From assembly GCA_902766965.1 (NCBI GenBank), contig CACXFJ010000081.1, forward strand, positions 4,332 through 68,331: a DNA stretch of 64,000 bases. Direction: 5' to 3'. The DNA comes from an uncultured Eubacteriales bacterium. Its GTDB lineage: Bacteria > Bacillota > Clostridia > Christensenellales > DTU072. Both the position numbers and the translations under genes were made by a program. Shown piece by piece: positions 1 through 64,000 of this stretch. The notes under the pieces are model-generated. The model worked only from the letters and a program-made list of their open reading frames with translations. It did not search any database and had not been told where the DNA came from. The first letter of the stretch is position 1. Each line of letters opens with the position of its first letter.

Positions 1-1
1 G

Positions 2-277
2 CAGGAAATTCTGCCTATGCCCGTGGTCACGGGGGCGGCGGAGTATCCCGAGTATATAGAAAAACGGTTATTAAACGCCGAAGGAATAGACGCACTCTCT
101 CTTGCCGTCGCCGCCGGTAATTCCAAAGCCGCAAACTCGGTAATGATAGGGTATCTTACGAAAAAATGCGGTTTCGATAAGGAAGCGATGAAAAAAGCCC
201 TTACAGAAGCGGTTCCGCAAAAGTTCCTTACCCTTAACGAAAAGGCGTTCGAGTATGGTTACGGGGTGAAGGAATGA
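2..277 (+). CDS. iorB: C-terminal fragment of indolepyruvate/2-oxoacid:ferredoxin oxidoreductase beta subunit (5' end outside window)
   Basis: The frame is open from the window edge to TGA at 275-277. The tail (NSVMIGYL...NEKAFEYGY) resembles IorB/POR gamma-type domains. It is followed, with an ATGA overlap, by its usual partner, a phenylacetate-CoA ligase gene. Confidence 0.55.
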   Translation, partial: QEILPMPVVTGAAEYPEYIEKRLLNAEGIDALSLAVAAGNSKAANSVMIGYLTKKCGFDKEAMKKALTEAVPQKFLTLNEKAFEYGYGVKE

Positions 278-1596
278 AAAATATAAACGATTATATCTAC
301 TCGCCGCAATACGAGTGTATGACTCGCAGCGAGATGGAAGCGTTGCAGAGCGAAAGGCTCGTAAAGCTTGTAAAAAGGGTCTACGACAACGTTAAAGTTT
401 ACCGCGAGAAAATGGACGCGATAAAACTTAAACCCGAGGATATAAAGAGCGTAGCCGATTTAAGCAAACTGCCGTTCACGACGAAACAGGATTTAAGAAA
501 CAATTATCCTTTCGGTATGCTTTGCGACGACAAGGACGATATAGTAAGGTTGCACGCGTCGAGCGGCACGACGGGAAAACTCACCGTCGTAGGATATTCC
601 CAACGAGACCTCGACGTATGGCAGGAATGTATTTGCCGAGCTTTGGCTATGGCGGGGATAAGCAAAAAAGATATTATCCACATAGCCTACGGCTACGGAC
701 TGTTCACGGGGGGATTGGGACTTCACGACGGGGCGACTAAAATGGGTTGCGCCGTGGTTCCCGCGTCGAGCGGAAACACGAAAAGACAACTTTCTCTACT
801 TAAAGACTTCGGAGCGACCGTGCTTGCCTGTACGCCGTCCTACGCCGTTTATCTCGCCACCGAAATGGAGAAGAACGGTATAAATCTTGCCGACCTTAAA
901 TTGAGAGTGGGCATATTCGGAGCCGAACCGTGGTCGGACAGTATGCGCAGAGAGATAGAAAAAGAACTGAATATCACGGCATTCGATATTTACGGACTGA
1001 GCGAAATAACCGGACCGGGCGTAGCTATGGAATGCGTTTATAAAAACGGCAGTCACGTTCAGGAAGACCATTTTATTCCCGAAATAATAGACCCCGTCAC
1101 GTTGGAACCCTTGCCGTACGGAGAGGAAGGGGAACTGGTATTCACCACCATATCGAAGACGGGGCAGCCTCTAATCCGTTACCGCACGAGAGATATAACG
1201 TCGCTTAACGCCGAAAAATGCGCTTGCGGACGGACGACGGTAAGAATGAACAAGGTAGTCGGTCGCGACGACGATATGCTCATTATCCGCGGAGTCAACG
1301 TATTCCCGAGCCAGATAGAGGCGGCTATTATGAACGTAAACGGCATAGCTCCGCATTATATTATATACGTCGACAGAATAGGTAATCTCGACGTAATGGA
1401 AATACACGTCGAAGTAAACGAAAGTTTCGCCAGCGACAATATAGGGGATATGGAGATATTGCGGAGAAAGATAGAAAACGAAATTCAAAGTTATCTCGGC
1501 ATATCGTCGAAAGTAAAACTCGTCGAGCAGAACACCCTCCCGAGAAGCGAGGGCAAAGCGGTGCGAGTAGTAGATAAAAGAAAATTTACGGAATAA
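274..1596 (+). CDS. paaK: phenylacetate-CoA ligase (arylacetate-CoA ligase)
   Basis: 440-aa ORF with a PaaK-like N-terminus and an SSGTTGK adenylate-forming motif. The ATGA start/stop overlap with the iorB-like gene supports the call, as does the downstream ACT-domain gene typical of this cluster. Confidence 0.9.
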   Translation: MKNINDYIYSPQYECMTRSEMEALQSERLVKLVKRVYDNVKVYREKMDAIKLKPEDIKSVADLSKLPFTTKQDLRNNYPFGMLCDDKDDIVRLHASSGTTGKLTVVGYSQRDLDVWQECICRALAMAGISKKDIIHIAYGYGLFTGGLGLHDGATKMGCAVVPASSGNTKRQLSLLKDFGATVLACTPSYAVYLATEMEKNGINLADLKLRVGIFGAEPWSDSMRREIEKELNITAFDIYGLSEITGPGVAMECVYKNGSHVQEDHFIPEIIDPVTLEPLPYGEEGELVFTTISKTGQPLIRYRTRDITSLNAEKCACGRTTVRMNKVVGRDDDMLIIRGVNVFPSQIEAAIMNVNGIAPHYIIYVDRIGNLDVMEIHVEVNESFASDNIGDMEILRRKIENEIQSYLGISSKVKLVEQNTLPRSEGKAVRVVDKRKFTE

Positions 1597-1612
1597 TAAA
1601 AGGAGGTAAAAT

Positions 1613-2035
1613 ATGTTAGTAAAACAACTTTCAGTTTTTATGGAAAACAAACCGGGAAGATTATTCAAACTTACCGACACGTTGGGTAAGGCGGGCATAG
1701 ACTTCGTCACTTTATCCATAGCCGACACGAAAGAGTACGGAATAGTAAGGTTCATCGCCCGCGACAACGCCAAAGCCTACGACGTACTCAAAAAAGCGGG
1801 TTTCGCCGTGGAACAAACTCTTCTCTTAGGCGTGGAAGTTCCCGACAGACCGAACGCTCTTGCCGAAGTTATTGAACTTCTCGAAAAGGAAGGGATAAAC
1901 ATAGACTACCTTTACTCTTTCGCTCTATTCAAAGCAGACAGTGCGAAAATATTACTTAAGGTATCCGATACCGATAAAGCGGTATCCCTTTTTGCGGAAA
2001 AAGGAATAAAGATGCTTAACGAAAAGATATTGTAA
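1613..2035 (+). CDS. ACT domain-containing (amino-acid-binding) protein
   Basis: 140 aa with two ACT-like repeats (LSVFMENKPGRL..., LLGVEVPDRPNALAEV...). An AGGAGG ribosome-binding site lies upstream, and the gene sits in the conserved position after paaK. Confidence 0.8.
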   Translation: MLVKQLSVFMENKPGRLFKLTDTLGKAGIDFVTLSIADTKEYGIVRFIARDNAKAYDVLKKAGFAVEQTLLLGVEVPDRPNALAEVIELLEKEGINIDYLYSFALFKADSAKILLKVSDTDKAVSLFAEKGIKMLNEKIL

Positions 2036-2053
2036 CCGATAGGAGAAATACAA

Positions 2054-3289
2054 ATGAAATATACCGAACTGAAAAAACAGGACAAGGAAGTTTTTAACGC
2101 GATAAGGAAAGAAACTTCCCGTCAGAAAAAGACGATAGAACTTATCGCAAGCGAAAACTTCGTATCCGAAGCGGTACTCGAAGCGGTGGGAAGTCCTCTT
2201 ACAAATAAGTACGCCGAAGGATACCCCGGTCACAGATACTACGGCGGGTGCAAGTACGTAGATATTGTGGAGCGGATAGCGATAGACAGACTTAAAAAGC
2301 TTTACGGCTGCGACCACGCCAACGTACAGCCTCACTGCGGCGCGAACGCCAATTTCGCCGCGTACCTTGCTTTGCTTACCCCCGGCGACACCGTGATGGG
2401 AATGAGCTTATCCCACGGCGGACATCTCACCCACGGCTGTAAAGCAAACGTCAGCGGAAAGTATTACAAAATAGTACCTTACGGCGTAAGTCCCGTTACG
2501 GAAACGATAGACTACGACGAAGTGGAAAGGATAGCCGTCGAAAACAGACCTAAACTTATAGTAGCCGGCGCGAGCGCTTATCCGAGAGAAATAGACTTTG
2601 CCCGTTTCCGCGAGATAGCCGATAAAGTGGGCGCTTACTTAATGGTCGATATGGCACACATAGCGGGTCTTGTCGCGGCGGGACTTCATCAGAGTCCTAT
2701 ACCTTACGCAGACGTAGTGACGAGTACCACGCATAAGACCTTACGCGGACCGAGAGGGGGAATAATAATGTGCAAGGAAGAATTAGCCGCAAAGATAGAC
2801 AAGGCGGTATTCCCCGGCTCGCAGGGAGGACCGTTGGAACACGTCATAGCTGGCAAAGCGGTAGCTTTCGGCGAAGCTCTTACCGAGGACTTCAAGGAAT
2901 ATCAGCGTCAGATAGTAAAGAACGCCGCCGCTTTGGCAGACGAACTCGTTTCTTGCGGAATAAAGCTCGTATCCGGCGGCACGGATAATCATCTTATGCT
3001 CTGCGACTTCACTTCTTTGGGCGTAACGGGGCTCGAGGTGGAAAAAAATCTCGAAAAAGCCAATATTACCGTCAACAAAAACACCGTACCCAACGAAACG
3101 AGAAAACCCTCCGTCACGAGCGGAATAAGAATAGGCACGCCGTCCGTCACGACAAGAGGAATGAAGGAAGAAGAAATGAGACTGATAGCAAGGCTCATAG
3201 CGAAAATCGTTTTTGAAGGCAAAGCCGCTATTCCCGAGGTAAAAAAGGAAGTGGAACTTCTCGTAAAGAAATTCCCTCTCGATTATTAA
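2054..3289 (+). CDS. glyA: serine hydroxymethyltransferase
   Basis: 411 aa with the SHMT PLP-lysine motif [14 protein letters not shown] and full-length similarity to GlyA. Confidence 0.97.
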
Positions 3290-3357
3290 AAAACGACCGT
3301 AAAATCAAAGCGGAACGGATATTTGTCCGTTCCGCTTTTTCGTGTAGAAAAGTATTT

Positions 3358-4083
3358 TTATTCGTTTACCGCGTCGGCATTTTCGGGAATTTCGGGAGGA
3401 GCGGTTTCGTTTTTCGTTTCGGGTTTGTTCTTTTCGGTAAGAATGACGTTGACGCCGTTATATGCGGCGACTATCGCCTGACTTAAAAGTATAGCCGCTA
3501 ATATATCGGTAAACCAGTGTACCCCGGAAAGAAGTCTGCCGACTACGGCGAGTATCATTACGGCGTACGTCAGTATATTAGCGCAAATTCTTATCGGTTT
3601 GTTTTTTACAAGACGATTTATTTCCGTTATTCCCGTGCCGGCTATGCCGAGAATTATTAAGACGTGAGTGGAGGGGAAAGAGGCCTCCGCTTTCCCTTCG
3701 TCGAGTATCGGACGGCGATTAATTACCACCAGCTCGAAGAAAATGTACAAAAACACCATCGTAAGATACGTTATCGCAAGGGCGATAAGGGTATAGTCTA
3801 TTTCTTTGAGGCTTTTTCTTTTTATCCCCTGAAAAACGCCTAATCCCGCGAAAACGACCGCTTCCAGCATCGTCATCATCATCAGAACGTCGGTCAACTT
3901 TTTCCACCCGCCGTTAAATCCGATAGCGTCGGCGATAGCCTTGTTTATCGAGGCAAGCCCCACGTTACTGCCGTCGGCGGCGATAGGACGTACGTCCACC
4001 GTAAGAAGCAATATGAGTAACAATATAAAAAAGGCGAACAAAACGCCCGATATTATCAATTGAAATTTAGCTTGTTTGTTCAT
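3358..4083 (-). CDS. PAP2-family membrane phosphatase
   Basis: Multi-TM protein with PAP2 motifs (RRP..., SFPSTH, SGVHWFTD). I chose the start at 4083 (MNKQ) because GGAGAG lies 6 nt upstream; the track ORF extends to 4110. Confidence 0.8.
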   Translation of the reverse strand: MNKQAKFQLIISGVLFAFFILLLILLLTVDVRPIAADGSNVGLASINKAIADAIGFNGGWKKLTDVLMMMTMLEAVVFAGLGVFQGIKRKSLKEIDYTLIALAITYLTMVFLYIFFELVVINRRPILDEGKAEASFPSTHVLIILGIAGTGITEINRLVKNKPIRICANILTYAVMILAVVGRLLSGVHWFTDILAAILLSQAIVAAYNGVNVILTEKNKPETKNETAPPEIPENADAVNE

Positions 4084-4230
4084 TCGTATCTCTCCACAAT
4101 TAGTAAACATTCAAATAATACCACAAATTTATTATATTGACAAGTTTATTCTTTCGGAGAAGCGTCACAAGCACGTTGCTTTACGCCGCAAATAAACGAA
4201 CCTCAATCCGATAGCTCCGTTATCTGCGAT

Positions 4231-4254
4231 AAAAAAACCGCTCTTTCGGAGCGG
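4231..4254 (-). terminator. intrinsic terminator after the zinc-ribbon gene
   Basis: Stem CCGCTC/GAGCGG followed by a 7-nt U-run on the minus strand. Confidence 0.75.
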
Positions 4255-4268
4255 CCATATTACGAATA

Positions 4269-4559
4269 TTACGCAAACATTATGACTAAAAGCATTATAA
4301 AGTAAACCGCCATTGAAAAAATAGATATAATTATTCCGGCGATGGATAAACCCCTGCCGTTACCCGTTTTGTTTGCCGTTTTCAGTCCGATTCCGCCGAA
4401 TATTAAACCGAGTAAGGGGATTAAGAACGAACAAACGAACCCTGCGATAGCCATACCGTTGGTTCCTTCGCGTTTTTGCGTTCCTTGCGCGCAACCGCAA
4501 TAGGGGCAGATAACCGCTTCGTCTAAAATCGTACTTCCGCATCTTATACAATATTTCAT
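4269..4559 (-). CDS. zinc-ribbon / DUF4190-like small membrane protein
   Basis: The N-terminus has CxxC...CxxC (CIRCG...CPYCG), followed by two hydrophobic helices. A terminator follows at 4231-4254. Confidence 0.7.
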   Translation of the reverse strand: MKYCIRCGSTILDEAVICPYCGCAQGTQKREGTNGMAIAGFVCSFLIPLLGLIFGGIGLKTANKTGNGRGLSIAGIIISIFSMAVYFIMLLVIMFA

Positions 4560-4671
4560 TTATGTCCCTCCTAAAAATATATCTAATGTATACATTATAT
4601 ATCGTGGGTATCTATTAGTCAAGTATAAAAATGTTATATACTGTACACATTCATTAACGTACAGGTGATAT

Positions 4672-4875
4672 ATGAAATTACGGTTGTATGAAATTCTGAA
4701 AGAAAAGGGCAAGACGAAGTACTGGCTTTATATTCGTTTGGGGTTAAGCTATCAGAATTTTAACAAGATTATGAACAACGAAACGAACGGAATAAAGTTC
4801 AAGACGTTGCAAACGCTGTGCGAAGTGCTCGAATGTACGCCGAACGATTTGTTCGATATGAGCGAAGACGAATAA
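4672..4875 (+). CDS. XRE/Cro-type helix-turn-helix transcriptional regulator
   Basis: 67 aa with the typical short HTH_26/YozG-like pattern (...FKTLQTLCEVLECTPNDLF). Confidence 0.8.
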   Translation: MKLRLYEILKEKGKTKYWLYIRLGLSYQNFNKIMNNETNGIKFKTLQTLCEVLECTPNDLFDMSEDE

Positions 4876-4957
4876 TACGGCGTGATAAAAAATCGTAATT
4901 TACAATAAGTCCGAGGACGTATGCCGTCGAAAAATCATTTTCGAGAAAATTAAATAG

Positions 4958-4986
4958 TTGTATTACGGCGATAAAAATGCTATAAT
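4958..4986 (+). promoter_or_regulatory. candidate promoter of nadE (TTGTAT-17-TGcTATAAT)
   Basis: Hexamers at 4958-4963 and 4981-4986, with an extended -10 TG. Confidence 0.55.
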
Positions 4987-5030
4987 TTTCCCATAAATAA
5001 ATATGAGATAAATCTCTGTTAAGGAGCAAA

Positions 5031-6986
5031 ATGTCCGATTTTTTGAGAATAGCAACGGCGTCGCCCGAAGTTGCCGTCGGTAACGTCGAAAAAAACGTAA
5101 AAAATATCCTGTTAAAGGCTTACGAGGCGGATAGGAACGCCGCGCAGATAGTAGTCTTTCCCGAACTTTGTATAACGGGGTACAGCTGCGGCGATTTGTT
5201 CTTTCAGCATACTCTTCTCGAGGAAGCGAAAAAAGGACTGCGGGAAATCATAGAAAAGAGCAACGGTATGGACGCCATTCTTGCCGTAGGTCTTCCCGTA
5301 GACGTCAAGGGCAAGTTATACAACGCGGCGGCTATAATAAAAAGCGGCGTTTTGTACGGGCTTATCCCCAAGACCTTTATCCCTACCTATAACGAGTTTT
5401 ACGAACGCAGGTGGTTTTCTTCGGGGGCGGAACTTAAAGAAAAGACGGTAAGTTGCACTTCTCTCGGAATATCCGATATACAAGCTATCCCCGTACCTAT
5501 CGGGAACGATTTGGTGTTCGACGCGGGATTTTTCCGTTTCGGAGCGGAAGTGTGCGAAGATATTTGGGCGGCGGTTTCGCCCGGAGCGATTCTTTCTCTC
5601 AACGGAGCGGAAGTCATTCTTAACCTTTCGGCAAGTAACGAAATTATCGCGAAGAGAAATTACAGACGGACTCTCGTGTCGCAACATTCCGCCGCGCAAT
5701 TATGTATATACGCGTACTCTTCGGCAAGCTGTTCCGAATCGACGACCGACCTTATCTTTTCGGGACACTCTATGATTTGCGAAAACGGCAGAATAGTCGC
5801 CGAAAACGAGAAGACGATAGACGGCGATTACGTTCTGTACGCCGACGTCGATTTAGGCAAGATAAGAACCGACAGACTGAAAATAAAGACCTTTTCGGAG
5901 TGCTACGCCGTGTACGGCAGCGACAGAGCGGTAAGAGAAATCGCCCTTCCGTGCGCGCAGAGAGAAAACGATTTACGTTATCTTACGATAGCGAAACTTC
6001 CTTTCGTGCCGAGCAGCAAAAAGGACAGAGCCGAAAGGTGTATGGAAATTTTCGAAATGCAGGTAATGGGGCTGAAAAAAAGAATGGACGTGACGAACGC
6101 CCGTCCCGTGATAGGGGTAAGCGGCGGACTCGATTCCACCCTTGCTTTACTCGTCTGCGCGGAAGCGGTAAGGAGAAGAGGCAGACCTCTTACCGACGTC
6201 GTGGGAATAACGATGCCCTGTTTCGGAACTACCGACAGAACTTATAATAATTCCGTTACCTTAATGCGGAAACTCGGAGTAACGTATCTCGAAATACCGA
6301 TTAAGGAAGCCGTAATTCAACATTTTAAGGATATAGGACAGAATAAGGACAAGTTCGACCTCACCTTCGAAAACAGTCAGGCGAGAGAAAGGACGCAGGT
6401 CCTTATGGACTACGCCGGGAAGATAGGCGGTTTCGTCGTAGGCACGGGCGACCTTAGCGAACTCGCTTTAGGTTGGTGCACCTACAACGCCGACCACATG
6501 AGCATGTACGGCGTAAACTGCGGTATACCGAAGACTCTCGTAAGATGGATGATAGACGTGATTAAAGAAACCGATTCTTTCGTCGCGAGCAAGGAAGTAT
6601 TGTCCGATATACTCGACACTCCCATAAGCCCCGAACTGCTCCCCCCCGACGCAAACGGAAAAATCGCCCAGCAGACCGAAGAGATAGTAGGACCGTACGC
6701 GCTGCACGACTTTTTCCTTTACTATACCGTCCGTTTCGGCTTTACTCCCGAAAAGACGTATCTTCTCGCGAACAAGGCGTTTGAAAAGGATTTCGACAAA
6801 GCCACCGTAAAGAAATGGCTCGTCACTTTCTACCGCCGCTTTTTCAGTCAGCAGTTCAAGCGTAGTTGTTTACCCGACGGCGTGAAGATAGGAAGTATAT
6901 GTCTTTCTCCGAGAGGCGACTGGCGTATGCCGAGCGACGCGGACGGCGGCGACTTCGTAAAACGAGCGGAAAATTTACCGGAATAG
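5031..6986 (+). CDS. nadE: glutamine-dependent NAD+ synthase
   Basis: 651 aa. It has an N-terminal CN-hydrolase domain (VVFPELCITGY) and a C-terminal NAD synthetase domain with the SGGLDS PP-loop. Confidence 0.93.
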   Translation: MSDFLRIATASPEVAVGNVEKNVKNILLKAYEADRNAAQIVVFPELCITGYSCGDLFFQHTLLEEAKKGLREIIEKSNGMDAILAVGLPVDVKGKLYNAAAIIKSGVLYGLIPKTFIPTYNEFYERRWFSSGAELKEKTVSCTSLGISDIQAIPVPIGNDLVFDAGFFRFGAEVCEDIWAAVSPGAILSLNGAEVILNLSASNEIIAKRNYRRTLVSQHSAAQLCIYAYSSASCSESTTDLIFSGHSMICENGRIVAENEKTIDGDYVLYADVDLGKIRTDRLKIKTFSECYAVYGSDRAVREIALPCAQRENDLRYLTIAKLPFVPSSKKDRAERCMEIFEMQVMGLKKRMDVTNARPVIGVSGGLDSTLALLVCAEAVRRRGRPLTDVVGITMPCFGTTDRTYNNSVTLMRKLGVTYLEIPIKEAVIQHFKDIGQNKDKFDLTFENSQARERTQVLMDYAGKIGGFVVGTGDLSELALGWCTYNADHMSMYGVNCGIPKTLVRWMIDVIKETDSFVASKEVLSDILDTPISPELLPPDANGKIAQQTEEIVGPYALHDFFLYYTVRFGFTPEKTYLLANKAFEKDFDKATVKKWLVTFYRRFFSQQFKRSCLPDGVKIGSICLSPRGDWRMPSDADGGDFVKRAENLPE

Positions 6987-7155
6987 AAAAAATCACCGAA
7001 AACGGCGCGGACTTAATAGGTTTACGCCGCTTTTCTTATAAAATCAACGGTCGAAAGGCGAGTTTCGGTTCTATAAAAAATCCCGATAGACGTTGTTTTG
7101 TCGGCGATTTTGTGCTATCATAAATAATAGATTATTTCTCATATAAGGAGTTTAC

Positions 7156-10100
7156 ATGGCGGATAAATTCGTAATAAACTTAAGCTGCGCGTCGCAAATC
7201 GGTTACTATATGGTTCAGAACGGAATTTCGCCGATACAGAGGCTGTATATTAAGAACAATTCTACCGAGAACGTGGAAAACGCCGTCGTCGCAGTGACGT
7301 CGACGCCCGCGTTTATACTGCCCGAAGAGAGGATAGTGGACGTCTTTCAAGCGAGGGCTAATTTAAGGTTCGACACCTTCGGAAAGCTGTCGCCGCTTTT
7401 TATGGTTGCGCAGGACAGACACGTAGACGGAACGGTCACGGTAAGAGTCGTCGTAAACGGCGAAGTAGCGGCGGAAAGCACCGTAAACGTATCCGTTCTG
7501 GCGTTTAACGAATGTAATCTTCTCAATCCCGAATCGATAGCCACTTTCGTAAGACGTACGCAGGATATAAACAGGTATATAAATTTAGCGAAAAAAAAGC
7601 TCGCCGACTGGCATATCTCCGATAAAGGCAACGGCTACGGAAACAACGGCAAAAACGCCGTCCGTAACTATTTTGCGGCGTGTTACAGCGTTATTGCCGA
7701 AAACGGATTTATAAGGCAACAGCTCCCGTCTTCCGCGGAAACCGCCATAATTACCGATTTCGGAGAGGTCTTCGACAGTAAAATAGCCACCCCGTTGGAA
7801 CTTGCGCTCGTACTTGCTTCGATGGCGGAAGGGGCGGAGTTCAATCCCGTCATAGGTTCTGTCGACGGCAAGTTTTACGTCGGTTGTTTTCTTACCGAAC
7901 AGTGTTTTAACGACGTCGTGACGGACGATCCGTCGGCGATATCGGGAAAAACCGGTTCGAACGAGCTGTCGGTGATTTCCGTTGACGCTCTTTACGGCGG
8001 CGAATCCTTTGAAAAAGCCGAGAAAAACGCAAACGTCGCTATCAGAAAAGCTAATTTAGCCGACTATTTCGTCGATATAAAACGGGCGAGAATAATGGGC
8101 GTTAGACCGTTGCCGAACAGGGTTAAGACCGAAGTAGGGTACGACCTTATCGAAAGCTCCGACTACGTCACGGCGAAAGCTCCGAAAAAAATCAAGGAAT
8201 ATTCCGCCGATATTACCGGCGAAAACGTTTATTCGAGAGAAAAGCAGTGGGAAAGGCGGTTGCTCGAACTCGATTTAAGAAACGGACTTCTCAATTTCCG
8301 CGTTTCCGCCACCGCGGTAAAGGTTCTTACCTGCGCGTTGGAAGATTTCGTCGAAAACGTGATGAATACGAAACAGTTTACTTTTCACCCCCGTCCTTCC
8401 GACGTTAAGGAGGGCGACGAGAAGTATTCGGCGACCTTCGACGACGCGGAAACCCTCAAACCTCTTAAAGATTACGTTAAATACGAGTACCTTAACAAAA
8501 AATTGCATACGGTATACTCCGGTAAAGAACACGAAAAGACTTTGCTTAACCTTTTCAGAAAGGGCAAAACTTTGCAGGAAGAGTCGGGCGATTCGAGCCT
8601 TTATATTTGCGCGGGATTTTTAAGGTGGAGAGAAAACGACGACGACGGTTTCAAATACGCTCCCGTTCTTTTGTTCCCCGTGTCGATAAAGAAGAGAGGG
8701 GTATCTTCTCCCGTGTACACCGCCGACGTAGCGGTGGAAGACGCGCAGATTAACTGCACCTTGCTCGAATTCTTATATCAGGAATTCAATCTCGATATGC
8801 GGGGATTAGGGAACGTTCCTCTGACCGATTCGAGCAGCGTTATGGCTGTCGTAGCGAGAATAAAGAAAGAAATTTCCGACAGGAAGGGGTGGATTATTAC
8901 CGATAACGTGTTTATGAACGCTCTGTCGTTTACTAATTATCTTATGTGGAACGACGTAAGACTTCATATAGACAAAATGAAGGAGTCGCCCCTTATACGT
9001 TCCCTTATCGGAAACAGTCTCGACCCCGAATGTAATTGTTCCTCCGACGAAACGTTGACTTCCGACGACGCGTATATAGACAAAGAGGGTATGTATCTGC
9101 CCATAAGCGCCGACTCTTCGCAGTACGAAGCGATAGCCTCTTCGTTAAGGGGTTCTTTCGTCCTGCACGGACCGCCCGGAACGGGTAAGTCGCAGACAAT
9201 AACGAATATTATAGTCAACAACATAGTCCGCGGCAAGAGGGTGCTGTTCGTCGCGGAGAAGATGGCGGCGTTGAACGTGGTTTATAAACGGCTTAAAGAT
9301 ATAGGCGTGGGAGATTTTTGTCTCGAACTCCATTCCGACAAGACTCATAAGACCGACGTATTATCGCAGATTATCCGTACCCTTAATCTTACTCCCGACG
9401 TCGCGGAAAACGATTCCGCCGAAAAGCGCGAAGAGATAGCCGCCGACGTGGATAAGTTAAGTTCGGAAATAAACGCTATGCACAGGAAGAGATATTTAGG
9501 TTTTTCCCTGTACGAAGCGATGCTTGCCTATCTCGATAACGCCGACGCCCCCGACTGCCTTAGGATAGACAATTCGTTCTACGAAAAACTTACTTTGACT
9601 TCCTTTAACAAGCATCTCGATTTGCTTACCGAGCTTGCGTTACGGGCAAAGGAATGCGGAGATATAGAAAAATCCCCCTTTAAGTTTATAGGAAGGTTCG
9701 ATTACAGCGAAGAGTGGAGAGAAGACGCCGACGCTATGCTTTCCGTCTACCTTATGGAATTGAAGCATCTTAAACAGTACGCGAGGGAGTTGCAGACCTT
9801 GTTTAATATGCGTACGATTTCTCTGACGGGCGAAAAGTTAAAGGCGTTGTATATAATAGCCGACGCGTTGATTAACGATAAAAACGTCGTTAAGTTTTTC
9901 GTCAACGCCCGCGCGGCAGACAACGCGAAAGGGGTGGCGGAATCCTATTCCGAAGCGGTAAAGCACGGCAAGTCGATAGCCGAAGGATACGAAAAGGCTT
10001 ACGGAAAATATCCCGAAAAGATAAGCGTAGACGACGTAAAAGCCGCCAAAGCGAAACCGTTGTTCATACCGAGAAGCGTCAAAAAGATTATGCCCGCCGA

Positions 10101-12774
10101 CCTCGACAAAGAGGGCAGGGCGGAATTCTTCGAGCTGCTCATAAAGTACGAAGAAAACCGCGAGATTATAAAAAATCGTCGCAAAGAGATAGCCGACTTG
10201 TTCGGAATGAGCGTCGACGACGAGAGGCTCGACAAAGAGATAAAAAAGATAAACGAACTTTACGAGTGCGCGAAAGTTCTTTTTGCCGACTGCGATTACA
10301 GACAGTTCGAAGACCGTTGCAGAATTCTTTCCGAAAAGAAACCGCATATCCTTATGGAATACTACGTCAGAGCGTACGAAACCGAAACTTCTGCCAAGGA
10401 TAAATTCTCGGAATTGTTCCGCATAAACAGAAAAAATCAAAAAGACGAAATAAATTCCACGATAGATTACGTCACGAACATAGAAAAAAATATCGACTAT
10501 ATACCGAGTTGGTGCAGGTATCAGTCGATAGTGGAAAGGTGCGGAAAAGAAGGGTTCGATTTCGTGCTGGAACCGCTTTCTACGGGAGCAATCACGGCAG
10601 AAGACGTGTTGCGCAGTTTCAAGAAGTGCGTTTATTACAACTTTATTCGCAGCGAACTGTATCTCGACGAAGTATTGTGCCGTTTTTCCGGGCTTACGCT
10701 GGAAGAGACGATGCAAAAATTCAAGACCCTTTCCGACGAGTACGAAAAACTTACGCGTACCGATATATATAACGCTCTCGTATCCCGTTTGCCGAAGACC
10801 GACACCGCGGGAGAACACAATCTCGAAAGGGTGATGTTGTATCGCGCCGAAAAGACGAACATGCAGGGGACTACCATAAGGTCGCTTTTTAAGCAGATAC
10901 CGGAAATTCTCAAAGCGACTTGCCCTTGTATGCTTATGAGTCCCGTATCCGTGGCGCAGTATCTCGACATAGAGGGGGATAAGTTCGATTTAGTAGTGTT
11001 CGACGAAGCCTCGCAAGTACCTACATGCGAAGCGGTGGGCGCAATAGCAAGGGGCAAGAACGTCATTATAGTCGGAGACCCGGAGCAGTTGCCGCCGACG
11101 TCGTTCTTCCATACCGATTACAAGGACGACAACCATTACGAAGTGGAAGACCTCGAAAGTATTCTCGACGACTGCCTTGCCATAGGTATGCCCGAAAGAC
11201 ACCTCCTGTGGCACTACAGAAGCAATCACGAAAGTCTTATCGCTTTCTCGAACTCGTTCTTTTATCATAACACCCTTCTTACTTTCCCGTCGCCGAACGA
11301 ACTCAACGCGAAAGTTCGTCTCGTGTACGTGGACGGCGTTTACGAAAGGGGCGGAACGAAACAGAACAAAAAGGAGGGCGACGTCCTTATAAAACACGTG
11401 TTGGAACGCCTGAAAAACCCCGCGGAAAGGAACCGTTCCATCGGAATAGTTACTTTCAACACGGCGCAACAAAACTACATAGAAGACAAACTTACCGCAA
11501 CTATTCACGACGCCGGTCTGGACGAACTTGCGTTCGACCGCGACGAACCGCTTTTTATAAAGAATCTTGAAAACGTGCAGGGCGACGAACGCGACGTAAT
11601 ACTTTTCAGCGTGGGGTACGGACCCGACGGCAACGGGAAACTGTCGCTTAACTTCGGACCGATTAACCAACAGGGGGGATACAAACGCCTTAACGTAGCC
11701 GTGACGAGAGCGAGGACGGAAATGGTCGTGTTCAGCTCGATAACGGGCAATATGATAGACCTTAACCGCACCGACAGCGCGGGAGTAAAAGCCTTTAAGG
11801 CGTTCCTCGATTACGCGGAAAAGGGTCCCGATATGCTCGCAATAGACGCCGATAATGCAAGTTTGGCGACGAAAGGGCTTGGTGAAAACATAGCCCGCGA
11901 CCTTAAAGACAGAGGCTTGGTATGCGAAAGCAATTTGGGCGTGTCCGACTTCAAGATAGACGTGGCGGTGGTAGACCCGAGAGACAAGGATAAATATATT
12001 CTCGCCATTATAATAGACAGCGAAAACACCGCTCGAATACAATCGGTTAAGGACAGAATAACGATGCAGACGAAGATACTCAAAAAGCTCGGTTGGAACA
12101 CCTACAACCTTTGGAGTATCAATTACTACAATAACCCCCGTCGCGAAATCAACAAAATAAAAGAACTTATCGCCACGCTTACCGAAAAGAAAGTCGTGTC
12201 GAAGAAGACTATCAAGGAAGCTATGTCGCGTTACAAGCAGACCTATAAGAGCCTGTATATAAAACCGTCGGCAAAGAGCGGCGTGGACTACGTGATGAAT
12301 TTTGCCAACGAAGAAGCGATTCTGACGAAGATAAGACAGGTGATAGAAACCGAATCGCCTATGGAAGCCGGGTATCTTACCGATAAAATGCTCGCCGCCT
12401 ACTGCGTGCCGCGTACCGCGAAAAAAGCCGTCGCGCAGATTAACGCGTATATTGCCGAATACGAAAGTTTCCGCAAGGAAGAAGGCGGCAAAGTCTTCTA
12501 CGTGGACAAACCCGTCAACACGTTCCGCCCGGTGGACGAAAGAGTGCCGAGAGAAATCGTAAAGATTTATCCCGACGAAATTCTCGCCGCCGCAAAGTGC
12601 GCGATAGAAACCGCCGTCAATATCGACAAGGAAGACTTGATTAAGGAAGTTTTCCGCCTGTTCAACGTTCCTAAAAGAACGAAATCCGCTACCGAGTGGG
12701 TGGACTCCGTAATAGAAAACGCCATCTCGAAAGGCGATATAATAGTAACCCCCGAAGGTTATTGCAAGATATAA
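7156..12774 (+). CDS. large SF1 Upf1/DNA2-like helicase with DUF4011-like region, restriction-endonuclease-like domain and DUF3320-like C-terminus
   Basis: 1872 aa. Walker A GPPGTGKS lies at 9169-9192 and VVFDEASQ at 10993-11016. Further helicase motifs are VGDPEQLPP, HYRSNHESL, VQGDERD and NVAVTRAR. A PD-(D/E)xK/DUF559-like segment (DFKIDVAVVD...ILAIIIDSE) follows, then a C-terminal conserved tail. Confidence 0.9.
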   Translation: MADKFVINLSCASQIGYYMVQNGISPIQRLYIKNNSTENVENAVVAVTSTPAFILPEERIVDVFQARANLRFDTFGKLSPLFMVAQDRHVDGTVTVRVVVNGEVAAESTVNVSVLAFNECNLLNPESIATFVRRTQDINRYINLAKKKLADWHISDKGNGYGNNGKNAVRNYFAACYSVIAENGFIRQQLPSSAETAIITDFGEVFDSKIATPLELALVLASMAEGAEFNPVIGSVDGKFYVGCFLTEQCFNDVVTDDPSAISGKTGSNELSVISVDALYGGESFEKAEKNANVAIRKANLADYFVDIKRARIMGVRPLPNRVKTEVGYDLIESSDYVTAKAPKKIKEYSADITGENVYSREKQWERRLLELDLRNGLLNFRVSATAVKVLTCALEDFVENVMNTKQFTFHPRPSDVKEGDEKYSATFDDAETLKPLKDYVKYEYLNKKLHTVYSGKEHEKTLLNLFRKGKTLQEESGDSSLYICAGFLRWRENDDDGFKYAPVLLFPVSIKKRGVSSPVYTADVAVEDAQINCTLLEFLYQEFNLDMRGLGNVPLTDSSSVMAVVARIKKEISDRKGWIITDNVFMNALSFTNYLMWNDVRLHIDKMKESPLIRSLIGNSLDPECNCSSDETLTSDDAYIDKEGMYLPISADSSQYEAIASSLRGSFVLHGPPGTGKSQTITNIIVNNIVRGKRVLFVAEKMAALNVVYKRLKDIGVGDFCLELHSDKTHKTDVLSQIIRTLNLTPDVAENDSAEKREEIAADVDKLSSEINAMHRKRYLGFSLYEAMLAYLDNADAPDCLRIDNSFYEKLTLTSFNKHLDLLTELALRAKECGDIEKSPFKFIGRFDYSEEWREDADAMLSVYLMELKHLKQYARELQTLFNMRTISLTGEKLKALYIIADALINDKNVVKFFVNARAADNAKGVAESYSEAVKHGKSIAEGYEKAYGKYPEKISVDDVKAAKAKPLFIPRSVKKIMPADLDKEGRAEFFELLIKYEENREIIKNRRKEIADLFGMSVDDERLDKEIKKINELYECAKVLFADCDYRQFEDRCRILSEKKPHILMEYYVRAYETETSAKDKFSELFRINRKNQKDEINSTIDYVTNIEKNIDYIPSWCRYQSIVERCGKEGFDFVLEPLSTGAITAEDVLRSFKKCVYYNFIRSELYLDEVLCRFSGLTLEETMQKFKTLSDEYEKLTRTDIYNALVSRLPKTDTAGEHNLERVMLYRAEKTNMQGTTIRSLFKQIPEILKATCPCMLMSPVSVAQYLDIEGDKFDLVVFDEASQVPTCEAVGAIARGKNVIIVGDPEQLPPTSFFHTDYKDDNHYEVEDLESILDDCLAIGMPERHLLWHYRSNHESLIAFSNSFFYHNTLLTFPSPNELNAKVRLVYVDGVYERGGTKQNKKEGDVLIKHVLERLKNPAERNRSIGIVTFNTAQQNYIEDKLTATIHDAGLDELAFDRDEPLFIKNLENVQGDERDVILFSVGYGPDGNGKLSLNFGPINQQGGYKRLNVAVTRARTEMVVFSSITGNMIDLNRTDSAGVKAFKAFLDYAEKGPDMLAIDADNASLATKGLGENIARDLKDRGLVCESNLGVSDFKIDVAVVDPRDKDKYILAIIIDSENTARIQSVKDRITMQTKILKKLGWNTYNLWSINYYNNPRREINKIKELIATLTEKKVVSKKTIKEAMSRYKQTYKSLYIKPSAKSGVDYVMNFANEEAILTKIRQVIETESPMEAGYLTDKMLAAYCVPRTAKKAVAQINAYIAEYESFRKEEGGKVFYVDKPVNTFRPVDERVPREIVKIYPDEILAAAKCAIETAVNIDKEDLIKEVFRLFNVPKRTKSATEWVDSVIENAISKGDIIVTPEGYCKI

Positions 12775-12791
12775 TATTAGTTTGGCGTTAC

Positions 12792-12830
12792 AAAAAATTA
12801 CGCCCCGAACGGTAAATTCGGGGCATTTTT
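12792..12830. terminator. bidirectional intrinsic terminator between helicase and DUF2804 genes
   Basis: AAAAAA-tta-c-GCCCCGAA-cggtaaa-TTCGGGGC-a-TTTTT. Confidence 0.85.
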
Positions 12831-12860
12831 ATTAGATTTTGAAAGGGTAAATTCGGCGGT

Positions 12861-13973
12861 TTACCACTTGTTTTCGACGTATTCGCAGAACGCGTACATA
12901 TCTTTAATTTCGAGAACTTTGCCGTCGTCGAGAATTACCGTTCCGTTCCAGAGACCGTGTACCTGATGCGAGTGCATACGGGCGATATCGAGTACGTTGG
13001 TGTCGGAGTGGTGGTCGTAGACGGGAGTCATCGTCATATCGAACCTGCCGTCCTCGGAAACGAAGCGCCATTTATCCATATATTTATCGGGCTTCGGGAA
13101 AACTTCCACGTCGACCGAGCCTATCTTGTGAGCCTTGCCGTCGTAGAAAAGACAGGTTTCCGTAGCGTTGTCTTCGTTGCCGATGCCCCAGGTTATTTCA
13201 AAGCCGAAGATATGTTTTTTGCCGTCCTCGTCTTTAAGATACGTTGCGCCGTTGCCCCAGTACCACACGCTCTTGTAAGGCCAAACGCCGCGTCCCCAGT
13301 CGAGTACGCAGAAAGTGTCGTCTTTCGAGAATTCTATCTTCTCGTCGCCGACTTTGAAGTATCCGCAAGCGGGCATACAATTTTGTTTCATCGTCATAAA
13401 AAATCTCGTGGGGAGATATTCGCCGTTCTTTTTGAAAGGGGTGACTATCGTGATGTTTTCGTGGTTTTCGAAAAGGTCCATCGTAAAGACGGTTTCTACA
13501 AATCCGTCTTTACTCGGTCCGCGGAAACGCACCGTACGGGTGGTTTCTTTCGTGTCCGCGAAAAATTCAAAGTTTTTGTTGACGTAATGCACGGTATTCG
13601 GACGGTCGCCGTTTTCGGGAAGTATATGCGACGGCTTATTTTTTCCGCCGAGCCATAAGTCCATGGAAGAAACGGTTTTTTTCTCTTTTCCGCTCACGTC
13701 GACGAGAGTCGCCGAAGCGTATCCGCCGATAGAAATGTTGGCTATGGATATCTGAACCATATATTTACCGTTCCCAAACTGATAAAAATCCCATTCTTTG
13801 CCACGCCAATGCGGTACGGCTAAGTTACGGTCGTATTCGAATACGTTACGTCTTGCCCAACCTCCCTTTACGAGCAAGTTGCCGCCGTCGTCCAAGAGTC
13901 TCGTTTTGTCGACGTACTCTACCTGATTGCGTTTGTAGCCTAATTCTTGCCAACCGACGTAAGTCTTTTTCAT
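12861..13973 (-). CDS. DUF2804 domain-containing protein
   Basis: 370-aa ORF with a GGAGG-type ribosome-binding site. The sequence pattern (WDFYQF..., VLDWGRGVWPY...) matches my memory of the DUF2804 family. Function is unknown. Confidence 0.7.
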   Translation of the reverse strand: MKKTYVGWQELGYKRNQVEYVDKTRLLDDGGNLLVKGGWARRNVFEYDRNLAVPHWRGKEWDFYQFGNGKYMVQISIANISIGGYASATLVDVSGKEKKTVSSMDLWLGGKNKPSHILPENGDRPNTVHYVNKNFEFFADTKETTRTVRFRGPSKDGFVETVFTMDLFENHENITIVTPFKKNGEYLPTRFFMTMKQNCMPACGYFKVGDEKIEFSKDDTFCVLDWGRGVWPYKSVWYWGNGATYLKDEDGKKHIFGFEITWGIGNEDNATETCLFYDGKAHKIGSVDVEVFPKPDKYMDKWRFVSEDGRFDMTMTPVYDHHSDTNVLDIARMHSHQVHGLWNGTVILDDGKVLEIKDMYAFCEYVENKW

Positions 13974-14048
13974 TATGTATCCTCCCTGAAATAAATAATA
14001 TTTTTCGGCTTGCCGCGATATAAGCCGGAAGCGAGCCGTAAAGTACGG

Positions 14049-15080
14049 TTATTCCGTGGCGGGCAATATCCCGTCTCTGAACGCTGTGTAGCGACTGTAC
14101 CACGCTTTGTTTTCGTCAAGTTCCGCCACTATTTCTTCCACGTCGATATTCTCGTCTTTAAGGTCCTCTTCGGATAGACCGACGAGTTTAATAAAATCGA
14201 CGAAAGGCACGATTTTGTCTTTTTTCGCGTAGCGGCGGTTCCACTCTCTGTCGTTCAACGTGACGTAAAAGACTTTTTTCGATACGCAGGCGTAACGCAG
14301 ATTTTTTTCGGTCATCGCTTTGAGAATACGCAGCATTTGCTTAAAATGTTTGCTCTCGTATTCCGACGGGAAGCCGTATTTGTCGCCGTCGCAAACGGCT
14401 TGATTGTGGTCTACGTACTGCTGAAAGATTTTTCGGTTGCGTTTGCCCATGGCGGAGGATTCGACGTATCCGAAAGCGTTGCCTTCCACGATATGGTTTT
14501 CAAAGACCTGACAAAGTACCGGGTATCTTTTTATGAGTTCGGAAAAGGTCATTTTTTTATCGTCGCACATATATTTAAGAACCTCTTTCGTAAGTTCGGC
14601 GTCGGAAACAGCCGAGTGGATTTGTTCGTGCGATTTTTCGGGGAAGAAGTCGGAATAAAGCTCAATAAGACGCAACCTCGTTTCTCTGCCGTAAATTTGT
14701 CTTGCCACTTCCTGCGTGTCGATAAAACTGTAATTAAAAGAGGGCAAGCCGTAGCGTACGCAGTCGTTCAGGATATATTTCGCGTCGAAGTGGGTGGCGT
14801 GACCGACGGCTATAATATCGTTTGCGGTGAGAAGAGCTTTTATCTCTTCGTAGTACGCGGTGAATTTTTCTTTTTTGTAATATTCCGAATAGGGGCAGGA
14901 AAGTTTTATTTTTTGTATGGCGAAACCCTTTTTGTCGAAAACCGCCCCCGGGTTGATTATCATATTGTCTTTTTTGATGACGTTAAAATCGCTGTCGGTA
15001 AGGATATATCCGAACTCGCATATTTTACCTTTACCGTCGAAACAGTTTGAACATTCGGTGTCGAAAAACAGTAGTCTCAT
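14049..15080 (-). CDS. DEDDh 3'-5' exonuclease with uncharacterised C-terminal domain
   Basis: ExoI FFDTECS, ExoII GHATHFDAKY and ExoIII HSAVSDAE motifs lie in the N-terminal ~180 aa. The C-terminal ~160 aa have no motif I recognise. Confidence 0.8.
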   Translation of the reverse strand: MRLLFFDTECSNCFDGKGKICEFGYILTDSDFNVIKKDNMIINPGAVFDKKGFAIQKIKLSCPYSEYYKKEKFTAYYEEIKALLTANDIIAVGHATHFDAKYILNDCVRYGLPSFNYSFIDTQEVARQIYGRETRLRLIELYSDFFPEKSHEQIHSAVSDAELTKEVLKYMCDDKKMTFSELIKRYPVLCQVFENHIVEGNAFGYVESSAMGKRNRKIFQQYVDHNQAVCDGDKYGFPSEYESKHFKQMLRILKAMTEKNLRYACVSKKVFYVTLNDREWNRRYAKKDKIVPFVDFIKLVGLSEEDLKDENIDVEEIVAELDENKAWYSRYTAFRDGILPATE

Positions 15081-15096
15081 TCTCTTTCCCTTTCGT

Positions 15097-15420
15097 TCAG
15101 CAGGAAACGATAAGCATCATCTTAAAACGTTCTTCTCCGTAAACGGCGTGGGGAATATCTTTCGGCATTATTATCGTTTCGCCCGATTTGACTATCCTTT
15201 CTTTGCCGTCCACGGTAAATTTGCCTACCCCGTCAAGCACGGTCGCCATTGCGTCGCCGCCCGCGGTGTGGGTGGAAATTTCTTCGCCTTTTTCAAAAGA
15301 AAACAGCGTCACGCTGACTTTCTCGTTTTGTACGAGGGTTTTGCTGACTATCTGTCCTTCTCTGTATTCCACTGCGTTTTTAAGTTCGATGACCTCGTCT
15401 TTAACGATATTTTTATACAC
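15097..15420 (-). CDS. cupin domain-containing protein
   Basis: 107 aa with a single cupin barrel pattern (GEEISTHTAGGDA...GETIIMPKDIPHAV). Confidence 0.75.
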   Translation of the reverse strand: MYKNIVKDEVIELKNAVEYREGQIVSKTLVQNEKVSVTLFSFEKGEEISTHTAGGDAMATVLDGVGKFTVDGKERIVKSGETIIMPKDIPHAVYGEERFKMMLIVSC

Positions 15421-15422
15421 TT

Positions 15423-16367
15423 TTATACCTTCTTTTTGGTTTTTATAATCATTATTACCGCGCCGATAAGCAATACCGCCCCTGCTACGGAAACGGCTAC
15501 TATTTCTTTCGTCCCGAATAAAGCGGTCTTTTCGGTAGCGGTAGTCGTTTGCGACGAACTCGCCTTAAACACTACCTTTACGGAAATTTTTCCGTCGGGC
15601 ATAATAAAGGAGATAACGTTGCCGCGTCTTTCGGTTACTACGGCTTCGCCGTCGCAACTTACGAGGACGTAATCGAGAGCGTAGCCTTTTTCGTAATTAC
15701 TTAACGTTATTTCGACGAGACTGCCCGCGGTCATTTCGCCCTCTATCGCTATCTGCGAGTGTTCGCATTCGATACTGTCTATCGCCGATTCGGGATTCGC
15801 GTCTTCGCCGTCGACGGGTTCTTTATTGCCGTCGTCGGAATAGGCGGAGGGATAATCGGCGTAAAGAACCATATTTTCTTCCACCGTAACGGGAAAAGTC
15901 ACTTTTTCGGTGAGGTTTTCGTCGTAATAGTATTCGGCTTCTTCCTCCGACAGGTCGCTTGCGTACAACGTATCGCCCGCAGAAAAACTTAAATCGGTCT
16001 CTTCATCTCCTCGTATAGTAATCGTGCAAACGGGACGAGACGTTATGACGCCTATAAAAGTAATCGTATATCTTCCGTCTGCGAGAGTAGCGTCGTCTAA
16101 GGAAAGAACGTACGGGAAATTAACGGTCGAACCGTTCAGTTCCCACGAATAGCAGTATTCGTCCGTGTCTAAATCCGAGTACCCTTCGTATATAGTAAAG
16201 CCTTCGTAAGAAGGGATTTCCGCAACGATTTGCCCGTCTATCGAATAAATTACGACGATTTCGACGGGGTCGGCGGCGGCGTACGCCGCGTTGAACGAAA
16301 CCGTTCCGCAAAGGACCGCGATTACTGCGACTAATATAATAAGACTTAAAGCCGATTTTTTACGCAT
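15423..16367 (-). CDS. hypothetical secreted/cell-surface protein with C-terminal membrane anchor
   Basis: N-terminal signal peptide, an acidic extracellular region, and a C-terminal TM helix plus KTKKKV tail. Confidence 0.6.
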   Translation of the reverse strand: MRKKSALSLIILVAVIAVLCGTVSFNAAYAAADPVEIVVIYSIDGQIVAEIPSYEGFTIYEGYSDLDTDEYCYSWELNGSTVNFPYVLSLDDATLADGRYTITFIGVITSRPVCTITIRGDEETDLSFSAGDTLYASDLSEEEAEYYYDENLTEKVTFPVTVEENMVLYADYPSAYSDDGNKEPVDGEDANPESAIDSIECEHSQIAIEGEMTAGSLVEITLSNYEKGYALDYVLVSCDGEAVVTERRGNVISFIMPDGKISVKVVFKASSSQTTTATEKTALFGTKEIVAVSVAGAVLLIGAVIMIIKTKKKV

Positions 16368-16502
16368 AATGTAATTTTAGCACAAAAAAAGTCGTATTTC
16401 AATAGCGACGGAACAAAATATTGCAGGTAAAATAAAGGTTTTTTGAATACGAAAAGGAATTTTGCGAAAACTATTTGAAAACAATCGAAACGGAACGGGT
16501 AA

Positions 16503-17261
16503 ATGGGTAAGCCGAAAAACATTCTCAAAAAAATATTTTGTCAGCCGTTTTCGACAGCGGCAAACGGGGCAAAACGCATAATAGAAAAGATAAAAAACTC
16601 GAAGATATGGCAAAAGTATTTCGGCGCGCCGCAGAGTAAGATTAAGACGGGGCTTTATCAAGGGACTTTCGTCAATCTTATTTACGCCGCGTTCAGACTT
16701 ATTACGGGGATACTGTTTTCTTCGGTGTGGTTTATTTCTATGGGGGTGTACTATCTCGTGTCGGGTTGTATGAAGATATTGTTGCTCGTTTGGTACGGCA
16801 AAGCGGACGGTATGCGAGGGAGAGACAGGCTCGTGTACGAATATAACCGTTATTCCGAGACGGCAAGGTTGCTGCTTCTACTCGACGTACCGATGAGCGG
16901 AATGATTCTTCTTATGATAGTCACCGACGCCGGATACGTCTATTCCGGGTGTACGATTTACGTTTCCGCAATATATACTTTATATATGGCGGTAATATCG
17001 GCGGTCAACGTGGTGAAAACGCGTAGGCTCGGCAGTCCGATATTCTCCGCGGCGAAAGTCCTTAACTTTACGTCGGCAATGATGTCGGTGCTCGGTTTGC
17101 AGACGGCGATGATATCGGCTTTCGCCTCCGCAAACAAAAGTTTGAGATTCGTATGCAACGCCGTCACGGGAGGAATAGTGGGCGTGGCGGTCGCGGCGAT
17201 AGCGATATATATGACGGCATATTCTTATAAGGCGAAGAAAAAGCTCTTTTCTGCGGAATAA
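16503..17261 (+). CDS. hypothetical polytopic membrane protein
   Basis: 252 aa with about 6 hydrophobic helices. I recognise no motif. Confidence 0.6.
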   Translation: MGKPKNILKKIFCQPFSTAANGAKRIIEKIKNSKIWQKYFGAPQSKIKTGLYQGTFVNLIYAAFRLITGILFSSVWFISMGVYYLVSGCMKILLLVWYGKADGMRGRDRLVYEYNRYSETARLLLLLDVPMSGMILLMIVTDAGYVYSGCTIYVSAIYTLYMAVISAVNVVKTRRLGSPIFSAAKVLNFTSAMMSVLGLQTAMISAFASANKSLRFVCNAVTGGIVGVAVAAIAIYMTAYSYKAKKKLFSAE

Positions 17262-17286
17262 AAACCGAACGTGGTAACGACATTAT

Positions 17287-17315
17287 AAAAAAGGCGAACG
17301 CAATTCACGTTCGCC
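17287..17315 (-). terminator. intrinsic terminator after ftsH
   Basis: Stem GGCGAACG/CGTTCGCC with a 6-nt U-run on the minus strand. Confidence 0.75.
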
Positions 17316-17335
17316 TTATCGGTCGAGGAAAAAAA

Positions 17336-19510
17336 TTATTTGTTTTCTTCCGAAGAGTCGGATTTCGTTTTTTCGTTATTTTCCGCTTCTCCGTCCGAAT
17401 CCTTTTCGTCGTCCGACGCTACGGGACGGGGGTCGTCTTCGGGAGCGGGGAGAGTGGTTATTATATCCTTTTCGTTTACGATAATAGTCGACGCTTTGTC
17501 GAAAGCGGGCGTTATTATAGGTTCGTCCTTTTTCTTGCTTTCTTCTTCGCGTTTGGCGAGTTTTTCGTCGATATAGGCGTTGATTTCGTCAAGAGGTCTT
17601 TTTTCCATAAGCATATCCACTTCGTCGCCGTAAATGGTCTCTCTGTCGAAAAGGAGTTTTACCATGTTGTCGAGGATATCCTTGTTGTCGCGCAAGCATT
17701 GAAGGGCTCTCTTGTAGTTGACGTCTATAATCCGTCTTATTTCTTCGTCTATTATAGAAGCCACTTCGTCGCCGTAGTTTACCTGCGTCTGATAATCTCT
17801 TCCGATAAATACTTCCTGTTCGCCGCCGAAGAACACGTTGGGAAGTTTTTCGCTCATACCCCATTCGCATACCATACGACGGGCGATTTCGGTCGCGCGT
17901 TTTATATCGTTGCTTGCGCCGGTGGATACGTCTTCTATCACTAATTCTTCGCTGGCTCTGCCGCCGAGCATCATAGCTATTTCGTCGTTAAGACGATTTT
18001 TCGTGACGTGACTGTCGTCGTTTTTCGGACGAGAGAGGGTATAGCCTGCCGCCATTCCTCGGGGAATAATGCTTACTTCCTGCACCGCGTCGCAGTATTT
18101 CATAAGTTTGCCGACTATCGCGTGTCCCGCTTCGTGATAAGCGGTGATTCTCTTGTCGGCTTCGGTAATTATTCTGCTCTTCTTTTGCGGTCCCGCGATT
18201 ACCTTATTGATACCTTCGAGAATATCGGTCATTACGATTACCTGACGGTTGTTTCTCGCGGCGAGAATAGCCGCTTCGTTAAGAAGGTTCGCTATATCCG
18301 CGCCCGAAAATCCGCTCGTCATTCTCGCGAGGAGTTTGAAGTCGATTTCGGGGGAGATGGGTTTGTTGCGAGCGTGAACCTTGAAGATGGCTTCTCTTCC
18401 TTTCACGTCGGGGATATTTACGTAAATTTGTCTGTCGAATCTGCCCGGACGGAGCAAAGCGGGGTCGAGAATGTCCGCTCTGTTGGTCGCAGCCATGATT
18501 ATTATTCCGTCGTTTGTGTCGAAACCGTCCATCTGCACGAGCAACTGGTTAAGAGTCTGTTCTCTTTCGTCGTTGCCGCCGCCGAGCCCCGCGCCTCTCT
18601 GTCTGCCCACGGCGTCGATTTCGTCGATAAAGACTATGCAGGGCATATTCTTTTTAGCCTGCGCGAACAAGTCTCTTACTCTGCTTGCGCCCACGCCGAC
18701 GAACATTTCCACGAAGTCGGAACCGGATATGGAGAAGAACGGAACGTTGGCTTCGCCGGCTACCGCCTTCGCGAAGAGGGTTTTACCCGTTCCCGGAGGA
18801 CCTACGAGAAGCACGCCTCTCGGAATTTTCGCGCCGAGGTTAATGTATTTTTTCGGAGATTTAAGGAAGTCCACTATTTCTTTCAACTCTTCCTTTTCTT
18901 CTTCCGCGCCCGCTACGTCGGAGAATTTAACTCTGGTATTGTTGGAAATTCTCGCTTTCGTCTTGCCGAAAGTAAGCGCGCCGTTGCTGCCCTTTCCGCC
19001 GCGAATGGATACGAACATCAATATCGCAAGTCCTATTATAAGGACGAAACTTAATATCGATATGATAGTAGACCAATTAGTGCCGGCGTTGGGGTCGTTG
19101 AGATTGACGTACGGCATGACGTAATTTTCGCCGTTTTTATTGTGTTTTTCCACTATGTCGGACATAGTGTCGGCGACGTTGTTACGGGAATCGACTACCA
19201 CTTTGAAGTCGCTTTTTTTGTCGTTTTTCTTGAATTCTTCGAGCGAATATCCCTTTCCGTTAAGTTTTCCGTTAAGGGCGGATTCGTCTTCGACTTTCGA
19301 AATAAGCACTCTCGCGGTGTAATTCCCGGTCATGATTATACCCTGAACTCTACCCGCTTCGGCGTATTCGAGAAATTCGGAATAGCTCACGACAGGCACC
19401 CTATCGGCACCCAAAGTCTGCATTAAGATTACCACAACTGCGATTATCAAAACGATGGCTATCAAAACGAATATCATTGATTTCTTATTGTTCTGATTTC
19501 TTTCCGGCAT
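17336..19510 (-). CDS. ftsH: ATP-dependent zinc metalloprotease FtsH
   Basis: 724 aa with Walker A GPPGTGKT, an AAA second region of homology, the HEAGH zinc site and two N-terminal TM helices. Confidence 0.97.
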
Positions 19511-19780
19511 TTTTTCTATTTCCTCAAAGGTTAAAATTTTTTTTATTTTAGCATAAACGTCAGGTTATTGCAACAAAAGAAACGGTTTAGTGACAGCCGA
19601 ACTAAGTTGTTTTCGGCTTAAACAAACGTACTCGGAGGGTACCGATGACTTAAAATGTCGCGTTACGCCGAAAAGCGCGAAGGTATAAGACGTTTTCTCG
19701 AAACGTAAGGCGACAATTTAAGTCTGCGCGCGTTAATTTCCCCCCGGAATCCAACGTTAGCTTCGATATAAAGACGGCGG

Positions 19781-20299
19781 TCAGACGAGAGTTTCTTCTT
19801 CGACCGTCGTATTGAGTTTATGCCGGTCTGCATAATTTAGTCTTAAATCTTTCACGAGGGTATAAATTTTTGCGGCGGTTTTTTCGGCGAGGGCGTCCAC
19901 GAACGCCTTTTCGGCAAGGAGAAGGGAGCGGAGATTGTCTTCGCTTTTTTCCGCAACCACGCAAAGGACGGTCATGTCGCCGAATTTCGTCAGGTCTTTT
20001 TTTAACGCGGCGCCTGCCCGCAGTCCGCTTAACGAGTACTTCACTCTGCCTACGTCGGTCTTTTTGCCCAAACAGGCGTCCACTGCGATGACTACGCTGT
20101 GCGGGTGATGAATTTTAATAAACTCTACGTAGCGTTCGTAGTTTATTCCGTTGACGGGGCGGGAAGACTTGCCGTAAACGTAGGCGTTCACCCCGAGAGA
20201 AATCAGATTGTCGCCCACTTTCGGACCGACGCTGTCGCCCGACACGTTCACCGTGCCGACGCAAAGGATTACGGGTTTTTGAAAAGTAATTTTTTCCAT
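19781..20299 (-). CDS. yyaC: YyaC-family spore protease (DUF1256)
   Basis: 172 aa with the pattern VILCVGTVNVSGDSVGPKVGD...VIAVDACLG typical of YyaC. Confidence 0.8.
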   Translation of the reverse strand: MEKITFQKPVILCVGTVNVSGDSVGPKVGDNLISLGVNAYVYGKSSRPVNGINYERYVEFIKIHHPHSVVIAVDACLGKKTDVGRVKYSLSGLRAGAALKKDLTKFGDMTVLCVVAEKSEDNLRSLLLAEKAFVDALAEKTAAKIYTLVKDLRLNYADRHKLNTTVEEETLV

Positions 20300-20524
20300 A
20301 AGACGGAGTTTTCCCGTAATCGGTCCGTTTATTCGGGAAACCGTCCGAAAACAGAAAACGAACCGGTTTTTCGCTTATAAAACTTTTATTTTTTCAAAAA
20401 TTTATCCTTATCTCGAAACCTCGGTTTTTGTACTTCACTATTGTAAAGAGATAACGTAACCGCCGCTCCGACGGCAAGTTCACTCGTCGTAACGAATAAG
20501 ACAGGGCGTTCTCGATATTAGTTC

Positions 20525-20553
20525 TTGACGAAGTTCGGTTTACAAAGTATAAT
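20525..20553 (+). promoter_or_regulatory. candidate promoter of the cvpA-like operon (TTGACG-17-TATAAT)
   Basis: Hexamers at 20525-20530 and 20548-20553. Confidence 0.6.
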
Positions 20554-20603
20554 AATCGTGTATATATATGTGATATGCGAGCGCATACACGCACGGAGGG
20601 TAT

Positions 20604-21485
20604 ATGACGGGTATAATTTTGGACGTCGCGGTGGTTGTAATAACGGTGCTGCTTCTTATTTTCGGCATCTGGAGAGGAATGTACAAACTTATTTTCGGTT
20701 TGGTATCGGCATTGCTTGCGATAGCGCTTACTTTGCTATGCGTTTCTCCCGTGTCTACTCTTATCGTAGACAAGACTACGCTTGACGAAAGACTGGCTTC
20801 CGCCATAGACAAACCTCTCTCTACCGCTTTGCCTAACGGCGACGTGGTAATTCAGCTCCTCGACCTTGACGGCGACGGCAACGCTACTGAACTCGGTTTC
20901 GTCGTGGAAGGGGAACAACATCCTTTTGCCGACCTTCTCAAAGGCACGCCCTATTCGATGCTCAGCGGCGTGGTCGAAAACGCGATTAAAGGAAGAATAA
21001 CGGAAGAATCGAGCGAAGTTACGTTCAGAGCGGCTCTGACGGCGTCGCTTACCGCTTATATAATAATGGTGATAATTTTTATTCTGCTAATGATTATCTT
21101 CTCGATACTCGTCGCGCTGATTATGAAACTTATTAAAAAATTCGTCACGCACACCTATCTCGGGCATTTCGTCGACAAACTGCTCGGAGCGGTGCTTGGA
21201 CTTGCGATAGCCGCCGTCATTATATTCGGCGCGCTCGCCATAATAAAGATGCTGGGTACTTACGAATGGATAATCCCCGTCAATAATCTTATCGAAAGCT
21301 CCACTCTTACGAAAATTTTGTATAACAACAACTTCCTTTATACCTTTATCGTGGACAAAGTGGACCTCAAAGGTCTCATCGATAAAATCATAGCAAGCGT
21401 CGGCGGCGGGACGAAAGGCGATGAAAATTCGACGAAGGAAATCATCGGAGCGGTGAAAGACGTCGTCGGAATAACTAATTTTTAA
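20604..21485 (+). CDS. CvpA-family membrane protein (extended)
   Basis: The N-terminal CvpA-like helices (DVAVVVITVLLLIFGIWRG...) are followed by an extracytoplasmic insert and further TM helices. A strong promoter lies upstream. Confidence 0.7.
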   Translation: MTGIILDVAVVVITVLLLIFGIWRGMYKLIFGLVSALLAIALTLLCVSPVSTLIVDKTTLDERLASAIDKPLSTALPNGDVVIQLLDLDGDGNATELGFVVEGEQHPFADLLKGTPYSMLSGVVENAIKGRITEESSEVTFRAALTASLTAYIIMVIIFILLMIIFSILVALIMKLIKKFVTHTYLGHFVDKLLGAVLGLAIAAVIIFGALAIIKMLGTYEWIIPVNNLIESSTLTKILYNNNFLYTFIVDKVDLKGLIDKIIASVGGGTKGDENSTKEIIGAVKDVVGITNF

Positions 21486-21496
21486 GAGGTGAACGT

Positions 21497-23260
21497 ATGA
21501 AATTTACCGGATTTTCTTCAGGTTGCGTAGGCAAAGCTCTGACCGTAATACTTTGCATATTGCTCGGTATGATTATAGCGATAGGAGGCGAGGCTCTCGC
21601 CGGATACATATTGCTTACCCGCGACGGAATGGTCGGGTACGTCGCCGATAAAGTAAACGGCGATTCCGAAAAGCCCACTCTCGTTTTCGACGACGAAACG
21701 AAATCCAAGAGTATTCTTGCGTGGGGACAGGAGATAATGACCGCCGTGGGCGACTTGTCCAATCAGGAAATAGGTTCTTTGGAAAAACTTATCGGTATGT
21801 CGATAATAAGCGACACCGTATCCGACGCAATGGGAGTCGACGCCGAAAAAATCAAAGCTTCAACCTTAAACAATATCGGCGAAACCATCAGCAATAACCT
21901 TACTTTGAATACCGCGCAGGATAAATTCAAAATTGCTTTGCCCAAAGACATACCGTTGTTCAGCGACGAAGAATTTTTGGCTAAACCCCTCAGCGAAGCC
22001 TTCGAAGGATTTACCGACCATAAATTATCCGATTTTATCAACGTCACCGACGATACCAACAGCGTGCTGAAAGAACTTTCCGGCGTGTCCATAAGCGAAT
22101 TGCAGGGCAAGGCGGGAGACGAAAAGATAAAGAGTATGTGCTTAGGGCAGATAATGACTATCGACGCCTCTTCGAGCAAAATTCTCAAAGCCCTCAAAGA
22201 CTGTTGCATCGAAAGTCAGTGGACGGACGAAACGAAGACCGCGTATAAGACCAAGGAAATCACCGAAATAATCGACGGCGAAAAAGTCACGAGGACGGTG
22301 GAACTTATGGGCATCAACGAGAGGATAGAAACCCTCCTCGTGTCCGAAGTCGTGGATATAAACGACGACAGTAACGTTATTTTGCGTAAAATGCGTGACG
22401 AAGGACTTAAAATAACCGAACTCGGAGGAAAGAAAGTCACCGATTTGGTAAACGATACGAAGATAGGCGAAATAATCACGATAAACACCGAAGGCGCAGA
22501 CAAGAGCGAACCTATAATGATAGCTTTGAAAGACGTCAAGATAAGCGGACTCAACAACAAGATGAAGACGCTCAAGATAAACGAAATTTTCGCCGAAGAA
22601 AAGTTGGCGACGGGGGCTCTCAGCCTTATCCCCGCCGATACCGTAATAAGCGATATACCGAGCGAAATGACCAAGATTATGCAGTCGGCTACTACCGCTA
22701 CTCTTAAAGGCAAAGGATTGATAAACGCCGATTTAAGCACTCTCGACAATCCGTCGAAGTTCAAGAAAGAACAAAAAGCGTTTATTCTTAACAGCAACGT
22801 GGGACAGATGATGGAAGGACTCATCGAATTCGTAGCCGATCCTATCGACACGACCGTCATACCGCCGAAGCCGAAGTACAGTCATATCGCGCCCGACCAA
22901 AGGACGATTAACGAAACTTCTTTCTCTTCTCTTACCGCTTTCGTCGCGGCGTACAGGCAATTCGAGACGGTGACCTTTGCTTCCGACGTGACGGTTACGA
23001 TAGACGCGGCAGCCGACGCAAGCTTGCTCAAAGAAATAGGCGGCGTAGAATATTACTGTATACCCGTATTTAACGGTATAGCCGATACCGCCGTAACGAT
23101 TACTTTCAACGGCGGCAACGTTCGTCTCGCCGTGTTGGAATCGGACAATACTACTTTATCCCGCAGTCAGTACGCTTACGCATACTTTACCAACGTGACC
23201 GAGATAGCCGGAGCGTACGCGACGGTAGGCGAAATCGCAGCCAACGACTTAGGCAGATAG
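21497..23260 (+). CDS. hypothetical membrane-anchored protein
   Basis: 587 aa with one N-terminal TM helix and a long Ser/Thr/Asp/Lys-rich extracytoplasmic region. No motif recognised. Confidence 0.6.
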   Translation: MKFTGFSSGCVGKALTVILCILLGMIIAIGGEALAGYILLTRDGMVGYVADKVNGDSEKPTLVFDDETKSKSILAWGQEIMTAVGDLSNQEIGSLEKLIGMSIISDTVSDAMGVDAEKIKASTLNNIGETISNNLTLNTAQDKFKIALPKDIPLFSDEEFLAKPLSEAFEGFTDHKLSDFINVTDDTNSVLKELSGVSISELQGKAGDEKIKSMCLGQIMTIDASSSKILKALKDCCIESQWTDETKTAYKTKEITEIIDGEKVTRTVELMGINERIETLLVSEVVDINDDSNVILRKMRDEGLKITELGGKKVTDLVNDTKIGEIITINTEGADKSEPIMIALKDVKISGLNNKMKTLKINEIFAEEKLATGALSLIPADTVISDIPSEMTKIMQSATTATLKGKGLINADLSTLDNPSKFKKEQKAFILNSNVGQMMEGLIEFVADPIDTTVIPPKPKYSHIAPDQRTINETSFSSLTAFVAAYRQFETVTFASDVTVTIDAAADASLLKEIGGVEYYCIPVFNGIADTAVTITFNGGNVRLAVLESDNTTLSRSQYAYAYFTNVTEIAGAYATVGEIAANDLGR

Positions 23261-23265
23261 AGGGA

Positions 23266-23670
23266 ATGAAAAACTTTTACGTTTCCGTAATATCGATAGA
23301 AGAAAAAGGCGCAGGAATTCTACACGAGAACGACTGCGCCGTTCTTTTGCTCGGACTGAAAAAGTGCCGTACTCTTGCCGAAACGGCGGAACTTTTTCCG
23401 ATAGGCTGTATTGCTACGAGCGAGACGACGTCTTTTCTCGAAAAAGACAAGCTATTATATATTGATAAGAGAAACAATCCCGATTTGACGCTTGCCGTGA
23501 GAGAAGCTCTCTGTCACGGAGCGACGGGAGTGGCGATACCTTTCGGAAATAACCCAAACCGCCCTTATATAAGAGAGGGCAGAGCTTACACAAAGAAGGA
23601 ACTTGCCGCCGCCGTGGGAGAAATGAGAAGACTTGCTCCGCTGTTCGGCAGAAAGTTTACCGAAGTTTGA
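23266..23670 (+). CDS. hypothetical protein
   Basis: 134-aa ORF lying 5 nt after the previous gene, with host-like codon usage. No motif recognised. Confidence 0.5.
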   Translation: MKNFYVSVISIEEKGAGILHENDCAVLLLGLKKCRTLAETAELFPIGCIATSETTSFLEKDKLLYIDKRNNPDLTLAVREALCHGATGVAIPFGNNPNRPYIREGRAYTKKELAAAVGEMRRLAPLFGRKFTEV

Positions 23671-23844
23671 TTTTTTACCCGTCGATTTTCGAAGCAGGAG
23701 ATATTTGCAGGGAAAGAACGTTAAAATCCGAACGATTTTCAAAGCGGCTTCTCGTAATCGGTTGATATATTATAAATTAGGGTATAGAATATATAGGCGA
23801 ATATAAGGGGGATAACTTTTCCCTGAAAAAAATCGGAGGATAAT

Positions 23845-24678
23845 ATGAGCGATAATTGCAGTCACGACTGTGGAAGTTGTTCGGAAAATTGCGCTTCTCG
23901 CGATATGAGAGAAAAACTCAACGCGAAAAGTTCTGTGAAAAAGGTAATAGGCGTAATCAGCGGAAAAGGCGGCGTGGGAAAATCTACGGTGACCTGTCTT
24001 CTTGCCGTGACCGCCGCGAAAAAAGGTTTGAAGACCGCCGTTCTCGACGCGGATATTACCGGTCCGTCGGTACCTACCGCTTTCGGTCTTACCGAAAAGG
24101 CGATGAGCGACGGCGAATTTATGTACCCCGTCGTTACGGCTAAGGGTATAGACGTAATGAGTATAAACTTACTGTTGGAAGACGTGACGAGTCCGGTCGT
24201 ATGGAGAGGTCCGGTTCTTGCCGGCGCGGTAAAACAGTTCTGGACCGACGTCGTGTGGAAGGACGAGGACGTGATGTTCGTGGACTGTCCGCCGGGAACG
24301 GGCGACGTGCCGCTTACCGTATTTCAATCGGTTCCTCTCGACGGTATAGTGATAGTCACTACTCCGCAGGACCTCGTCACTATGGTAGTGGAAAAGGCAG
24401 TCAATATGGCTAAGATGATGAATATCCCCGTGCTGGGACTCGTGGAAAACATGAGCTACGCCGTATGCCCGAAATGCGGAGAAAAACTCGATATATTCGG
24501 AGCAAGTCACGTTGAGGCGACCGCCGAGAAATTCGGTATCGGACTCAACGTAAGACTTCCGATAAAATCCGACGTGGCAAAACTCTTCGACGAGGGCAAG
24601 ATCGAGGACGCGGACGTCTCCGCCGTCGAAAAATTTTTTGACGGAGTTTTCGCGAGCGTGGAACAAGTGAAACGTTAG
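23845..24678 (+). CDS. mrp: Mrp/NBP35-family iron-sulfur cluster carrier ATPase
   Basis: Deviant Walker A SGKGGVGKST, a CPKC motif and a Cys-rich N-terminus. Confidence 0.9.
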   Translation: MSDNCSHDCGSCSENCASRDMREKLNAKSSVKKVIGVISGKGGVGKSTVTCLLAVTAAKKGLKTAVLDADITGPSVPTAFGLTEKAMSDGEFMYPVVTAKGIDVMSINLLLEDVTSPVVWRGPVLAGAVKQFWTDVVWKDEDVMFVDCPPGTGDVPLTVFQSVPLDGIVIVTTPQDLVTMVVEKAVNMAKMMNIPVLGLVENMSYAVCPKCGEKLDIFGASHVEATAEKFGIGLNVRLPIKSDVAKLFDEGKIEDADVSAVEKFFDGVFASVEQVKR

Positions 24679-24794
24679 CCTTTTTCCAAAGGCGGTTTGA
24701 GGACGCCCGAAACATACGTTTGGGTTACTGTAACGAGAGGTAATTTCCCCGTGATTTTCGCGGGGTTACTTTTTGTATCAAAAGCCACCAAAAC

Positions 24795-24808
24795 CACAAT
24801 ATATTGTG
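24795..24808. promoter_or_regulatory. NrdR box 1 (perfect 14-bp palindrome CACAATATATTGTG)
   Basis: Exact palindrome matching the NrdR-box consensus acaCwAtATaTwGtgt, about 90 nt upstream of nrdD. Confidence 0.85.
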
Positions 24809-24825
24809 TCTGCAAAAAACACTCA

Positions 24826-24839
24826 AACAATATATTGAC
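24826..24839. promoter_or_regulatory. NrdR box 2 (AACAATATATTGAC)
   Basis: The core CAATATATTG is identical to box 1. Its centre is exactly 31 bp from box 1, the usual tandem spacing, and it overlaps the -35 hexamer. Confidence 0.8.
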
Positions 24840-24863
24840 AAGCAGGATACGCCGTGATATAAT
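24835..24863 (+). promoter_or_regulatory. sigma-A-type promoter of nrdD (TTGACA-17-TATAAT)
   Basis: Perfect consensus hexamers at 24835-24840 and 24858-24863. Confidence 0.8.
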
Positions 24864-24898
24864 CAAACAGCACAACAAAAACGGAGGAGAACTTAGGT

Positions 24899-27265
24899 AT
24901 GTTCAGAGTTAAGAAAAGAGACGGTAAAATAGCGTCGTTCGACATCAACAAGATTAAAGAAGCGATAAAAAAAGCGTTCATAGCGAAAGAAATCGATTAC
25001 AACGAAGATATAATAGATATGCTTGCCTTAAAGGTGAGCGCGGATTTTGCGCGTAAAATCAAGGACGGAATAGTCACCGTCGAAGATATACAGGACAGCG
25101 TGGAAGTGGTCCTTATTCAGGCGGGCTACGTGGAAGTGGCGAAGAGCTACATTCTTTACAGAAAACAAAGAGAAAAAATCAGAGATATAAAGTCCACCAT
25201 CTTGGACTACAAGGACGTAGTGAACAATTACGTCAAGATTAACGACTGGCGAGTAAAAGAAAACTCCACCGTCACTTACTCCGTGGGCGGACTTATTTTA
25301 AGTAACTCGGGCGCCGTCACCGCCAACTACTGGTTGTCGGAAATTTACGACGAAGAAATCGCAAACGCGCACCGCAACGCCGACATTCACATTCACGACC
25401 TTTCCATGCTCACCGGTTATTGCGCCGGCTGGTCGTTGAAACAGCTTATAAAAGAAGGTTTGGGCGGTATCCCCGGCAAGATTACTTCTTCTCCCGCTAC
25501 TCATCTGTCTACGTTGTGTAACCAAATGGTCAACTTCCTCGGAATTATGCAAAACGAGTGGGCGGGCGCGCAGGCGTTCTCTTCTTTCGACACCTATCTC
25601 GCTCCTTTCGTAAAAGCCGATAACCTTACTTACAGAGAAGTAAAACAGTGCATACAGAGCTTTATTTACGGCGTGAACACTCCCTCCCGTTGGGGCACGC
25701 AGGCTCCGTTCACGAACGTGACTTTGGACTGGGTGGTTCCTAACGACCTTGCCGAACTCAACGCTATCGTCGGCGGAAAGGAAATGGACTTCAAATATAA
25801 AGACTGCGTGGAAGAAATGCGTATGGTAAACAAGGCTTTCATCGAAATAATGATAGAAGGCGACGCCAACGGCAGAGGTTTCCAATATCCTATCCCCACG
25901 TATTCCATTACGAGAGACTTCGACTGGTCGGAGACCGAAAACAACCGTCTTTTGTTCGAAATGACCGCCCGTTACGGCACGCCTTATTTCAGCAACTATA
26001 TTAACAGCGATATGGAGCCGAGCGACGTCCGTTCCATGTGCTGCCGTCTGCGTCTCGATTTGAGAGAATTGAGGAAGAAGAGCGGCGGATTCTTCGGTAG
26101 CGGCGAATCTACCGGTTCGGTAGGCGTAGTCACCATAAACATGCCGAGAATAGCATATTTAAGTAAGGATAAAAACGAATTCTACGAAAGACTTACCCGT
26201 CTTATGGACATATCGGCAAGAAGCCTTAAAGTAAAGAGAGATACCATCTCCAAACTCCTCGAAAACGGACTTTATCCGTACACGAAGCGTTATCTCGGCA
26301 CTTTCAGTAACCACTTCTCCACGATAGGTCTCGTCGGTATGAACGAAGCCTGCCTTAACGCCAACTGGATAAGAGAAGACCTCACCCACAAAGCCGCGCA
26401 GGAATTCACCAAGGACGTCCTTAACTTCATGCGTAACAAGCTTAGCGACTATCAGGAAATGTACGGCGACCTCTACAACTTGGAAGCTACTCCTGCCGAA
26501 TCGACCACTTACAGACTGGCAAAACACGACAAGAAGCGTTATCCCGATATAATCACCGCTTCCGAAAACGGACGTACTCCGTATTACACCAACAGCTCGC
26601 ACTTGCCCGTAGGATATACCGAAGACATATTCACCGCTTTGGATATTCAGGACGAATTGCAGACCCTGTACACTTCGGGTACGGTATTCCACGCCTTCCT
26701 CGGACAAAAACTCCCCGACTGGAAAGCCGCGGCTAATCTCGTAAGAAAAATCGCCGAAAATTACAAACTCCCGTACTACACGCTCTCGCCGACTTATTCG
26801 GTATGCACCGACCACGGCTATATCGCGGGCGAATATTACGAATGTCCCAAATGCGGCAAGAAGACGGAAGTTTATTCGAGAATTACCGGTTATTACAGAC
26901 CCGTACAGAACTGGAACGACGGCAAACGCGAAGAATTCGCTCATCGTAAAGTTTATAATATAGAACACAGCGTATTGCGTAACAGCCACGCTTCTTCCGC
27001 TTGCGGCTGCAAAGAAGAAAGCGAAAAGGCAGGAAAGGAATTGCTTCTCTTTACGACGAAGACCTGCCCCAACTGCAAAATGGCTAAAATGATGCTCGAC
27101 AGAGCGGGCGTAAAGTACACCGCTATAGACGCGGAAGAACAAAAAGACCTTACTTATAAGTACGGCGTGCAGAAAGCTCCCACCTTGCTCGTTCCGAACG
27201 GCGATAAGTTCGACCGTTACGACAACGCAAGCGAAATAAAGAGATACGTCGAGGGCTTGAAATAA
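24899..27265 (+). CDS. nrdD: anaerobic (class III) ribonucleoside-triphosphate reductase fused to a C-terminal glutaredoxin/NrdH-like domain
   Basis: N-terminal ATP-cone, a Zn-ribbon (CTDH...CPKCG) and a glycyl-radical motif RITGYY (Gly664 at 26888-26890). An extra ~75-aa thioredoxin-fold tail starts near 27035, with CPNC at 27065-27076. Confidence 0.95.
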   Translation: MFRVKKRDGKIASFDINKIKEAIKKAFIAKEIDYNEDIIDMLALKVSADFARKIKDGIVTVEDIQDSVEVVLIQAGYVEVAKSYILYRKQREKIRDIKSTILDYKDVVNNYVKINDWRVKENSTVTYSVGGLILSNSGAVTANYWLSEIYDEEIANAHRNADIHIHDLSMLTGYCAGWSLKQLIKEGLGGIPGKITSSPATHLSTLCNQMVNFLGIMQNEWAGAQAFSSFDTYLAPFVKADNLTYREVKQCIQSFIYGVNTPSRWGTQAPFTNVTLDWVVPNDLAELNAIVGGKEMDFKYKDCVEEMRMVNKAFIEIMIEGDANGRGFQYPIPTYSITRDFDWSETENNRLLFEMTARYGTPYFSNYINSDMEPSDVRSMCCRLRLDLRELRKKSGGFFGSGESTGSVGVVTINMPRIAYLSKDKNEFYERLTRLMDISARSLKVKRDTISKLLENGLYPYTKRYLGTFSNHFSTIGLVGMNEACLNANWIREDLTHKAAQEFTKDVLNFMRNKLSDYQEMYGDLYNLEATPAESTTYRLAKHDKKRYPDIITASENGRTPYYTNSSHLPVGYTEDIFTALDIQDELQTLYTSGTVFHAFLGQKLPDWKAAANLVRKIAENYKLPYYTLSPTYSVCTDHGYIAGEYYECPKCGKKTEVYSRITGYYRPVQNWNDGKREEFAHRKVYNIEHSVLRNSHASSACGCKEESEKAGKELLLFTTKTCPNCKMAKMMLDRAGVKYTAIDAEEQKDLTYKYGVQKAPTLLVPNGDKFDRYDNASEIKRYVEGLK

Positions 27266-28167
27266 TGAAAGACGTAATAGTAATCGGAGCAGGCGCAGCG
27301 GGTATGACCGCTGCGTTGTACGCGTTAAGGAACGGTAAAAGCGTTCTCGTATTGGAAGAAGAAACTTTGGGCGGACAGATAGCAAGCTCGCCGAGAGTGG
27401 AGAATTTTCCGTCGATTATGGAGATAAGCGGACTTGATTTTTCGAATAATTTATTTGAACAAATCACCGCGCACGGAGCCGATTTCGAGCTTGAAAAGGT
27501 AGAAAAGGTGGAAAAAAAGGACGATTATTTCGTCGTTACCACCGACTACAATACCCACGAAGCGAAAGCGGTCGTTCTTGCGACGGGAGTAAAGCATAAA
27601 CACCTTAATCTTCCGAACGAGGAAAGACTTACGGGGCACGGCATAAGCTACTGTGCTATATGCGACGGAGCTTTTTACGGCGGCAAGGAAGTGGCTCTCG
27701 TCGGCGACGGCAACACCGCCTTGCAATACGCTCTGCTTTTGAGCAATTATTGTTCCAAAGTCTACGTTTATACCCTTTTCGATAAGTTTTTCGGCGACGC
27801 AAGTCTCGTTAAGGTACTCCGCTCCCGCGAGAATATAGAAGTAAGACCGAATACCGCAATATGCGGATATTTAGGGGAAGACAAACTCGAAGGAATAGTC
27901 TATAAAGAAAACGGCGAAACGAAAACCCACGACGTGGAAGCGCTGTTCGTCGCGATAGGACAGGTTCCCGACAACAAACGTTTCGAAAACGTAGTCGACC
28001 TTGACAAAAACGGATACTTCGACTGCGACGAAACTTGCAAAACAAAAACGCAGGGCGTGTACGTTGCGGGTGACTGCCGCAAAAAGGGCGTAAGACAACT
28101 TACCACCGCGGTAGCCGACGGCGCGAACGCAGCCATGGCGGCTTGCTCCTATATAGACTCGCTGTAA
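27265..28167 (+). CDS. thioredoxin-reductase-like FAD flavoprotein (non-canonical pyridine-nucleotide site)
   Basis: 300 aa with GAGAAG FAD motif, redox CAICDG and GDGNTA second dinucleotide motif. The HRRxxxR NADPH motif is replaced by YTLFDKFFGD. Its start overlaps the nrdD stop by 1 nt (TAATG). Confidence 0.85.
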   Translation: MKDVIVIGAGAAGMTAALYALRNGKSVLVLEEETLGGQIASSPRVENFPSIMEISGLDFSNNLFEQITAHGADFELEKVEKVEKKDDYFVVTTDYNTHEAKAVVLATGVKHKHLNLPNEERLTGHGISYCAICDGAFYGGKEVALVGDGNTALQYALLLSNYCSKVYVYTLFDKFFGDASLVKVLRSRENIEVRPNTAICGYLGEDKLEGIVYKENGETKTHDVEALFVAIGQVPDNKRFENVVDLDKNGYFDCDETCKTKTQGVYVAGDCRKKGVRQLTTAVADGANAAMAACSYIDSL

Positions 28168-28190
28168 TAATTAAAATATCAATTTGAACG

Positions 28191-28216
28191 ACGCTCTCGG
28201 AAACGGGAGCGTTTTT
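28191..28216 (+). terminator. intrinsic terminator after the nrdD-trxR-like pair
   Basis: Stem ACGCTCTC/GGGAGCGT followed by a T-run. Confidence 0.8.
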
Positions 28217-28419
28217 CCGTTAAAAAGAGCGAAAAGAGCGAATAAATTACGTTAAATTCTGCATATTTGGAAAATATAAAAAAAATATGCAAAAGGGTAT
28301 TCCCTTTTTCCGCCGTGTCGTGTATAATGAAATCAAAGAAGACAATTAACAATTTTTGACGCAAACGTACAGAAGACTAAAATTTTGAATGAAAAAATAC
28401 TATTGCAAGGGGGTATTCT

Positions 28420-29997
28420 ATGGTTCGTATGAAAAAACCGACGTTAGTTCTATGTTCGATTTTGTTGTTGGTCGCGGCGGTATTGTTTTTTACGATAGGA
28501 ACGGAGTCGCAGGCGGAAGCCGCGGAAATAAACGAAGCGGCGTACGAAATTTTGGTCGACGGAGAAACGGTTTCCGAAGTTGCGGTTAAACGCGGAGAGA
28601 CGATTACCGTTACCGTCGGATACGAAGGGAATACGTATATTCCCGCTGTAATTCTTGGTAGCGACGAATATCATATCGCTATCGACGGAAACAGATTTTC
28701 TCTTCTCTCGGACAGTGTCGTCGGCGGCGAACTGTATTTGTATTTGACGATAGACAAGGATAATCAACTCGTGGGAATTCCTACGCCGTTGACCGTTTAT
28801 CCGATTTTTGAAGACGATTTTAATTTAACGCAAACTATGACTCCCGACGGATACGAAATAAACGGTGAGTTCTCGTCGGCAAACGTAGTAGTGGATATGG
28901 CAGGCGAAGCGGTCGGTACTACGTTAAGCGACGATGACGATATAAGCGGAATTCTCGCTTCGTCGGGCAAGGATAGCTACGGCAACGTTACCGTCACCGT
29001 CCGTAGTCTTACTTTAAGCGGCAGAAACAATTTAGGCAACGAAATGCCGTTCACCGTAGAAAACGGCGTAGCAAACCTTTCGATAGATGCTTACGCGACG
29101 AATAGCGCGCTCGGCGGTTCGGGAACAAGCTTATTCCCGTATTTAATAAGTGACGCAAGCGATTTTGATTTAATCAAAAATTATGATAGCTCGTCTTCAA
29201 CCGTTTATTTTAAACAGGACGCCGATATTACGATAAACGGAAATTCCACGTTAAACTTAAAAACTTTCTACGGGAATTATAGGGGTGGGAACCATACTTT
29301 AATTCGTAGCGGGGAGATGACGAACGGAGCATTTTGTCATACGAATAGGGGAACGATTACAGAATTGAACATTTATTATGTCAATGGTTCGTCAATAGCA
29401 GGGTTTCTTTATGCAGGTGGCGTATGTTCCATAAATTACGGAACGATATCGTATATCACCATAGACCATTATAACGAAAACATAGCTATATTAAGTAGTG
29501 TTACAGCATCGGCTTTGGGTTTGGGTGGTATTGTCGGCTGCAATATGAGTTCAGGTTACGTTATGAATAGTAATGTTTATAGAATAAATTTTACTCGAAT
29601 AAATACTCAGATAGCAGACGGTGGAATTGTAGCAAATAATAGCGGATGGGTAGTAAATTGTAACGTATCAATGGTGCGATTTAGTTATTCTAAACTGTCA
29701 CAGCAAAGTATAGGCGGACTCGTCGGGACGAATAATGAAAGCGGAAATGTCGGGCACTTATTTTATAGCGATAACCTGTTGTGTATCTTTGAACTTGATT
29801 TTACAGCCGTTACCTCTGTAGAATCTGCAGACGACGGCATCCTAAAAATCGGAAAATTAGTAGGACATAACAATAAAGGGACTGTTGATAAAAAAAGATA
29901 CGAGAATACATCGGGTTTGTCTATATTGCCGAATAATCCAAGCTTTTTGATTTGGACGTATATTAAACAATACGACTATATCGGATATGACCAATAA
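28420..29997 (+). CDS. secreted protein with GLUG-type beta-helix repeats
   Basis: Signal/anchor peptide. The C-terminal half carries repeated G-G-[IL]-V-[GA]-x-N motifs (GGIVGCN, GGIVANN, GGLVGTN, GKLVGHN), as in GLUG-motif proteins. Confidence 0.7.
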   Translation: MVRMKKPTLVLCSILLLVAAVLFFTIGTESQAEAAEINEAAYEILVDGETVSEVAVKRGETITVTVGYEGNTYIPAVILGSDEYHIAIDGNRFSLLSDSVVGGELYLYLTIDKDNQLVGIPTPLTVYPIFEDDFNLTQTMTPDGYEINGEFSSANVVVDMAGEAVGTTLSDDDDISGILASSGKDSYGNVTVTVRSLTLSGRNNLGNEMPFTVENGVANLSIDAYATNSALGGSGTSLFPYLISDASDFDLIKNYDSSSSTVYFKQDADITINGNSTLNLKTFYGNYRGGNHTLIRSGEMTNGAFCHTNRGTITELNIYYVNGSSIAGFLYAGGVCSINYGTISYITIDHYNENIAILSSVTASALGLGGIVGCNMSSGYVMNSNVYRINFTRINTQIADGGIVANNSGWVVNCNVSMVRFSYSKLSQQSIGGLVGTNNESGNVGHLFYSDNLLCIFELDFTAVTSVESADDGILKIGKLVGHNNKGTVDKKRYENTSGLSILPNNPSFLIWTYIKQYDYIGYDQ

Positions 29998-30018
29998 ATT
30001 GATAAAGGAGATATGAAT

Positions 30019-30855
30019 ATGAATAAAATAAATAAACGGCGTTTATGCTTTTGTGTTGTTTTATGTTTAATGCTAACACTGCTTACGGTCGGCTGTACGA
30101 ACGGGAAGCAGTATTTCGAGCAAGGAACGGAAGTCGGATTTCAAAATCGTTACGGGGAATACACGATAGTCTGTGAGTTCGATGAAAATTCTCTCGGCGA
30201 AGAATATGCGAAAAAGTATAGAAATTTTTGTAAAGAAGAAGGAATAGCAGCCAAAGAAGAATTGAGGGATGCTACGGTATATAGAATGTTGCGGATGATT
30301 ATCGGAGGGCAAGCGTCGTCATATACGCTTAAAAGCGTAGCCGAAGTTCCGAGCAGCACGCAGGTCGTATACTTTAACGGACGGAAACGTTTGGGTAAAG
30401 GCGAAATATTAGTCCACAAATGGACGTATTATACGTTGCTTGCAAAAACGTACGGTTTTTATATCAACGACGATTTGGCGAAAAAGATATTGGATAGCGA
30501 CGACGTTTTGCCGAAATATATCGCTATGCTCGAATGTCACATTTTAATTACGGAATTGGGCATGTCCGTCGATTATTACGGCTATTCTTCCGTTTTGGAC
30601 GAGAAGATAGGCAAGAAAGAAATTCCTTTAATGTTGTATGAACACGAAAAAGAAACTACCGCCGATACCGTCTATAAAGAATACGTAGTCGCGGGATACT
30701 ATATCGACAAAGCCGATTACGACTATCTCGATACTACGTACGACAAAGAACAGTTCAGCTCGTTAGCGTCGTTCATGGATAGAGTTATAACCAAAAAAGA
30801 AAGGGAAATAAGGAAGAAATTGGATGAGATAGAAAACGCTTTTTACGTAAGATAG
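30019..30855 (+). CDS. hypothetical lipoprotein
   Basis: Lipobox LLTVGC. I preferred the start at 30019 because GGAG lies 8 nt upstream. The track start at 30013 is in frame but only 2 nt from the ribosome-binding site. Confidence 0.6.
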   Translation: MNKINKRRLCFCVVLCLMLTLLTVGCTNGKQYFEQGTEVGFQNRYGEYTIVCEFDENSLGEEYAKKYRNFCKEEGIAAKEELRDATVYRMLRMIIGGQASSYTLKSVAEVPSSTQVVYFNGRKRLGKGEILVHKWTYYTLLAKTYGFYINDDLAKKILDSDDVLPKYIAMLECHILITELGMSVDYYGYSSVLDEKIGKKEIPLMLYEHEKETTADTVYKEYVVAGYYIDKADYDYLDTTYDKEQFSSLASFMDRVITKKEREIRKKLDEIENAFYVR

Positions 30856-31056
30856 AAATACATAACGTAGTATATTTATTTAGTTAAAAACGGTAATCGT
30901 TCGTCTTTGGCGGGCGGTTATCGTTTTTTTGTGTTACAACGATAACAAAAAAGTAAAAAATTATTGCGGCAAATGTAAAAAAGGGGTTCCAAACTATTGC
31001 GAAAAAATGCGGAGCGTACTACAATATAGTTAATCATTAAGCGAGGTGAAAGCAAT

Positions 31057-31800
31057 ATGAAAGAATTTGTTAATACCGAAAAAGAGCTTCAGGACAAAAT
31101 CGACGTAGAAAAGTGGCTAAAAAGCGAAAAAGCGGGCAGAGACCTTTGCGGAGAGGAAGATTTTTGCTCCTATTGCGACAAAAAGGAAGAATATCCTTGC
31201 GGACACGCTTGTCTTGTTTGCGAAAACAATAAGAACAGGAAAGAAGCGGCGGCTACGGTAAAAAGCGACGACGATAAAGCCGAGACCGAAAAAAAGGTCG
31301 TAGAAGTAGAAGGATACGAAAAGGTGATACGCCTTACGAGAAGTTTTGCTTCCCGTCTTATTCAGGACGAGAATTTGCAAAAGAATTATTCCGCCGTTAA
31401 AAATACTTTTGAGAAATACAAAAAGGTCAAAGGCAGAGTATCGTTCTCCGCGGAAACGTACAGGGCAGGCAGAGAAAAACTTGCCGTAGTAGCGGTAAGG
31501 GGTAAGTCTCTTTATATATACCTTGCCTTAAATCCCGTAGAGCTCGAAGACAGCAAGTACCGTTTTACCGACGAGAGCGACAGAGCTTCTTACGTAAGCA
31601 CTCCCGTTAAGGTTAAGATTACCGGTTCCCGCTCGTTGAAACACGCGTGCGAACTTATAGATATTCTTGCCGAAAAGAAAGAACTTGTCCTTAACGAAAA
31701 GTACGAGCCTACCGAATACGTCACCGAATATCTTACCGATAAAGAGCTTATCGAAAAAGGTCTTATAAAAGAACGAACGGTTCTTGTGAAAAAGAAATAA
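31057..31800 (+). CDS. hypothetical protein with Cys-rich N-terminus
   Basis: 247 aa with six Cys in residues 31-55 (CGEEDFCSYC...CGHACLVC) and a basic C-terminal domain. A terminator follows at 31859-31882. Confidence 0.6.
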   Translation: MKEFVNTEKELQDKIDVEKWLKSEKAGRDLCGEEDFCSYCDKKEEYPCGHACLVCENNKNRKEAAATVKSDDDKAETEKKVVEVEGYEKVIRLTRSFASRLIQDENLQKNYSAVKNTFEKYKKVKGRVSFSAETYRAGREKLAVVAVRGKSLYIYLALNPVELEDSKYRFTDESDRASYVSTPVKVKITGSRSLKHACELIDILAEKKELVLNEKYEPTEYVTEYLTDKELIEKGLIKERTVLVKKK

Positions 31801-31858
31801 AACCGATAAGAAATATCGATATTTTTTATCGAATAACCTATCGAAAAAACCGAAAAAA

Positions 31859-31882
31859 ACGTCGCCGTCGGGCGGCGTTTTT
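31859..31882 (+). terminator. intrinsic terminator after ORF 31057-31800
   Basis: Stem ACGTCGCC/GGCGGCGT, loop GTCG, then TTTTT. Confidence 0.8.
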
Positions 31883-31936
31883 CCGCTATTTTACAGTAAA
31901 TTTTTGATATTCGGCGTGATAAACGGTGCAATAGCC

Positions 31937-31966
31937 TTGTTTTTTTCTTTATAGCTATGCTATAAT
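31937..31966 (+). promoter_or_regulatory. candidate promoter of the fumC-hdr-flx-frd operon (TTGTTT-18-TGcTATAAT)
   Basis: Hexamers at 31937-31942 and 31961-31966, with an extended -10 TG. Confidence 0.5.
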
Positions 31967-32057
31967 ATCATAGATACTGCGGGGGGAGTATCTCCCGCAA
32001 AAAACAACGAAACGAAAAAACCAAGAAATCACATAAAAATCAAGGAGGCTATTTTTT

Positions 32058-33434
32058 ATGGAATACCGTATCGAAAAAGACACCATGGGCGAGATGAAAG
32101 TTCCTGCCGACAAATATTGGGCGGCGCAAACCGAAAGAAGCCACGAAAACTTCCAAATAGGCGGAGAAGTTATGCCGAGAGAAATAACTTACGCTTTCGG
32201 AATTTTGAAAAAAGCGGCTGCTATCGCCAACTTTAATCTCGGCAAACTCCCGAAGGAAAAACTCGATATAATAAGCGAAGTTTGCGACGAAGTAATCGCC
32301 GGCAAACTTTACGAACACTTCCCCCTCGTCGTATGGCAGACCGGTAGCGGAACGCAGTCCAACATGAACGCCAACGAAGTCATCGCAAACCGCGGTAACG
32401 AAATCGCCGGCAAAAAACTTCTTCACCCCAACGACGATATTAACAAGAGTCAGTCCAGTAACGATACTTTCCCGACCGCTATGCACATAGCCGCGGTACT
32501 CACCATAGAAGATAAACTTCTTCCCGCTATCGATAAACTCATCGCTACTTTCAAGCGTCTCGAAAAAGAGAACGAGGGTATCGTCAAGTGCGGCAGAACT
32601 CACCTTCAGGACGCAGTGCCTATCGGATTTTCTCAGGAAATCAGCGGTTGGCGTAACATGCTCGAAAAATCGAGAAGTCAGATAGTCCTTTCTCTCGACG
32701 GATTGAGAGAACTCGCCCTCGGCGGCACCGCCGTAGGTACCGGACTTAACGCTCCTATCGGTTTTGCCGAAGACGTAGCAAAACAGGTATCCGAAATCAC
32801 CGGCAAACACTTCGTGACCGCCGAAAACAAATACCACGCTCTTACCTCAAAAGACGAATTGGTATTCGCTCACGGCGCATTGAAAGGACTCGCCGCCAAC
32901 CTTATGAAGATAGCCAACGACGTAAGATGGCTCGCTTCCGGTCCCCGCGACGGTCTCGGCGAAATCTTTATCCCCGAAAACGAACCCGGCAGCTCAATTA
33001 TGCCCGGTAAAGTCAACCCCACTCAGTGCGAATCCATGACCATGGTTGCGGTTCAGGTAATCTCCAACGACGTAGCGGTAGGCTTCGGCGCTTCGCAGGG
33101 TAACTTCGAACTCAACGTGTTCATGCCCGTTATTATCTACAACTTCCTCCAGTCCGTTCGTTTGCTCGCGGACGGTATGGTTTCTTTCGAAAAGAATTGC
33201 GTGACCGGAATCAGAGCCAACAAAGAAAAGATGGACTACAATTTGCAACATTCTCTTATGCTCGTGACCGCGCTTAATCCCTATATCGGATACGAGAACG
33301 CAGCGAAGACCGCAAAGAAAGCATACAAAGACAATATTACTTTGAAGCAGGCTTGCGTCGAATTAGGCTTCCTTACCGCCGAAAAATTCGACGAAGTATT
33401 CCATCCGGAAGAAATGATTTATCAGAAAAAGTAA
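32058..33434 (+). CDS. fumC: class II fumarate hydratase
   Basis: 458 aa with the [15 protein letters not shown] signature. Confidence 0.95.
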
Positions 33435-33450
33435 TCGGAGGAAAAGGTAA

Positions 33451-34230
33451 ATGAAATTCAGTTACTATCCCGGCTGTACGTTAAAGACGCAAGCGAAAGA
33501 CCTTGACAGATACGCGAGGCTTTCCGCCGCCGCGCTCGGGGTGGATATGGAAGAAATAAAAGAGTGGCAGTGCTGCGGAGCGGTTTATCCTCTCGCCAAA
33601 GACGAGATAGGGGTAAAACTGTCCGCCGTACGCGCCCTCGATTACGCAAAGCACGAAGACGGGCTTTTGCTTACTCTCTGTTCCGCCTGCCATAACGTAA
33701 TTAAAAGGGTAAACGACGATATGCGTAACGACGCCGATATAAATTTGAGAGCAAACAATTATCTTGCGCTCGACGAAAAGTATAACGGCGAAACGAAAGT
33801 CGTGCATTATCTCGAAATGTTGAGAGACTACGTCGGTTTCGACAATATAAAGAAAGCGGTAAAAAATCCGATTAAAAAGAAAATCGGCGCGTACTACGGC
33901 TGCCTTCTTCTTCGTCCCGGCAAGGTAATGGCTTTCGACAATCCCGAAAATCCCACTATTATAGAAGATTTTATTACGGCTATCGGCGGCACGCCCGTAA
34001 AATATCCGTTCAGAAACGAATGTTGCGGCGCGTACGTCAAGTTGGTTAATCCCGACCTCACCGAAAGAAAGAGTAAAAAAGTGTTGGAAAACGCAAAGGA
34101 AAACGGCGCGGAAATCGTAATCACCGCTTGTCCTCTTTGTTACTACAACTTAAAACAAACCCCGTGCGAAGATATGGAAGTGGTTTATTTTACCGAACTT
34201 TTGGCGGAAGCTTTGGGCGTGAAGGACTAA
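33451..34230 (+). CDS. hdrB: heterodisulfide-reductase subunit B-like protein (two CCG domains)
   Basis: Two CX31-39CCX34-36CXXC patterns: YYPGC...QCCGA...CSAC and YYGC...ECCGA...CPLC. Confidence 0.9.
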   Translation: MKFSYYPGCTLKTQAKDLDRYARLSAAALGVDMEEIKEWQCCGAVYPLAKDEIGVKLSAVRALDYAKHEDGLLLTLCSACHNVIKRVNDDMRNDADINLRANNYLALDEKYNGETKVVHYLEMLRDYVGFDNIKKAVKNPIKKKIGAYYGCLLLRPGKVMAFDNPENPTIIEDFITAIGGTPVKYPFRNECCGAYVKLVNPDLTERKSKKVLENAKENGAEIVITACPLCYYNLKQTPCEDMEVVYFTELLAEALGVKD

Positions 34231-34240
34231 GGAGGCACTA

Positions 34241-34627
34241 ATGTCAGATATTTTTACGGTAGAAAACATTAAGAGAATCTCCGGCACGGACGTAAGAAAG
34301 TGCATGAAGTGCGGCAAGTGTTCGGGCAGATGCCCCGCTTTCGACGATATGGATATAAAACCGCACCAGTTCGTCACGATGCTCGGTCAGGGAAGAGTGG
34401 AAGAACTCCTTTCTTCCAAAGCCATATTCAATTGTCTGAGCTGTATGGCTTGCGTGGAGCGTTGCCCCAGAGGCGTAGCCCCCGCAAACGTAATCGAAGC
34501 GGTACGCGACACCGTCGAAAGAATGCAGGGCGGCGACGCTATAAAGGCGGAAGATATACCCGCTATCGTGGACGAGCTTATCCCGCAGCAGCTTTTGATG
34601 TCGGCGTTCAGAAAATACAAGAAATAG
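34241..34627 (+). CDS. hdrC: heterodisulfide-reductase subunit C-like 2x[4Fe-4S] protein
   Basis: CMKCGKCSGRCP and CLSCMACVERCP motifs, 128 aa. Confidence 0.88.
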   Translation: MSDIFTVENIKRISGTDVRKCMKCGKCSGRCPAFDDMDIKPHQFVTMLGQGRVEELLSSKAIFNCLSCMACVERCPRGVAPANVIEAVRDTVERMQGGDAIKAEDIPAIVDELIPQQLLMSAFRKYKK

Positions 34628-34643
34628 AGGATAAAGATAGATT

Positions 34644-36635
34644 ATGCAGAGAATAGGCGTATTTATATGTCATTGCGGCAGCAACATAGCCGCCACGGTA
34701 GACGTGGAGAGAGTGACGGAAGCTCTCGCCAAAGAACCGGGCGTAGTGTATGCCGTCAATTATCAGTATATGTGCTCGGAGAACGGACAACAGCTCATAA
34801 AGAACGCTATTGCCGAACATAGACTTACCGGAATAGTGGTATGTTCCTGTTCGCCGAGAATGCACGAAGCTACTTTCCGCAAAACCGCAGAAGCCGCCGG
34901 GCTTAACGCTTATATGGTGGAAATCGCCAATATAAGAGAACAATGCAGTTGGATACATAAGGATATAGAAGAAGCTACCGAAAAGGCAATAGTTCTTGCC
35001 CGTACGGCGGTAGCGAAAATTCTTTTGGACAAGCCGCTTACCGCGGGAGAAACGGGAGTTACTAAGAGAGCTTTGGTAATAGGCGGCGGAATAGCCGGTA
35101 TTCAGGCGGCTCTCGATATAGCGGACGCGGGATACGAAGTGGACATCGTGGAAAAGAGACCGACGATAGGCGGCCGTATGGCGCAGCTCGACAAGACCTT
35201 CCCGACGCTCGACTGTTCCGCTTGTATTCTTACCCCGAAAATGGTCGATTGCGCGCAGAGCGACAAAATCAACATTTTCTCGTACAGCGAAGTGGAAGAA
35301 GTCAAAGGCTTCGTGGGTAACTTCGACGTCAAGATAAGAAAGAAAGCTCGTCACGTAGACGAAACGAAATGTACCGGTTGCGGCGTGTGTATGGCAAGCT
35401 GCCCGTCCAAGAAAGGACTTAACGAGTTCAATATGAACCTTAATAATCGCCCCGCCATTTACATTCCGTTCGCGCAGGCTATCCCGAACGTGGCTATTAT
35501 AGACCCCGAACAGTGTCTCAAACTTAAATCGGACAAGTGCGGACTTTGCCAAAGAAAATGCGGCGTGGGAGCAATAGACTACAAACAGGAAGACAGTTTC
35601 GTGGAAAGAAAGTACGGTGCTATCGTGGTAGCTACCGGTTTCCGTCCCATAAAATTAGACAACTTTAACGAATTCGGTTACGCCGATAACAAGGACGTCG
35701 TCACGAGTCTGGAACTCGAAAGACTTATGAACGCGGCGGGACCGACGAAGGGAACTTTACTCCGTCCGAGTGACGGCAAGCACCCGAAGGTAATCACTTT
35801 CATTCAGTGCGTAGGTTCCCGCGACGTATCGGGCTGCGGCAAGCCGTATTGCAGTAAGATTTGCTGTATGTACACCGCTAAGCACGCAATGCTTATTAGA
35901 GAAAAATATCCCGATACCGAAGTTCACGTGTTCTATATAGATATCCGTACCCCCGGGAAAAACTACGACGAATTCTATCGCAGAGCGGTGGAACAGTACG
36001 GAGTGGACTATATTAAAGGTATGGTCGGTAAAGTTTATAACGAGAACGGAAAACTTATGGTTCAGGGAAGCGACCTTCTCGACAACAAGCAGATAGTAAT
36101 TCCTTCCGACTTGGTTGTACTCGCCACGGCGATAGAACCCGATCCGTCGGTAAGAGACATAGCGACAAAACTTACCATATCCATAGATACCAACGACTTC
36201 CTCACCGAAGCGCACGCAAAACTTCGTCCGGTAGAAAGCCCGACGGCGGGCGTGTTCCTTGCCGGCGTATGCCAAGGACCCAAGGACGTACCGGAGACGG
36301 TTTCTCAAGCGTCGGCTTGCGCCTCCAAGGTAATAGGACTTCTCGCCAAAGACAAACTTAAAGGCAATCCCTGCGTATCTCACGTCGACGAAAATATGTG
36401 TACCGGTTGCAGCCAGTGCGAACAGGTATGCCCCTACGGAGCGATTACTTATATCGATAAGGAATTCCGTATCGGCGGCGGCAAGACCGAAACGAGAAGA
36501 GTGGCGAGCGTCAATCCCGCTGTATGTCAGGGTTGCGGCGCGTGTACCGTCACTTGCCCGTCGGGAGCTATGGACTTATACGGATTCAGTTCCGCGCAGA
36601 TACTTAAGGAGGTAGAAGCGATATGCAAGAGATAA
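34644..36635 (+). CDS. hdrA: heterodisulfide-reductase subunit A-like FAD/FeS flavoprotein
   Basis: GGGIAG FAD motif and the HdrA-specific CVGSRD...CSKICCMY cluster motif. It also has inserted and C-terminal ferredoxin motifs (CTGCGVCMASCP, CTGCSQCEQVCP, CQGCGACTVTCP). Confidence 0.92.
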   Translation: MQRIGVFICHCGSNIAATVDVERVTEALAKEPGVVYAVNYQYMCSENGQQLIKNAIAEHRLTGIVVCSCSPRMHEATFRKTAEAAGLNAYMVEIANIREQCSWIHKDIEEATEKAIVLARTAVAKILLDKPLTAGETGVTKRALVIGGGIAGIQAALDIADAGYEVDIVEKRPTIGGRMAQLDKTFPTLDCSACILTPKMVDCAQSDKINIFSYSEVEEVKGFVGNFDVKIRKKARHVDETKCTGCGVCMASCPSKKGLNEFNMNLNNRPAIYIPFAQAIPNVAIIDPEQCLKLKSDKCGLCQRKCGVGAIDYKQEDSFVERKYGAIVVATGFRPIKLDNFNEFGYADNKDVVTSLELERLMNAAGPTKGTLLRPSDGKHPKVITFIQCVGSRDVSGCGKPYCSKICCMYTAKHAMLIREKYPDTEVHVFYIDIRTPGKNYDEFYRRAVEQYGVDYIKGMVGKVYNENGKLMVQGSDLLDNKQIVIPSDLVVLATAIEPDPSVRDIATKLTISIDTNDFLTEAHAKLRPVESPTAGVFLAGVCQGPKDVPETVSQASACASKVIGLLAKDKLKGNPCVSHVDENMCTGCSQCEQVCPYGAITYIDKEFRIGGGKTETRRVASVNPAVCQGCGACTVTCPSGAMDLYGFSSAQILKEVEAICKR

Positions 36636-37063
36636 CCACTACGCATAAACCTTTAATAGTTGCGTTTTGTTGCAACTGGTGTAGCTACGCCGGCGCGGAT
36701 TTGGCGGGGTCTTCGAGACTTTCCTATCCTGCGGAAGTTAAGATAATAAGAGTTCCTTGTTCGTGCAGAGTAAACCCCATTTTCGTGTTGAAAGCCTTTC
36801 AAAGGGGAGCGGACGGCGTAATACTTTGCGGTTGCCACCCCGGCGACTGCCATTACTCGACCGGCAACTATCATACGAGAAGAAGAATGGCTCTTATGTT
36901 CTCGATGCTCAATTATTTCGGAATAGAGAAAGAAAGGACGAGAATAGAATGGGTATCCGCAGCCGAAGGCGCAAAGTTTTCGCAGGTTATGAACGACTTT
37001 GCAAAAACCATTAACGAACTCGGCGAAAACCGCAGATTGGAGGATTTGAGATGCAAAAAATAG
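36623..37063 (+). CDS. mvhD: MvhD/FlxD-like hydrogenase iron-sulfur (delta) subunit
   Basis: CCNWCSY...PCSC...CGCHPGDCHY pattern. The start overlaps the hdrA stop by 13 nt. Confidence 0.9.
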   Translation: MQEITTTHKPLIVAFCCNWCSYAGADLAGSSRLSYPAEVKIIRVPCSCRVNPIFVLKAFQRGADGVILCGCHPGDCHYSTGNYHTRRRMALMFSMLNYFGIEKERTRIEWVSAAEGAKFSQVMNDFAKTINELGENRRLEDLRCKK

Positions 37064-38025
37064 AAGAACTTATGTATAAAAGAGCCTCCGAGATGCTCGA
37101 AAGCGGAGAAGTTGACAGAGTAATAGCCTGGAAGAAGGGCGAAACCTGTTACGACGTTTCTCCCGCTACTTTTACGAAAGACAATCTCGAAGGGTTTGTT
37201 TACGACGCTTTCTGCGGAGCTAATTTATCGAAATATCTCGTAGAAGAAAGCAAAAAAGGCGGAAAGATACTCGTGTTTTTGAAACCGTGCGACACTTACA
37301 GCTTTAATCAGCTTTTGTCCGAACACAGAATAAAACGCGAAAACGTTTACGTCATCGGCATCGAGTGTCAGGGAAAAATCGACGCCAACAAACTGCAAAA
37401 GAAAGGAATAGACGGAATTTTATCCGTGGAAGAAAAGGGCGACAAACTTACCGTAAAGACTCTTTACGGCGACAAAGAAATAGCTTTCGAAGAGGCTTTG
37501 TCCGTCAAGTGCGAAACCTGCAAGAGTAAAGAGTTTGCCGTAAGCGACGAAACCATCGTCCTCAACGAAATGCGCGACAATAGAGAAAAGCGTTTCGAAG
37601 CGGTGGAAAGACTGGAAAAGATGACGGAAGAAGAACGCTACGCTTTCTGGCAAGCGGAACTTTCCAAATGTATCCGCTGTAACGCCTGCCGTAACGTATG
37701 TCCCGCCTGCACCTGCACGCATTGCGTGTTCGACAACGACAAGTCGGGGATAGCCGGCAAAGCCAACGCGGACAGCTTCGAAGAAAAACTCTTCCACATT
37801 ATCCGCTCCTATCACGTCGCGGGCAGATGCACCGACTGCGGAGAATGTTCGAGAGTGTGTCCGCAAAACATACCTTTGCACCTTATTAACAGAAAGTACA
37901 TAAAGGATATGAACGAGTTTTACGGCGAATATCAGGCGGGAGCTGCCGTGACCGCCCTTAACCCCATCGTCGACTTTACCAAAGAAGACGTGGAAGCCGC
38001 TACCGTGGTGGGAGGTAAAAAATGA
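37051..38025 (+). CDS. 4Fe-4S polyferredoxin-like protein (FlxC-like)
   Basis: CIRCNACRNVCPAC and CTDCGECSRVCPQ motifs. The start overlaps the mvhD stop by 13 nt. Confidence 0.75.
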   Translation: MQKIEELMYKRASEMLESGEVDRVIAWKKGETCYDVSPATFTKDNLEGFVYDAFCGANLSKYLVEESKKGGKILVFLKPCDTYSFNQLLSEHRIKRENVYVIGIECQGKIDANKLQKKGIDGILSVEEKGDKLTVKTLYGDKEIAFEEALSVKCETCKSKEFAVSDETIVLNEMRDNREKRFEAVERLEKMTEEERYAFWQAELSKCIRCNACRNVCPACTCTHCVFDNDKSGIAGKANADSFEEKLFHIIRSYHVAGRCTDCGECSRVCPQNIPLHLINRKYIKDMNEFYGEYQAGAAVTALNPIVDFTKEDVEAATVVGGKK

Positions 38026-39047
38026 TTAAAATAAAAGTTTCTTTATTAGACGACCTTTATAAAAAGATTGCCGAAACGTATCCTCTCTATCTTCCCGTCG
38101 AAGTAGCGGGCGAAGTAAACTACGGCAAGTATAATTCGGACAGCAAGGTAAGACTCGACGTATTGAAGACCGTTAAGTCCCCTAAGGACGCTTTTTTCCC
38201 GCAGAGCGAAAACCTTGTCAAGTTCAAAGTGGACGGACAGAAAATCGAAGTAATCGACGTAAGAGAGGAAGCGAAACCGTTTGTGGTTATGGGCGTGAGA
38301 GCCTGCGACTATAAAGCGTTCGACGTACTCGACAGAGTGTTTTTGGTAGACCCGCTCGACACTTACTATCAGACGAAGAGAGAAGCCGGTATAGTCATTA
38401 CCGCGGCTTGCGGACGCCCCGACGAAACCTGTTTCTGCACGGTGTTCGGGATAGACCCGACCGACCCTAAGGGCGACGTGACCACCTGGCTTGTCGACGG
38501 ATACCTTTACTGGAGAGCTAATACAGCTAAGGGCGAAGAACTTACGAAAGCCGTTTCTTCCTTAGCCGAAGAGACCGACGGAAAGGCTGTGGACAAGCAA
38601 AAAGAAGAAGTCAAGAAAATACTTAAAAAACTTCCCAACGCCGATATAAAGCCCGAAGTTTTCGACGAAAACATGCTCGACCTCTTCCACGACAAGAAGT
38701 GGCAAAAACTCTCGGAGGCTTGTTTGGGGTGCGGAACTTGTACTTTCGTATGCCCGACCTGCCAATGTTTTGACATTAAAGAGTTTATAACGAACGACGG
38801 CGTAAACCGTTTCCGCTGCTGGGACAGCTGTATGTACAAGGACTTCACGAAGACCGCGGGCGGACAGCCGAGACCTACCCAAATGCAACGTTTCCGTCAG
38901 AGATTTATGCACAAGCTCGTGTACTATCCGAAAAACAACGGCGGATTGTACAGCTGCGTAGGTTGCGGCAGATGCGTGAAAAAATGTCCGCAACATCTCA
39001 ACATAGTCAAAGTAATCAAAGCCTTCGGAGGTGACGACAATGAATAA
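38022..39047 (+). CDS. 4Fe-4S protein of the HydB/AsrA/FlxB type
   Basis: CLGCGTCTFVCPTCQC and CVGCGRCVKKCPQ motifs. ATGA overlap with the upstream gene. Confidence 0.78.
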   Translation: MIKIKVSLLDDLYKKIAETYPLYLPVEVAGEVNYGKYNSDSKVRLDVLKTVKSPKDAFFPQSENLVKFKVDGQKIEVIDVREEAKPFVVMGVRACDYKAFDVLDRVFLVDPLDTYYQTKREAGIVITAACGRPDETCFCTVFGIDPTDPKGDVTTWLVDGYLYWRANTAKGEELTKAVSSLAEETDGKAVDKQKEEVKKILKKLPNADIKPEVFDENMLDLFHDKKWQKLSEACLGCGTCTFVCPTCQCFDIKEFITNDGVNRFRCWDSCMYKDFTKTAGGQPRPTQMQRFRQRFMHKLVYYPKNNGGLYSCVGCGRCVKKCPQHLNIVKVIKAFGGDDNE

Positions 39048-39870
39048 AATCGAAGCGTTAATTCCGACCGTGGCGGTCATCACCGACGTCCGTAAGGATA
39101 CCCCCGACGTAAAGACGTTCAGAGTGGTTACGCCCGAAGGAAAGAAACCGTTTGAACACAAACCGGGACAGTGCGCAATGCTATCTATTCCCGGCGTAGG
39201 CGAAGCTCTTTTTTCCATAACGAGTTCTCCTACGAACACCGAATATCTCGAATTTTCCATTAAGAAATGCGGTTGCGTGACCGAAATGCTCCACATGCTG
39301 GAACCCGGTCAGCAAATTACCGTTCGCGGACCGTACGGAAGAAGTTTTCCCGTGGACACCGTGTTTAAGGGAAAGAATTTACTGTTTATCGCCGGCGGTA
39401 TCGGTTTGGCTCCGTTAAGAAGCGTAATAAACTACGTCAGAGACAAACGCGGCGACTACGGCAAAGTGGTAATAGTCTACGGCGCGAGAAGCGCGGACGA
39501 CCTCGTCGACTACGAAGAAATCACTAAAGAGTGGGTAAACGAACCCGACTTCGACGTGCGTCTTACCATCGACAGACCGCAGGAAGGCTGGGACGGACAC
39601 GTCGGTTTCGTGCCTACCTACGCGAAGGAACTCAATATCGACAACACTTACACCGCAGTCCTTTGCGGACCGCCTATAATGATTAAGTTCACTTTGCAGG
39701 GACTTCTGGAACAAGGTTTCGAAAAGAAGAACATCTACACCACGCTGGAACTTCGTATGAAGTGCGGCATAGGAAAATGCGGCCGTTGCAACGTGGGCGA
39801 CAAGTACGTCTGTAAAGACGGTCCCGTGTTCTGCATGACGGAACTGGACGAACTGCCCGACGAATATTAA
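39031..39870 (+). CDS. FAD/NAD(P)-binding oxidoreductase with C-terminal 2Fe-2S site (HydG/AsrB/PyrK/FlxA type)
   Basis: Ferredoxin-reductase-type fold (LLFIAGGIGLAPLRS) and a C-terminal CGIGKCGRC motif. It overlaps the upstream gene by 17 nt. Confidence 0.85.
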   Translation: MTTMNKIEALIPTVAVITDVRKDTPDVKTFRVVTPEGKKPFEHKPGQCAMLSIPGVGEALFSITSSPTNTEYLEFSIKKCGCVTEMLHMLEPGQQITVRGPYGRSFPVDTVFKGKNLLFIAGGIGLAPLRSVINYVRDKRGDYGKVVIVYGARSADDLVDYEEITKEWVNEPDFDVRLTIDRPQEGWDGHVGFVPTYAKELNIDNTYTAVLCGPPIMIKFTLQGLLEQGFEKKNIYTTLELRMKCGIGKCGRCNVGDKYVCKDGPVFCMTELDELPDEY

Positions 39871-39901
39871 AAACAAAGTTATTAAAAGGAGTTTTTGTTT
39901 T

Positions 39902-40573
39902 ATGGAAACAGTTAATATATACTTATTCGGAAAAAAATACACCGTACCCGAAGAACTCACCATAATGAAAGCTATGGAGTACTGCGGATACCAACTTATA
40001 AGAGGCTGCGGCTGCCGTAACGGTTTTTGCGGAGCGTGCGCCACGATTTACAGAATAAAAGGGCAGATGGAATTAAAGACCTGCCTTGCTTGTCAGACCA
40101 AGGTCGAAGAGGGAATGTACGTAGCCACTCTTCCCTTCTTCCCCCTCGTAAAACAGGTTTACGACATAGAGAAGATTTCGCCCGAACAGGCAATCATGAT
40201 GCAACTTTATCCCGAAATCTATTCCTGCATAGGTTGCAACGCCTGCACGAAGGCTTGTCCGCAACAGCTTAAAGTTATGCAGTACATAGCCTACGCGCAG
40301 AGAGGAGAATTCGACAAGTGCGCCGAAGAATCTTTCGACTGTGTAATGTGCGGAATATGTTCTTCCCGTTGTCCCGCGGGCATCTCTCATCCGCAGGTAG
40401 CTTTGCTCGCCCGCAGACTTACCGGTAAATATATCGCGCCTAAGTCCGAACATTTGGAAGAGAGAGTCAAAGAAATAGCCGAGGGCAAGTACGAAAAGAT
40501 AATAGAAGACCTTATGCAGAAGCCGCTTGCGGAACTGAAAGAACTCTATAACCACAGAGAAATCGAGAAATAG
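39902..40573 (+). CDS. succinate dehydrogenase/fumarate reductase iron-sulfur subunit-like protein
   Basis: N-terminal 2Fe-2S pattern CRNGFCGACA...CLAC, plus CIGCNACTKACP and CVMCGICSSRCP. 223 aa. Confidence 0.8.
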   Translation: METVNIYLFGKKYTVPEELTIMKAMEYCGYQLIRGCGCRNGFCGACATIYRIKGQMELKTCLACQTKVEEGMYVATLPFFPLVKQVYDIEKISPEQAIMMQLYPEIYSCIGCNACTKACPQQLKVMQYIAYAQRGEFDKCAEESFDCVMCGICSSRCPAGISHPQVALLARRLTGKYIAPKSEHLEERVKEIAEGKYEKIIEDLMQKPLAELKELYNHREIEK

Positions 40574-40584
40574 GAGGGGCAACA

Positions 40585-42192
40585 ATGTATAATTACACGC
40601 AAGAACAACTCGAATCGATGAAGAAAGTCGAAGCGACCCGTAAGGACCGCGTCGGCAAAGAATTAAGACGTATGACCGCCGACGAGAAAGACGCCCTTCT
40701 CAAAAAGTTCCACCCGGACTACATAGAAAGCGCGTACGAAACCTTACAGGTCGGCGTAAACAAGGGAGACAAAGTCCTTCACGAACTCGCCGGACTCTTA
40801 CAGGGTAAGTCGAGAGTGCTCGACATGGATATCGACCTTAACAAGGTAGACTACGACGTAGACGTGCTTATAATAGGGGGCGGCGGAGCAGGCTGCTCGG
40901 CGGCAATAGAAGCCGACAATAAGGGAGCAAAGACTATGATAGTCACCAAGCTCCGTATGGGCGACGCCAACACGATGATGGCGGAAGGCGGAATTCAAGC
41001 CGCCGACAAACCCAACGATTCGCCGGCCATCCACTATATCGACGCTTTGGGCGGCGGACACTTCACCAACAAACCCGAACTTTTGAGAAAGCTCGTTTGC
41101 GAAGCTCCCGAAGCTATCGAATGGCTCAACGAACTCGGCGTTATGTTCGACAAAGCCCCCGACGGAACTATGATTACCACTCACGGCGGCGGCACGAGCA
41201 GAAAGAGAATGCACGCTTGCCGCGACTATTCGGGAGCGGAAATAATGAGAGTTCTTCGCGACGAAGTTCTTAACAGACAGGGGATAACGATAGTCGATTT
41301 CGCCCCCGCGATAGAACTTATCAAAGACTCCGAAGGCAAAGCAGCGGGAGCGGTTCTTATGAATCTCGAAACGAAAGAAATTCTCGTAGCGAGAGCAAAG
41401 ACCGTCATTATAGCGACGGGCGGCGCGGGAAGACTTCATTATCAGGGATTCCCGACGAGCAACCATTACGGAGCTACCGCCGACGGATTAGTTCTTGCTT
41501 ACAGAGCGGGAGCCAAACTTCTTTACGAAGACACTTTGCAGTATCACCCGACGGGAGCCGCTTGCCCCACTCAGATTTTCGGCGCGCTCGTTACCGAAAA
41601 GGTTCGTTCCTTGGGAGCGCAGCTCATCAACAAGGAAGGCGAAGCCTTTATGAACCCGTTGGAAACCCGCGACGTGTCAGCGTCTTCCATAATAAGAGAA
41701 TGTAAAGAAAGACGCAACGGCGTAAAGACCACCGACGGCGAAGGCGTATGGCTCGACACCCCGATGATAGAAATTTTGGGCGGGGAAGGAACCATCGAAA
41801 AGAGAATCCCGGCTATGATGAGAATGTTCGGTAAATACGGTATCGATATAAGGAAAGAACCTATTTTGGTTTATCCTACCTTACACTATCAGAACGGCGG
41901 TATCGAAATAGGCGCAAACGGTATGACCAACATAGAAAACCTCTACGTCGCGGGAGAAGCCGTAGGAGGAATTCACGGTCGTAACAGACTTATGGGCAAC
42001 AGCCTTTTGGACATCATAGTATTCGGTCGTAACGCCGGTCGAAACGCAGGGGAGAAGTGCAAGACCGTAGAAGTAAAAGACCTTACGTTAAGCCACGTCG
42101 AGGCGTTCGATAAAGAACTTCACGACGCAGGGATAGAGCCTACGGAGCTTTCTCCGAGAATTCTTCCCGATTACAGAAGAAAAGATATGTAA
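40585..42192 (+). CDS. fumarate reductase/succinate dehydrogenase flavoprotein-like FAD protein (soluble type)
   Basis: GGGGAG FAD motif, HPTG, TEKVRSLGA (Arg in the position of the proton donor), HYQNGG and GIHGRNRLMGNSL. There is no His at the covalent-FAD position (GDANTMMAEGG), and there is an ~85-aa N-terminal extension. Confidence 0.8.
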   Translation: MYNYTQEQLESMKKVEATRKDRVGKELRRMTADEKDALLKKFHPDYIESAYETLQVGVNKGDKVLHELAGLLQGKSRVLDMDIDLNKVDYDVDVLIIGGGGAGCSAAIEADNKGAKTMIVTKLRMGDANTMMAEGGIQAADKPNDSPAIHYIDALGGGHFTNKPELLRKLVCEAPEAIEWLNELGVMFDKAPDGTMITTHGGGTSRKRMHACRDYSGAEIMRVLRDEVLNRQGITIVDFAPAIELIKDSEGKAAGAVLMNLETKEILVARAKTVIIATGGAGRLHYQGFPTSNHYGATADGLVLAYRAGAKLLYEDTLQYHPTGAACPTQIFGALVTEKVRSLGAQLINKEGEAFMNPLETRDVSASSIIRECKERRNGVKTTDGEGVWLDTPMIEILGGEGTIEKRIPAMMRMFGKYGIDIRKEPILVYPTLHYQNGGIEIGANGMTNIENLYVAGEAVGGIHGRNRLMGNSLLDIIVFGRNAGRNAGEKCKTVEVKDLTLSHVEAFDKELHDAGIEPTELSPRILPDYRRKDM

Positions 42193-42244
42193 TGATTTAG
42201 GGGGCGGATTTTTTCCGTCCCCCGAATAATATTCAGGAGTAATA

Positions 42245-43687
42245 ATGGGAACAGACAACACACAGAAAAAAAACCTTAAATGGGTTTGGATAGCTCTCGC
42301 CGCGGTAATTGCGGCGGGTATAATCGCGTGGTGTATCTATTGCGCTACGCAGGCTAAGGGGATATCGGGGATATTCAAATTCTCCACGTCGAAAGTTAAA
42401 CTCGGCACGGACGTCGACGGCAACGTAATCGCGCCGACTTATTCGGTAATAGCTTTGCTTTCGGGTATATTCATTATAGCCACTCTCGGTTATCTTCTCG
42501 GAAGCATAACCATAAAAGGCGTGTCTTTGGGGACGGCGGGCGTATTCCTCGTGGCTATTCTTTACGGATATTTATGCACCCTTATCCCTGCCGATTTACC
42601 CATCATAGGGGCGTTCGGTATTAAGAATTCTTCCGCGCTTATGTACAATATGTACGGGTCTGTCGTTCAGAACATAGGTCTCGTGCTGTTCGTGGCGGCG
42701 GTAGGTTTTATCGCGGGACCGAGCTTTTTCAGAAACTTCAAAAAGAACGCTAAGTCCTACGTCGTTCTCGGACTTATAATTATCCTTTCGGGAGCCGTAC
42801 TTTCCGTTCTGTTTGCGATTATCCCCGGAATAGGTTCCGACTTCTCGGCAGGTATCCTTTCGGGCGCTCTCACTTCTACCCCCGGTTTTTCCGCGGCGCA
42901 GGAAGCGGCAAGGTCGAGCGGCGGCAGCGTGGACCTGGTTACTCTCGGGTACGCGATAGCTTATCCGTTCGGAGTAATAGGCGTGGTTCTGTTCGTTCAG
43001 CTTATGCCTAAGTTCCTTAAAGCCGATATGGAAAAGGAAAGAGCCTTACTCAAAGTCGGTATGGGCGAAAAGGTGGAAAGAAAGGAAGGACTCTTCCGCT
43101 GCGACAGCTTCGGACTTATGCCGTTCAGCCTGGCGGTCGTGCTCGGTCTTATTTTAGGCTCCATAAACATTCCGCTTACCGGCAAAGGTTATAACGGAAC
43201 CTGCTTCTCGTTGGGCAACACCGGCGGCGTTCTTATCATGTGCCTTATTATGGGTCACTTCGGACGCATCGGAAAAATGTCCATGGAAGTCAACGAAAAA
43301 ACCTCGAAAGTTTTCCGCGAATTCGGACTTATGCTCTTCCTTATGGGCGCCGGCGTTTCCGGCGGCGTGAGCCTCGTGTCGGAAATCAGTAAGTCGAGTT
43401 TGGGTGCCATGCTCGTATTATATGGGTTCCTTGGCGGAGCTTTGATGACCTTGGCGCCGATGATTGCGGGTTACTTCTTCGCAAGATACGTATTGAAATT
43501 GCCGATGCTCAACATATTAGGGTCGATAACGGGGGGTATGACGTCCACTCCCGCGCTCGGCACGCTCATTAACGTGGCGGGAACCGACGACGTAGCTTCC
43601 GCGTACGCTTCCACTTATCCCGTGGCTCTCGTACTCGTAGTGCTTGCGTCGCAGTTTATAATTACCCTTTTGCCCGCGGCGGTATAA
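42245..43687 (+). CDS. AAE-family (AspT/YidE/YbjL/SucE-like) transporter
   Basis: 480 aa with two homologous 5-6 TM halves joined by a short hydrophilic linker. A terminator follows at 43715-43744. Confidence 0.75.
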   Translation: MGTDNTQKKNLKWVWIALAAVIAAGIIAWCIYCATQAKGISGIFKFSTSKVKLGTDVDGNVIAPTYSVIALLSGIFIIATLGYLLGSITIKGVSLGTAGVFLVAILYGYLCTLIPADLPIIGAFGIKNSSALMYNMYGSVVQNIGLVLFVAAVGFIAGPSFFRNFKKNAKSYVVLGLIIILSGAVLSVLFAIIPGIGSDFSAGILSGALTSTPGFSAAQEAARSSGGSVDLVTLGYAIAYPFGVIGVVLFVQLMPKFLKADMEKERALLKVGMGEKVERKEGLFRCDSFGLMPFSLAVVLGLILGSINIPLTGKGYNGTCFSLGNTGGVLIMCLIMGHFGRIGKMSMEVNEKTSKVFREFGLMLFLMGAGVSGGVSLVSEISKSSLGAMLVLYGFLGGALMTLAPMIAGYFFARYVLKLPMLNILGSITGGMTSTPALGTLINVAGTDDVASAYASTYPVALVLVVLASQFIITLLPAAV

Positions 43688-43714
43688 AGGTAATTCCGAC
43701 GAAAAAAGACTAAT

Positions 43715-43744
43715 AAAAGCGTCGCGGTAATTTGTGACGCTTTT
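43715..43744 (+). terminator. intrinsic terminator after the AAE transporter (end of the fum-hdr-frd operon)
   Basis: Stem AGCGTC/GACGCT followed by TTTTGTT. Confidence 0.7.
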
Positions 43745-43789
43745 GTTAAATAACGTATAGTAGATTAAAGAAAACGGGATAATGGTTTT

Positions 43790-44629
43790 ATGACGAAAAA
43801 AAGAATACTTACGGCGCAGGATATTTCCTGTATAGGAAAATGTTCTTTGGCGGTGGCTTTACCGATAATATCGGCTTGCGGAGCGGAAGCGGCGCCTTTG
43901 CCGACGGCGTATCTGTCGTCGCATACGGCTTTTCCCGACTACTATTTCCGACCGCTTACCGAAGAAATGGAAAATTCAATTAGTAAGTTCGTTTCGCAAA
44001 AAGTTTTGTTCGACGGAATTTACAGCGGTTTTTTAGGAGAAAGAAGGCAGATAAAAATTCTTTCCGAAGCGGCGGATAAGTTAAGAAAAGACGGCGCGTT
44101 CGTCATTATAGACCCCGCGATGGCGGACTTCGGAGAGTTGTACCCGTGTTTTGACGGCGGTTTCGTCGAAGATATGAAAGAGTATATAAAAAAAGCCGAC
44201 GTAATAGTACCCAACCTTACCGAAGCGGCAATTCTTACCGATACGCCGTACAAAAACTGCGGATACGGCAGAGATTACGTCGAAAAGATAATAAAAAAAC
44301 TTTCCGACGGAAAACGGAAAGTCGTAATTACGGGAATAAGTTTCGACGATAAAAAAGTGGGGGCGTACGGATACGACGGGGAAAAATATTTTTACGTCGC
44401 CGACAAAAAATTCGACGGCAGGTTTTACGGCACGGGCGATATATTCGCAAGCGTACTTTGCGGAAAATTGTCGGCAGGCGACGAGTTCGTTCCGGCGGTG
44501 AAAGCGGCGGTCTCTTTTACGGCGGAGAGTATAAAACAGACCGTCGAAAGTCGCGACCGAGTCTGGTACGGTGTGGAATTCGAGAAAATTTTACACAAAC
44601 TATCCGATGATAGGCGAAGCGAAAATTAA
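43790..44629 (+). CDS. pdxK: pyridoxal/pyridoxamine kinase
   Basis: 279 aa with a ribokinase-fold PdxK pattern (DISCIGKCSLAVALPI..., YGTGDIFAS). Confidence 0.8.
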   Translation: MTKKRILTAQDISCIGKCSLAVALPIISACGAEAAPLPTAYLSSHTAFPDYYFRPLTEEMENSISKFVSQKVLFDGIYSGFLGERRQIKILSEAADKLRKDGAFVIIDPAMADFGELYPCFDGGFVEDMKEYIKKADVIVPNLTEAAILTDTPYKNCGYGRDYVEKIIKKLSDGKRKVVITGISFDDKKVGAYGYDGEKYFYVADKKFDGRFYGTGDIFASVLCGKLSAGDEFVPAVKAAVSFTAESIKQTVESRDRVWYGVEFEKILHKLSDDRRSEN

Positions 44630-44652
44630 AGTTTTTTATGCGGACGCCGTAA

Positions 44653-45294
44653 TTACACGACGGTAAGCAATTCTTCCGGGGAATGAATGAGAATAGTAGC
44701 GCCGACCGATTTGAGATACGGTTCGGAGCGAAAGCCCCAACATACGCTTACGCAAGGAAGAGCGGCGTTTTTTGCGGTGGCGATATCGACTTCGCTGTCG
44801 CCTATATAGACGGCGTCCGAACGGGGAACGTTGAGGGCGGACAGTACGAAATTTACCGAATCGGGATAGGGCTTTTTTCTTATCCCGTCCTTTTGTCCCG
44901 TTACCGAGTCGAATATATCGGGGAAATGTAAATTTACCAAGTTCTGTACGGCGGAGTCGATTTTATTCGATACGACCGCCAAAAGGCAACCTTTCTTTTT
45001 AAGTTCGGACAAAACATTCTTTATTCCGTCGTAAGGGCGTGTGGAGTCGTTGCAATGCTCCGCGTAGTAGGTTTTGAAATCGGCAAACACGGTATCCGTT
45101 ACTCTTTCGGGCGTACCGTACGGCACGCTCAAATCAATAAGTTTTCTTATGCCGTTGCCCGTGAAAGCGGTGACTTCGTCAATATTTCTTACGGGAAGTC
45201 CGCTTTTTTCGAGCGAATAATTCACCGCGACGTACAAGTCGTTTATGGTGTCGAGGATAGTTCCGTCAAGGTCGAAAATAAACAGTTTTTTCAT
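44653..45294 (-). CDS. HAD-family phosphatase (phosphoglycolate-phosphatase-like)
   Basis: Motif I FDLDGTILDT and motif IV GDSEVD. I chose the start at MKKLFIF (45294); the track ORF extends 17 codons further. Confidence 0.85.
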   Translation of the reverse strand: MKKLFIFDLDGTILDTINDLYVAVNYSLEKSGLPVRNIDEVTAFTGNGIRKLIDLSVPYGTPERVTDTVFADFKTYYAEHCNDSTRPYDGIKNVLSELKKKGCLLAVVSNKIDSAVQNLVNLHFPDIFDSVTGQKDGIRKKPYPDSVNFVLSALNVPRSDAVYIGDSEVDIATAKNAALPCVSVCWGFRSEPYLKSVGATILIHSPEELLTVV

Positions 45295-45482
45295 TTTATC
45301 CGATATGCTTTTTAAGGTATATGTATTCCGACAATAATTTAACATTGAAAAAAAGGTTTGTCAACCGATAAACGCGAAGAGAGAAAAATCGCGACGCAAA
45401 ATATGAAAAAAGTTTCACATTTTATTTGACGAGGGCAAAGAATAGTGATAAGATAAGTATAGACAGGAACGACGTTCGCGGT

Positions 45483-45532
45483 TATACCGACCTCCGCGAG
45501 AATGGCGGAACGCGTGGACGGTGATATTTTTT
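45483..45532 (+). other. terminator-like hairpin plus T-run inside the leader of the HMA gene (candidate attenuator or ~70-nt sRNA)
   Basis: An imperfect stem spans 45483-45526, followed by TTTTTT at 45527-45532. A TTGACG-17-TAAGAT promoter-like element lies at 45426-45454, and the ATG is at 45607. Confidence 0.4.
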
Positions 45533-45606
45533 GCGGACAATACGATATAAATATTAGCGTGTTTGGGTATCCGAAACACAATATCGGGTATGCGTAAGGA
45601 GAATAT

Positions 45607-45864
45607 ATGAAAAAAACCACTTTGAAAATCGACGGTATGATGTGCGGCATGTGCGAATCGCACGTGAACGATATTATAAGAAAAACTTTCCCCGTGAAAA
45701 AAGTGACTTCTTCGCACGTCAAGGGCGAAACGGTCGTTATATCCGACGATTTGTTCGACGAAGAGCAATTGAAGAGCGCCGTCGAATCTACCGGTTATCG
45801 CGTGTCGGGAATAAAAACGGAAAACTACGAAAAGAAAGGACTTTTTTCTTTTCTGAAAAAATAA
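45607..45864 (+). CDS. heavy-metal-associated (HMA) domain metallochaperone
   Basis: GMMCGMCESHV metal-binding motif, 85 aa, with AGGAG upstream. Confidence 0.85.
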   Translation: MKKTTLKIDGMMCGMCESHVNDIIRKTFPVKKVTSSHVKGETVVISDDLFDEEQLKSAVESTGYRVSGIKTENYEKKGLFSFLKK

Positions 45865-45911
45865 TTTGCGTATTTGAGATAATAGTGTATCCTTGAAATA
45901 TATTTTTTTGC

Positions 45912-45947
45912 AAAAAGAGCGAGAACGTAACCGTTTTCGCTCTTTTT
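45912..45947. terminator. bidirectional terminator between HMA gene and methyltransferase gene
   Basis: AAAAA-GAGCGA...TCGCTC-TTTTT. Confidence 0.75.
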
Positions 45948-45974
45948 CGTCATCGGTTTTTCCGTCGGTACGGA

Positions 45975-47108
45975 CTATTTTTTCGGGGAATTGCCGAAGC
46001 GGTTGTACATATAGTAGTGGCACTCTTTGTCGGCGTTAAAGAATTTTCTGTTGGCGTCGGATTTTTTGCCGAAAGCCTTTTCGAACTGCGGAGCGGAAGT
46101 GATTACGTTTATTTCCCAATCGGGAAGATTTTTTACCGCGTCGCCGAAAGTACGGTAAAGTAAATTCGCTTCTCTCGGAGTAAGCAGCCTTTCTCCGTAA
46201 GGGGGATTAGTCACGATTACGCCGTTTTTTAACGAACTGCTTAATTCTTTTACGTCGCGGACCTGAAAATGAACGTAATTCCTTACCCCGGCTTTTTCGG
46301 CGTGTCGCAAGGATAGTTTTATTGCGTCGGGGTCTATATCGTAGCCGGCGAAATCGAGTTTCCGTAAATTTTCGTTATCTCTCGCTTCTTCCAAGGATAG
46401 GTCGTAGACCGACTTGTCGAAGGTATCCCAATGGCGGTAAGCGAAATCTCTGTCTCGCCCGGGAGCTATGCCGAGAGCCATTCTCGCCCCTTCGGTGACG
46501 AGCGTACCCGAACCGCAAAACGGGTCGATAAAAGGTCTTTCCGCCGAAAAACCGGAAAGAAGAAGCAACGCGCAGGCGAGGGTTTCTTTCATCGGAGCCG
46601 CTCCGACGAAGTCGCGGTATCCGCGTTTGTGCAGTCCTTTCCCCGAAGTGTTTATAAGGAGCGTGCATAAATCGTTCCTTATCGAAAATACTATTTCGGT
46701 TTCCGCGCCGTTTTCGGGGAAATACGAAGTTTTCGTGGCGAAAGCAAGCCGTTTGAAGATGGCTTTTTTTATGATTTTCTGACAGTCGGAAAGGGAGAAA
46801 AGTCGACTTTTTACCGATTTTCCGTTGACGATTACCCGGCTTGATTTAGTAAGATAGTTTTCCCACGGAAGGGAGTAGACCGCGTCGAAAAGTTCGTCGA
46901 AAGATTCGGACGGGAAAGTCGCTACTTTAATATACACTCTCTCGGCGGTATGAAGAAACATATTCAGTTTTGCCACGGCTTTTTCGTCGCCCGACAGGTT
47001 TATGCTGCCGTCGATGGCTTTCGCGTCGAAAAACGACATTTTGCGGAGTTCTTTTTTCAATACGCTTTCCGTACCGAAAGCGCAGGTTACGACAATATCA
47101 TAGTTCAT
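45975..47108 (-). CDS. THUMP-domain class I SAM-dependent RNA methyltransferase
   Basis: N-terminal THUMP-like region, SAM motif DPFCGSGT and catalytic NPPYGERL. Confidence 0.85.
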   Translation of the reverse strand: MNYDIVVTCAFGTESVLKKELRKMSFFDAKAIDGSINLSGDEKAVAKLNMFLHTAERVYIKVATFPSESFDELFDAVYSLPWENYLTKSSRVIVNGKSVKSRLFSLSDCQKIIKKAIFKRLAFATKTSYFPENGAETEIVFSIRNDLCTLLINTSGKGLHKRGYRDFVGAAPMKETLACALLLLSGFSAERPFIDPFCGSGTLVTEGARMALGIAPGRDRDFAYRHWDTFDKSVYDLSLEEARDNENLRKLDFAGYDIDPDAIKLSLRHAEKAGVRNYVHFQVRDVKELSSSLKNGVIVTNPPYGERLLTPREANLLYRTFGDAVKNLPDWEINVITSAPQFEKAFGKKSDANRKFFNADKECHYYMYNRFGNSPKK

Positions 47109-47261
47109 ACGACGATTTTACCACGGTTTTGCCGATTAGGAAACTGTTTAGCGATAAACGGCGGTTTTTCTTTCCGCAAGGTTTGATAAAACGGCGTTTG
47201 GCAGGGCGGTTTTTCTCACGCGTGCGTACGCAGTATAAGTATTAAATAAAAAATTTAGCTA

Positions 47262-47290
47262 TTGACTAAGACGAATACGTAATGTATAAT
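47262..47290 (+). promoter_or_regulatory. candidate promoter of the two-gene membrane-protein operon (TTGACT-17-TATAAT)
   Basis: Hexamers at 47262-47267 and 47285-47290. Confidence 0.6.
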
Positions 47291-47324
47291 AAAGAGGAAA
47301 TTTTAACTTAGGAGAGTTGATGCA

Positions 47325-48908
47325 ATGAATATGACCAAGCTTAGAAGAAAGCATAATCGTTATCGTTGTTTGAAGACAATATCCTATTTGCTCGGATTCC
47401 CGCTGTTTATTTTACTTACGATAGTGGGTTCTATGTGCCTTTTCAGATGGGACGCTTATACCGATATCAAGTGGTACGGAATTATCGCTTGCGCGGCTAT
47501 GTGGCTCCTTTCCGTGGCGCTGCAAATAATTATCAGTCTGATTACCAAAAGTTATAACGCGCGTACGATGTTTATGCTGATTGTGTCCGTCCTTTTCGTT
47601 TTGGGCGGTTCGGTGTTCTGCGATATCTACGTAGGTAAGAAGTATGACGAAATAGCGAAAAAATACGCTCAATACGGAGTAGAACTCAATACCTACAAGT
47701 ACGAATCGGGCTGGGTAGAGACCTGGACGAAAGAGAAGAAGGGTACGGCGACGAAGTACGGCGAAGACGTATACGCTTTTTGCGAAATCTATAACATCGA
47801 ATACAAGTCCAAAAACTACGGCGACTATAACGGCAACAAAGTCGACGACATCGCAAACGCCAAAGCGAACGGAAAAGCCAAAAAAGATATGACCGACGCC
47901 GATTACGTATTGAGTAAAGTGACTTACGACAAGAAAGAAGACGCTTATTACAGCATCAACGGTCTTTACGCCGACGGTTTTATTTTCGGATACAAACAGG
48001 CTCTCGATATTCTTGTAGATTACAACCAAGCTAAATTCGATATCGAACACAAGAAAGTGGAAACGACCGATAAGGACGGTAACGTCACCGTAACGTACGA
48101 ACTTAACGGCAAGAAAGCCGACGAAGAACTCGATAAGGCGCTCAAAGCTCTCGACGGCGACAGCGAATGGATAGCTTATAAAAACAGCGCCGAATATCAG
48201 GAAGTCTACGGCAAAGGCGGTAAGGCTTACACCTATATGCTTAACGTAGAACGTCTCGACAAAATTCTCGGAGCGTTGGGTACCGGCGTAGTCAACAGTT
48301 CCGTTCTTACCGACATAGGCAAATTCGTCGACGTGGACGGTTTGCTCGCAAGCGTGGGACTCAGTAAAAACGACCTTAAATCTTTGAGCGTGGATAAGTT
48401 GCTCGACGTGGTCAACGGACTTCTCAAAGGTCTGTCCGCGGAAGAAGGAATCGGAGCTGTTCTCGCAGGAATGGGTATAGACGTAACCAAACCTATCACG
48501 GAAGAACACCTTCTCGATATATTGGCTAACTTCTCTTATTATCAATATCCGACGTTGAAACCTAAATTCTCTTTCATCAAAGACGAAACATTGCGTACTT
48601 ACGCTTTGGCTAACTACTACGCTACCGTTCACGGAGCCAACGTAGGCAGCGTGCTTGCCGGCGACAATATAGGACACGTCACGATGTCCACGAACGGTTA
48701 TCCCGCCGACAGATTCGCTTATTCTCTTACCGAACTTTACACTCTTAAAGCTCGCGGAGAATTGGCTCAATATTATCCTTTCATGCTGGCGAGAAGATTC
48801 GGTTATATCTGCGCGGGCATAATTGCGTTGATGACGGTGTACTATTACCTCAACAAACGTAAAGAAGACGAAGCGTTCGCGCTTATAGTAAACGGAGGCA
48901 GACGTTAA
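47325..48908 (+). CDS. hypothetical membrane protein (3 N-terminal TM helices, large outside domain, 1 C-terminal TM helix)
   Basis: 527 aa with a consensus promoter at 47262-47290. The topology is read from hydrophobic stretches. No motif recognised. Confidence 0.65.
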   Translation: MNMTKLRRKHNRYRCLKTISYLLGFPLFILLTIVGSMCLFRWDAYTDIKWYGIIACAAMWLLSVALQIIISLITKSYNARTMFMLIVSVLFVLGGSVFCDIYVGKKYDEIAKKYAQYGVELNTYKYESGWVETWTKEKKGTATKYGEDVYAFCEIYNIEYKSKNYGDYNGNKVDDIANAKANGKAKKDMTDADYVLSKVTYDKKEDAYYSINGLYADGFIFGYKQALDILVDYNQAKFDIEHKKVETTDKDGNVTVTYELNGKKADEELDKALKALDGDSEWIAYKNSAEYQEVYGKGGKAYTYMLNVERLDKILGALGTGVVNSSVLTDIGKFVDVDGLLASVGLSKNDLKSLSVDKLLDVVNGLLKGLSAEEGIGAVLAGMGIDVTKPITEEHLLDILANFSYYQYPTLKPKFSFIKDETLRTYALANYYATVHGANVGSVLAGDNIGHVTMSTNGYPADRFAYSLTELYTLKARGELAQYYPFMLARRFGYICAGIIALMTVYYYLNKRKEDEAFALIVNGGRR

Positions 48909-48909
48909 T

Positions 48910-50172
48910 ATGAAAAAAGCATTACAGGTAATTTTACATATTTTAGGTTTCCCCGCGCTCATAGCTTTGGTAGTCCTTATAAATCTTCCCATAATCAAGG
49001 GAGGAATAAGCTACGGCGTAATGGTGTTCGTGGGAGTTATCGTTGCGGCAGTGATGGCTCTTATCTATTACATCGCCTTTATTTGCGTGGTAAAGAGTAA
49101 GAAAAAATCGATATTAAAACAAACCGTCACTCTGTGTCTTGTCGTATTCTTCACACTTTGCGGTTTCTGGATAGTAGTGGATATCGCTTTGCCAAACTTC
49201 TTCGCCGACGCAACGAGCAAAACGGTTTTCTACGAAGATTTGGTCGACAACTATCAGGCGAGAGCCGACGTTCACGTAGCTCTTAAGGACGAATATATAA
49301 GAAGAGCGTATAACGCGCACAACCTGCCCCGTGAAAACGAAGAGGGCGGATATACCCTCGAAGAGTATCAGGAACAGGGCGTAAGAAACGAGAACGTTCA
49401 AAAACTTCTCACCATTCAGTTCGCGAGCATAGATTCCGACGGATACGCCTCTTTCGTAGACCCGTGGATAGGCATGGCTAACGACGATCGTCTTACCATT
49501 CCCACTCTTATTCACCTTATGACCGACGACAGAACCAAGAATATGGAGAACGTCGATTTCGCCTTGTACGACAAGGCGTTAGAGCAAGTGAAGAATGACC
49601 CCGTATTGTGGAACGTACTCGATATGATGGGTAAACCTATGGATATAGATATGGAACTTGACGGAACGGTATCGTTGGTAATAAACCTTCTCAGCAACGA
49701 CCTTGCGAAGATAATCGGCGACAAGGATATACTCGGTTCTCCCATATATATTTCCTACAACGACAAGGCGATTACCCTCACCCCGAGCAACGAATCCCGC
49801 GGCGTCCTCGACTATATGAGTATGGCGTGGCTCAACAACAACGGTCTCCTTTACGCGATAGTCACTCTTATTTCCGTCCGTACGGTATTCCTTATCTTCG
49901 CAGGTTGGATGATATTGACCAACTTTATGATAGGCTTGCTCCGCGGAATGGGGAAAGAAAAGGTTAATCTCGTCAAGGTAAAGAGAGGCAAAGGCAAGGA
50001 AGAAGAACCCGCCCGCGCCGACAGACCCGCAAACAGAGGTTACGACGCGAATCAGTACAGATACGGCTACGTCGTCGCTCCTAATTTTTATCCGCAAATC
50101 AATATGGCTGAAATAAGAAGACAGCTTATAAGAGACAGCAGAGAAACGAGAAGAGACGATTACGAAGACTAA
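48910..50172 (+). CDS. hypothetical membrane protein (same topology as upstream gene)
   Basis: 420 aa. It starts 1 nt after the upstream stop, and a terminator follows at 50197-50225. Confidence 0.65.
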   Translation: MKKALQVILHILGFPALIALVVLINLPIIKGGISYGVMVFVGVIVAAVMALIYYIAFICVVKSKKKSILKQTVTLCLVVFFTLCGFWIVVDIALPNFFADATSKTVFYEDLVDNYQARADVHVALKDEYIRRAYNAHNLPRENEEGGYTLEEYQEQGVRNENVQKLLTIQFASIDSDGYASFVDPWIGMANDDRLTIPTLIHLMTDDRTKNMENVDFALYDKALEQVKNDPVLWNVLDMMGKPMDIDMELDGTVSLVINLLSNDLAKIIGDKDILGSPIYISYNDKAITLTPSNESRGVLDYMSMAWLNNNGLLYAIVTLISVRTVFLIFAGWMILTNFMIGLLRGMGKEKVNLVKVKRGKGKEEEPARADRPANRGYDANQYRYGYVVAPNFYPQINMAEIRRQLIRDSRETRRDDYED

Positions 50173-50196
50173 CAAAACAGTTAATAGTAAGATAAA

Positions 50197-50225
50197 AGAA
50201 CCGTTCGTAAGAGCGGTTCTTTTTT
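50197..50225 (+). terminator. intrinsic terminator after the membrane-protein pair
   Basis: Stem AGAACCG/CGGTTCT followed by TTTTTT. Confidence 0.8.
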
Positions 50226-50354
50226 ACGCGTAGTTTCGGAGCGTTCAAGTATAGTCGCAAAAAACTCTGATACATATCCGCTTTTTTGTAGTTGTTTTAG
50301 TATATACCGCTTGTGTAAAATTACTTTCCCCCGTTTTTTGCTGCGTAAAGCAAC

Positions 50355-50402
50355 GTGCGTGGGACGCGAACGGAAAAGGAGTGGCTCAGGTGCGTGGGAC
50401 GC
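50355..50402 (+). repeat. two exact 13-nt direct repeats GTGCGTGGGACGC upstream of the protease promoter
   Basis: Copies at 50355-50367 and 50390-50402, with starts 35 bp apart. The second copy ends 19 nt before the -35 hexamer. Confidence 0.7.
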
Positions 50403-50421
50403 TCCGCCCAAAAAACTAAAA

Positions 50422-50450
50422 TTGACTTTATACGTATATCAAGGTATAAT
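50422..50450 (+). promoter_or_regulatory. candidate promoter of the M6 protease operon (TTGACT-17-TATAAT)
   Basis: Hexamers at 50422-50427 and 50445-50450, 20 nt upstream of the ATG at 50470. Confidence 0.6.
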
Positions 50451-50469
50451 AAATAATAATAAACGATAT

Positions 50470-53262
50470 ATGAGTAAGAACAATAAATTAAGAATAGTTT
50501 TAATTTTCGTTATAGTGTGTTTGGCGGTAGGGTGTCAGGCATGCGTTTCTTACGGGTTTAATTCGGCGGACAGCGACGTAAATAAGAACTATTCCGAAAT
50601 AAAGGCGGCGGAAGCAGTTAAGGGAGATATAGTAAACCCCGTCGTCCTTATATGTTTTGCCGACGAGAGCGTAGAGCAGACGAAGGCGTCTTTTACCGAC
50701 GCGGTCAGAAATTATTATATAGGCGAAAGCAATTCTCTTCAAAATTATTATTCGACGATTAGTTACGGGCAGATAGGTATTACTACCCTTTTCCCCGAAG
50801 CGGACGGAGAATTGTTCGTGTACAAAGCGTCAAAGACGAGAAGTTATTATAAAAACATTAAAGAAAAATCCGGTGATAGCGTAAGGAAAACAGCCGAAAG
50901 CGAGCTTCTTAACGCGGCGTTAAACGCGGCGGCGAGCCATTATGATTTTCAGGACTACGACCTCGATAGAAACGACGACGGATACGTCGATAGCGTATCC
51001 TTTTTAGTCAGCGGCGAAGACTCGAACGGAAGCGGCTGGGGCGGACTTTTGTGGCCCCACTCGTGGAATCTTGCCGAAATCAGCCGGTCGGTAGGGCAGG
51101 TTACGGCAAAGCTCGGCGGCGTTACGGTCAATAAATTTTCCCTTAACTTTATAGAAACGGTTGACGTAGGGTTTTTGTGCCACGAAACGGGGCACGTTTT
51201 CGGTATGCCCGATTTGTATCATTATAAATACGACAAGGATTACGTTCAGGTAGGGCAGTGGGATATAATGCACCTCAATCAGTCCACGCCGCAGTATCCG
51301 ACGGTATATTTAAGGGATAAGTATTTAGGGTGTATAGGCGATAATCAGCTTATCGATATCAAGACTAACGGAACTTATACCTTAAAACCCGTTTCTACCG
51401 CGACTGCGGAAGACGTCCTTGCGTACAGACTCGTCATTAACGATAAAGAAAGCATATATTTCGAATACAGGAACAATTCCGTATCCGTCTACGACGGCGG
51501 ACTGAGCGGCAGCGGACTTATAGCGTACAGAGTAAATTCTTCCGTCGACGGCAACGAGGAGGGAAAGAGGAGAAGTACGTCAAATCCCGACGAAGTCTAC
51601 GTTTATCGTCCGTCGGTAGCGACTAACGGCGGTACGAAGAACAAAGAACTCACTAATTTATCGTACGCTTATCTCAACGAAGACAATCAGAAGTTCCGTT
51701 CGCTCGGAACGCAAACGATAACGACGAAATACGACGAAAGGAATATTTTTCTTACCGACGGGAGCAATACCGGGGTAATAGTGCGCGTGACGGAAACGAC
51801 AGATGAAAAGATAAGTTTCGAAATCGACGTGAACGGCTACGGCGGCACTAAGGTGCGGGATATATTAGTGGAAGGGAACGCCGAAATAAACTACGGCGAA
51901 CCCCCCGATATAAGGGTAAAAGTTCTGTTTTCGGGTTACAGTCAGTACGTCGTGGCAAGTCCGGACAAGTACGTCTTCGAATACGACCCCGAAATCATCG
52001 GCACGCAGAGAGCGACGATAGTCTATACCGACGACGACGGAGAAGTAATCAAATATTACTTCGACTTGACCATATCGGACAAGTTGGAGACGGAAAGGCT
52101 CGACGTAATAAAAAAACCCGACAAAGTAATCTACGAAGCAGGGGAAAAACTTACTCTCGACGGTCTTACGGTGGCGGTCACTTACGTTAAGCAAGGTATG
52201 AAAGAAATAAAATACGACCTTACCGCCGAGTCGCAATGGAAAGTCGAGGGAGTGGACACGTCCGTTTCGGGCAAGTACGAAGCGGTAATAACGTACCTTC
52301 CGTTTAATCTGTCGGTAGTGATAGAAATAACGGTCGTAAGCGACCTTGTTTCTATGAAAATATCGGAAAGGAATTCGGTAACGATGATAAGTAAGAGCGA
52401 AAATTTAAGCCTTACGGTAATAGGGGTATACGAAGACGGCACGGAAAAAATTATGAACCCGACCGAATACTCGATATCCGGATACTCTAAACAAACGTTG
52501 TATATAAAGCAGACCGTTAAAATAACTTCCGACGAAAAACCCGATATTTGGTGTTCCAAAACAGTAATTGCGGTAGACGAAACAGACCTTTTATCCATAA
52601 CGCAGGAAGGTAAAATAAAGACTTTGTATAAGTACGGCGAAACTCTCGATTTAAGCGGCGGGTATCTTACGTTAGACTTTTCGGGCAATATAATTTCCGT
52701 CCCTGCGGAAAACTTTTATTCGCAATACGCGCAAAAGTTTCAAGCTACGAAAAAAGGACTTCAGCGGCTCGGCGTAAGTATATACGGAGTGGAAAACGAG
52801 TACGCCGTGAACGTGCTTGCTTCCGACGACAGCTCCCTCGCATCGGGTTCTTCCGCCGCCTTGGTTAATTACGGCTCGGGGTACGTTTTGTTTACGCGGG
52901 CGACTAAGTTAAAAGAAGCGGTCGGATATTTTTCTTCATACTTAAATATCCGTTTCGTCAAGACCGACGGGAAGGTAAAGTACGAAGTAAAACCGTCGGT
53001 AAACGGCGAAGAGTACGTAGCGGACGGAATGAGAATAGAACTCACCGACGGCGACGGGAAGACGGTTATGAGCTATCGGCTGTTCGTCAAGGGCGACGCC
53101 GACGGCAACGGCGTAGCGGACGAGAACGACCGTTATTATTGGGCGGAAGCTTTGTTCCGTCAGCGTAAGGACGCCGATATTTTTCTCGATATGAACGGCG
53201 ACGGAAAATACACTTTGAGCGATTACGTTCTGCTTACGGAAACGTACGGGGTGGGCGTATGA
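50470..53262 (+). CDS. M6-family (immune inhibitor A-like) metalloprotease lipoprotein with Ig-like repeats and C-terminal dockerin
   Basis: Lipobox LAVGC, LLWPHSW, and HETGH at 51181-51195. The C-terminus has two Ca-loop repeats: GDADGNGVADEND and DMNGDGKYTLSD. The start is at MSKNNK (50470), downstream of the promoter at 50422-50450. Confidence 0.85.
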   Translation: MSKNNKLRIVLIFVIVCLAVGCQACVSYGFNSADSDVNKNYSEIKAAEAVKGDIVNPVVLICFADESVEQTKASFTDAVRNYYIGESNSLQNYYSTISYGQIGITTLFPEADGELFVYKASKTRSYYKNIKEKSGDSVRKTAESELLNAALNAAASHYDFQDYDLDRNDDGYVDSVSFLVSGEDSNGSGWGGLLWPHSWNLAEISRSVGQVTAKLGGVTVNKFSLNFIETVDVGFLCHETGHVFGMPDLYHYKYDKDYVQVGQWDIMHLNQSTPQYPTVYLRDKYLGCIGDNQLIDIKTNGTYTLKPVSTATAEDVLAYRLVINDKESIYFEYRNNSVSVYDGGLSGSGLIAYRVNSSVDGNEEGKRRSTSNPDEVYVYRPSVATNGGTKNKELTNLSYAYLNEDNQKFRSLGTQTITTKYDERNIFLTDGSNTGVIVRVTETTDEKISFEIDVNGYGGTKVRDILVEGNAEINYGEPPDIRVKVLFSGYSQYVVASPDKYVFEYDPEIIGTQRATIVYTDDDGEVIKYYFDLTISDKLETERLDVIKKPDKVIYEAGEKLTLDGLTVAVTYVKQGMKEIKYDLTAESQWKVEGVDTSVSGKYEAVITYLPFNLSVVIEITVVSDLVSMKISERNSVTMISKSENLSLTVIGVYEDGTEKIMNPTEYSISGYSKQTLYIKQTVKITSDEKPDIWCSKTVIAVDETDLLSITQEGKIKTLYKYGETLDLSGGYLTLDFSGNIISVPAENFYSQYAQKFQATKKGLQRLGVSIYGVENEYAVNVLASDDSSLASGSSAALVNYGSGYVLFTRATKLKEAVGYFSSYLNIRFVKTDGKVKYEVKPSVNGEEYVADGMRIELTDGDGKTVMSYRLFVKGDADGNGVADENDRYYWAEALFRQRKDADIFLDMNGDGKYTLSDYVLLTETYGVGV

Positions 53263-53981
53263 ATATGAAGAAGACGGTTTTATTTATCACGGCGGCAGCT
53301 ATTATAATAATATCCTGTTTCGGACTCGGCGCGTGTAAAAAAAGGGACGCGGAGATAGCCGTATCGGCGGTAATCGTAGACGGAAGCGTGAAGGATACTT
53401 TCGACGTGGACGAAAGTTTTTGTTACGACACGGCAAAATTATCCGTTACGTTCAAGGACGGTTCGGTAAAAGAAATCCCCGTCGACAGCAGTATGCTTAC
53501 CGAGTTCGACACGAGCACCACCGGGTTAAAAACCCTTACCGTCGCTTACGGGGGAATAACCGTAAACGCCGAATACGAAGTCGTCTACCTTAATTATCCG
53601 TCGCGCGAGATAGTGACGAAAGCGAGATTAAAAGTAAACCAGTCGGCTTACCCGACGGGGATAGGGCGAGAAATAGTCCTTTCGCAAGGGAAAGACTGCG
53701 GTTTCCGTGCGGTTTATTTTACCGTAAAGGGTAGCGGCTATCTGTGCGACAAGAGCCTTAATACTTTGGATATATCGACGGATTTTAACGTGACGGCTAC
53801 TTCGTATTTTGTCGACGCGAAGACGATAAAAATTATTATCGCGTCGAAAAACGGCTTTGCCGACGGTACCGTTGCCGTGATAAACTTTGCCGGCGTGACG
53901 AACGCAGAAGTCAGTCTTACCGAAATAGTGGTTTCGGACGGAACGAAAGATTACTATTTACCCGATACGAAAGGAGTATAG
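53259..53981 (+). CDS. lipoprotein with Ig-like domain and cohesin-like C-terminal domain
   Basis: Lipobox GLGAC and ATGA overlap with the protease gene. The C-terminal ~130 aa has a beta-sandwich pattern reminiscent of cohesins; this is a weak, by-eye call. Confidence 0.55.
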   Translation: MNMKKTVLFITAAAIIIISCFGLGACKKRDAEIAVSAVIVDGSVKDTFDVDESFCYDTAKLSVTFKDGSVKEIPVDSSMLTEFDTSTTGLKTLTVAYGGITVNAEYEVVYLNYPSREIVTKARLKVNQSAYPTGIGREIVLSQGKDCGFRAVYFTVKGSGYLCDKSLNTLDISTDFNVTATSYFVDAKTIKIIIASKNGFADGTVAVINFAGVTNAEVSLTEIVVSDGTKDYYLPDTKGV

Positions 53982-53984
53982 AAT

Positions 53985-55427
53985 ATGCATATTTTACCCG
54001 CAGTAAAGAAATTAAAAATCGATATGGGCGAAGCCGCAAGGGAAGTATACTTTGACTACGACCCGACGATGGAACCCGAACAATACTCTATCGTCGCCGA
54101 CAAAACCGGGATAAGGGTATTTTCTTCCGACAAGAAAGGTAAATTTTACGCTAAAAAGACTCTCGAGCAGATTTTTTACGAGTATAAAGACAAAATTCCC
54201 TGTTTTACGATAGAAGACGAGCCGAAATACTCTTACAGAGGATTTATGATGGATTGTTGCCGACACTTTTTTACCGTGGACGAAATAAAAAAGGAAATCG
54301 AAGTCGCGGCAAGCGTGAAGATGAACAAGTTCCATTGGCACCTTACCGACGACCAGGGGTGGAGAATAGAAATAAAAAAATACCCGCTCCTTACCGAAAT
54401 AGGTTCGGTAAGAAAACAGACGAGAAAGGACGGCAAGGAAGTTAAAGGATACTATACGGCGGAAGAAATCAAAGATATAGTTAAGTTCTGTAAGGAAAGA
54501 TTTATCGACGTAATTCCCGAAATCGACATGCCGGGACATTTTACCGCGGCGATAGCCGCATATCCGCATTTAGGCTGTACGGGAGAGAAAAAAGAAGTAA
54601 GCGAGCATTTCGGGATACATTGCGAAATTGCCTGCGCGGGAAAAGAAACGACTTACGGGTTTATAAAAGACGTACTCGACGAAGTGACGGAACTTTTTCC
54701 GTACGAATATATACATATAGGCGGCGACGAAGCGTTGAAGTATCGCTACACCGAGTGTCCCGACTGCCGCAAGAAGATAGCGGAAGAAAACCTTGCCGAC
54801 GAAGAAGCATTGCAAGGGTACTTTATGAACGCCGCGATAGATTATCTTGCGGAGAAGCGGCGTAAAGCGGTACTTTGGAACGACGGAACCCTCGGCGGCA
54901 ACGTGAAAGGGAACTACGCCGTGCAGTATTGGAAAGAAACGAAAGAATGTAAAAACGCGGCGATAGCGGCGGCGGAAAGCGGAAAAGAAATAATATACAG
55001 TCCGTTTTCGAGCCTGTATCTCGACTATCCTTGCGGAATGACGCCCTTAAAAAAGACCTATAATTATAAAGAAGAAAAGGAACTGACCGACAGGGTAAAG
55101 GGTTTGGAAACTCCGGTATGGACGGAATTCATTCCCGATATAAAGACGTGGGAATTAAGAGCCTATCCGAGACTTTTCGCGGTGGCGGAAAGAGCGTGGA
55201 GCGAAGAAAAGGACTACGACGGGTTTTTGTTGCGGTTGGACGAGTACGAAAAATTCGCAAAAGAAAATTTTGCTATAAAAATATGCGATAATCCCGACCC
55301 TAACAGGATAGCGGGTCTTATCGAAACTCTGAAATTCGGCATAAAAGCGTTCGACCCGTACTTTATCGAATTCGCCCGTCTTACGCGAATAACGAAAAAG
55401 AGAATGAATAAAAGAAAAAACAGTTAA
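53985..55427 (+). CDS. GH20 beta-N-acetylhexosaminidase
   Basis: HWHLTDDQGWR, IPEIDMPGH and HIGGDE motifs. Confidence 0.92.
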   Translation: MHILPAVKKLKIDMGEAAREVYFDYDPTMEPEQYSIVADKTGIRVFSSDKKGKFYAKKTLEQIFYEYKDKIPCFTIEDEPKYSYRGFMMDCCRHFFTVDEIKKEIEVAASVKMNKFHWHLTDDQGWRIEIKKYPLLTEIGSVRKQTRKDGKEVKGYYTAEEIKDIVKFCKERFIDVIPEIDMPGHFTAAIAAYPHLGCTGEKKEVSEHFGIHCEIACAGKETTYGFIKDVLDEVTELFPYEYIHIGGDEALKYRYTECPDCRKKIAEENLADEEALQGYFMNAAIDYLAEKRRKAVLWNDGTLGGNVKGNYAVQYWKETKECKNAAIAAAESGKEIIYSPFSSLYLDYPCGMTPLKKTYNYKEEKELTDRVKGLETPVWTEFIPDIKTWELRAYPRLFAVAERAWSEEKDYDGFLLRLDEYEKFAKENFAIKICDNPDPNRIAGLIETLKFGIKAFDPYFIEFARLTRITKKRMNKRKNS

Positions 55428-55497
55428 AAATTCGCGATATTTATGGTACAATAAAATAACCGCATTTACGCGGGAATAAAAAATAAAGGAAAGCGGT

Positions 55498-57117
55498 ATG
55501 AACGAGCTTATGACTCCGTCTTTACTTTGGGCGGATTTCGACGAAACTTTCGACGGTAAAATAGAAGTCGTGAAAACGGAAGGGATATTCCGTCGCCTGA
55601 CGGTGACGGCGTTTTCCGCGTCCGACGGCGACGTCGTAATAGAGACGGACGTCTATTCGCCGGAATACGAAAGGGGTAACGTGATAGTCCTTATAGGCGA
55701 TTACGCGAAGAAAGCTCAGCAGGACGTGGTGGACGCGTTGTGCGAGAAGGGTTTTTGCGTGGTAGTTCCCGATTACAGCGGAGTGTTCGACGACAGTCTC
55801 ACGTCTTTCCCCGAATCGTTAAGTTACGGGCGGTACTTCGACGGAAACGAACATCTTACCAAGGTTTGTCCGACGGCAAAAGAGACGTGTTTTTACCTTT
55901 ATACGAAGATTATAAGAAAGATAATATCCGCAATTAACGGCGTTTTGCCGAAAGGCGACGTGGTTATTATGGGATTAAGACGCGGTACGGAAATAGCTTT
56001 GCAGACCGTAGGCACGGATTCCCGTCCGATAGGGCTTGCGCTTATAGCGGGAGCGGGATACAGGGAATATTTCGATTATCCACGATACGGTAGCGATAAA
56101 GTTTTATCGGTGGAAGGCGACCTTATGCAGTGGATTACTTCGGTGAGCGGTACGGCTTACGCCAAGAGAGTGAAAGTCCCAGCGATTATTGCTATCGGCA
56201 GTAACGGAACCGAAAGCGATATTGACCGCGCGCCCGCCCTTATGTCGCTTATGCAGGCGGAAACGAGTCTTTGCGTCAGCGCCGGATACAGGGATAATAT
56301 CGATAAAAAGACTTTCGATACCGTAATAAAATGGCTCGAAGGGATATTCCTTTTGAGCGTGCCGCCGAAAAAACCGTCGCTTACCGTCAATATAAATTCG
56401 GAAGGGGAGCTTTACGGCGAAGTCAAAGCCGACGACAGCGTAAAGATAAAGGAAGTAAGGGTAAGATATTCTTACGGCGACAACAACCATTCCACAAGGT
56501 TTTGGCGAGAATCATCGGGTGATTTTATAGGAGACGGCGGTTATATTGCCCGTCTTAAAGCGGGAGTGGGGAGCGAAATGCTCTTCGCTTATGCGGAAAC
56601 GGAGTACGTCAACGGCTATATATCCGACGGCGGAGTGGTATACGTCGATTTGAGAGACAAAAAGATAAAGACGAGCAAATCGGTCACTAACCCTATTATT
56701 TTCCAACATCCCGACGAAAACGGCTTCGTAGAGATAAGCGACGATACCGTGATTATGAAAAGCTCTTTAAGGGAAGGAGTTTTGCCGATAGGTCTTAAAG
56801 GACTTTGTTGCGACAAAGGCGGAATGGTAAGTTATTCTATCGGAAACAAGACCGGATTCGACGAAACGAGACTTTTGCAGATAGATACCTACTCTTCCGA
56901 AAAGACTTACGTCCTGCGGGTGAGCGTCGTCGACGGCAACAACGTAGAATATAATGCAAGTAAAGAGATAGAAAGCACGGAGACTTTTTTCAGTCTTCTT
57001 CTGACGCCGAACGCTTTTAAGGACGGGAATATGCAACCGCTTGAAAGTTGGGAAAGCGTAAAGAGCCTTACCGTGCTTACCAGCGGCGTAATCGTCGGCA
57101 AAATAATGTTTATATAG
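55498..57117 (+). CDS. hypothetical protein (N-terminal alpha/beta-hydrolase-like fold?)
   Basis: 539-aa ORF with an AGGAAAG ribosome-binding-site-like sequence. Only a loose resemblance to dienelactone-hydrolase/esterase folds. Confidence 0.55.
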   Translation: MNELMTPSLLWADFDETFDGKIEVVKTEGIFRRLTVTAFSASDGDVVIETDVYSPEYERGNVIVLIGDYAKKAQQDVVDALCEKGFCVVVPDYSGVFDDSLTSFPESLSYGRYFDGNEHLTKVCPTAKETCFYLYTKIIRKIISAINGVLPKGDVVIMGLRRGTEIALQTVGTDSRPIGLALIAGAGYREYFDYPRYGSDKVLSVEGDLMQWITSVSGTAYAKRVKVPAIIAIGSNGTESDIDRAPALMSLMQAETSLCVSAGYRDNIDKKTFDTVIKWLEGIFLLSVPPKKPSLTVNINSEGELYGEVKADDSVKIKEVRVRYSYGDNNHSTRFWRESSGDFIGDGGYIARLKAGVGSEMLFAYAETEYVNGYISDGGVVYVDLRDKKIKTSKSVTNPIIFQHPDENGFVEISDDTVIMKSSLREGVLPIGLKGLCCDKGGMVSYSIGNKTGFDETRLLQIDTYSSEKTYVLRVSVVDGNNVEYNASKEIESTETFFSLLLTPNAFKDGNMQPLESWESVKSLTVLTSGVIVGKIMFI

Positions 57118-57125
57118 AGGTCGCA

Positions 57126-57686
57126 GTGGACGTTAATCCGAATACCGAAATAAAGCGGAATAAGAAAAAATCATTTATAGGAATAATAGTGTTCGTAATA
57201 GTGCTTATTGCGGTGATGTGCGGCACATATTATTTCAGTCACAATTATCTCGTAATCTATCCCGTAAAAGGGCAGTCGATGGAAAATACCATTCACGACG
57301 GCGAAAACGTGATTCTTTTCAAAACCACAAAAGTAAAGTACGACGACATCATAGTCTTTTACGTCCCCGACGAAAACAGATACCTTATCAAAAGGGTGAT
57401 AGGACTTGCGGGCGACGAGATAGAAATAAAATATTCTTACGACGATTCACTTTATCACGTCTATCGCAACGGCGCAATTTTGAGCGAAGAATATATCTAT
57501 GAGCCTATGGACAGAGTTTATACGGAGATGAAAGTTGTCGTGCCGGAAGGTAAAGTGTTTTTCTTGGGCGACAACAGGCTCGATTCCTACGATTCTCACG
57601 TCGGGAATTTTTACGCCGACGTCAACCAGATACAAGGCGTGGCGTTCGTAAAGTATTCCGATTGGGAAAGCGTTAAGTTTTTATAA
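57126..57686 (+). CDS. lepB: signal peptidase I
   Basis: GQSMENT (Ser box), KRVIGLAGD (Lys box) and GDNRLDSYDS. I chose a GTG start at 57126, 5 nt after AGAGG, which avoids a 70-nt overlap with the upstream gene. Confidence 0.85.
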   Translation: MDVNPNTEIKRNKKKSFIGIIVFVIVLIAVMCGTYYFSHNYLVIYPVKGQSMENTIHDGENVILFKTTKVKYDDIIVFYVPDENRYLIKRVIGLAGDEIEIKYSYDDSLYHVYRNGAILSEEYIYEPMDRVYTEMKVVVPEGKVFFLGDNRLDSYDSHVGNFYADVNQIQGVAFVKYSDWESVKFL

Positions 57687-57786
57687 AAATCGATTTTCGG
57701 AGAACGTAACGTGAACTTTCGGGTTCCCGTTTTTTAGATATAAAAAAACGGCCGCCGTTAAGCGACCGTTATATTTTTCGGAAAGG

Positions 57787-58425
57787 TTATTTCTTTTTGA
57801 AGATTTTGTTTTTTAACGCGACGAGCGTAATCACGACGGTCACGAGTAAAGCAAGCACGGGCAGGAGCCAACCGGGGTGCCAGGGCATAAATCCCGTTAT
57901 TCCGAGTATAACGTAAGTCATCGTCGCCGCCACTATAATAAAGGCTTCTAACGAAACGAGAGTCAGTTTGTTTTCCGTGCCGATGCAGGCGATAAGGTCT
58001 GCTCCCGTAAGAGTAACGGGAAGGAAGAGGAAGAGTATCCAGCTTAACGACCACGCGTTGTCGGCGAGTGCGGAAAAGAGGAAGTAAGTCGCGAGAATTC
58101 CGCTCGTGATAGCCGACGCGATAAGAATGCGCATTAAAAGGTACTTTTTCGCCATAGACGATTTGATTGCGTAGAAGATAGCCAGTCCCATACCGCCTAC
58201 GAGAATACCCGTGACGGGGATAAGCCAGCTTACCGACCAAAAGTTTTTGACGCACAGGCTTACGATAAGATAAACGACAAGTAAGGCTATTACGTAAATT
58301 ACCGACCCGATAATGACGTTAAAAGTCCTTTTAGCCGACTTTTTCGATGATTCGACGGCTTCCGACACAGCTTTAGCGGCGTCTTCGGCTACGTTTTCTA
58401 CGTTGTCTTTGACTTCGTGCAACAT
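57787..58425 (-). CDS. hypothetical polytopic membrane protein
   Basis: The start at 58425 is preceded by GGAGGG. An amphipathic N-terminus is followed by about 6 TM helices. Confidence 0.65.
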   Translation of the reverse strand: MLHEVKDNVENVAEDAAKAVSEAVESSKKSAKRTFNVIIGSVIYVIALLVVYLIVSLCVKNFWSVSWLIPVTGILVGGMGLAIFYAIKSSMAKKYLLMRILIASAITSGILATYFLFSALADNAWSLSWILFLFLPVTLTGADLIACIGTENKLTLVSLEAFIIVAATMTYVILGITGFMPWHPGWLLPVLALLVTVVITLVALKNKIFKKK

Positions 58426-58687
58426 ATATCCCTCCGAAATATTATTTTTTCGCGAAACGGATTCCCCGTCCGACGACGAAGTCTCCCTACAAACAATAAT
58501 TTTAACATCTGTCAGAAAAATTTGCAATGCTTTCCGAAAAAACAAGCGAAAATAATGCTGAATTTTCATAATTTAACAAAATAATTCTTTCTCGGCAAAC
58601 TTATTATTCGAACGGACTTAATTAACGTAAGTATAGAATAATTCCGATAGGGAGGGCGGGCGGGATATACGAAAACCTATATACGGA

Positions 58688-58719
58688 TAAAAACGGAATA
58701 GAAAACACGCCTATTCCGT
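58688..58719 (-). terminator. intrinsic terminator downstream of the coiled-coil gene and hairpin array
   Basis: Stem ACGGAATAG/CTATTCCGT with a U-run on the minus strand. Confidence 0.75.
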
Positions 58720-58778
58720 CATATACTTTATATCCGTAGCTCAAAACCGACGGTTTTGAAATTCGTTTTTATTTATCC

Positions 58779-58920
58779 TTAACGCCGAAATCTTTGATTT
58801 TGGCAATTAACTCCGCTCCGTAAGGAGTGGAAATTAACGCCACGCAGTGGCAATTCACGCCCGCAAGGGCAATTAACGCCACGCAGTGGCAATTCACGCC
58901 GCTTGCGGCTTATAATTGCC
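58779..58920. repeat. tandem array of six ~20-nt units: AATT-containing linker (AATT[A/C]AC) plus short GC-rich hairpin
   Basis: AATT occurs at 58805, 58832, 58852, 58871, 58891 and 58914. Hairpins lie at 58784-58804, 58812-58831, 58839-58851, 58859-58870, 58878-58890 and 58898-58909. The array includes a 39-bp tandem duplication (58832-58870 and 58871-58909). Confidence 0.85.
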
Positions 58921-59404
58921 TTAGCAGTTCCTGCAATTCTTCTTCGCTTAGTTCGTCGATATGGCGTTTTTCCGTATTTTTTTCGTGAGAAACGGCGGCG
59001 TCCAACTTGTCGAGCCGTTCGGTTTCTTCGAGAAAATCGTCTATTTTTTCGTCTTCGAACTCTTCCAAAAGGATTTTCCGACACTCGTCGAGAGCGGACA
59101 GAGTTTTTTGATAGTCCTTTTCCGCGCTGCCGTTTTTTGCGGCGGCAATCCATTTTTTGCGAAAAGCGCACAGCCTTTCGCATTCCAACGAATACTTTAT
59201 TTTGAGTTCTTTTTCGACGGATTTTTGCAAGGCGTCGGCGTAAGACAGAGCGTCGGCGATTTTTCTTTCCTTTTTACGGTATTCTTCCAGCATGACCGTA
59301 AGGTCGGCGTTCATTCTTTTCAGTTCCGCTATGCGTTCCGCGTAAATTTTCTTATCGTCGTTTTCGGGAAGAAGAGGCGGTTTCTTTTTATTTACTTTTT
59401 TCAT
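58910..59404 (-). CDS. hypothetical coiled-coil protein
   Basis: 164 aa, Lys/Glu-rich with heptad character. No motif recognised. Confidence 0.6.
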   Translation of the reverse strand: MKKVNKKKPPLLPENDDKKIYAERIAELKRMNADLTVMLEEYRKKERKIADALSYADALQKSVEKELKIKYSLECERLCAFRKKWIAAAKNGSAEKDYQKTLSALDECRKILLEEFEDEKIDDFLEETERLDKLDAAVSHEKNTEKRHIDELSEEELQELLRQL

Positions 59405-59560
59405 ACCGTTAATTATGACCGCGAAATCAATAAAAAAACCGAATTTATTTGTAGATATTTGTCTAATATAAGATTATTTGGTATACTTATAATATTATAT
59501 TCGATATAAAAAACAACAAACTGTTTTCGTGCGGACGCACGGAACCTTACGGAGTAAGCA

Positions 59561-59830
59561 ATGAAAGCGATAGTATCTGTCCTCGGAGAGGACAAAAAAG
59601 GAATTATAGCGAAAGTATCCACCGCCTTATACGATATGGACATTAACGTGGAAGATATTTCGCAGACCATTATGCAACGTTATTTTACTATGATAATGTT
59701 GGTAAATTTAGAGGACAGCAAACTTAAATTCAGTCAAATAAGCGAAAATCTTTCCGCTCTCGGCAGAGAGACCGGCGTGGATATAAGGATACAGAGCGAA
59801 GCTATTTTCGACTCCATGCACAGGATTTAG
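59561..59830 (+). CDS. ACT-domain protein of the UPF0237 family
   Basis: 89 aa (AIVSVLGEDKKGIIAKVS...), always paired with a UPF0210 gene. Confidence 0.85.
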   Translation: MKAIVSVLGEDKKGIIAKVSTALYDMDINVEDISQTIMQRYFTMIMLVNLEDSKLKFSQISENLSALGRETGVDIRIQSEAIFDSMHRI

Positions 59831-59842
59831 AGGGGAAGAAAG

Positions 59843-61189
59843 ATGATTTCCATCAACGAAATTATAGAAACGAACAGAATGGTTCAGTCGCAGCACCTCG
59901 ACGTCCGCACGATAACTATGGGGATTTCCCTTCTCGACTGTATCGGAAACACCGTCGAAGAGACCGCCGAAGCCGTATATAAAAAGGTCAAGGAAAAGGC
60001 GGGGAAGCTGGTGGCTACGGGGGAAGATATAGCCTGCGAAACGGGCATACCTATCGTAAACAAGCGTGTTTCCGTCACTCCGATTAGTCTTATTACGGCA
60101 AAAACCGGGGGCGCGGTTAAATTAGCGGAAACGCTCGACAAAGTCGCCAAGGAAATAGGAGTGGACTTTATCGGCGGATACACCGCGCTCGTCCATAAGG
60201 GCATGACAGATTACGAAAAGGAATTTATTATGAGTATCCCCGAAGCTCTGTCGAAGACCGACAGGGTATGTTCTTCGGTGAACATAGGTTCTACGCAGGC
60301 CGGAATAAATATGGACGCGGTTCGTCTTATGGGTAAAGTAATTAAGGATACCGCTTATCTTACCGCCGACAAGGGTTCGATAGGTTGCGCAAAGCTCGTC
60401 GTTTTCGCGAACGCCGTCGAAGACAATCCCTTTATGGCGGGGGCTTTCCACGGAGTGGGAGAAAAAGACGTCGTAATTAACGTGGGCGTAAGCGGTCCGG
60501 GGGTAGTCAAAGCGGCGTTGGAACAAGTAGACGGCGACCTTACCGAAGTCGCGGAAACTATTAAAAAAATAGCGTATAAAATTACGAGAGTAGGGCAGTT
60601 TGTTGCGGAAGAAGCAAGCCGCAGACTTAACGCAAATTTCGGCATAGTGGATTTAAGCCTTGCGCCCACTCCCGTTAAAGGCGATTCCGTCGCTCGTATT
60701 CTGGAAGAAATAGGCTTGGAATGCGCGGGCGGATACGGGACTACCGCTTGCCTCGCTCTCCTTAACGACGCGGTAAAAAAAGGCGGAATTATGGCTACTT
60801 CGCACGTAGGGGGACTGAGCGGAGCGTTTATTCCCGTAAGCGAAGACGAAGGAATGATAAACGCCGTCGAAAAGGGAATTCTCCGCGCGGAAAAACTCGA
60901 AGCAATGACGGCTATATGCTCGGTAGGTCTCGATATGATAGCGGTACCCGGGGATACGACGGCGGAAGTCCTTTCCGCGATGATAGCCGACGAAGCGGCG
61001 ATAGGGGTAAGCAACAACAAGACCACCGCGGTAAGAGTCATTCCCGTCTACGGCAAGACGGAAGGACGCGTCGATTTCGGAGGGCTGTTAGGCACCGCTC
61101 CCATAATGAAAATAAACACGGTTTCGCCCGCAAAGTTTATTAACCGCGGAGGAAGAATACCGGCTCCCGTTTGGGCGCATAAAAACTAA
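59843..61189 (+). CDS. UPF0210 (DUF711, PFL-like) family protein
   Basis: 448 aa with the N-terminus ...[15 protein letters not shown] typical of UPF0210. Confidence 0.88.
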
Positions 61190-61207
61190 AATAAGGACGG
61201 AAAAGTT

Positions 61208-61690
61208 ATGAAAAGAATAGCTCGTTTCTGTAAAGTAAGCGAAGAGAGATTTATACTTGACGGCGGAACCAAAGATAGTTACGGTAAGATAAAATTACCT
61301 GAAAGAGCCACGGCGGGCAGCGCGGGGTACGACTTTTTTACCCCCGTATCTTTCACCCTTAAACCGGGCGAAACGATAAAAATTCCGACGGGGATACGAG
61401 CGGAGATAAACGAAGGGTGGGTTCTTAATATTTACCCTCGCAGCGGTTTGGGATTTAAGTACCGTCTGCAACTTAACAACACCGTCGGGATAATAGATTC
61501 AGATTATTTTTTCAGCGATAACGAAGGACATATCCAAATCAAATTGACAAACGATTCGAAAGAGGGTAAAATTCTTTCCTTGGAAGAAGGTCAAGCCTTT
61601 TGTCAGGGCGTTTTTACCGAATACGGAATAACGTTCGACGACGACGCGACGGATAAACGCAACGGCGGTTTCGGCAGTACCGGGAAATAA
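61208..61690 (+). CDS. dut: dUTP diphosphatase
   Basis: AGSAGYD, PRSGLG, GIIDSDY and a C-terminal NGGFGSTG motif. Confidence 0.85.
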   Translation: MKRIARFCKVSEERFILDGGTKDSYGKIKLPERATAGSAGYDFFTPVSFTLKPGETIKIPTGIRAEINEGWVLNIYPRSGLGFKYRLQLNNTVGIIDSDYFFSDNEGHIQIKLTNDSKEGKILSLEEGQAFCQGVFTEYGITFDDDATDKRNGGFGSTGK

Positions 61691-61720
61691 AATCGTTCGT
61701 TGACGGAAAGAGGATAAAAA

Positions 61721-63028
61721 ATGACGGATTATACGATATTGCTCGAACTCGCTCTGATTTTGTTTTTTACAAAACTGTTCGGGATAATCACAAAAAAATT
61801 AGGCTTACCGCAGGTGGTAGGCTTTCTTATTGCCGGACTTCTGATAGGTCCGTGCGTACTTAAATGGGTTCACCCTTCCGATACTTTGAGAATAATAGCC
61901 GAACTGGGCGTAATTCTCATTATGTTCTCGGCGGGGCTGGAAACCAACGTAAAAGACCTTAAAGAAAACGGTCTCGCAGCGTTTTTAGTAGCGGCGGCAG
62001 GGGTAATATTGCCCCTCGGATTCGGATTTTTGATAGCGGCGGCTTTTCTCGGCGGATTTAAGAACGTGGACGCGATGCAACTTCTCAAATACGTCTTTAT
62101 CGGCGTAATAATGACCGCTACGAGCGTATCAATTACCGTAGAAACGTTGAGAGAAATGGGCAAGCTCCGTTCGAGAGCGGGGACCGTTATTTTGTCGGCG
62201 GCAATAATAGACGACGTTATCGGCATAGTTTTGCTCAGCTTTATTATGGGGGTAAGGAACCCCGAAGTAAAGCCCGGCATCGCTATCCTTAAAATGGTAA
62301 TATTCTTTATTCTCGCCATCGGCGTGGGGATAGGGATACATTATCTTTTCAAGTACCTTAACAAAAAATTTCCGCATACGAGAAGACTTCCTATTTTAGG
62401 ACTGGTTATTTGCTTCCTGTATGCGTATTGCGCGGAAAAATTTTTCGGGGTGGCGGATATTACCGGCGCGTATATCGCCGGAATTATGATGTCGGGACTT
62501 AAAGAGAGCGAATATATAGACAGAAAGATAGAAATCAACGCCTATATGATTTTCTCCCCCGTGTTCTTCGCGAGCATCGGAATAAACGCCGATTTTTCCA
62601 ACTTTAACGCGAATACGGTGTGGTTTTGCATTGCGTTCGTGGCGGTGGCGATAGCGACGAAAATGCTCGGGTGTCTGCTTGCGGCGAAGGCTTTGCGATA
62701 CAGCTGGCACGAGTCGATAATAATAGGCGTAGGAATGATAGCGAGAGGGGAAGTTTGCCTTATAGTTTTGCAGAAAGGAATTTCGGCGGGGTTTGTGACG
62801 GCGGACTATCTCGCGATGGGAGTTATGCTCGTAATAGTAAGCAGCCTCCTCGCTCCCATACTTCTTAAACTTATCTATAAAAGTTGGGATAAGCACGCCG
62901 CAAAGCAAACCTTGTCGCTCGAACTGCCCGACGGGAACGGAAATATAACCCTTGCCGACGGCGGAAATAACGGCGATAGTGCCGAACCCGATAAGCAAGA
63001 CACTACATCTTGTGATGACAAAAAATAA
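61721..63028 (+). CDS. cation:proton antiporter (CPA1/CPA2, Na+/H+ exchanger family)
   Basis: 435 aa with about 12 TM helices and the N-terminal pattern LLELALILFFTKLFG...GLPQVVGFLIAGLLIGP. Confidence 0.85.
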   Translation: MTDYTILLELALILFFTKLFGIITKKLGLPQVVGFLIAGLLIGPCVLKWVHPSDTLRIIAELGVILIMFSAGLETNVKDLKENGLAAFLVAAAGVILPLGFGFLIAAAFLGGFKNVDAMQLLKYVFIGVIMTATSVSITVETLREMGKLRSRAGTVILSAAIIDDVIGIVLLSFIMGVRNPEVKPGIAILKMVIFFILAIGVGIGIHYLFKYLNKKFPHTRRLPILGLVICFLYAYCAEKFFGVADITGAYIAGIMMSGLKESEYIDRKIEINAYMIFSPVFFASIGINADFSNFNANTVWFCIAFVAVAIATKMLGCLLAAKALRYSWHESIIIGVGMIARGEVCLIVLQKGISAGFVTADYLAMGVMLVIVSSLLAPILLKLIYKSWDKHAAKQTLSLELPDGNGNITLADGGNNGDSAEPDKQDTTSCDDKK

Positions 63029-63183
63029 AAATTAAACCAAAGGGAAGATAGTGTTTACTTTTCCGACGGCGTAGTGTTATAATTGTCACAATAGAAATTT
63101 GTTCGACCTTATATTTTTTATTCGGTCGGTATTTTTAGCGGTCGCGTCCGCGCGACTAATCGAAATAAAAAAACGGGAAACGA

Positions 63184-63714
63184 ATGATTAACGACGAAGA
63201 CATAAAGAGCAAACTGCTTATACTTTTCATTTTGGAAAAATTAGAAATGCCCATCAACGAGGACATTCTTTTGCAGATGTGTTCTTTGGACAACGACTGG
63301 ATACCGTATCTATGTTTTTCGCAATACGTTTCCGAGCTTGCCGGAGCGGGCTTTATAAACCGTCACGCCGACGAAATGTCGGGCAAAGACTACGTTCTTT
63401 CGTTAAGCGAGGACGGAAAGGTATGTTTAAGTCACTTCTTTAACGATATTTACAAGTCGGTACGCGACGACGTAACCGCCTATATCCGCAACAACAAACT
63501 TCTGTACAGAAAAAAACAGGAATTTTCCTGCAACTACGTCAGACTTGCCGACGGAACGTATAAAGTGACCTGCGCCGTATTGAACGTGGAATCGCCCGTA
63601 TTCGAGGTCACTTTCAACGTGCCTACGCTCGCAAAAGCCATTGCCATAAGGAATAAGTGGCAGAGTAAAGCGACGGATTTTTATAGGGTGTATACCGATT
63701 TACTTATAGACTAA
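63184..63714 (+). CDS. DUF4364 family (PadR-like) protein
   Basis: 176 aa. The N-terminal winged-helix-like pattern (KLLILFILEKLEMPI...) matches my memory of clostridial DUF4364 proteins. Confidence 0.7.
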   Translation: MINDEDIKSKLLILFILEKLEMPINEDILLQMCSLDNDWIPYLCFSQYVSELAGAGFINRHADEMSGKDYVLSLSEDGKVCLSHFFNDIYKSVRDDVTAYIRNNKLLYRKKQEFSCNYVRLADGTYKVTCAVLNVESPVFEVTFNVPTLAKAIAIRNKWQSKATDFYRVYTDLLID

Positions 63715-63720
63715 GAGAAG

Positions 63721-63795
63721 CCGACCACTCGTTATGCGGGATTTTTCCGCAGTCGTTACTCTTTGTGCGAAAAAATCTTAATCCGCATAAGTCGG
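63721..63795 (+). other. long imperfect inverted repeat (about 25 bp of pairing) between DUF4364 stop codon and its terminator
   Basis: Pairings are ccgac/gtcgg, ttatgcgg/ccgcataa and gatttttccgca/tgcgaaaaaatc (one mismatch), with a 14-nt loop. Confidence 0.6.
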
Positions 63796-63806
63796 ACTCA
63801 TAAGGA

Positions 63807-63831
63807 AGCAAGGCAGTCCGCCTTGCTTTTT
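63807..63831 (+). terminator. intrinsic terminator downstream of the DUF4364 gene
   Basis: Stem AGCAAGGC/GCCTTGCT followed by TTTTT. Confidence 0.8.
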
Positions 63832-63838
63832 CATATTG

Positions 63839-63923
63839 CGAATTTCGGCAGAGCCGAACGAATTTACCGTATGACGGTAACGAATTGTCACTGCGTGACG
63901 CGAATTTCGCAAGCAAGTTGCGA
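63839..63923. repeat. tandem array of four ~20-nt units: CGAATT linker plus variable perfect hairpin
   Basis: CGAATT occurs at 63839, 63859, 63881 and 63901. The hairpins are tcggc-aga-gccga, taccgt-atg-acggta, gtcac-tgc-gtgac and tcgcaa-gcaag-ttgcga. Confidence 0.85.
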
Positions 63924-64000
63924 GCGAACGGAACTATTTATTAAGTGAATTTTGCCGTTTATTTTGCAAATCGTAAGCAAAAAGTTTGCTCGTAAGGACT

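What the first reader, a model, noticed from the sequence alone, without database searches (positions are those of the whole stretch)
32058..43687. fumC-hdrBCA-mvhD-flx-like-frdBA-like-AAE transporter operon: candidate electron-bifurcating soluble fumarate reductase
Seen in sequence: eleven co-directional genes lie between a promoter-like element (31937-31966) and a terminator (43715-43744). Four stop/start overlaps (36623/36635, 37051/37063, 38022/38025, 39031/39047) imply one translationally coupled unit. The content is as follows.
- Class II fumarase.
- HdrB-like protein with two complete CCG motifs.
- HdrC-like 2x[4Fe-4S] protein.
- HdrA-like flavoprotein with the CVGSRD...CSKICC cluster motif.
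- MvhD-like protein.
- Two polyferredoxin-like proteins.
- A PyrK/HydG/AsrB-like FAD/NAD(P)-binding protein ending in CGIGKCGRC.
- An SdhB/FrdB-like FeS protein and an SdhA/FrdA-like flavoprotein.
- An AspT/YidE/SucE-family transporter.
No membrane anchor (FrdCD/SdhCD) and no quinone-related gene is present.
Established knowledge: FlxABCD-HdrABC is a proposed NADH-dependent flavin-based bifurcating complex in Desulfovibrio, with DsrC as the proposed acceptor. MvhADG-HdrABC bifurcates in methanogens. Methanogen thiol:fumarate reductase TfrAB joins a fumarate-reductase flavoprotein to Hdr-type CCG domains. The fumarate/succinate couple (about +30 mV) is thermodynamically suited as the high-potential acceptor of a bifurcation. 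SucE of the AAE family exports succinate.
Inference: this operon could encode a cytoplasmic NAD(P)H-dependent fumarate reductase that bifurcates electrons to fumarate and ferredoxin. Fumarase would supply fumarate from malate and the transporter would export succinate or import a C4-dicarboxylate. I am not aware of a characterised Hdr/Flx-coupled fumarate reductase in bacteria.
Basis: partly seen in the sequence, partly recalled or inferred. Interest (0 to 1): 0.8.

Follow-up and report, generated by a model that had tools for sequence, protein, structure and literature searches.

The report
Flx-Hdr-linked soluble fumarate reductase operon
This gut Clostridia operon joins a fumarase, an NADH-oxidising Flx-Hdr electron-splitting module, a membrane-free fumarate reductase and a transporter; it probably makes succinate while also producing reduced ferredoxin, an idea already published for the same operon in another bacterium but never tested biochemically.

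Summary
Eleven co-directional, tightly packed genes lie at 32058-43687: fumC, hdrB, hdrC, hdrA, mvhD/flxD, flxC, flxB, flxA, frdB-like, frdA-like and an AAE transporter. An upstream terminator plus promoter-like site and a strong downstream hairpin bound them.

- The flavoprotein sits nearest TfrA- and Sdh/Frd-type proteins, not NadB. It keeps the dicarboxylate-site residues and lacks the covalent-FAD histidine.
- In 80 gut Clostridia species-representative genomes, every locus keeps the gene order as far as its contig reaches (54 reach fumC).
- A 47%-identical sister clade pairs the same FrdAB module with a NuoF-like NADH module, often next to TCA-cycle genes.

The idea is not new. The same ten-gene core is the published, co-regulated 'succinate operon' of Pseudoclostridium thermosuccinogenes (2019 preprint; PMC7282089). 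A tfrAB/flx-hdr link was also proposed for gammaproteobacterial reverse-TCA clusters (PMC6315080). I found no biochemical proof in the library.

Verdict: a new member of a known, still hypothetical kind. It is a good experimental target because cultured Eubacterium coprostanoligenes carries it.

The parts
31855..31882 (+). Intrinsic terminator of the preceding gene. It marks the upstream boundary of the unit.
   Evidence: 12-bp GC-rich stem followed by a T-run. Folding gives -18.3 kcal/mol, z = -2.7.
31937..31966 (+). Promoter-like site: -35 TTGTTT, an 18-nt spacer, then an extended -10 TGcTATAAT.
   Evidence: Read directly from the sequence. It falls below the consensus-scan threshold because the -35 matches only 3 of 6.
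32058..33434 (+). fumC, class II fumarate hydratase (458 aa), preceded by the ribosome-binding site AAGGAGG at 32042-32048.
   Evidence: TIGR00979 scores 732 bits, above its 664.75 cutoff. Pfam finds Lyase_1 and FumaraseC_C.
33451..34230 (+). HdrB-like protein (259 aa) with two complete CCG motifs, the ligands of the two non-cubane [4Fe-4S] clusters.
   Evidence: PF02754 matches twice. It scores 127 bits on SdhE and 126 bits on HdrB. Its alignment to 8rvv_B / 5odc_B keeps all 10 Cys.
34241..34627 (+). HdrC-like 2x[4Fe-4S] protein (128 aa).
   Evidence: Matches Fer4_8 and Fer4_17. TIGR03290 HdrC gives E = 3e-16.
34644..36635 (+). HdrA (663 aa), a full-length bifurcation-type flavoprotein with its N-terminal, inserted and C-terminal ferredoxin domains.
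   Evidence: 687 bits, residues 3-660 aligned to 5-649 of 5odc_A. The HdrA2 model scores 792 bits.
36623..37063 (+). MvhD/FlxD-like [2Fe-2S] connector protein (146 aa).
   Evidence: PF02662 scores 188 bits over the full model length.
37051..38025 (+). FlxC-like FeS protein (324 aa).
   Evidence: Fer4 dicluster at residues 203-274. Its C-terminal region is paralogous to FlxB-like.
38022..39047 (+). FlxB-like FeS protein (341 aa), HydB/ShyB/AsrA-like.
   Evidence: Fer4_22 scores 107 bits. ShyB gives E = 7e-56 and AsrA gives E = 2e-42.
39031..39870 (+). FlxA-like NAD(P)H-binding flavoprotein with a C-terminal [2Fe-2S] site. The true start is probably ATG 39040.
   Evidence: Pfam finds FAD_binding_6, NAD_binding_1 and DHODB_Fe-S_bind. 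HydG and AsrB models match at E around 1e-60. Other assemblies call a 276-aa product.
39902..40573 (+). FrdB-like FeS subunit (223 aa): an N-terminal [2Fe-2S] domain plus two full CxxCxxCxxxCP motifs.
   Evidence: Matches Fer2_4 and Fer4_7. The TfrB N-terminus matches at E = 3e-11. It is fused to FrdA in P0123.
40585..42192 (+). FrdA-like flavoprotein (535 aa). It has non-covalent FAD, a roughly 90-aa N-terminal extension and no Succ_DH_flav_C domain.
   Evidence: FAD_binding_2 scores 240 bits. TfrA is the best model at 353 bits, below its 718 cutoff. Active-site alignment. Structure model and Foldseek match to FrdA.
42245..43687 (+). AAE-family (AspT/YidE/YbjL) transporter (480 aa), the candidate succinate exporter or C4-dicarboxylate exchanger.
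   Evidence: Asp-Al_Ex matches twice (212 bits). TIGR01625 scores 160 bits, above its 72 cutoff. It lies downstream of frdA in 48 of 80 relatives.
43711..43748 (+). Terminator hairpin that ends the unit.
   Evidence: 17-bp stem, -21.5 kcal/mol, z = -5.9, with 0 of 200 shuffles folding as well.

Best explanation
The operon encodes the last steps of a fermentative reductive branch: malate to fumarate to succinate, followed by export. Reduction is carried out by a quinone-independent, cytoplasmic multi-subunit enzyme.

Proposed path (inferred):
1. FlxA oxidises NAD(P)H through its FAD and [2Fe-2S] centre.
2. Electrons pass through the FeS clusters of FlxB and FlxC to FlxD/MvhD, and from there to the bifurcating FAD of HdrA.
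3. One electron takes the high-potential branch: HdrC, then the HdrB non-cubane clusters, then the FrdB-like clusters, then the non-covalent FAD of FrdA, where fumarate is reduced.
4. The other electron leaves through the ferredoxin domains of HdrA to reduce ferredoxin.

Overall reaction: 2 NADH + fumarate + oxidised ferredoxin -> 2 NAD+ + succinate + reduced ferredoxin.

The reduced ferredoxin can then drive Rnf or a hydrogenase. This would give a quinone-free fermenter an energy yield from fumarate reduction. FumC supplies fumarate and the AAE protein moves succinate or a C4-dicarboxylate.

Shown here: gene content, cofactor-binding motifs, active-site residues, synteny, and co-expression in an organism with the same operon layout.
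Inferred: physical association of FrdAB with Hdr, NADH as the donor, and ferredoxin reduction.
For: Fumarate as substrate:
- FrdA keeps the FrdA/SdhA catalytic set. In the alignments to 7d6v_A and 1nek_A these are QYHPTG His321, Thr337-Glu338, Arg362, His434 and Arg468.
- The covalent-FAD histidine is replaced by Asn (GDANTMMAEGG versus GKAHTVMAEGG). From established knowledge of E. coli FrdA His44 variants, this favours fumarate reduction over succinate oxidation.
- Foldseek's top hit is E. coli FrdA (1kf6_A, E = 2e-25).
- TfrA is the best NCBIfam model. The full-length non-clade relatives classified are TfrA or Sdh/Frd type, and none passes NadB.
- fumC is the first gene of the unit.
- ATP-PEPCK follows frdA in some relatives.
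- A 47%-identical sister clade places the same FrdB-FrdA pair next to KorA-like 2-oxoacid:ferredoxin oxidoreductase in 18 loci, and to aconitase or malate dehydrogenase in 7 each.

Coupling to Flx-Hdr:
- The order fumC-hdrBCA-mvhD-flxCBA-frdBA is unchanged in all 80 related species-representative loci as far as each contig reaches. 54 reach fumC.
- Four gene overlaps run across hdrA to flxA.
- In P. thermosuccinogenes a cluster with the same order and gene lengths is expressed at thousands of FPKM and changes together about 4-fold.

Bifurcation capacity:
- HdrA is full length with all its ferredoxin domains.
- HdrB has both CCG sites.
- The sister clade manages with a single NuoF-like NADH module in 40 of 53 loci. 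A seven-subunit Flx-Hdr input is therefore not needed for simple NADH:fumarate reduction.

Precedent for an Frd/CCG junction:
- The TfrB model is matched colinearly by three separate window proteins: FrdB-like (model positions 19-101), HdrC-like (125-217) and HdrB-like (354-487).
- HdrB-like scores as well on SdhE of type-E fumarate reductase as on HdrB.
Against: - No biochemical data exist for this operon type in the literature I could search.
- Flx-Hdr itself has, to my knowledge, never been shown in vitro to bifurcate. This was not checked here.
- FrdB-like has no CCG domain. How HdrB's disulfide-reducing site would pass electrons to it is unknown.
- A thiol or disulfide intermediate cannot be excluded.
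- NADH versus NADPH specificity is not determined.
- The AlphaFold model is only moderate (pLDDT 71), and no multimer prediction was possible.
- I could not fetch the P. thermosuccinogenes protein sequences. Correspondence with that operon rests on gene order and gene lengths only.
Confidence: 0.55

Rival explanations
1. Two enzymes are linked by a diffusible thiol. Flx-Hdr would bifurcate from NADH to ferredoxin and to an unknown disulfide, either a small thiol or a DsrC-like protein. FrdAB would then act as a thiol:fumarate reductase, as TfrAB does in methanogens.
For: - HdrB keeps both CCG sites, which in methanogens reduce a heterodisulfide.
- TfrA is the best family model for FrdA.
- PMC7282089 describes Flx-Hdr as passing electrons to ferredoxin 'and thiols'.
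- PMC11636981 mentions a DsrC-like carrier as one option.
Against: - The FrdB-like protein lacks the CCG domain that oxidises thiols in TfrB.
- The only CCG protein in the unit is HdrB.
- No DsrC/TusE-like or thiol-biosynthesis gene lies in the operon.
- The sister clade runs the same FrdAB pair from a NuoF-like module, with no CCG protein encoded beside it.
Confidence: 0.15
2. The complex is a non-bifurcating NAD(P)H:fumarate oxidoreductase. The Flx-Hdr subunits would serve only as an elaborate electron wire, and no ferredoxin would be reduced.
For: - Soluble NADH-dependent fumarate reductases exist, for example the five-subunit Hydrogenobacter thermophilus enzyme and the Klebsiella enzyme, as cited in PMC13147460.
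- NADH to fumarate is strongly exergonic on its own.
Against: - HdrA retains the full bifurcation architecture, including both ferredoxin domains.
- The sister clade shows that a single NuoF-like subunit is the usual neighbour of this FrdAB pair. Keeping seven extra, highly conserved subunits suggests an added function.
Confidence: 0.15
3. The system runs in reverse as a confurcating succinate dehydrogenase: succinate + reduced ferredoxin + 2 NAD+ -> fumarate + 2 NADH. It would serve succinate or propionate oxidation.
For: - Flavin-based bifurcating enzymes are reversible in principle.
- fumC and a C4-dicarboxylate transporter would also suit succinate uptake and oxidation.
Against: - The covalent-FAD histidine is absent. 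From established knowledge, this disfavours succinate oxidation.
- The operon occurs in fermentative gut Clostridia and in the succinate producer P. thermosuccinogenes, where it is highly expressed during succinate formation.
- PEPCK is adjacent in some relatives.
Confidence: 0.05
4. The FrdAB-like pair acts on a substrate other than fumarate, such as L-aspartate, another enoate or another dicarboxylate.
For: - The protein is below every curated NCBIfam cutoff.
- It has an unusual N-terminal extension and lacks the Sdh/Frd C-terminal domain.
- NadB models score only slightly lower than Sdh/Frd models.
- Two short non-clade relatives score about equally on NadB and TfrA.
Against: - fumC is co-transcribed with it, and TCA-cycle enzymes flank the sister clade.
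- It has an FeS partner, which NadB lacks.
- The full fumarate/succinate catalytic residue set is conserved.
- No non-clade relative classified passes the NadB cutoff.
Confidence: 0.07

Closest known systems
'Succinate operon' of Pseudoclostridium thermosuccinogenes, CDQ83_RS03365-RS03315 (Koendjbiharie & van Kranenburg 2019 preprint; PMC7282089)
   Same: - Same order: fumC, hdrB, hdrC, then five overlapping genes (hdrA-mvhD-flxCBA), then frdB and frdA.
- Near-identical gene lengths (P. thermosuccinogenes / window): 1365/1377, 783/780, 324/387, 5347/5227, 675/672 and 1602/1608 nt.
- The same hypothesis, a ferredoxin-reducing fumarate reductase, was proposed for it.
   Different: - The last gene there is only 249 nt, a small hypothetical protein, not a 480-aa AAE transporter.
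- That organism is a thermophile; the window comes from a gut Clostridia lineage.
- Protein-level orthology could not be checked because the sequences were not retrievable.
tfrAB / flxABCD-hdrABC / korABCD reverse-TCA clusters of tubeworm symbionts and Thioflavicoccus mobilis (PMC6315080, PMC11636981, PMC13147460)
   Same: - A soluble two-subunit fumarate reductase sits next to Flx-Hdr genes.
- The authors propose NADH-driven bifurcation to fumarate and ferredoxin.
   Different: - The setting is autotrophic rTCA in Gammaproteobacteria.
- The genes are interspersed with korABCD and aclAB.
- tfrAB expression differed from the rest of that cluster.
- There is no fumC-first, translationally coupled unit and no transporter.
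- Sequence relatedness to the window's FrdAB was not tested.
FlxABCD-HdrABC of Desulfovibrio vulgaris (Ramos et al. 2015, cited)
   Same: All seven subunit types are present with the expected cofactor motifs.
   Different: - The gene order differs (hdrBCA-flxDCBA here).
- There is no DsrC or alcohol dehydrogenase context.
- The proposed high-potential acceptor here is fumarate through FrdAB rather than a protein disulfide.
MvhAGD-HdrABC of methanogens (PDB 5odc, 8rvu)
   Same: HdrA (687 bits, full length), HdrB, HdrC and MvhD are clear homologues.
   Different: - The electron donor module is FlxABC (NAD(P)H) instead of the MvhAG hydrogenase.
- There is no CoM-S-S-CoB metabolism.
Thiol:fumarate reductase TfrAB of Methanothermobacter
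   Same: - TfrA is the best-scoring model for FrdA.
- The TfrB model is covered colinearly by FrdB-like, HdrC-like and HdrB-like.
- Non-covalent FAD is suggested here by the His-to-Asn change. That TfrA also binds FAD non-covalently is my recollection, not checked.
   Different: - FrdA scores 353 bits against a 718-bit cutoff.
- The CCG module is on a separate protein (HdrB).
- FrdA has an N-terminal extension and lacks the TfrA C-terminal region.
frdB-frdA-nuoF-like module found here in environmental Gammaproteobacteria MAGs and related contigs (L087-L161)
   Same: - It has the same FrdB-like/FrdA-like pair (about 47% and 32% identity) with the same N-terminal extension.
- It sits in a dicarboxylate / TCA context.
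   Different: - NADH input is a single NuoF-like protein (Complex1_51K + NADH_4Fe-4S).
- It has no Hdr, Flx, fumC or transporter genes.
Five-subunit soluble NADH-dependent fumarate reductase of Hydrogenobacter thermophilus (Miura et al. 2008, as summarised in PMC13147460)
   Same: It is a cytoplasmic, NADH-dependent, multi-subunit fumarate reductase whose A subunit is homologous to FrdA.
   Different: - It is reported as a plain NADH:fumarate reductase.
- Its subunit genes are scattered in the genome (my recollection of the original paper).
- The primary paper was not available, so subunit homology to Hdr or Flx was not checked.

Membership tests
FlxABCD-HdrABC NADH dehydrogenase / heterodisulfide reductase | Full-length HdrA with a FAD domain and ferredoxin domains. 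| tested here: met
   687 bits. Residues 3-660 align to 5-649 of 5odc_A, with the Cys motifs conserved.
FlxABCD-HdrABC NADH dehydrogenase / heterodisulfide reductase | HdrB with two CCG motifs, and HdrC with 2x[4Fe-4S]. | tested here: met
   PF02754 matches twice. The alignment to 8rvv_B keeps all Cys. The HdrC model gives E = 3e-16.
FlxABCD-HdrABC NADH dehydrogenase / heterodisulfide reductase | FlxA (FAD/NAD(P)-binding with [2Fe-2S]), FlxB and FlxC (HydB-like FeS proteins) and FlxD (MvhD-like). | tested here: met
   Pfam and NCBIfam hits. FlxB/FlxC paralogy.
FlxABCD-HdrABC NADH dehydrogenase / heterodisulfide reductase | A thiol/disulfide (DsrC-type) high-potential acceptor. | tested here: not met
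   No DsrC-like gene lies in the unit. FrdAB occupies the conserved adjacent position instead. The actual acceptor cannot be tested in silico.
P. thermosuccinogenes-type 'succinate operon' | The order fumC - hdrBC - hdrA/mvhD/flxCBA - frdBA as one co-regulated unit. | tested here: met
   Order and gene lengths match the supplementary table of PMC7282089. The five overlapping genes are merged into one transcript unit there.
P. thermosuccinogenes-type 'succinate operon' | A small terminal hypothetical gene (249 nt). | tested here: not met
   The window has a 480-aa AAE transporter instead. 19 of 80 relatives carry a 92-118-aa three-TM protein at that position.
P. thermosuccinogenes-type 'succinate operon' | Protein-level orthology to CDQ83_RS03320 and RS03325. 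| not testable with these tools
   The sequences were not retrievable. The single genome-contig scan returned only relatives of 75% identity or more.
Thiol:fumarate reductase TfrAB | TfrA equivalog score. | tested here: not met
   353 bits against a 718-bit cutoff. Only model positions 6-422 of 546 are matched.
Thiol:fumarate reductase TfrAB | TfrB as a fusion of an FrdB-like part with CCG domains. | tested here: not met
   FrdB-like (223 aa) has no CCG domain. The CCG domains lie on the separate HdrB-like protein.
Membrane-bound quinol:fumarate reductase / succinate dehydrogenase (complex II) | Membrane anchor subunits (FrdCD/SdhCD). | tested here: not met
   None is present in the operon.
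Membrane-bound quinol:fumarate reductase / succinate dehydrogenase (complex II) | The covalent-FAD histidine and the Succ_DH_flav_C domain. | tested here: not met
   His is replaced by Asn in GDANTMMAEGG. PF02910 gives no hit.
Membrane-bound quinol:fumarate reductase / succinate dehydrogenase (complex II) | The catalytic dicarboxylate-site residues (two His, two Arg, Thr-Glu). | tested here: met
   They are conserved in the alignments to 7d6v_A and 1nek_A.
L-aspartate oxidase (NadB) | NadB equivalog score and a stand-alone flavoprotein. | tested here: not met
   277 bits against a 452.75-bit cutoff. The protein is paired with, and in P0123 fused to, an FeS subunit. No relative classified passes NadB.
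Class II fumarate hydratase | TIGR00979 equivalog score. | tested here: met
   732 bits against a 664.75-bit cutoff.
AAE (AspT/YidE/SucE) transporter family | Duplicated Asp-Al_Ex / YidE_YbjL membrane domain. | tested here: met
   PF06826 matches twice (212 bits). TIGR01625 scores 160 bits, above its 72 cutoff.
AAE (AspT/YidE/SucE) transporter family | Succinate as the transported substrate. | not testable with these tools
   This is inferred from context only. All equivalog models score below cutoff.

The most novel reading that the evidence does not exclude
The nine redox proteins form one Flx-Hdr-Frd supercomplex. In it, the non-cubane clusters of HdrB pass electrons directly to FrdB with no thiol intermediate. 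Fumarate would then be the high-potential acceptor of an Hdr-type flavin-based bifurcation. This enzyme would be the main, energy-conserving route to succinate in hundreds of quinone-free gut Clostridia species. A sister lineage would use the same FrdAB catalytic module with a simple NuoF-like NADH input.
Probability: 0.45. Interest if true: 0.75.

Novelty: new member of a known kind. Interest (0 to 1): 0.5.

Why it matters
If the mechanism holds, it would be the first demonstrated bacterial Hdr-type bifurcating enzyme with an organic, non-thiol terminal acceptor.

It would also explain how fermentative Firmicutes gain energy from fumarate reduction, through reduced ferredoxin feeding Rnf or a hydrogenase. 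The operon itself has no membrane anchor, and these organisms are presumed, though not checked here, to lack quinones.

The scan shows the operon is common rather than a curiosity of one thermophile:
- The hosts include Christensenellaceae, Candidatus Scatosoma, Oscillospiraceae and the cultured Eubacterium coprostanoligenes ATCC 51222.

It therefore bears on succinate and hydrogen budgets in animal guts, and on engineering succinate production. The idea is already in print, so the value of this finding lies in extending its distribution and pointing to a tractable test organism, not in discovery.

Tried and rejected
- Rfam scan of the whole window: no RNA family at gathering score. No known riboswitch lies upstream of fumC. 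The 5'-UTR hairpin at 31978-31999 is not significant (z = -1.7).
Direct reading and folding were used instead.
- Literature: I looked for a biochemical characterisation with several term sets and in two candidate papers. I found only proposals.
- Papers not held: the 2019 preprint and Miura et al. 2008. Subunit details of the H. thermophilus enzyme were therefore not verified.
- Physiology of E. coprostanoligenes: a search for succinate production returned nothing usable.
- Structure: the AlphaFold2 model of FrdA came from a shallow alignment (78% identity or more) and gave only pLDDT 71. It was good enough for fold assignment but not for interpreting the N-terminal extension.
- NadB assignment: considered and rejected.
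- Membrane-bound complex II assignment: considered and rejected.
- The small protein that replaces AAE in some relatives has only a sub-threshold PQ-loop hit (E = 0.014). I do not assign it to that family.

Full report
**Observation**

The window carries eleven co-directional ORFs at exactly the reported coordinates. Four stop/start overlaps link hdrA through flxA. All other gaps are 10-52 nt.

Family scans confirm each assignment:
- Class II fumarase: TIGR00979 scores 732 bits, above its cutoff.
- HdrB-like protein with two CCG domains.
- HdrC-like dicluster protein.
- 663-aa HdrA.
- MvhD/FlxD.
- Two HydB-type FeS proteins (FlxC-like and FlxB-like), which share their C-terminal dicluster region.
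- HydG/AsrB-type FAD/NAD(P) protein with a C-terminal [2Fe-2S] motif (FlxA-like).
- 223-aa FeS protein with a [2Fe-2S] domain and two full CxxCxxCxxxCP motifs (FrdB-like).
- 535-aa FAD_binding_2 flavoprotein (FrdA-like).
- AAE-family transporter.

The unit is bounded as follows:
- Upstream, the preceding gene ends in a terminator at 31855-31882. A site follows with a perfect extended -10 but a weak -35.
- Downstream, a 17-bp hairpin lies at 43711-43748 (-21.5 kcal/mol, z = -5.9).
- No Rfam family lies in the window.

Minor corrections:
- flxA probably starts at 39040.
- FrdB-like is only weakly SdhB-like by sequence.
- The AAE protein is short, with no central domain hits.

**What the catalytic pair is**

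FrdA-like aligns to Sdh/Frd flavoproteins with the full dicarboxylate-site residue set: QYHPTG, Thr-Glu, the proton-donor Arg, HYxxGG and the second Arg. The histidine that carries covalent FAD is an asparagine.

- It lacks the Succ_DH_flav_C domain and has a roughly 90-residue N-terminal extension.
- Its best curated model is TfrA (353 bits, below cutoff), ahead of Sdh/Frd (283) and NadB (277).
- An AlphaFold2 model (pLDDT 71, pTM 0.77) matches E. coli FrdA best.
- In an exhaustive search of 1.8 billion cluster representatives, relatives that share the N-terminal extension reach only 42-56% identity.
- I classified eight of the next-nearest relatives outside this clade (39-43% identity). The six full-length ones score best as TfrA or actinobacterial Sdh/Frd type, and two pass those cutoffs. 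Two ~410-aa proteins score about equally on NadB and TfrA, below both cutoffs. None passes NadB.
- One relative is a natural FrdB-FrdA fusion.

**Conservation**

The best 80 are 75-88% identical. They are gut or rumen Clostridia: Christensenellaceae, Candidatus Scatosoma, Oscillospiraceae and the isolate Eubacterium coprostanoligenes ATCC 51222.

Every locus keeps fumC-hdrB-hdrC-hdrA-mvhD-flxC-flxB-flxA-frdB-frdA in the same order as far as its contig reaches. 54 of the 80 reach fumC.

The gene after frdA varies:
- The AAE transporter in 48 loci.
- A 92-118-aa three-helix membrane protein in 19 loci.
- ATP-PEPCK directly after frdA or after the small protein in four loci.

This non-homologous replacement by another membrane protein, together with the PEPCK linkage, fits a PEP-to-succinate branch that ends in export.

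**A sister clade**

A clade about 47% identical occurs in environmental contigs, with members annotated as Gammaproteobacteria MAGs. A 44%-identical relative is annotated in Prochlorococcus sp. MIT 1201.

- It keeps the frdB-frdA pair and the N-terminal extension.
- It has no hdr, flx or fumC genes.
- A NuoF-like protein (Complex1_51K + NADH_4Fe-4S) follows frdA in 40 of 53 loci with enough downstream sequence.
- A KorA-like 2-oxoacid:ferredoxin oxidoreductase is present in 18 loci, and aconitase or malate dehydrogenase in 7 each.

Two conclusions follow. First, this FrdAB clade works on the fumarate/succinate couple in two unrelated genomic settings. Second, a single NADH module is its usual neighbour elsewhere, so the seven-subunit Flx-Hdr input in Clostridia probably adds a function. 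The obvious candidate is ferredoxin reduction.

**Bifurcation capacity**

- HdrA aligns end to end with the structurally characterised bifurcating HdrA (687 bits to 5odc_A). This includes the N-terminal, inserted and C-terminal ferredoxin domains.
- HdrB keeps all ten CCG cysteines.
- The TfrB model is hit colinearly by FrdB-like, HdrC-like and HdrB-like.
- HdrB-like scores equally on SdhE, the CCG subunit of type-E fumarate reductases.

An Frd/CCG-protein junction therefore has natural precedents.

**Mechanism proposed (inferred)**

NAD(P)H feeds FlxA, then FlxB/C, then FlxD, then the FAD of HdrA. From there one electron goes through HdrC, HdrB and FrdB to FrdA and fumarate. The other goes through the HdrA ferredoxin domains to ferredoxin.

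**Literature**

The hypothesis is already published.

- PMC7282089 describes the P. thermosuccinogenes 'succinate operon': fumarate hydratase, a seven-gene Flx-Hdr set, a two-gene fumarate reductase and a small hypothetical gene.
  - Its supplementary table gives gene lengths and an order that match the window for the first ten genes. It also shows high, co-varying expression.
- PMC6315080 noted tfrAB and korABCD interspersed with flxABCD-hdrABC in gammaproteobacterial rTCA clusters and proposed a shared complex.
- PMC11636981 (2024) and PMC13147460 (2026) repeat this as a suggestion.
- None of my searches found a biochemical demonstration.

**Verdict**

- The system is a new member of a known, still hypothetical kind.
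- My additions are:
  - its wide distribution in gut Clostridia, including a cultured strain;
  - the alternative terminal membrane protein;
  - the PEPCK linkage;
  - the NuoF-linked sister clade, which supports both the substrate assignment and the argument for bifurcation.
- I put 0.55 on the bifurcating mechanism. Higher confidence, about 0.85, applies to the narrower claim that this is a soluble, quinone-independent fumarate reductase operon.

Noticed in passing
L087-L161 (for example L092:9366-12891 and L101:5893-15191): A sister clade of the FrdB/FrdA pair (about 47% identity, same N-terminal extension) lies in a frdB-frdA-nuoF-like arrangement. It is often followed by a KorA-like 2-oxoacid:ferredoxin oxidoreductase and lies near aconitase, malate dehydrogenase and citrate synthase. 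Cluster members are annotated as Gammaproteobacteria MAGs, and a 44%-identical relative is annotated in Prochlorococcus sp. MIT 1201. This looks like an undescribed three-subunit soluble NADH:fumarate reductase.
   Followed up: partly
L004:11618-11974, L057:11668-11946, L068:11612-11926 and 16 other loci: In 19 of 80 relatives the AAE transporter is replaced, at the same position after frdA, by a conserved 92-118-aa three-helix membrane protein. Its only family signal is a sub-threshold PQ-loop hit (E = 0.014). The 249-nt last gene of the P. thermosuccinogenes operon is probably the same thing.
   Followed up: partly
L057:11979-12224, L068:11966-12205, L077:12619-12858: A 79-81-aa ORF lies shortly downstream of the small membrane protein in the E. 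coprostanoligenes-like group. The L068 copy hits thioredoxin-like [2Fe-2S] ferredoxin (PF01257, E = 8e-8), and the other two are visibly similar. It might be a redox partner.
   Followed up: no
L017:11836-13446, L021:11675-13288, L027:12121-13731, L035:11766-13379: ATP-dependent PEP carboxykinase lies directly downstream of frdA or of the small membrane protein. This links the operon to the PEP-oxaloacetate-malate-fumarate-succinate branch.
   Followed up: yes
P0123 (727 aa, NCBI-sourced, 7.7-kb contig): A natural fusion of the FrdB-like and FrdA-like proteins (38% and 54% identity to the window proteins).
   Followed up: partly
window 24899-28167: An anaerobic ribonucleotide reductase NrdD carries an N-terminal ATP-cone and a C-terminal glutaredoxin/thioredoxin-like domain. 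A thioredoxin-reductase-like flavoprotein overlaps its stop codon. This could be a dedicated reductant supply for NrdD.
   Followed up: no
window 21497-23260, 28420-29997, 30013-30855, 31057-31800, 47325-48908, 48910-50172: Six sizeable ORFs (247-587 aa) have no Pfam hit. The three also scanned against NCBIfam (28420-29997, 30013-30855, 31057-31800) had no hit there either. Two of them lie just upstream of the operon.
   Followed up: no
window 7156-12774: A very large ORF (1872 aa) on the + strand was not examined.
   Followed up: no
window 31978-31999: A GC-rich 8-bp hairpin (GCGGGGGG...CCCCCGC-like) lies in the 5' leader between the promoter-like site and fumC. It is not statistically distinct from shuffles (z = -1.7) and matches no Rfam family.
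   Followed up: partly
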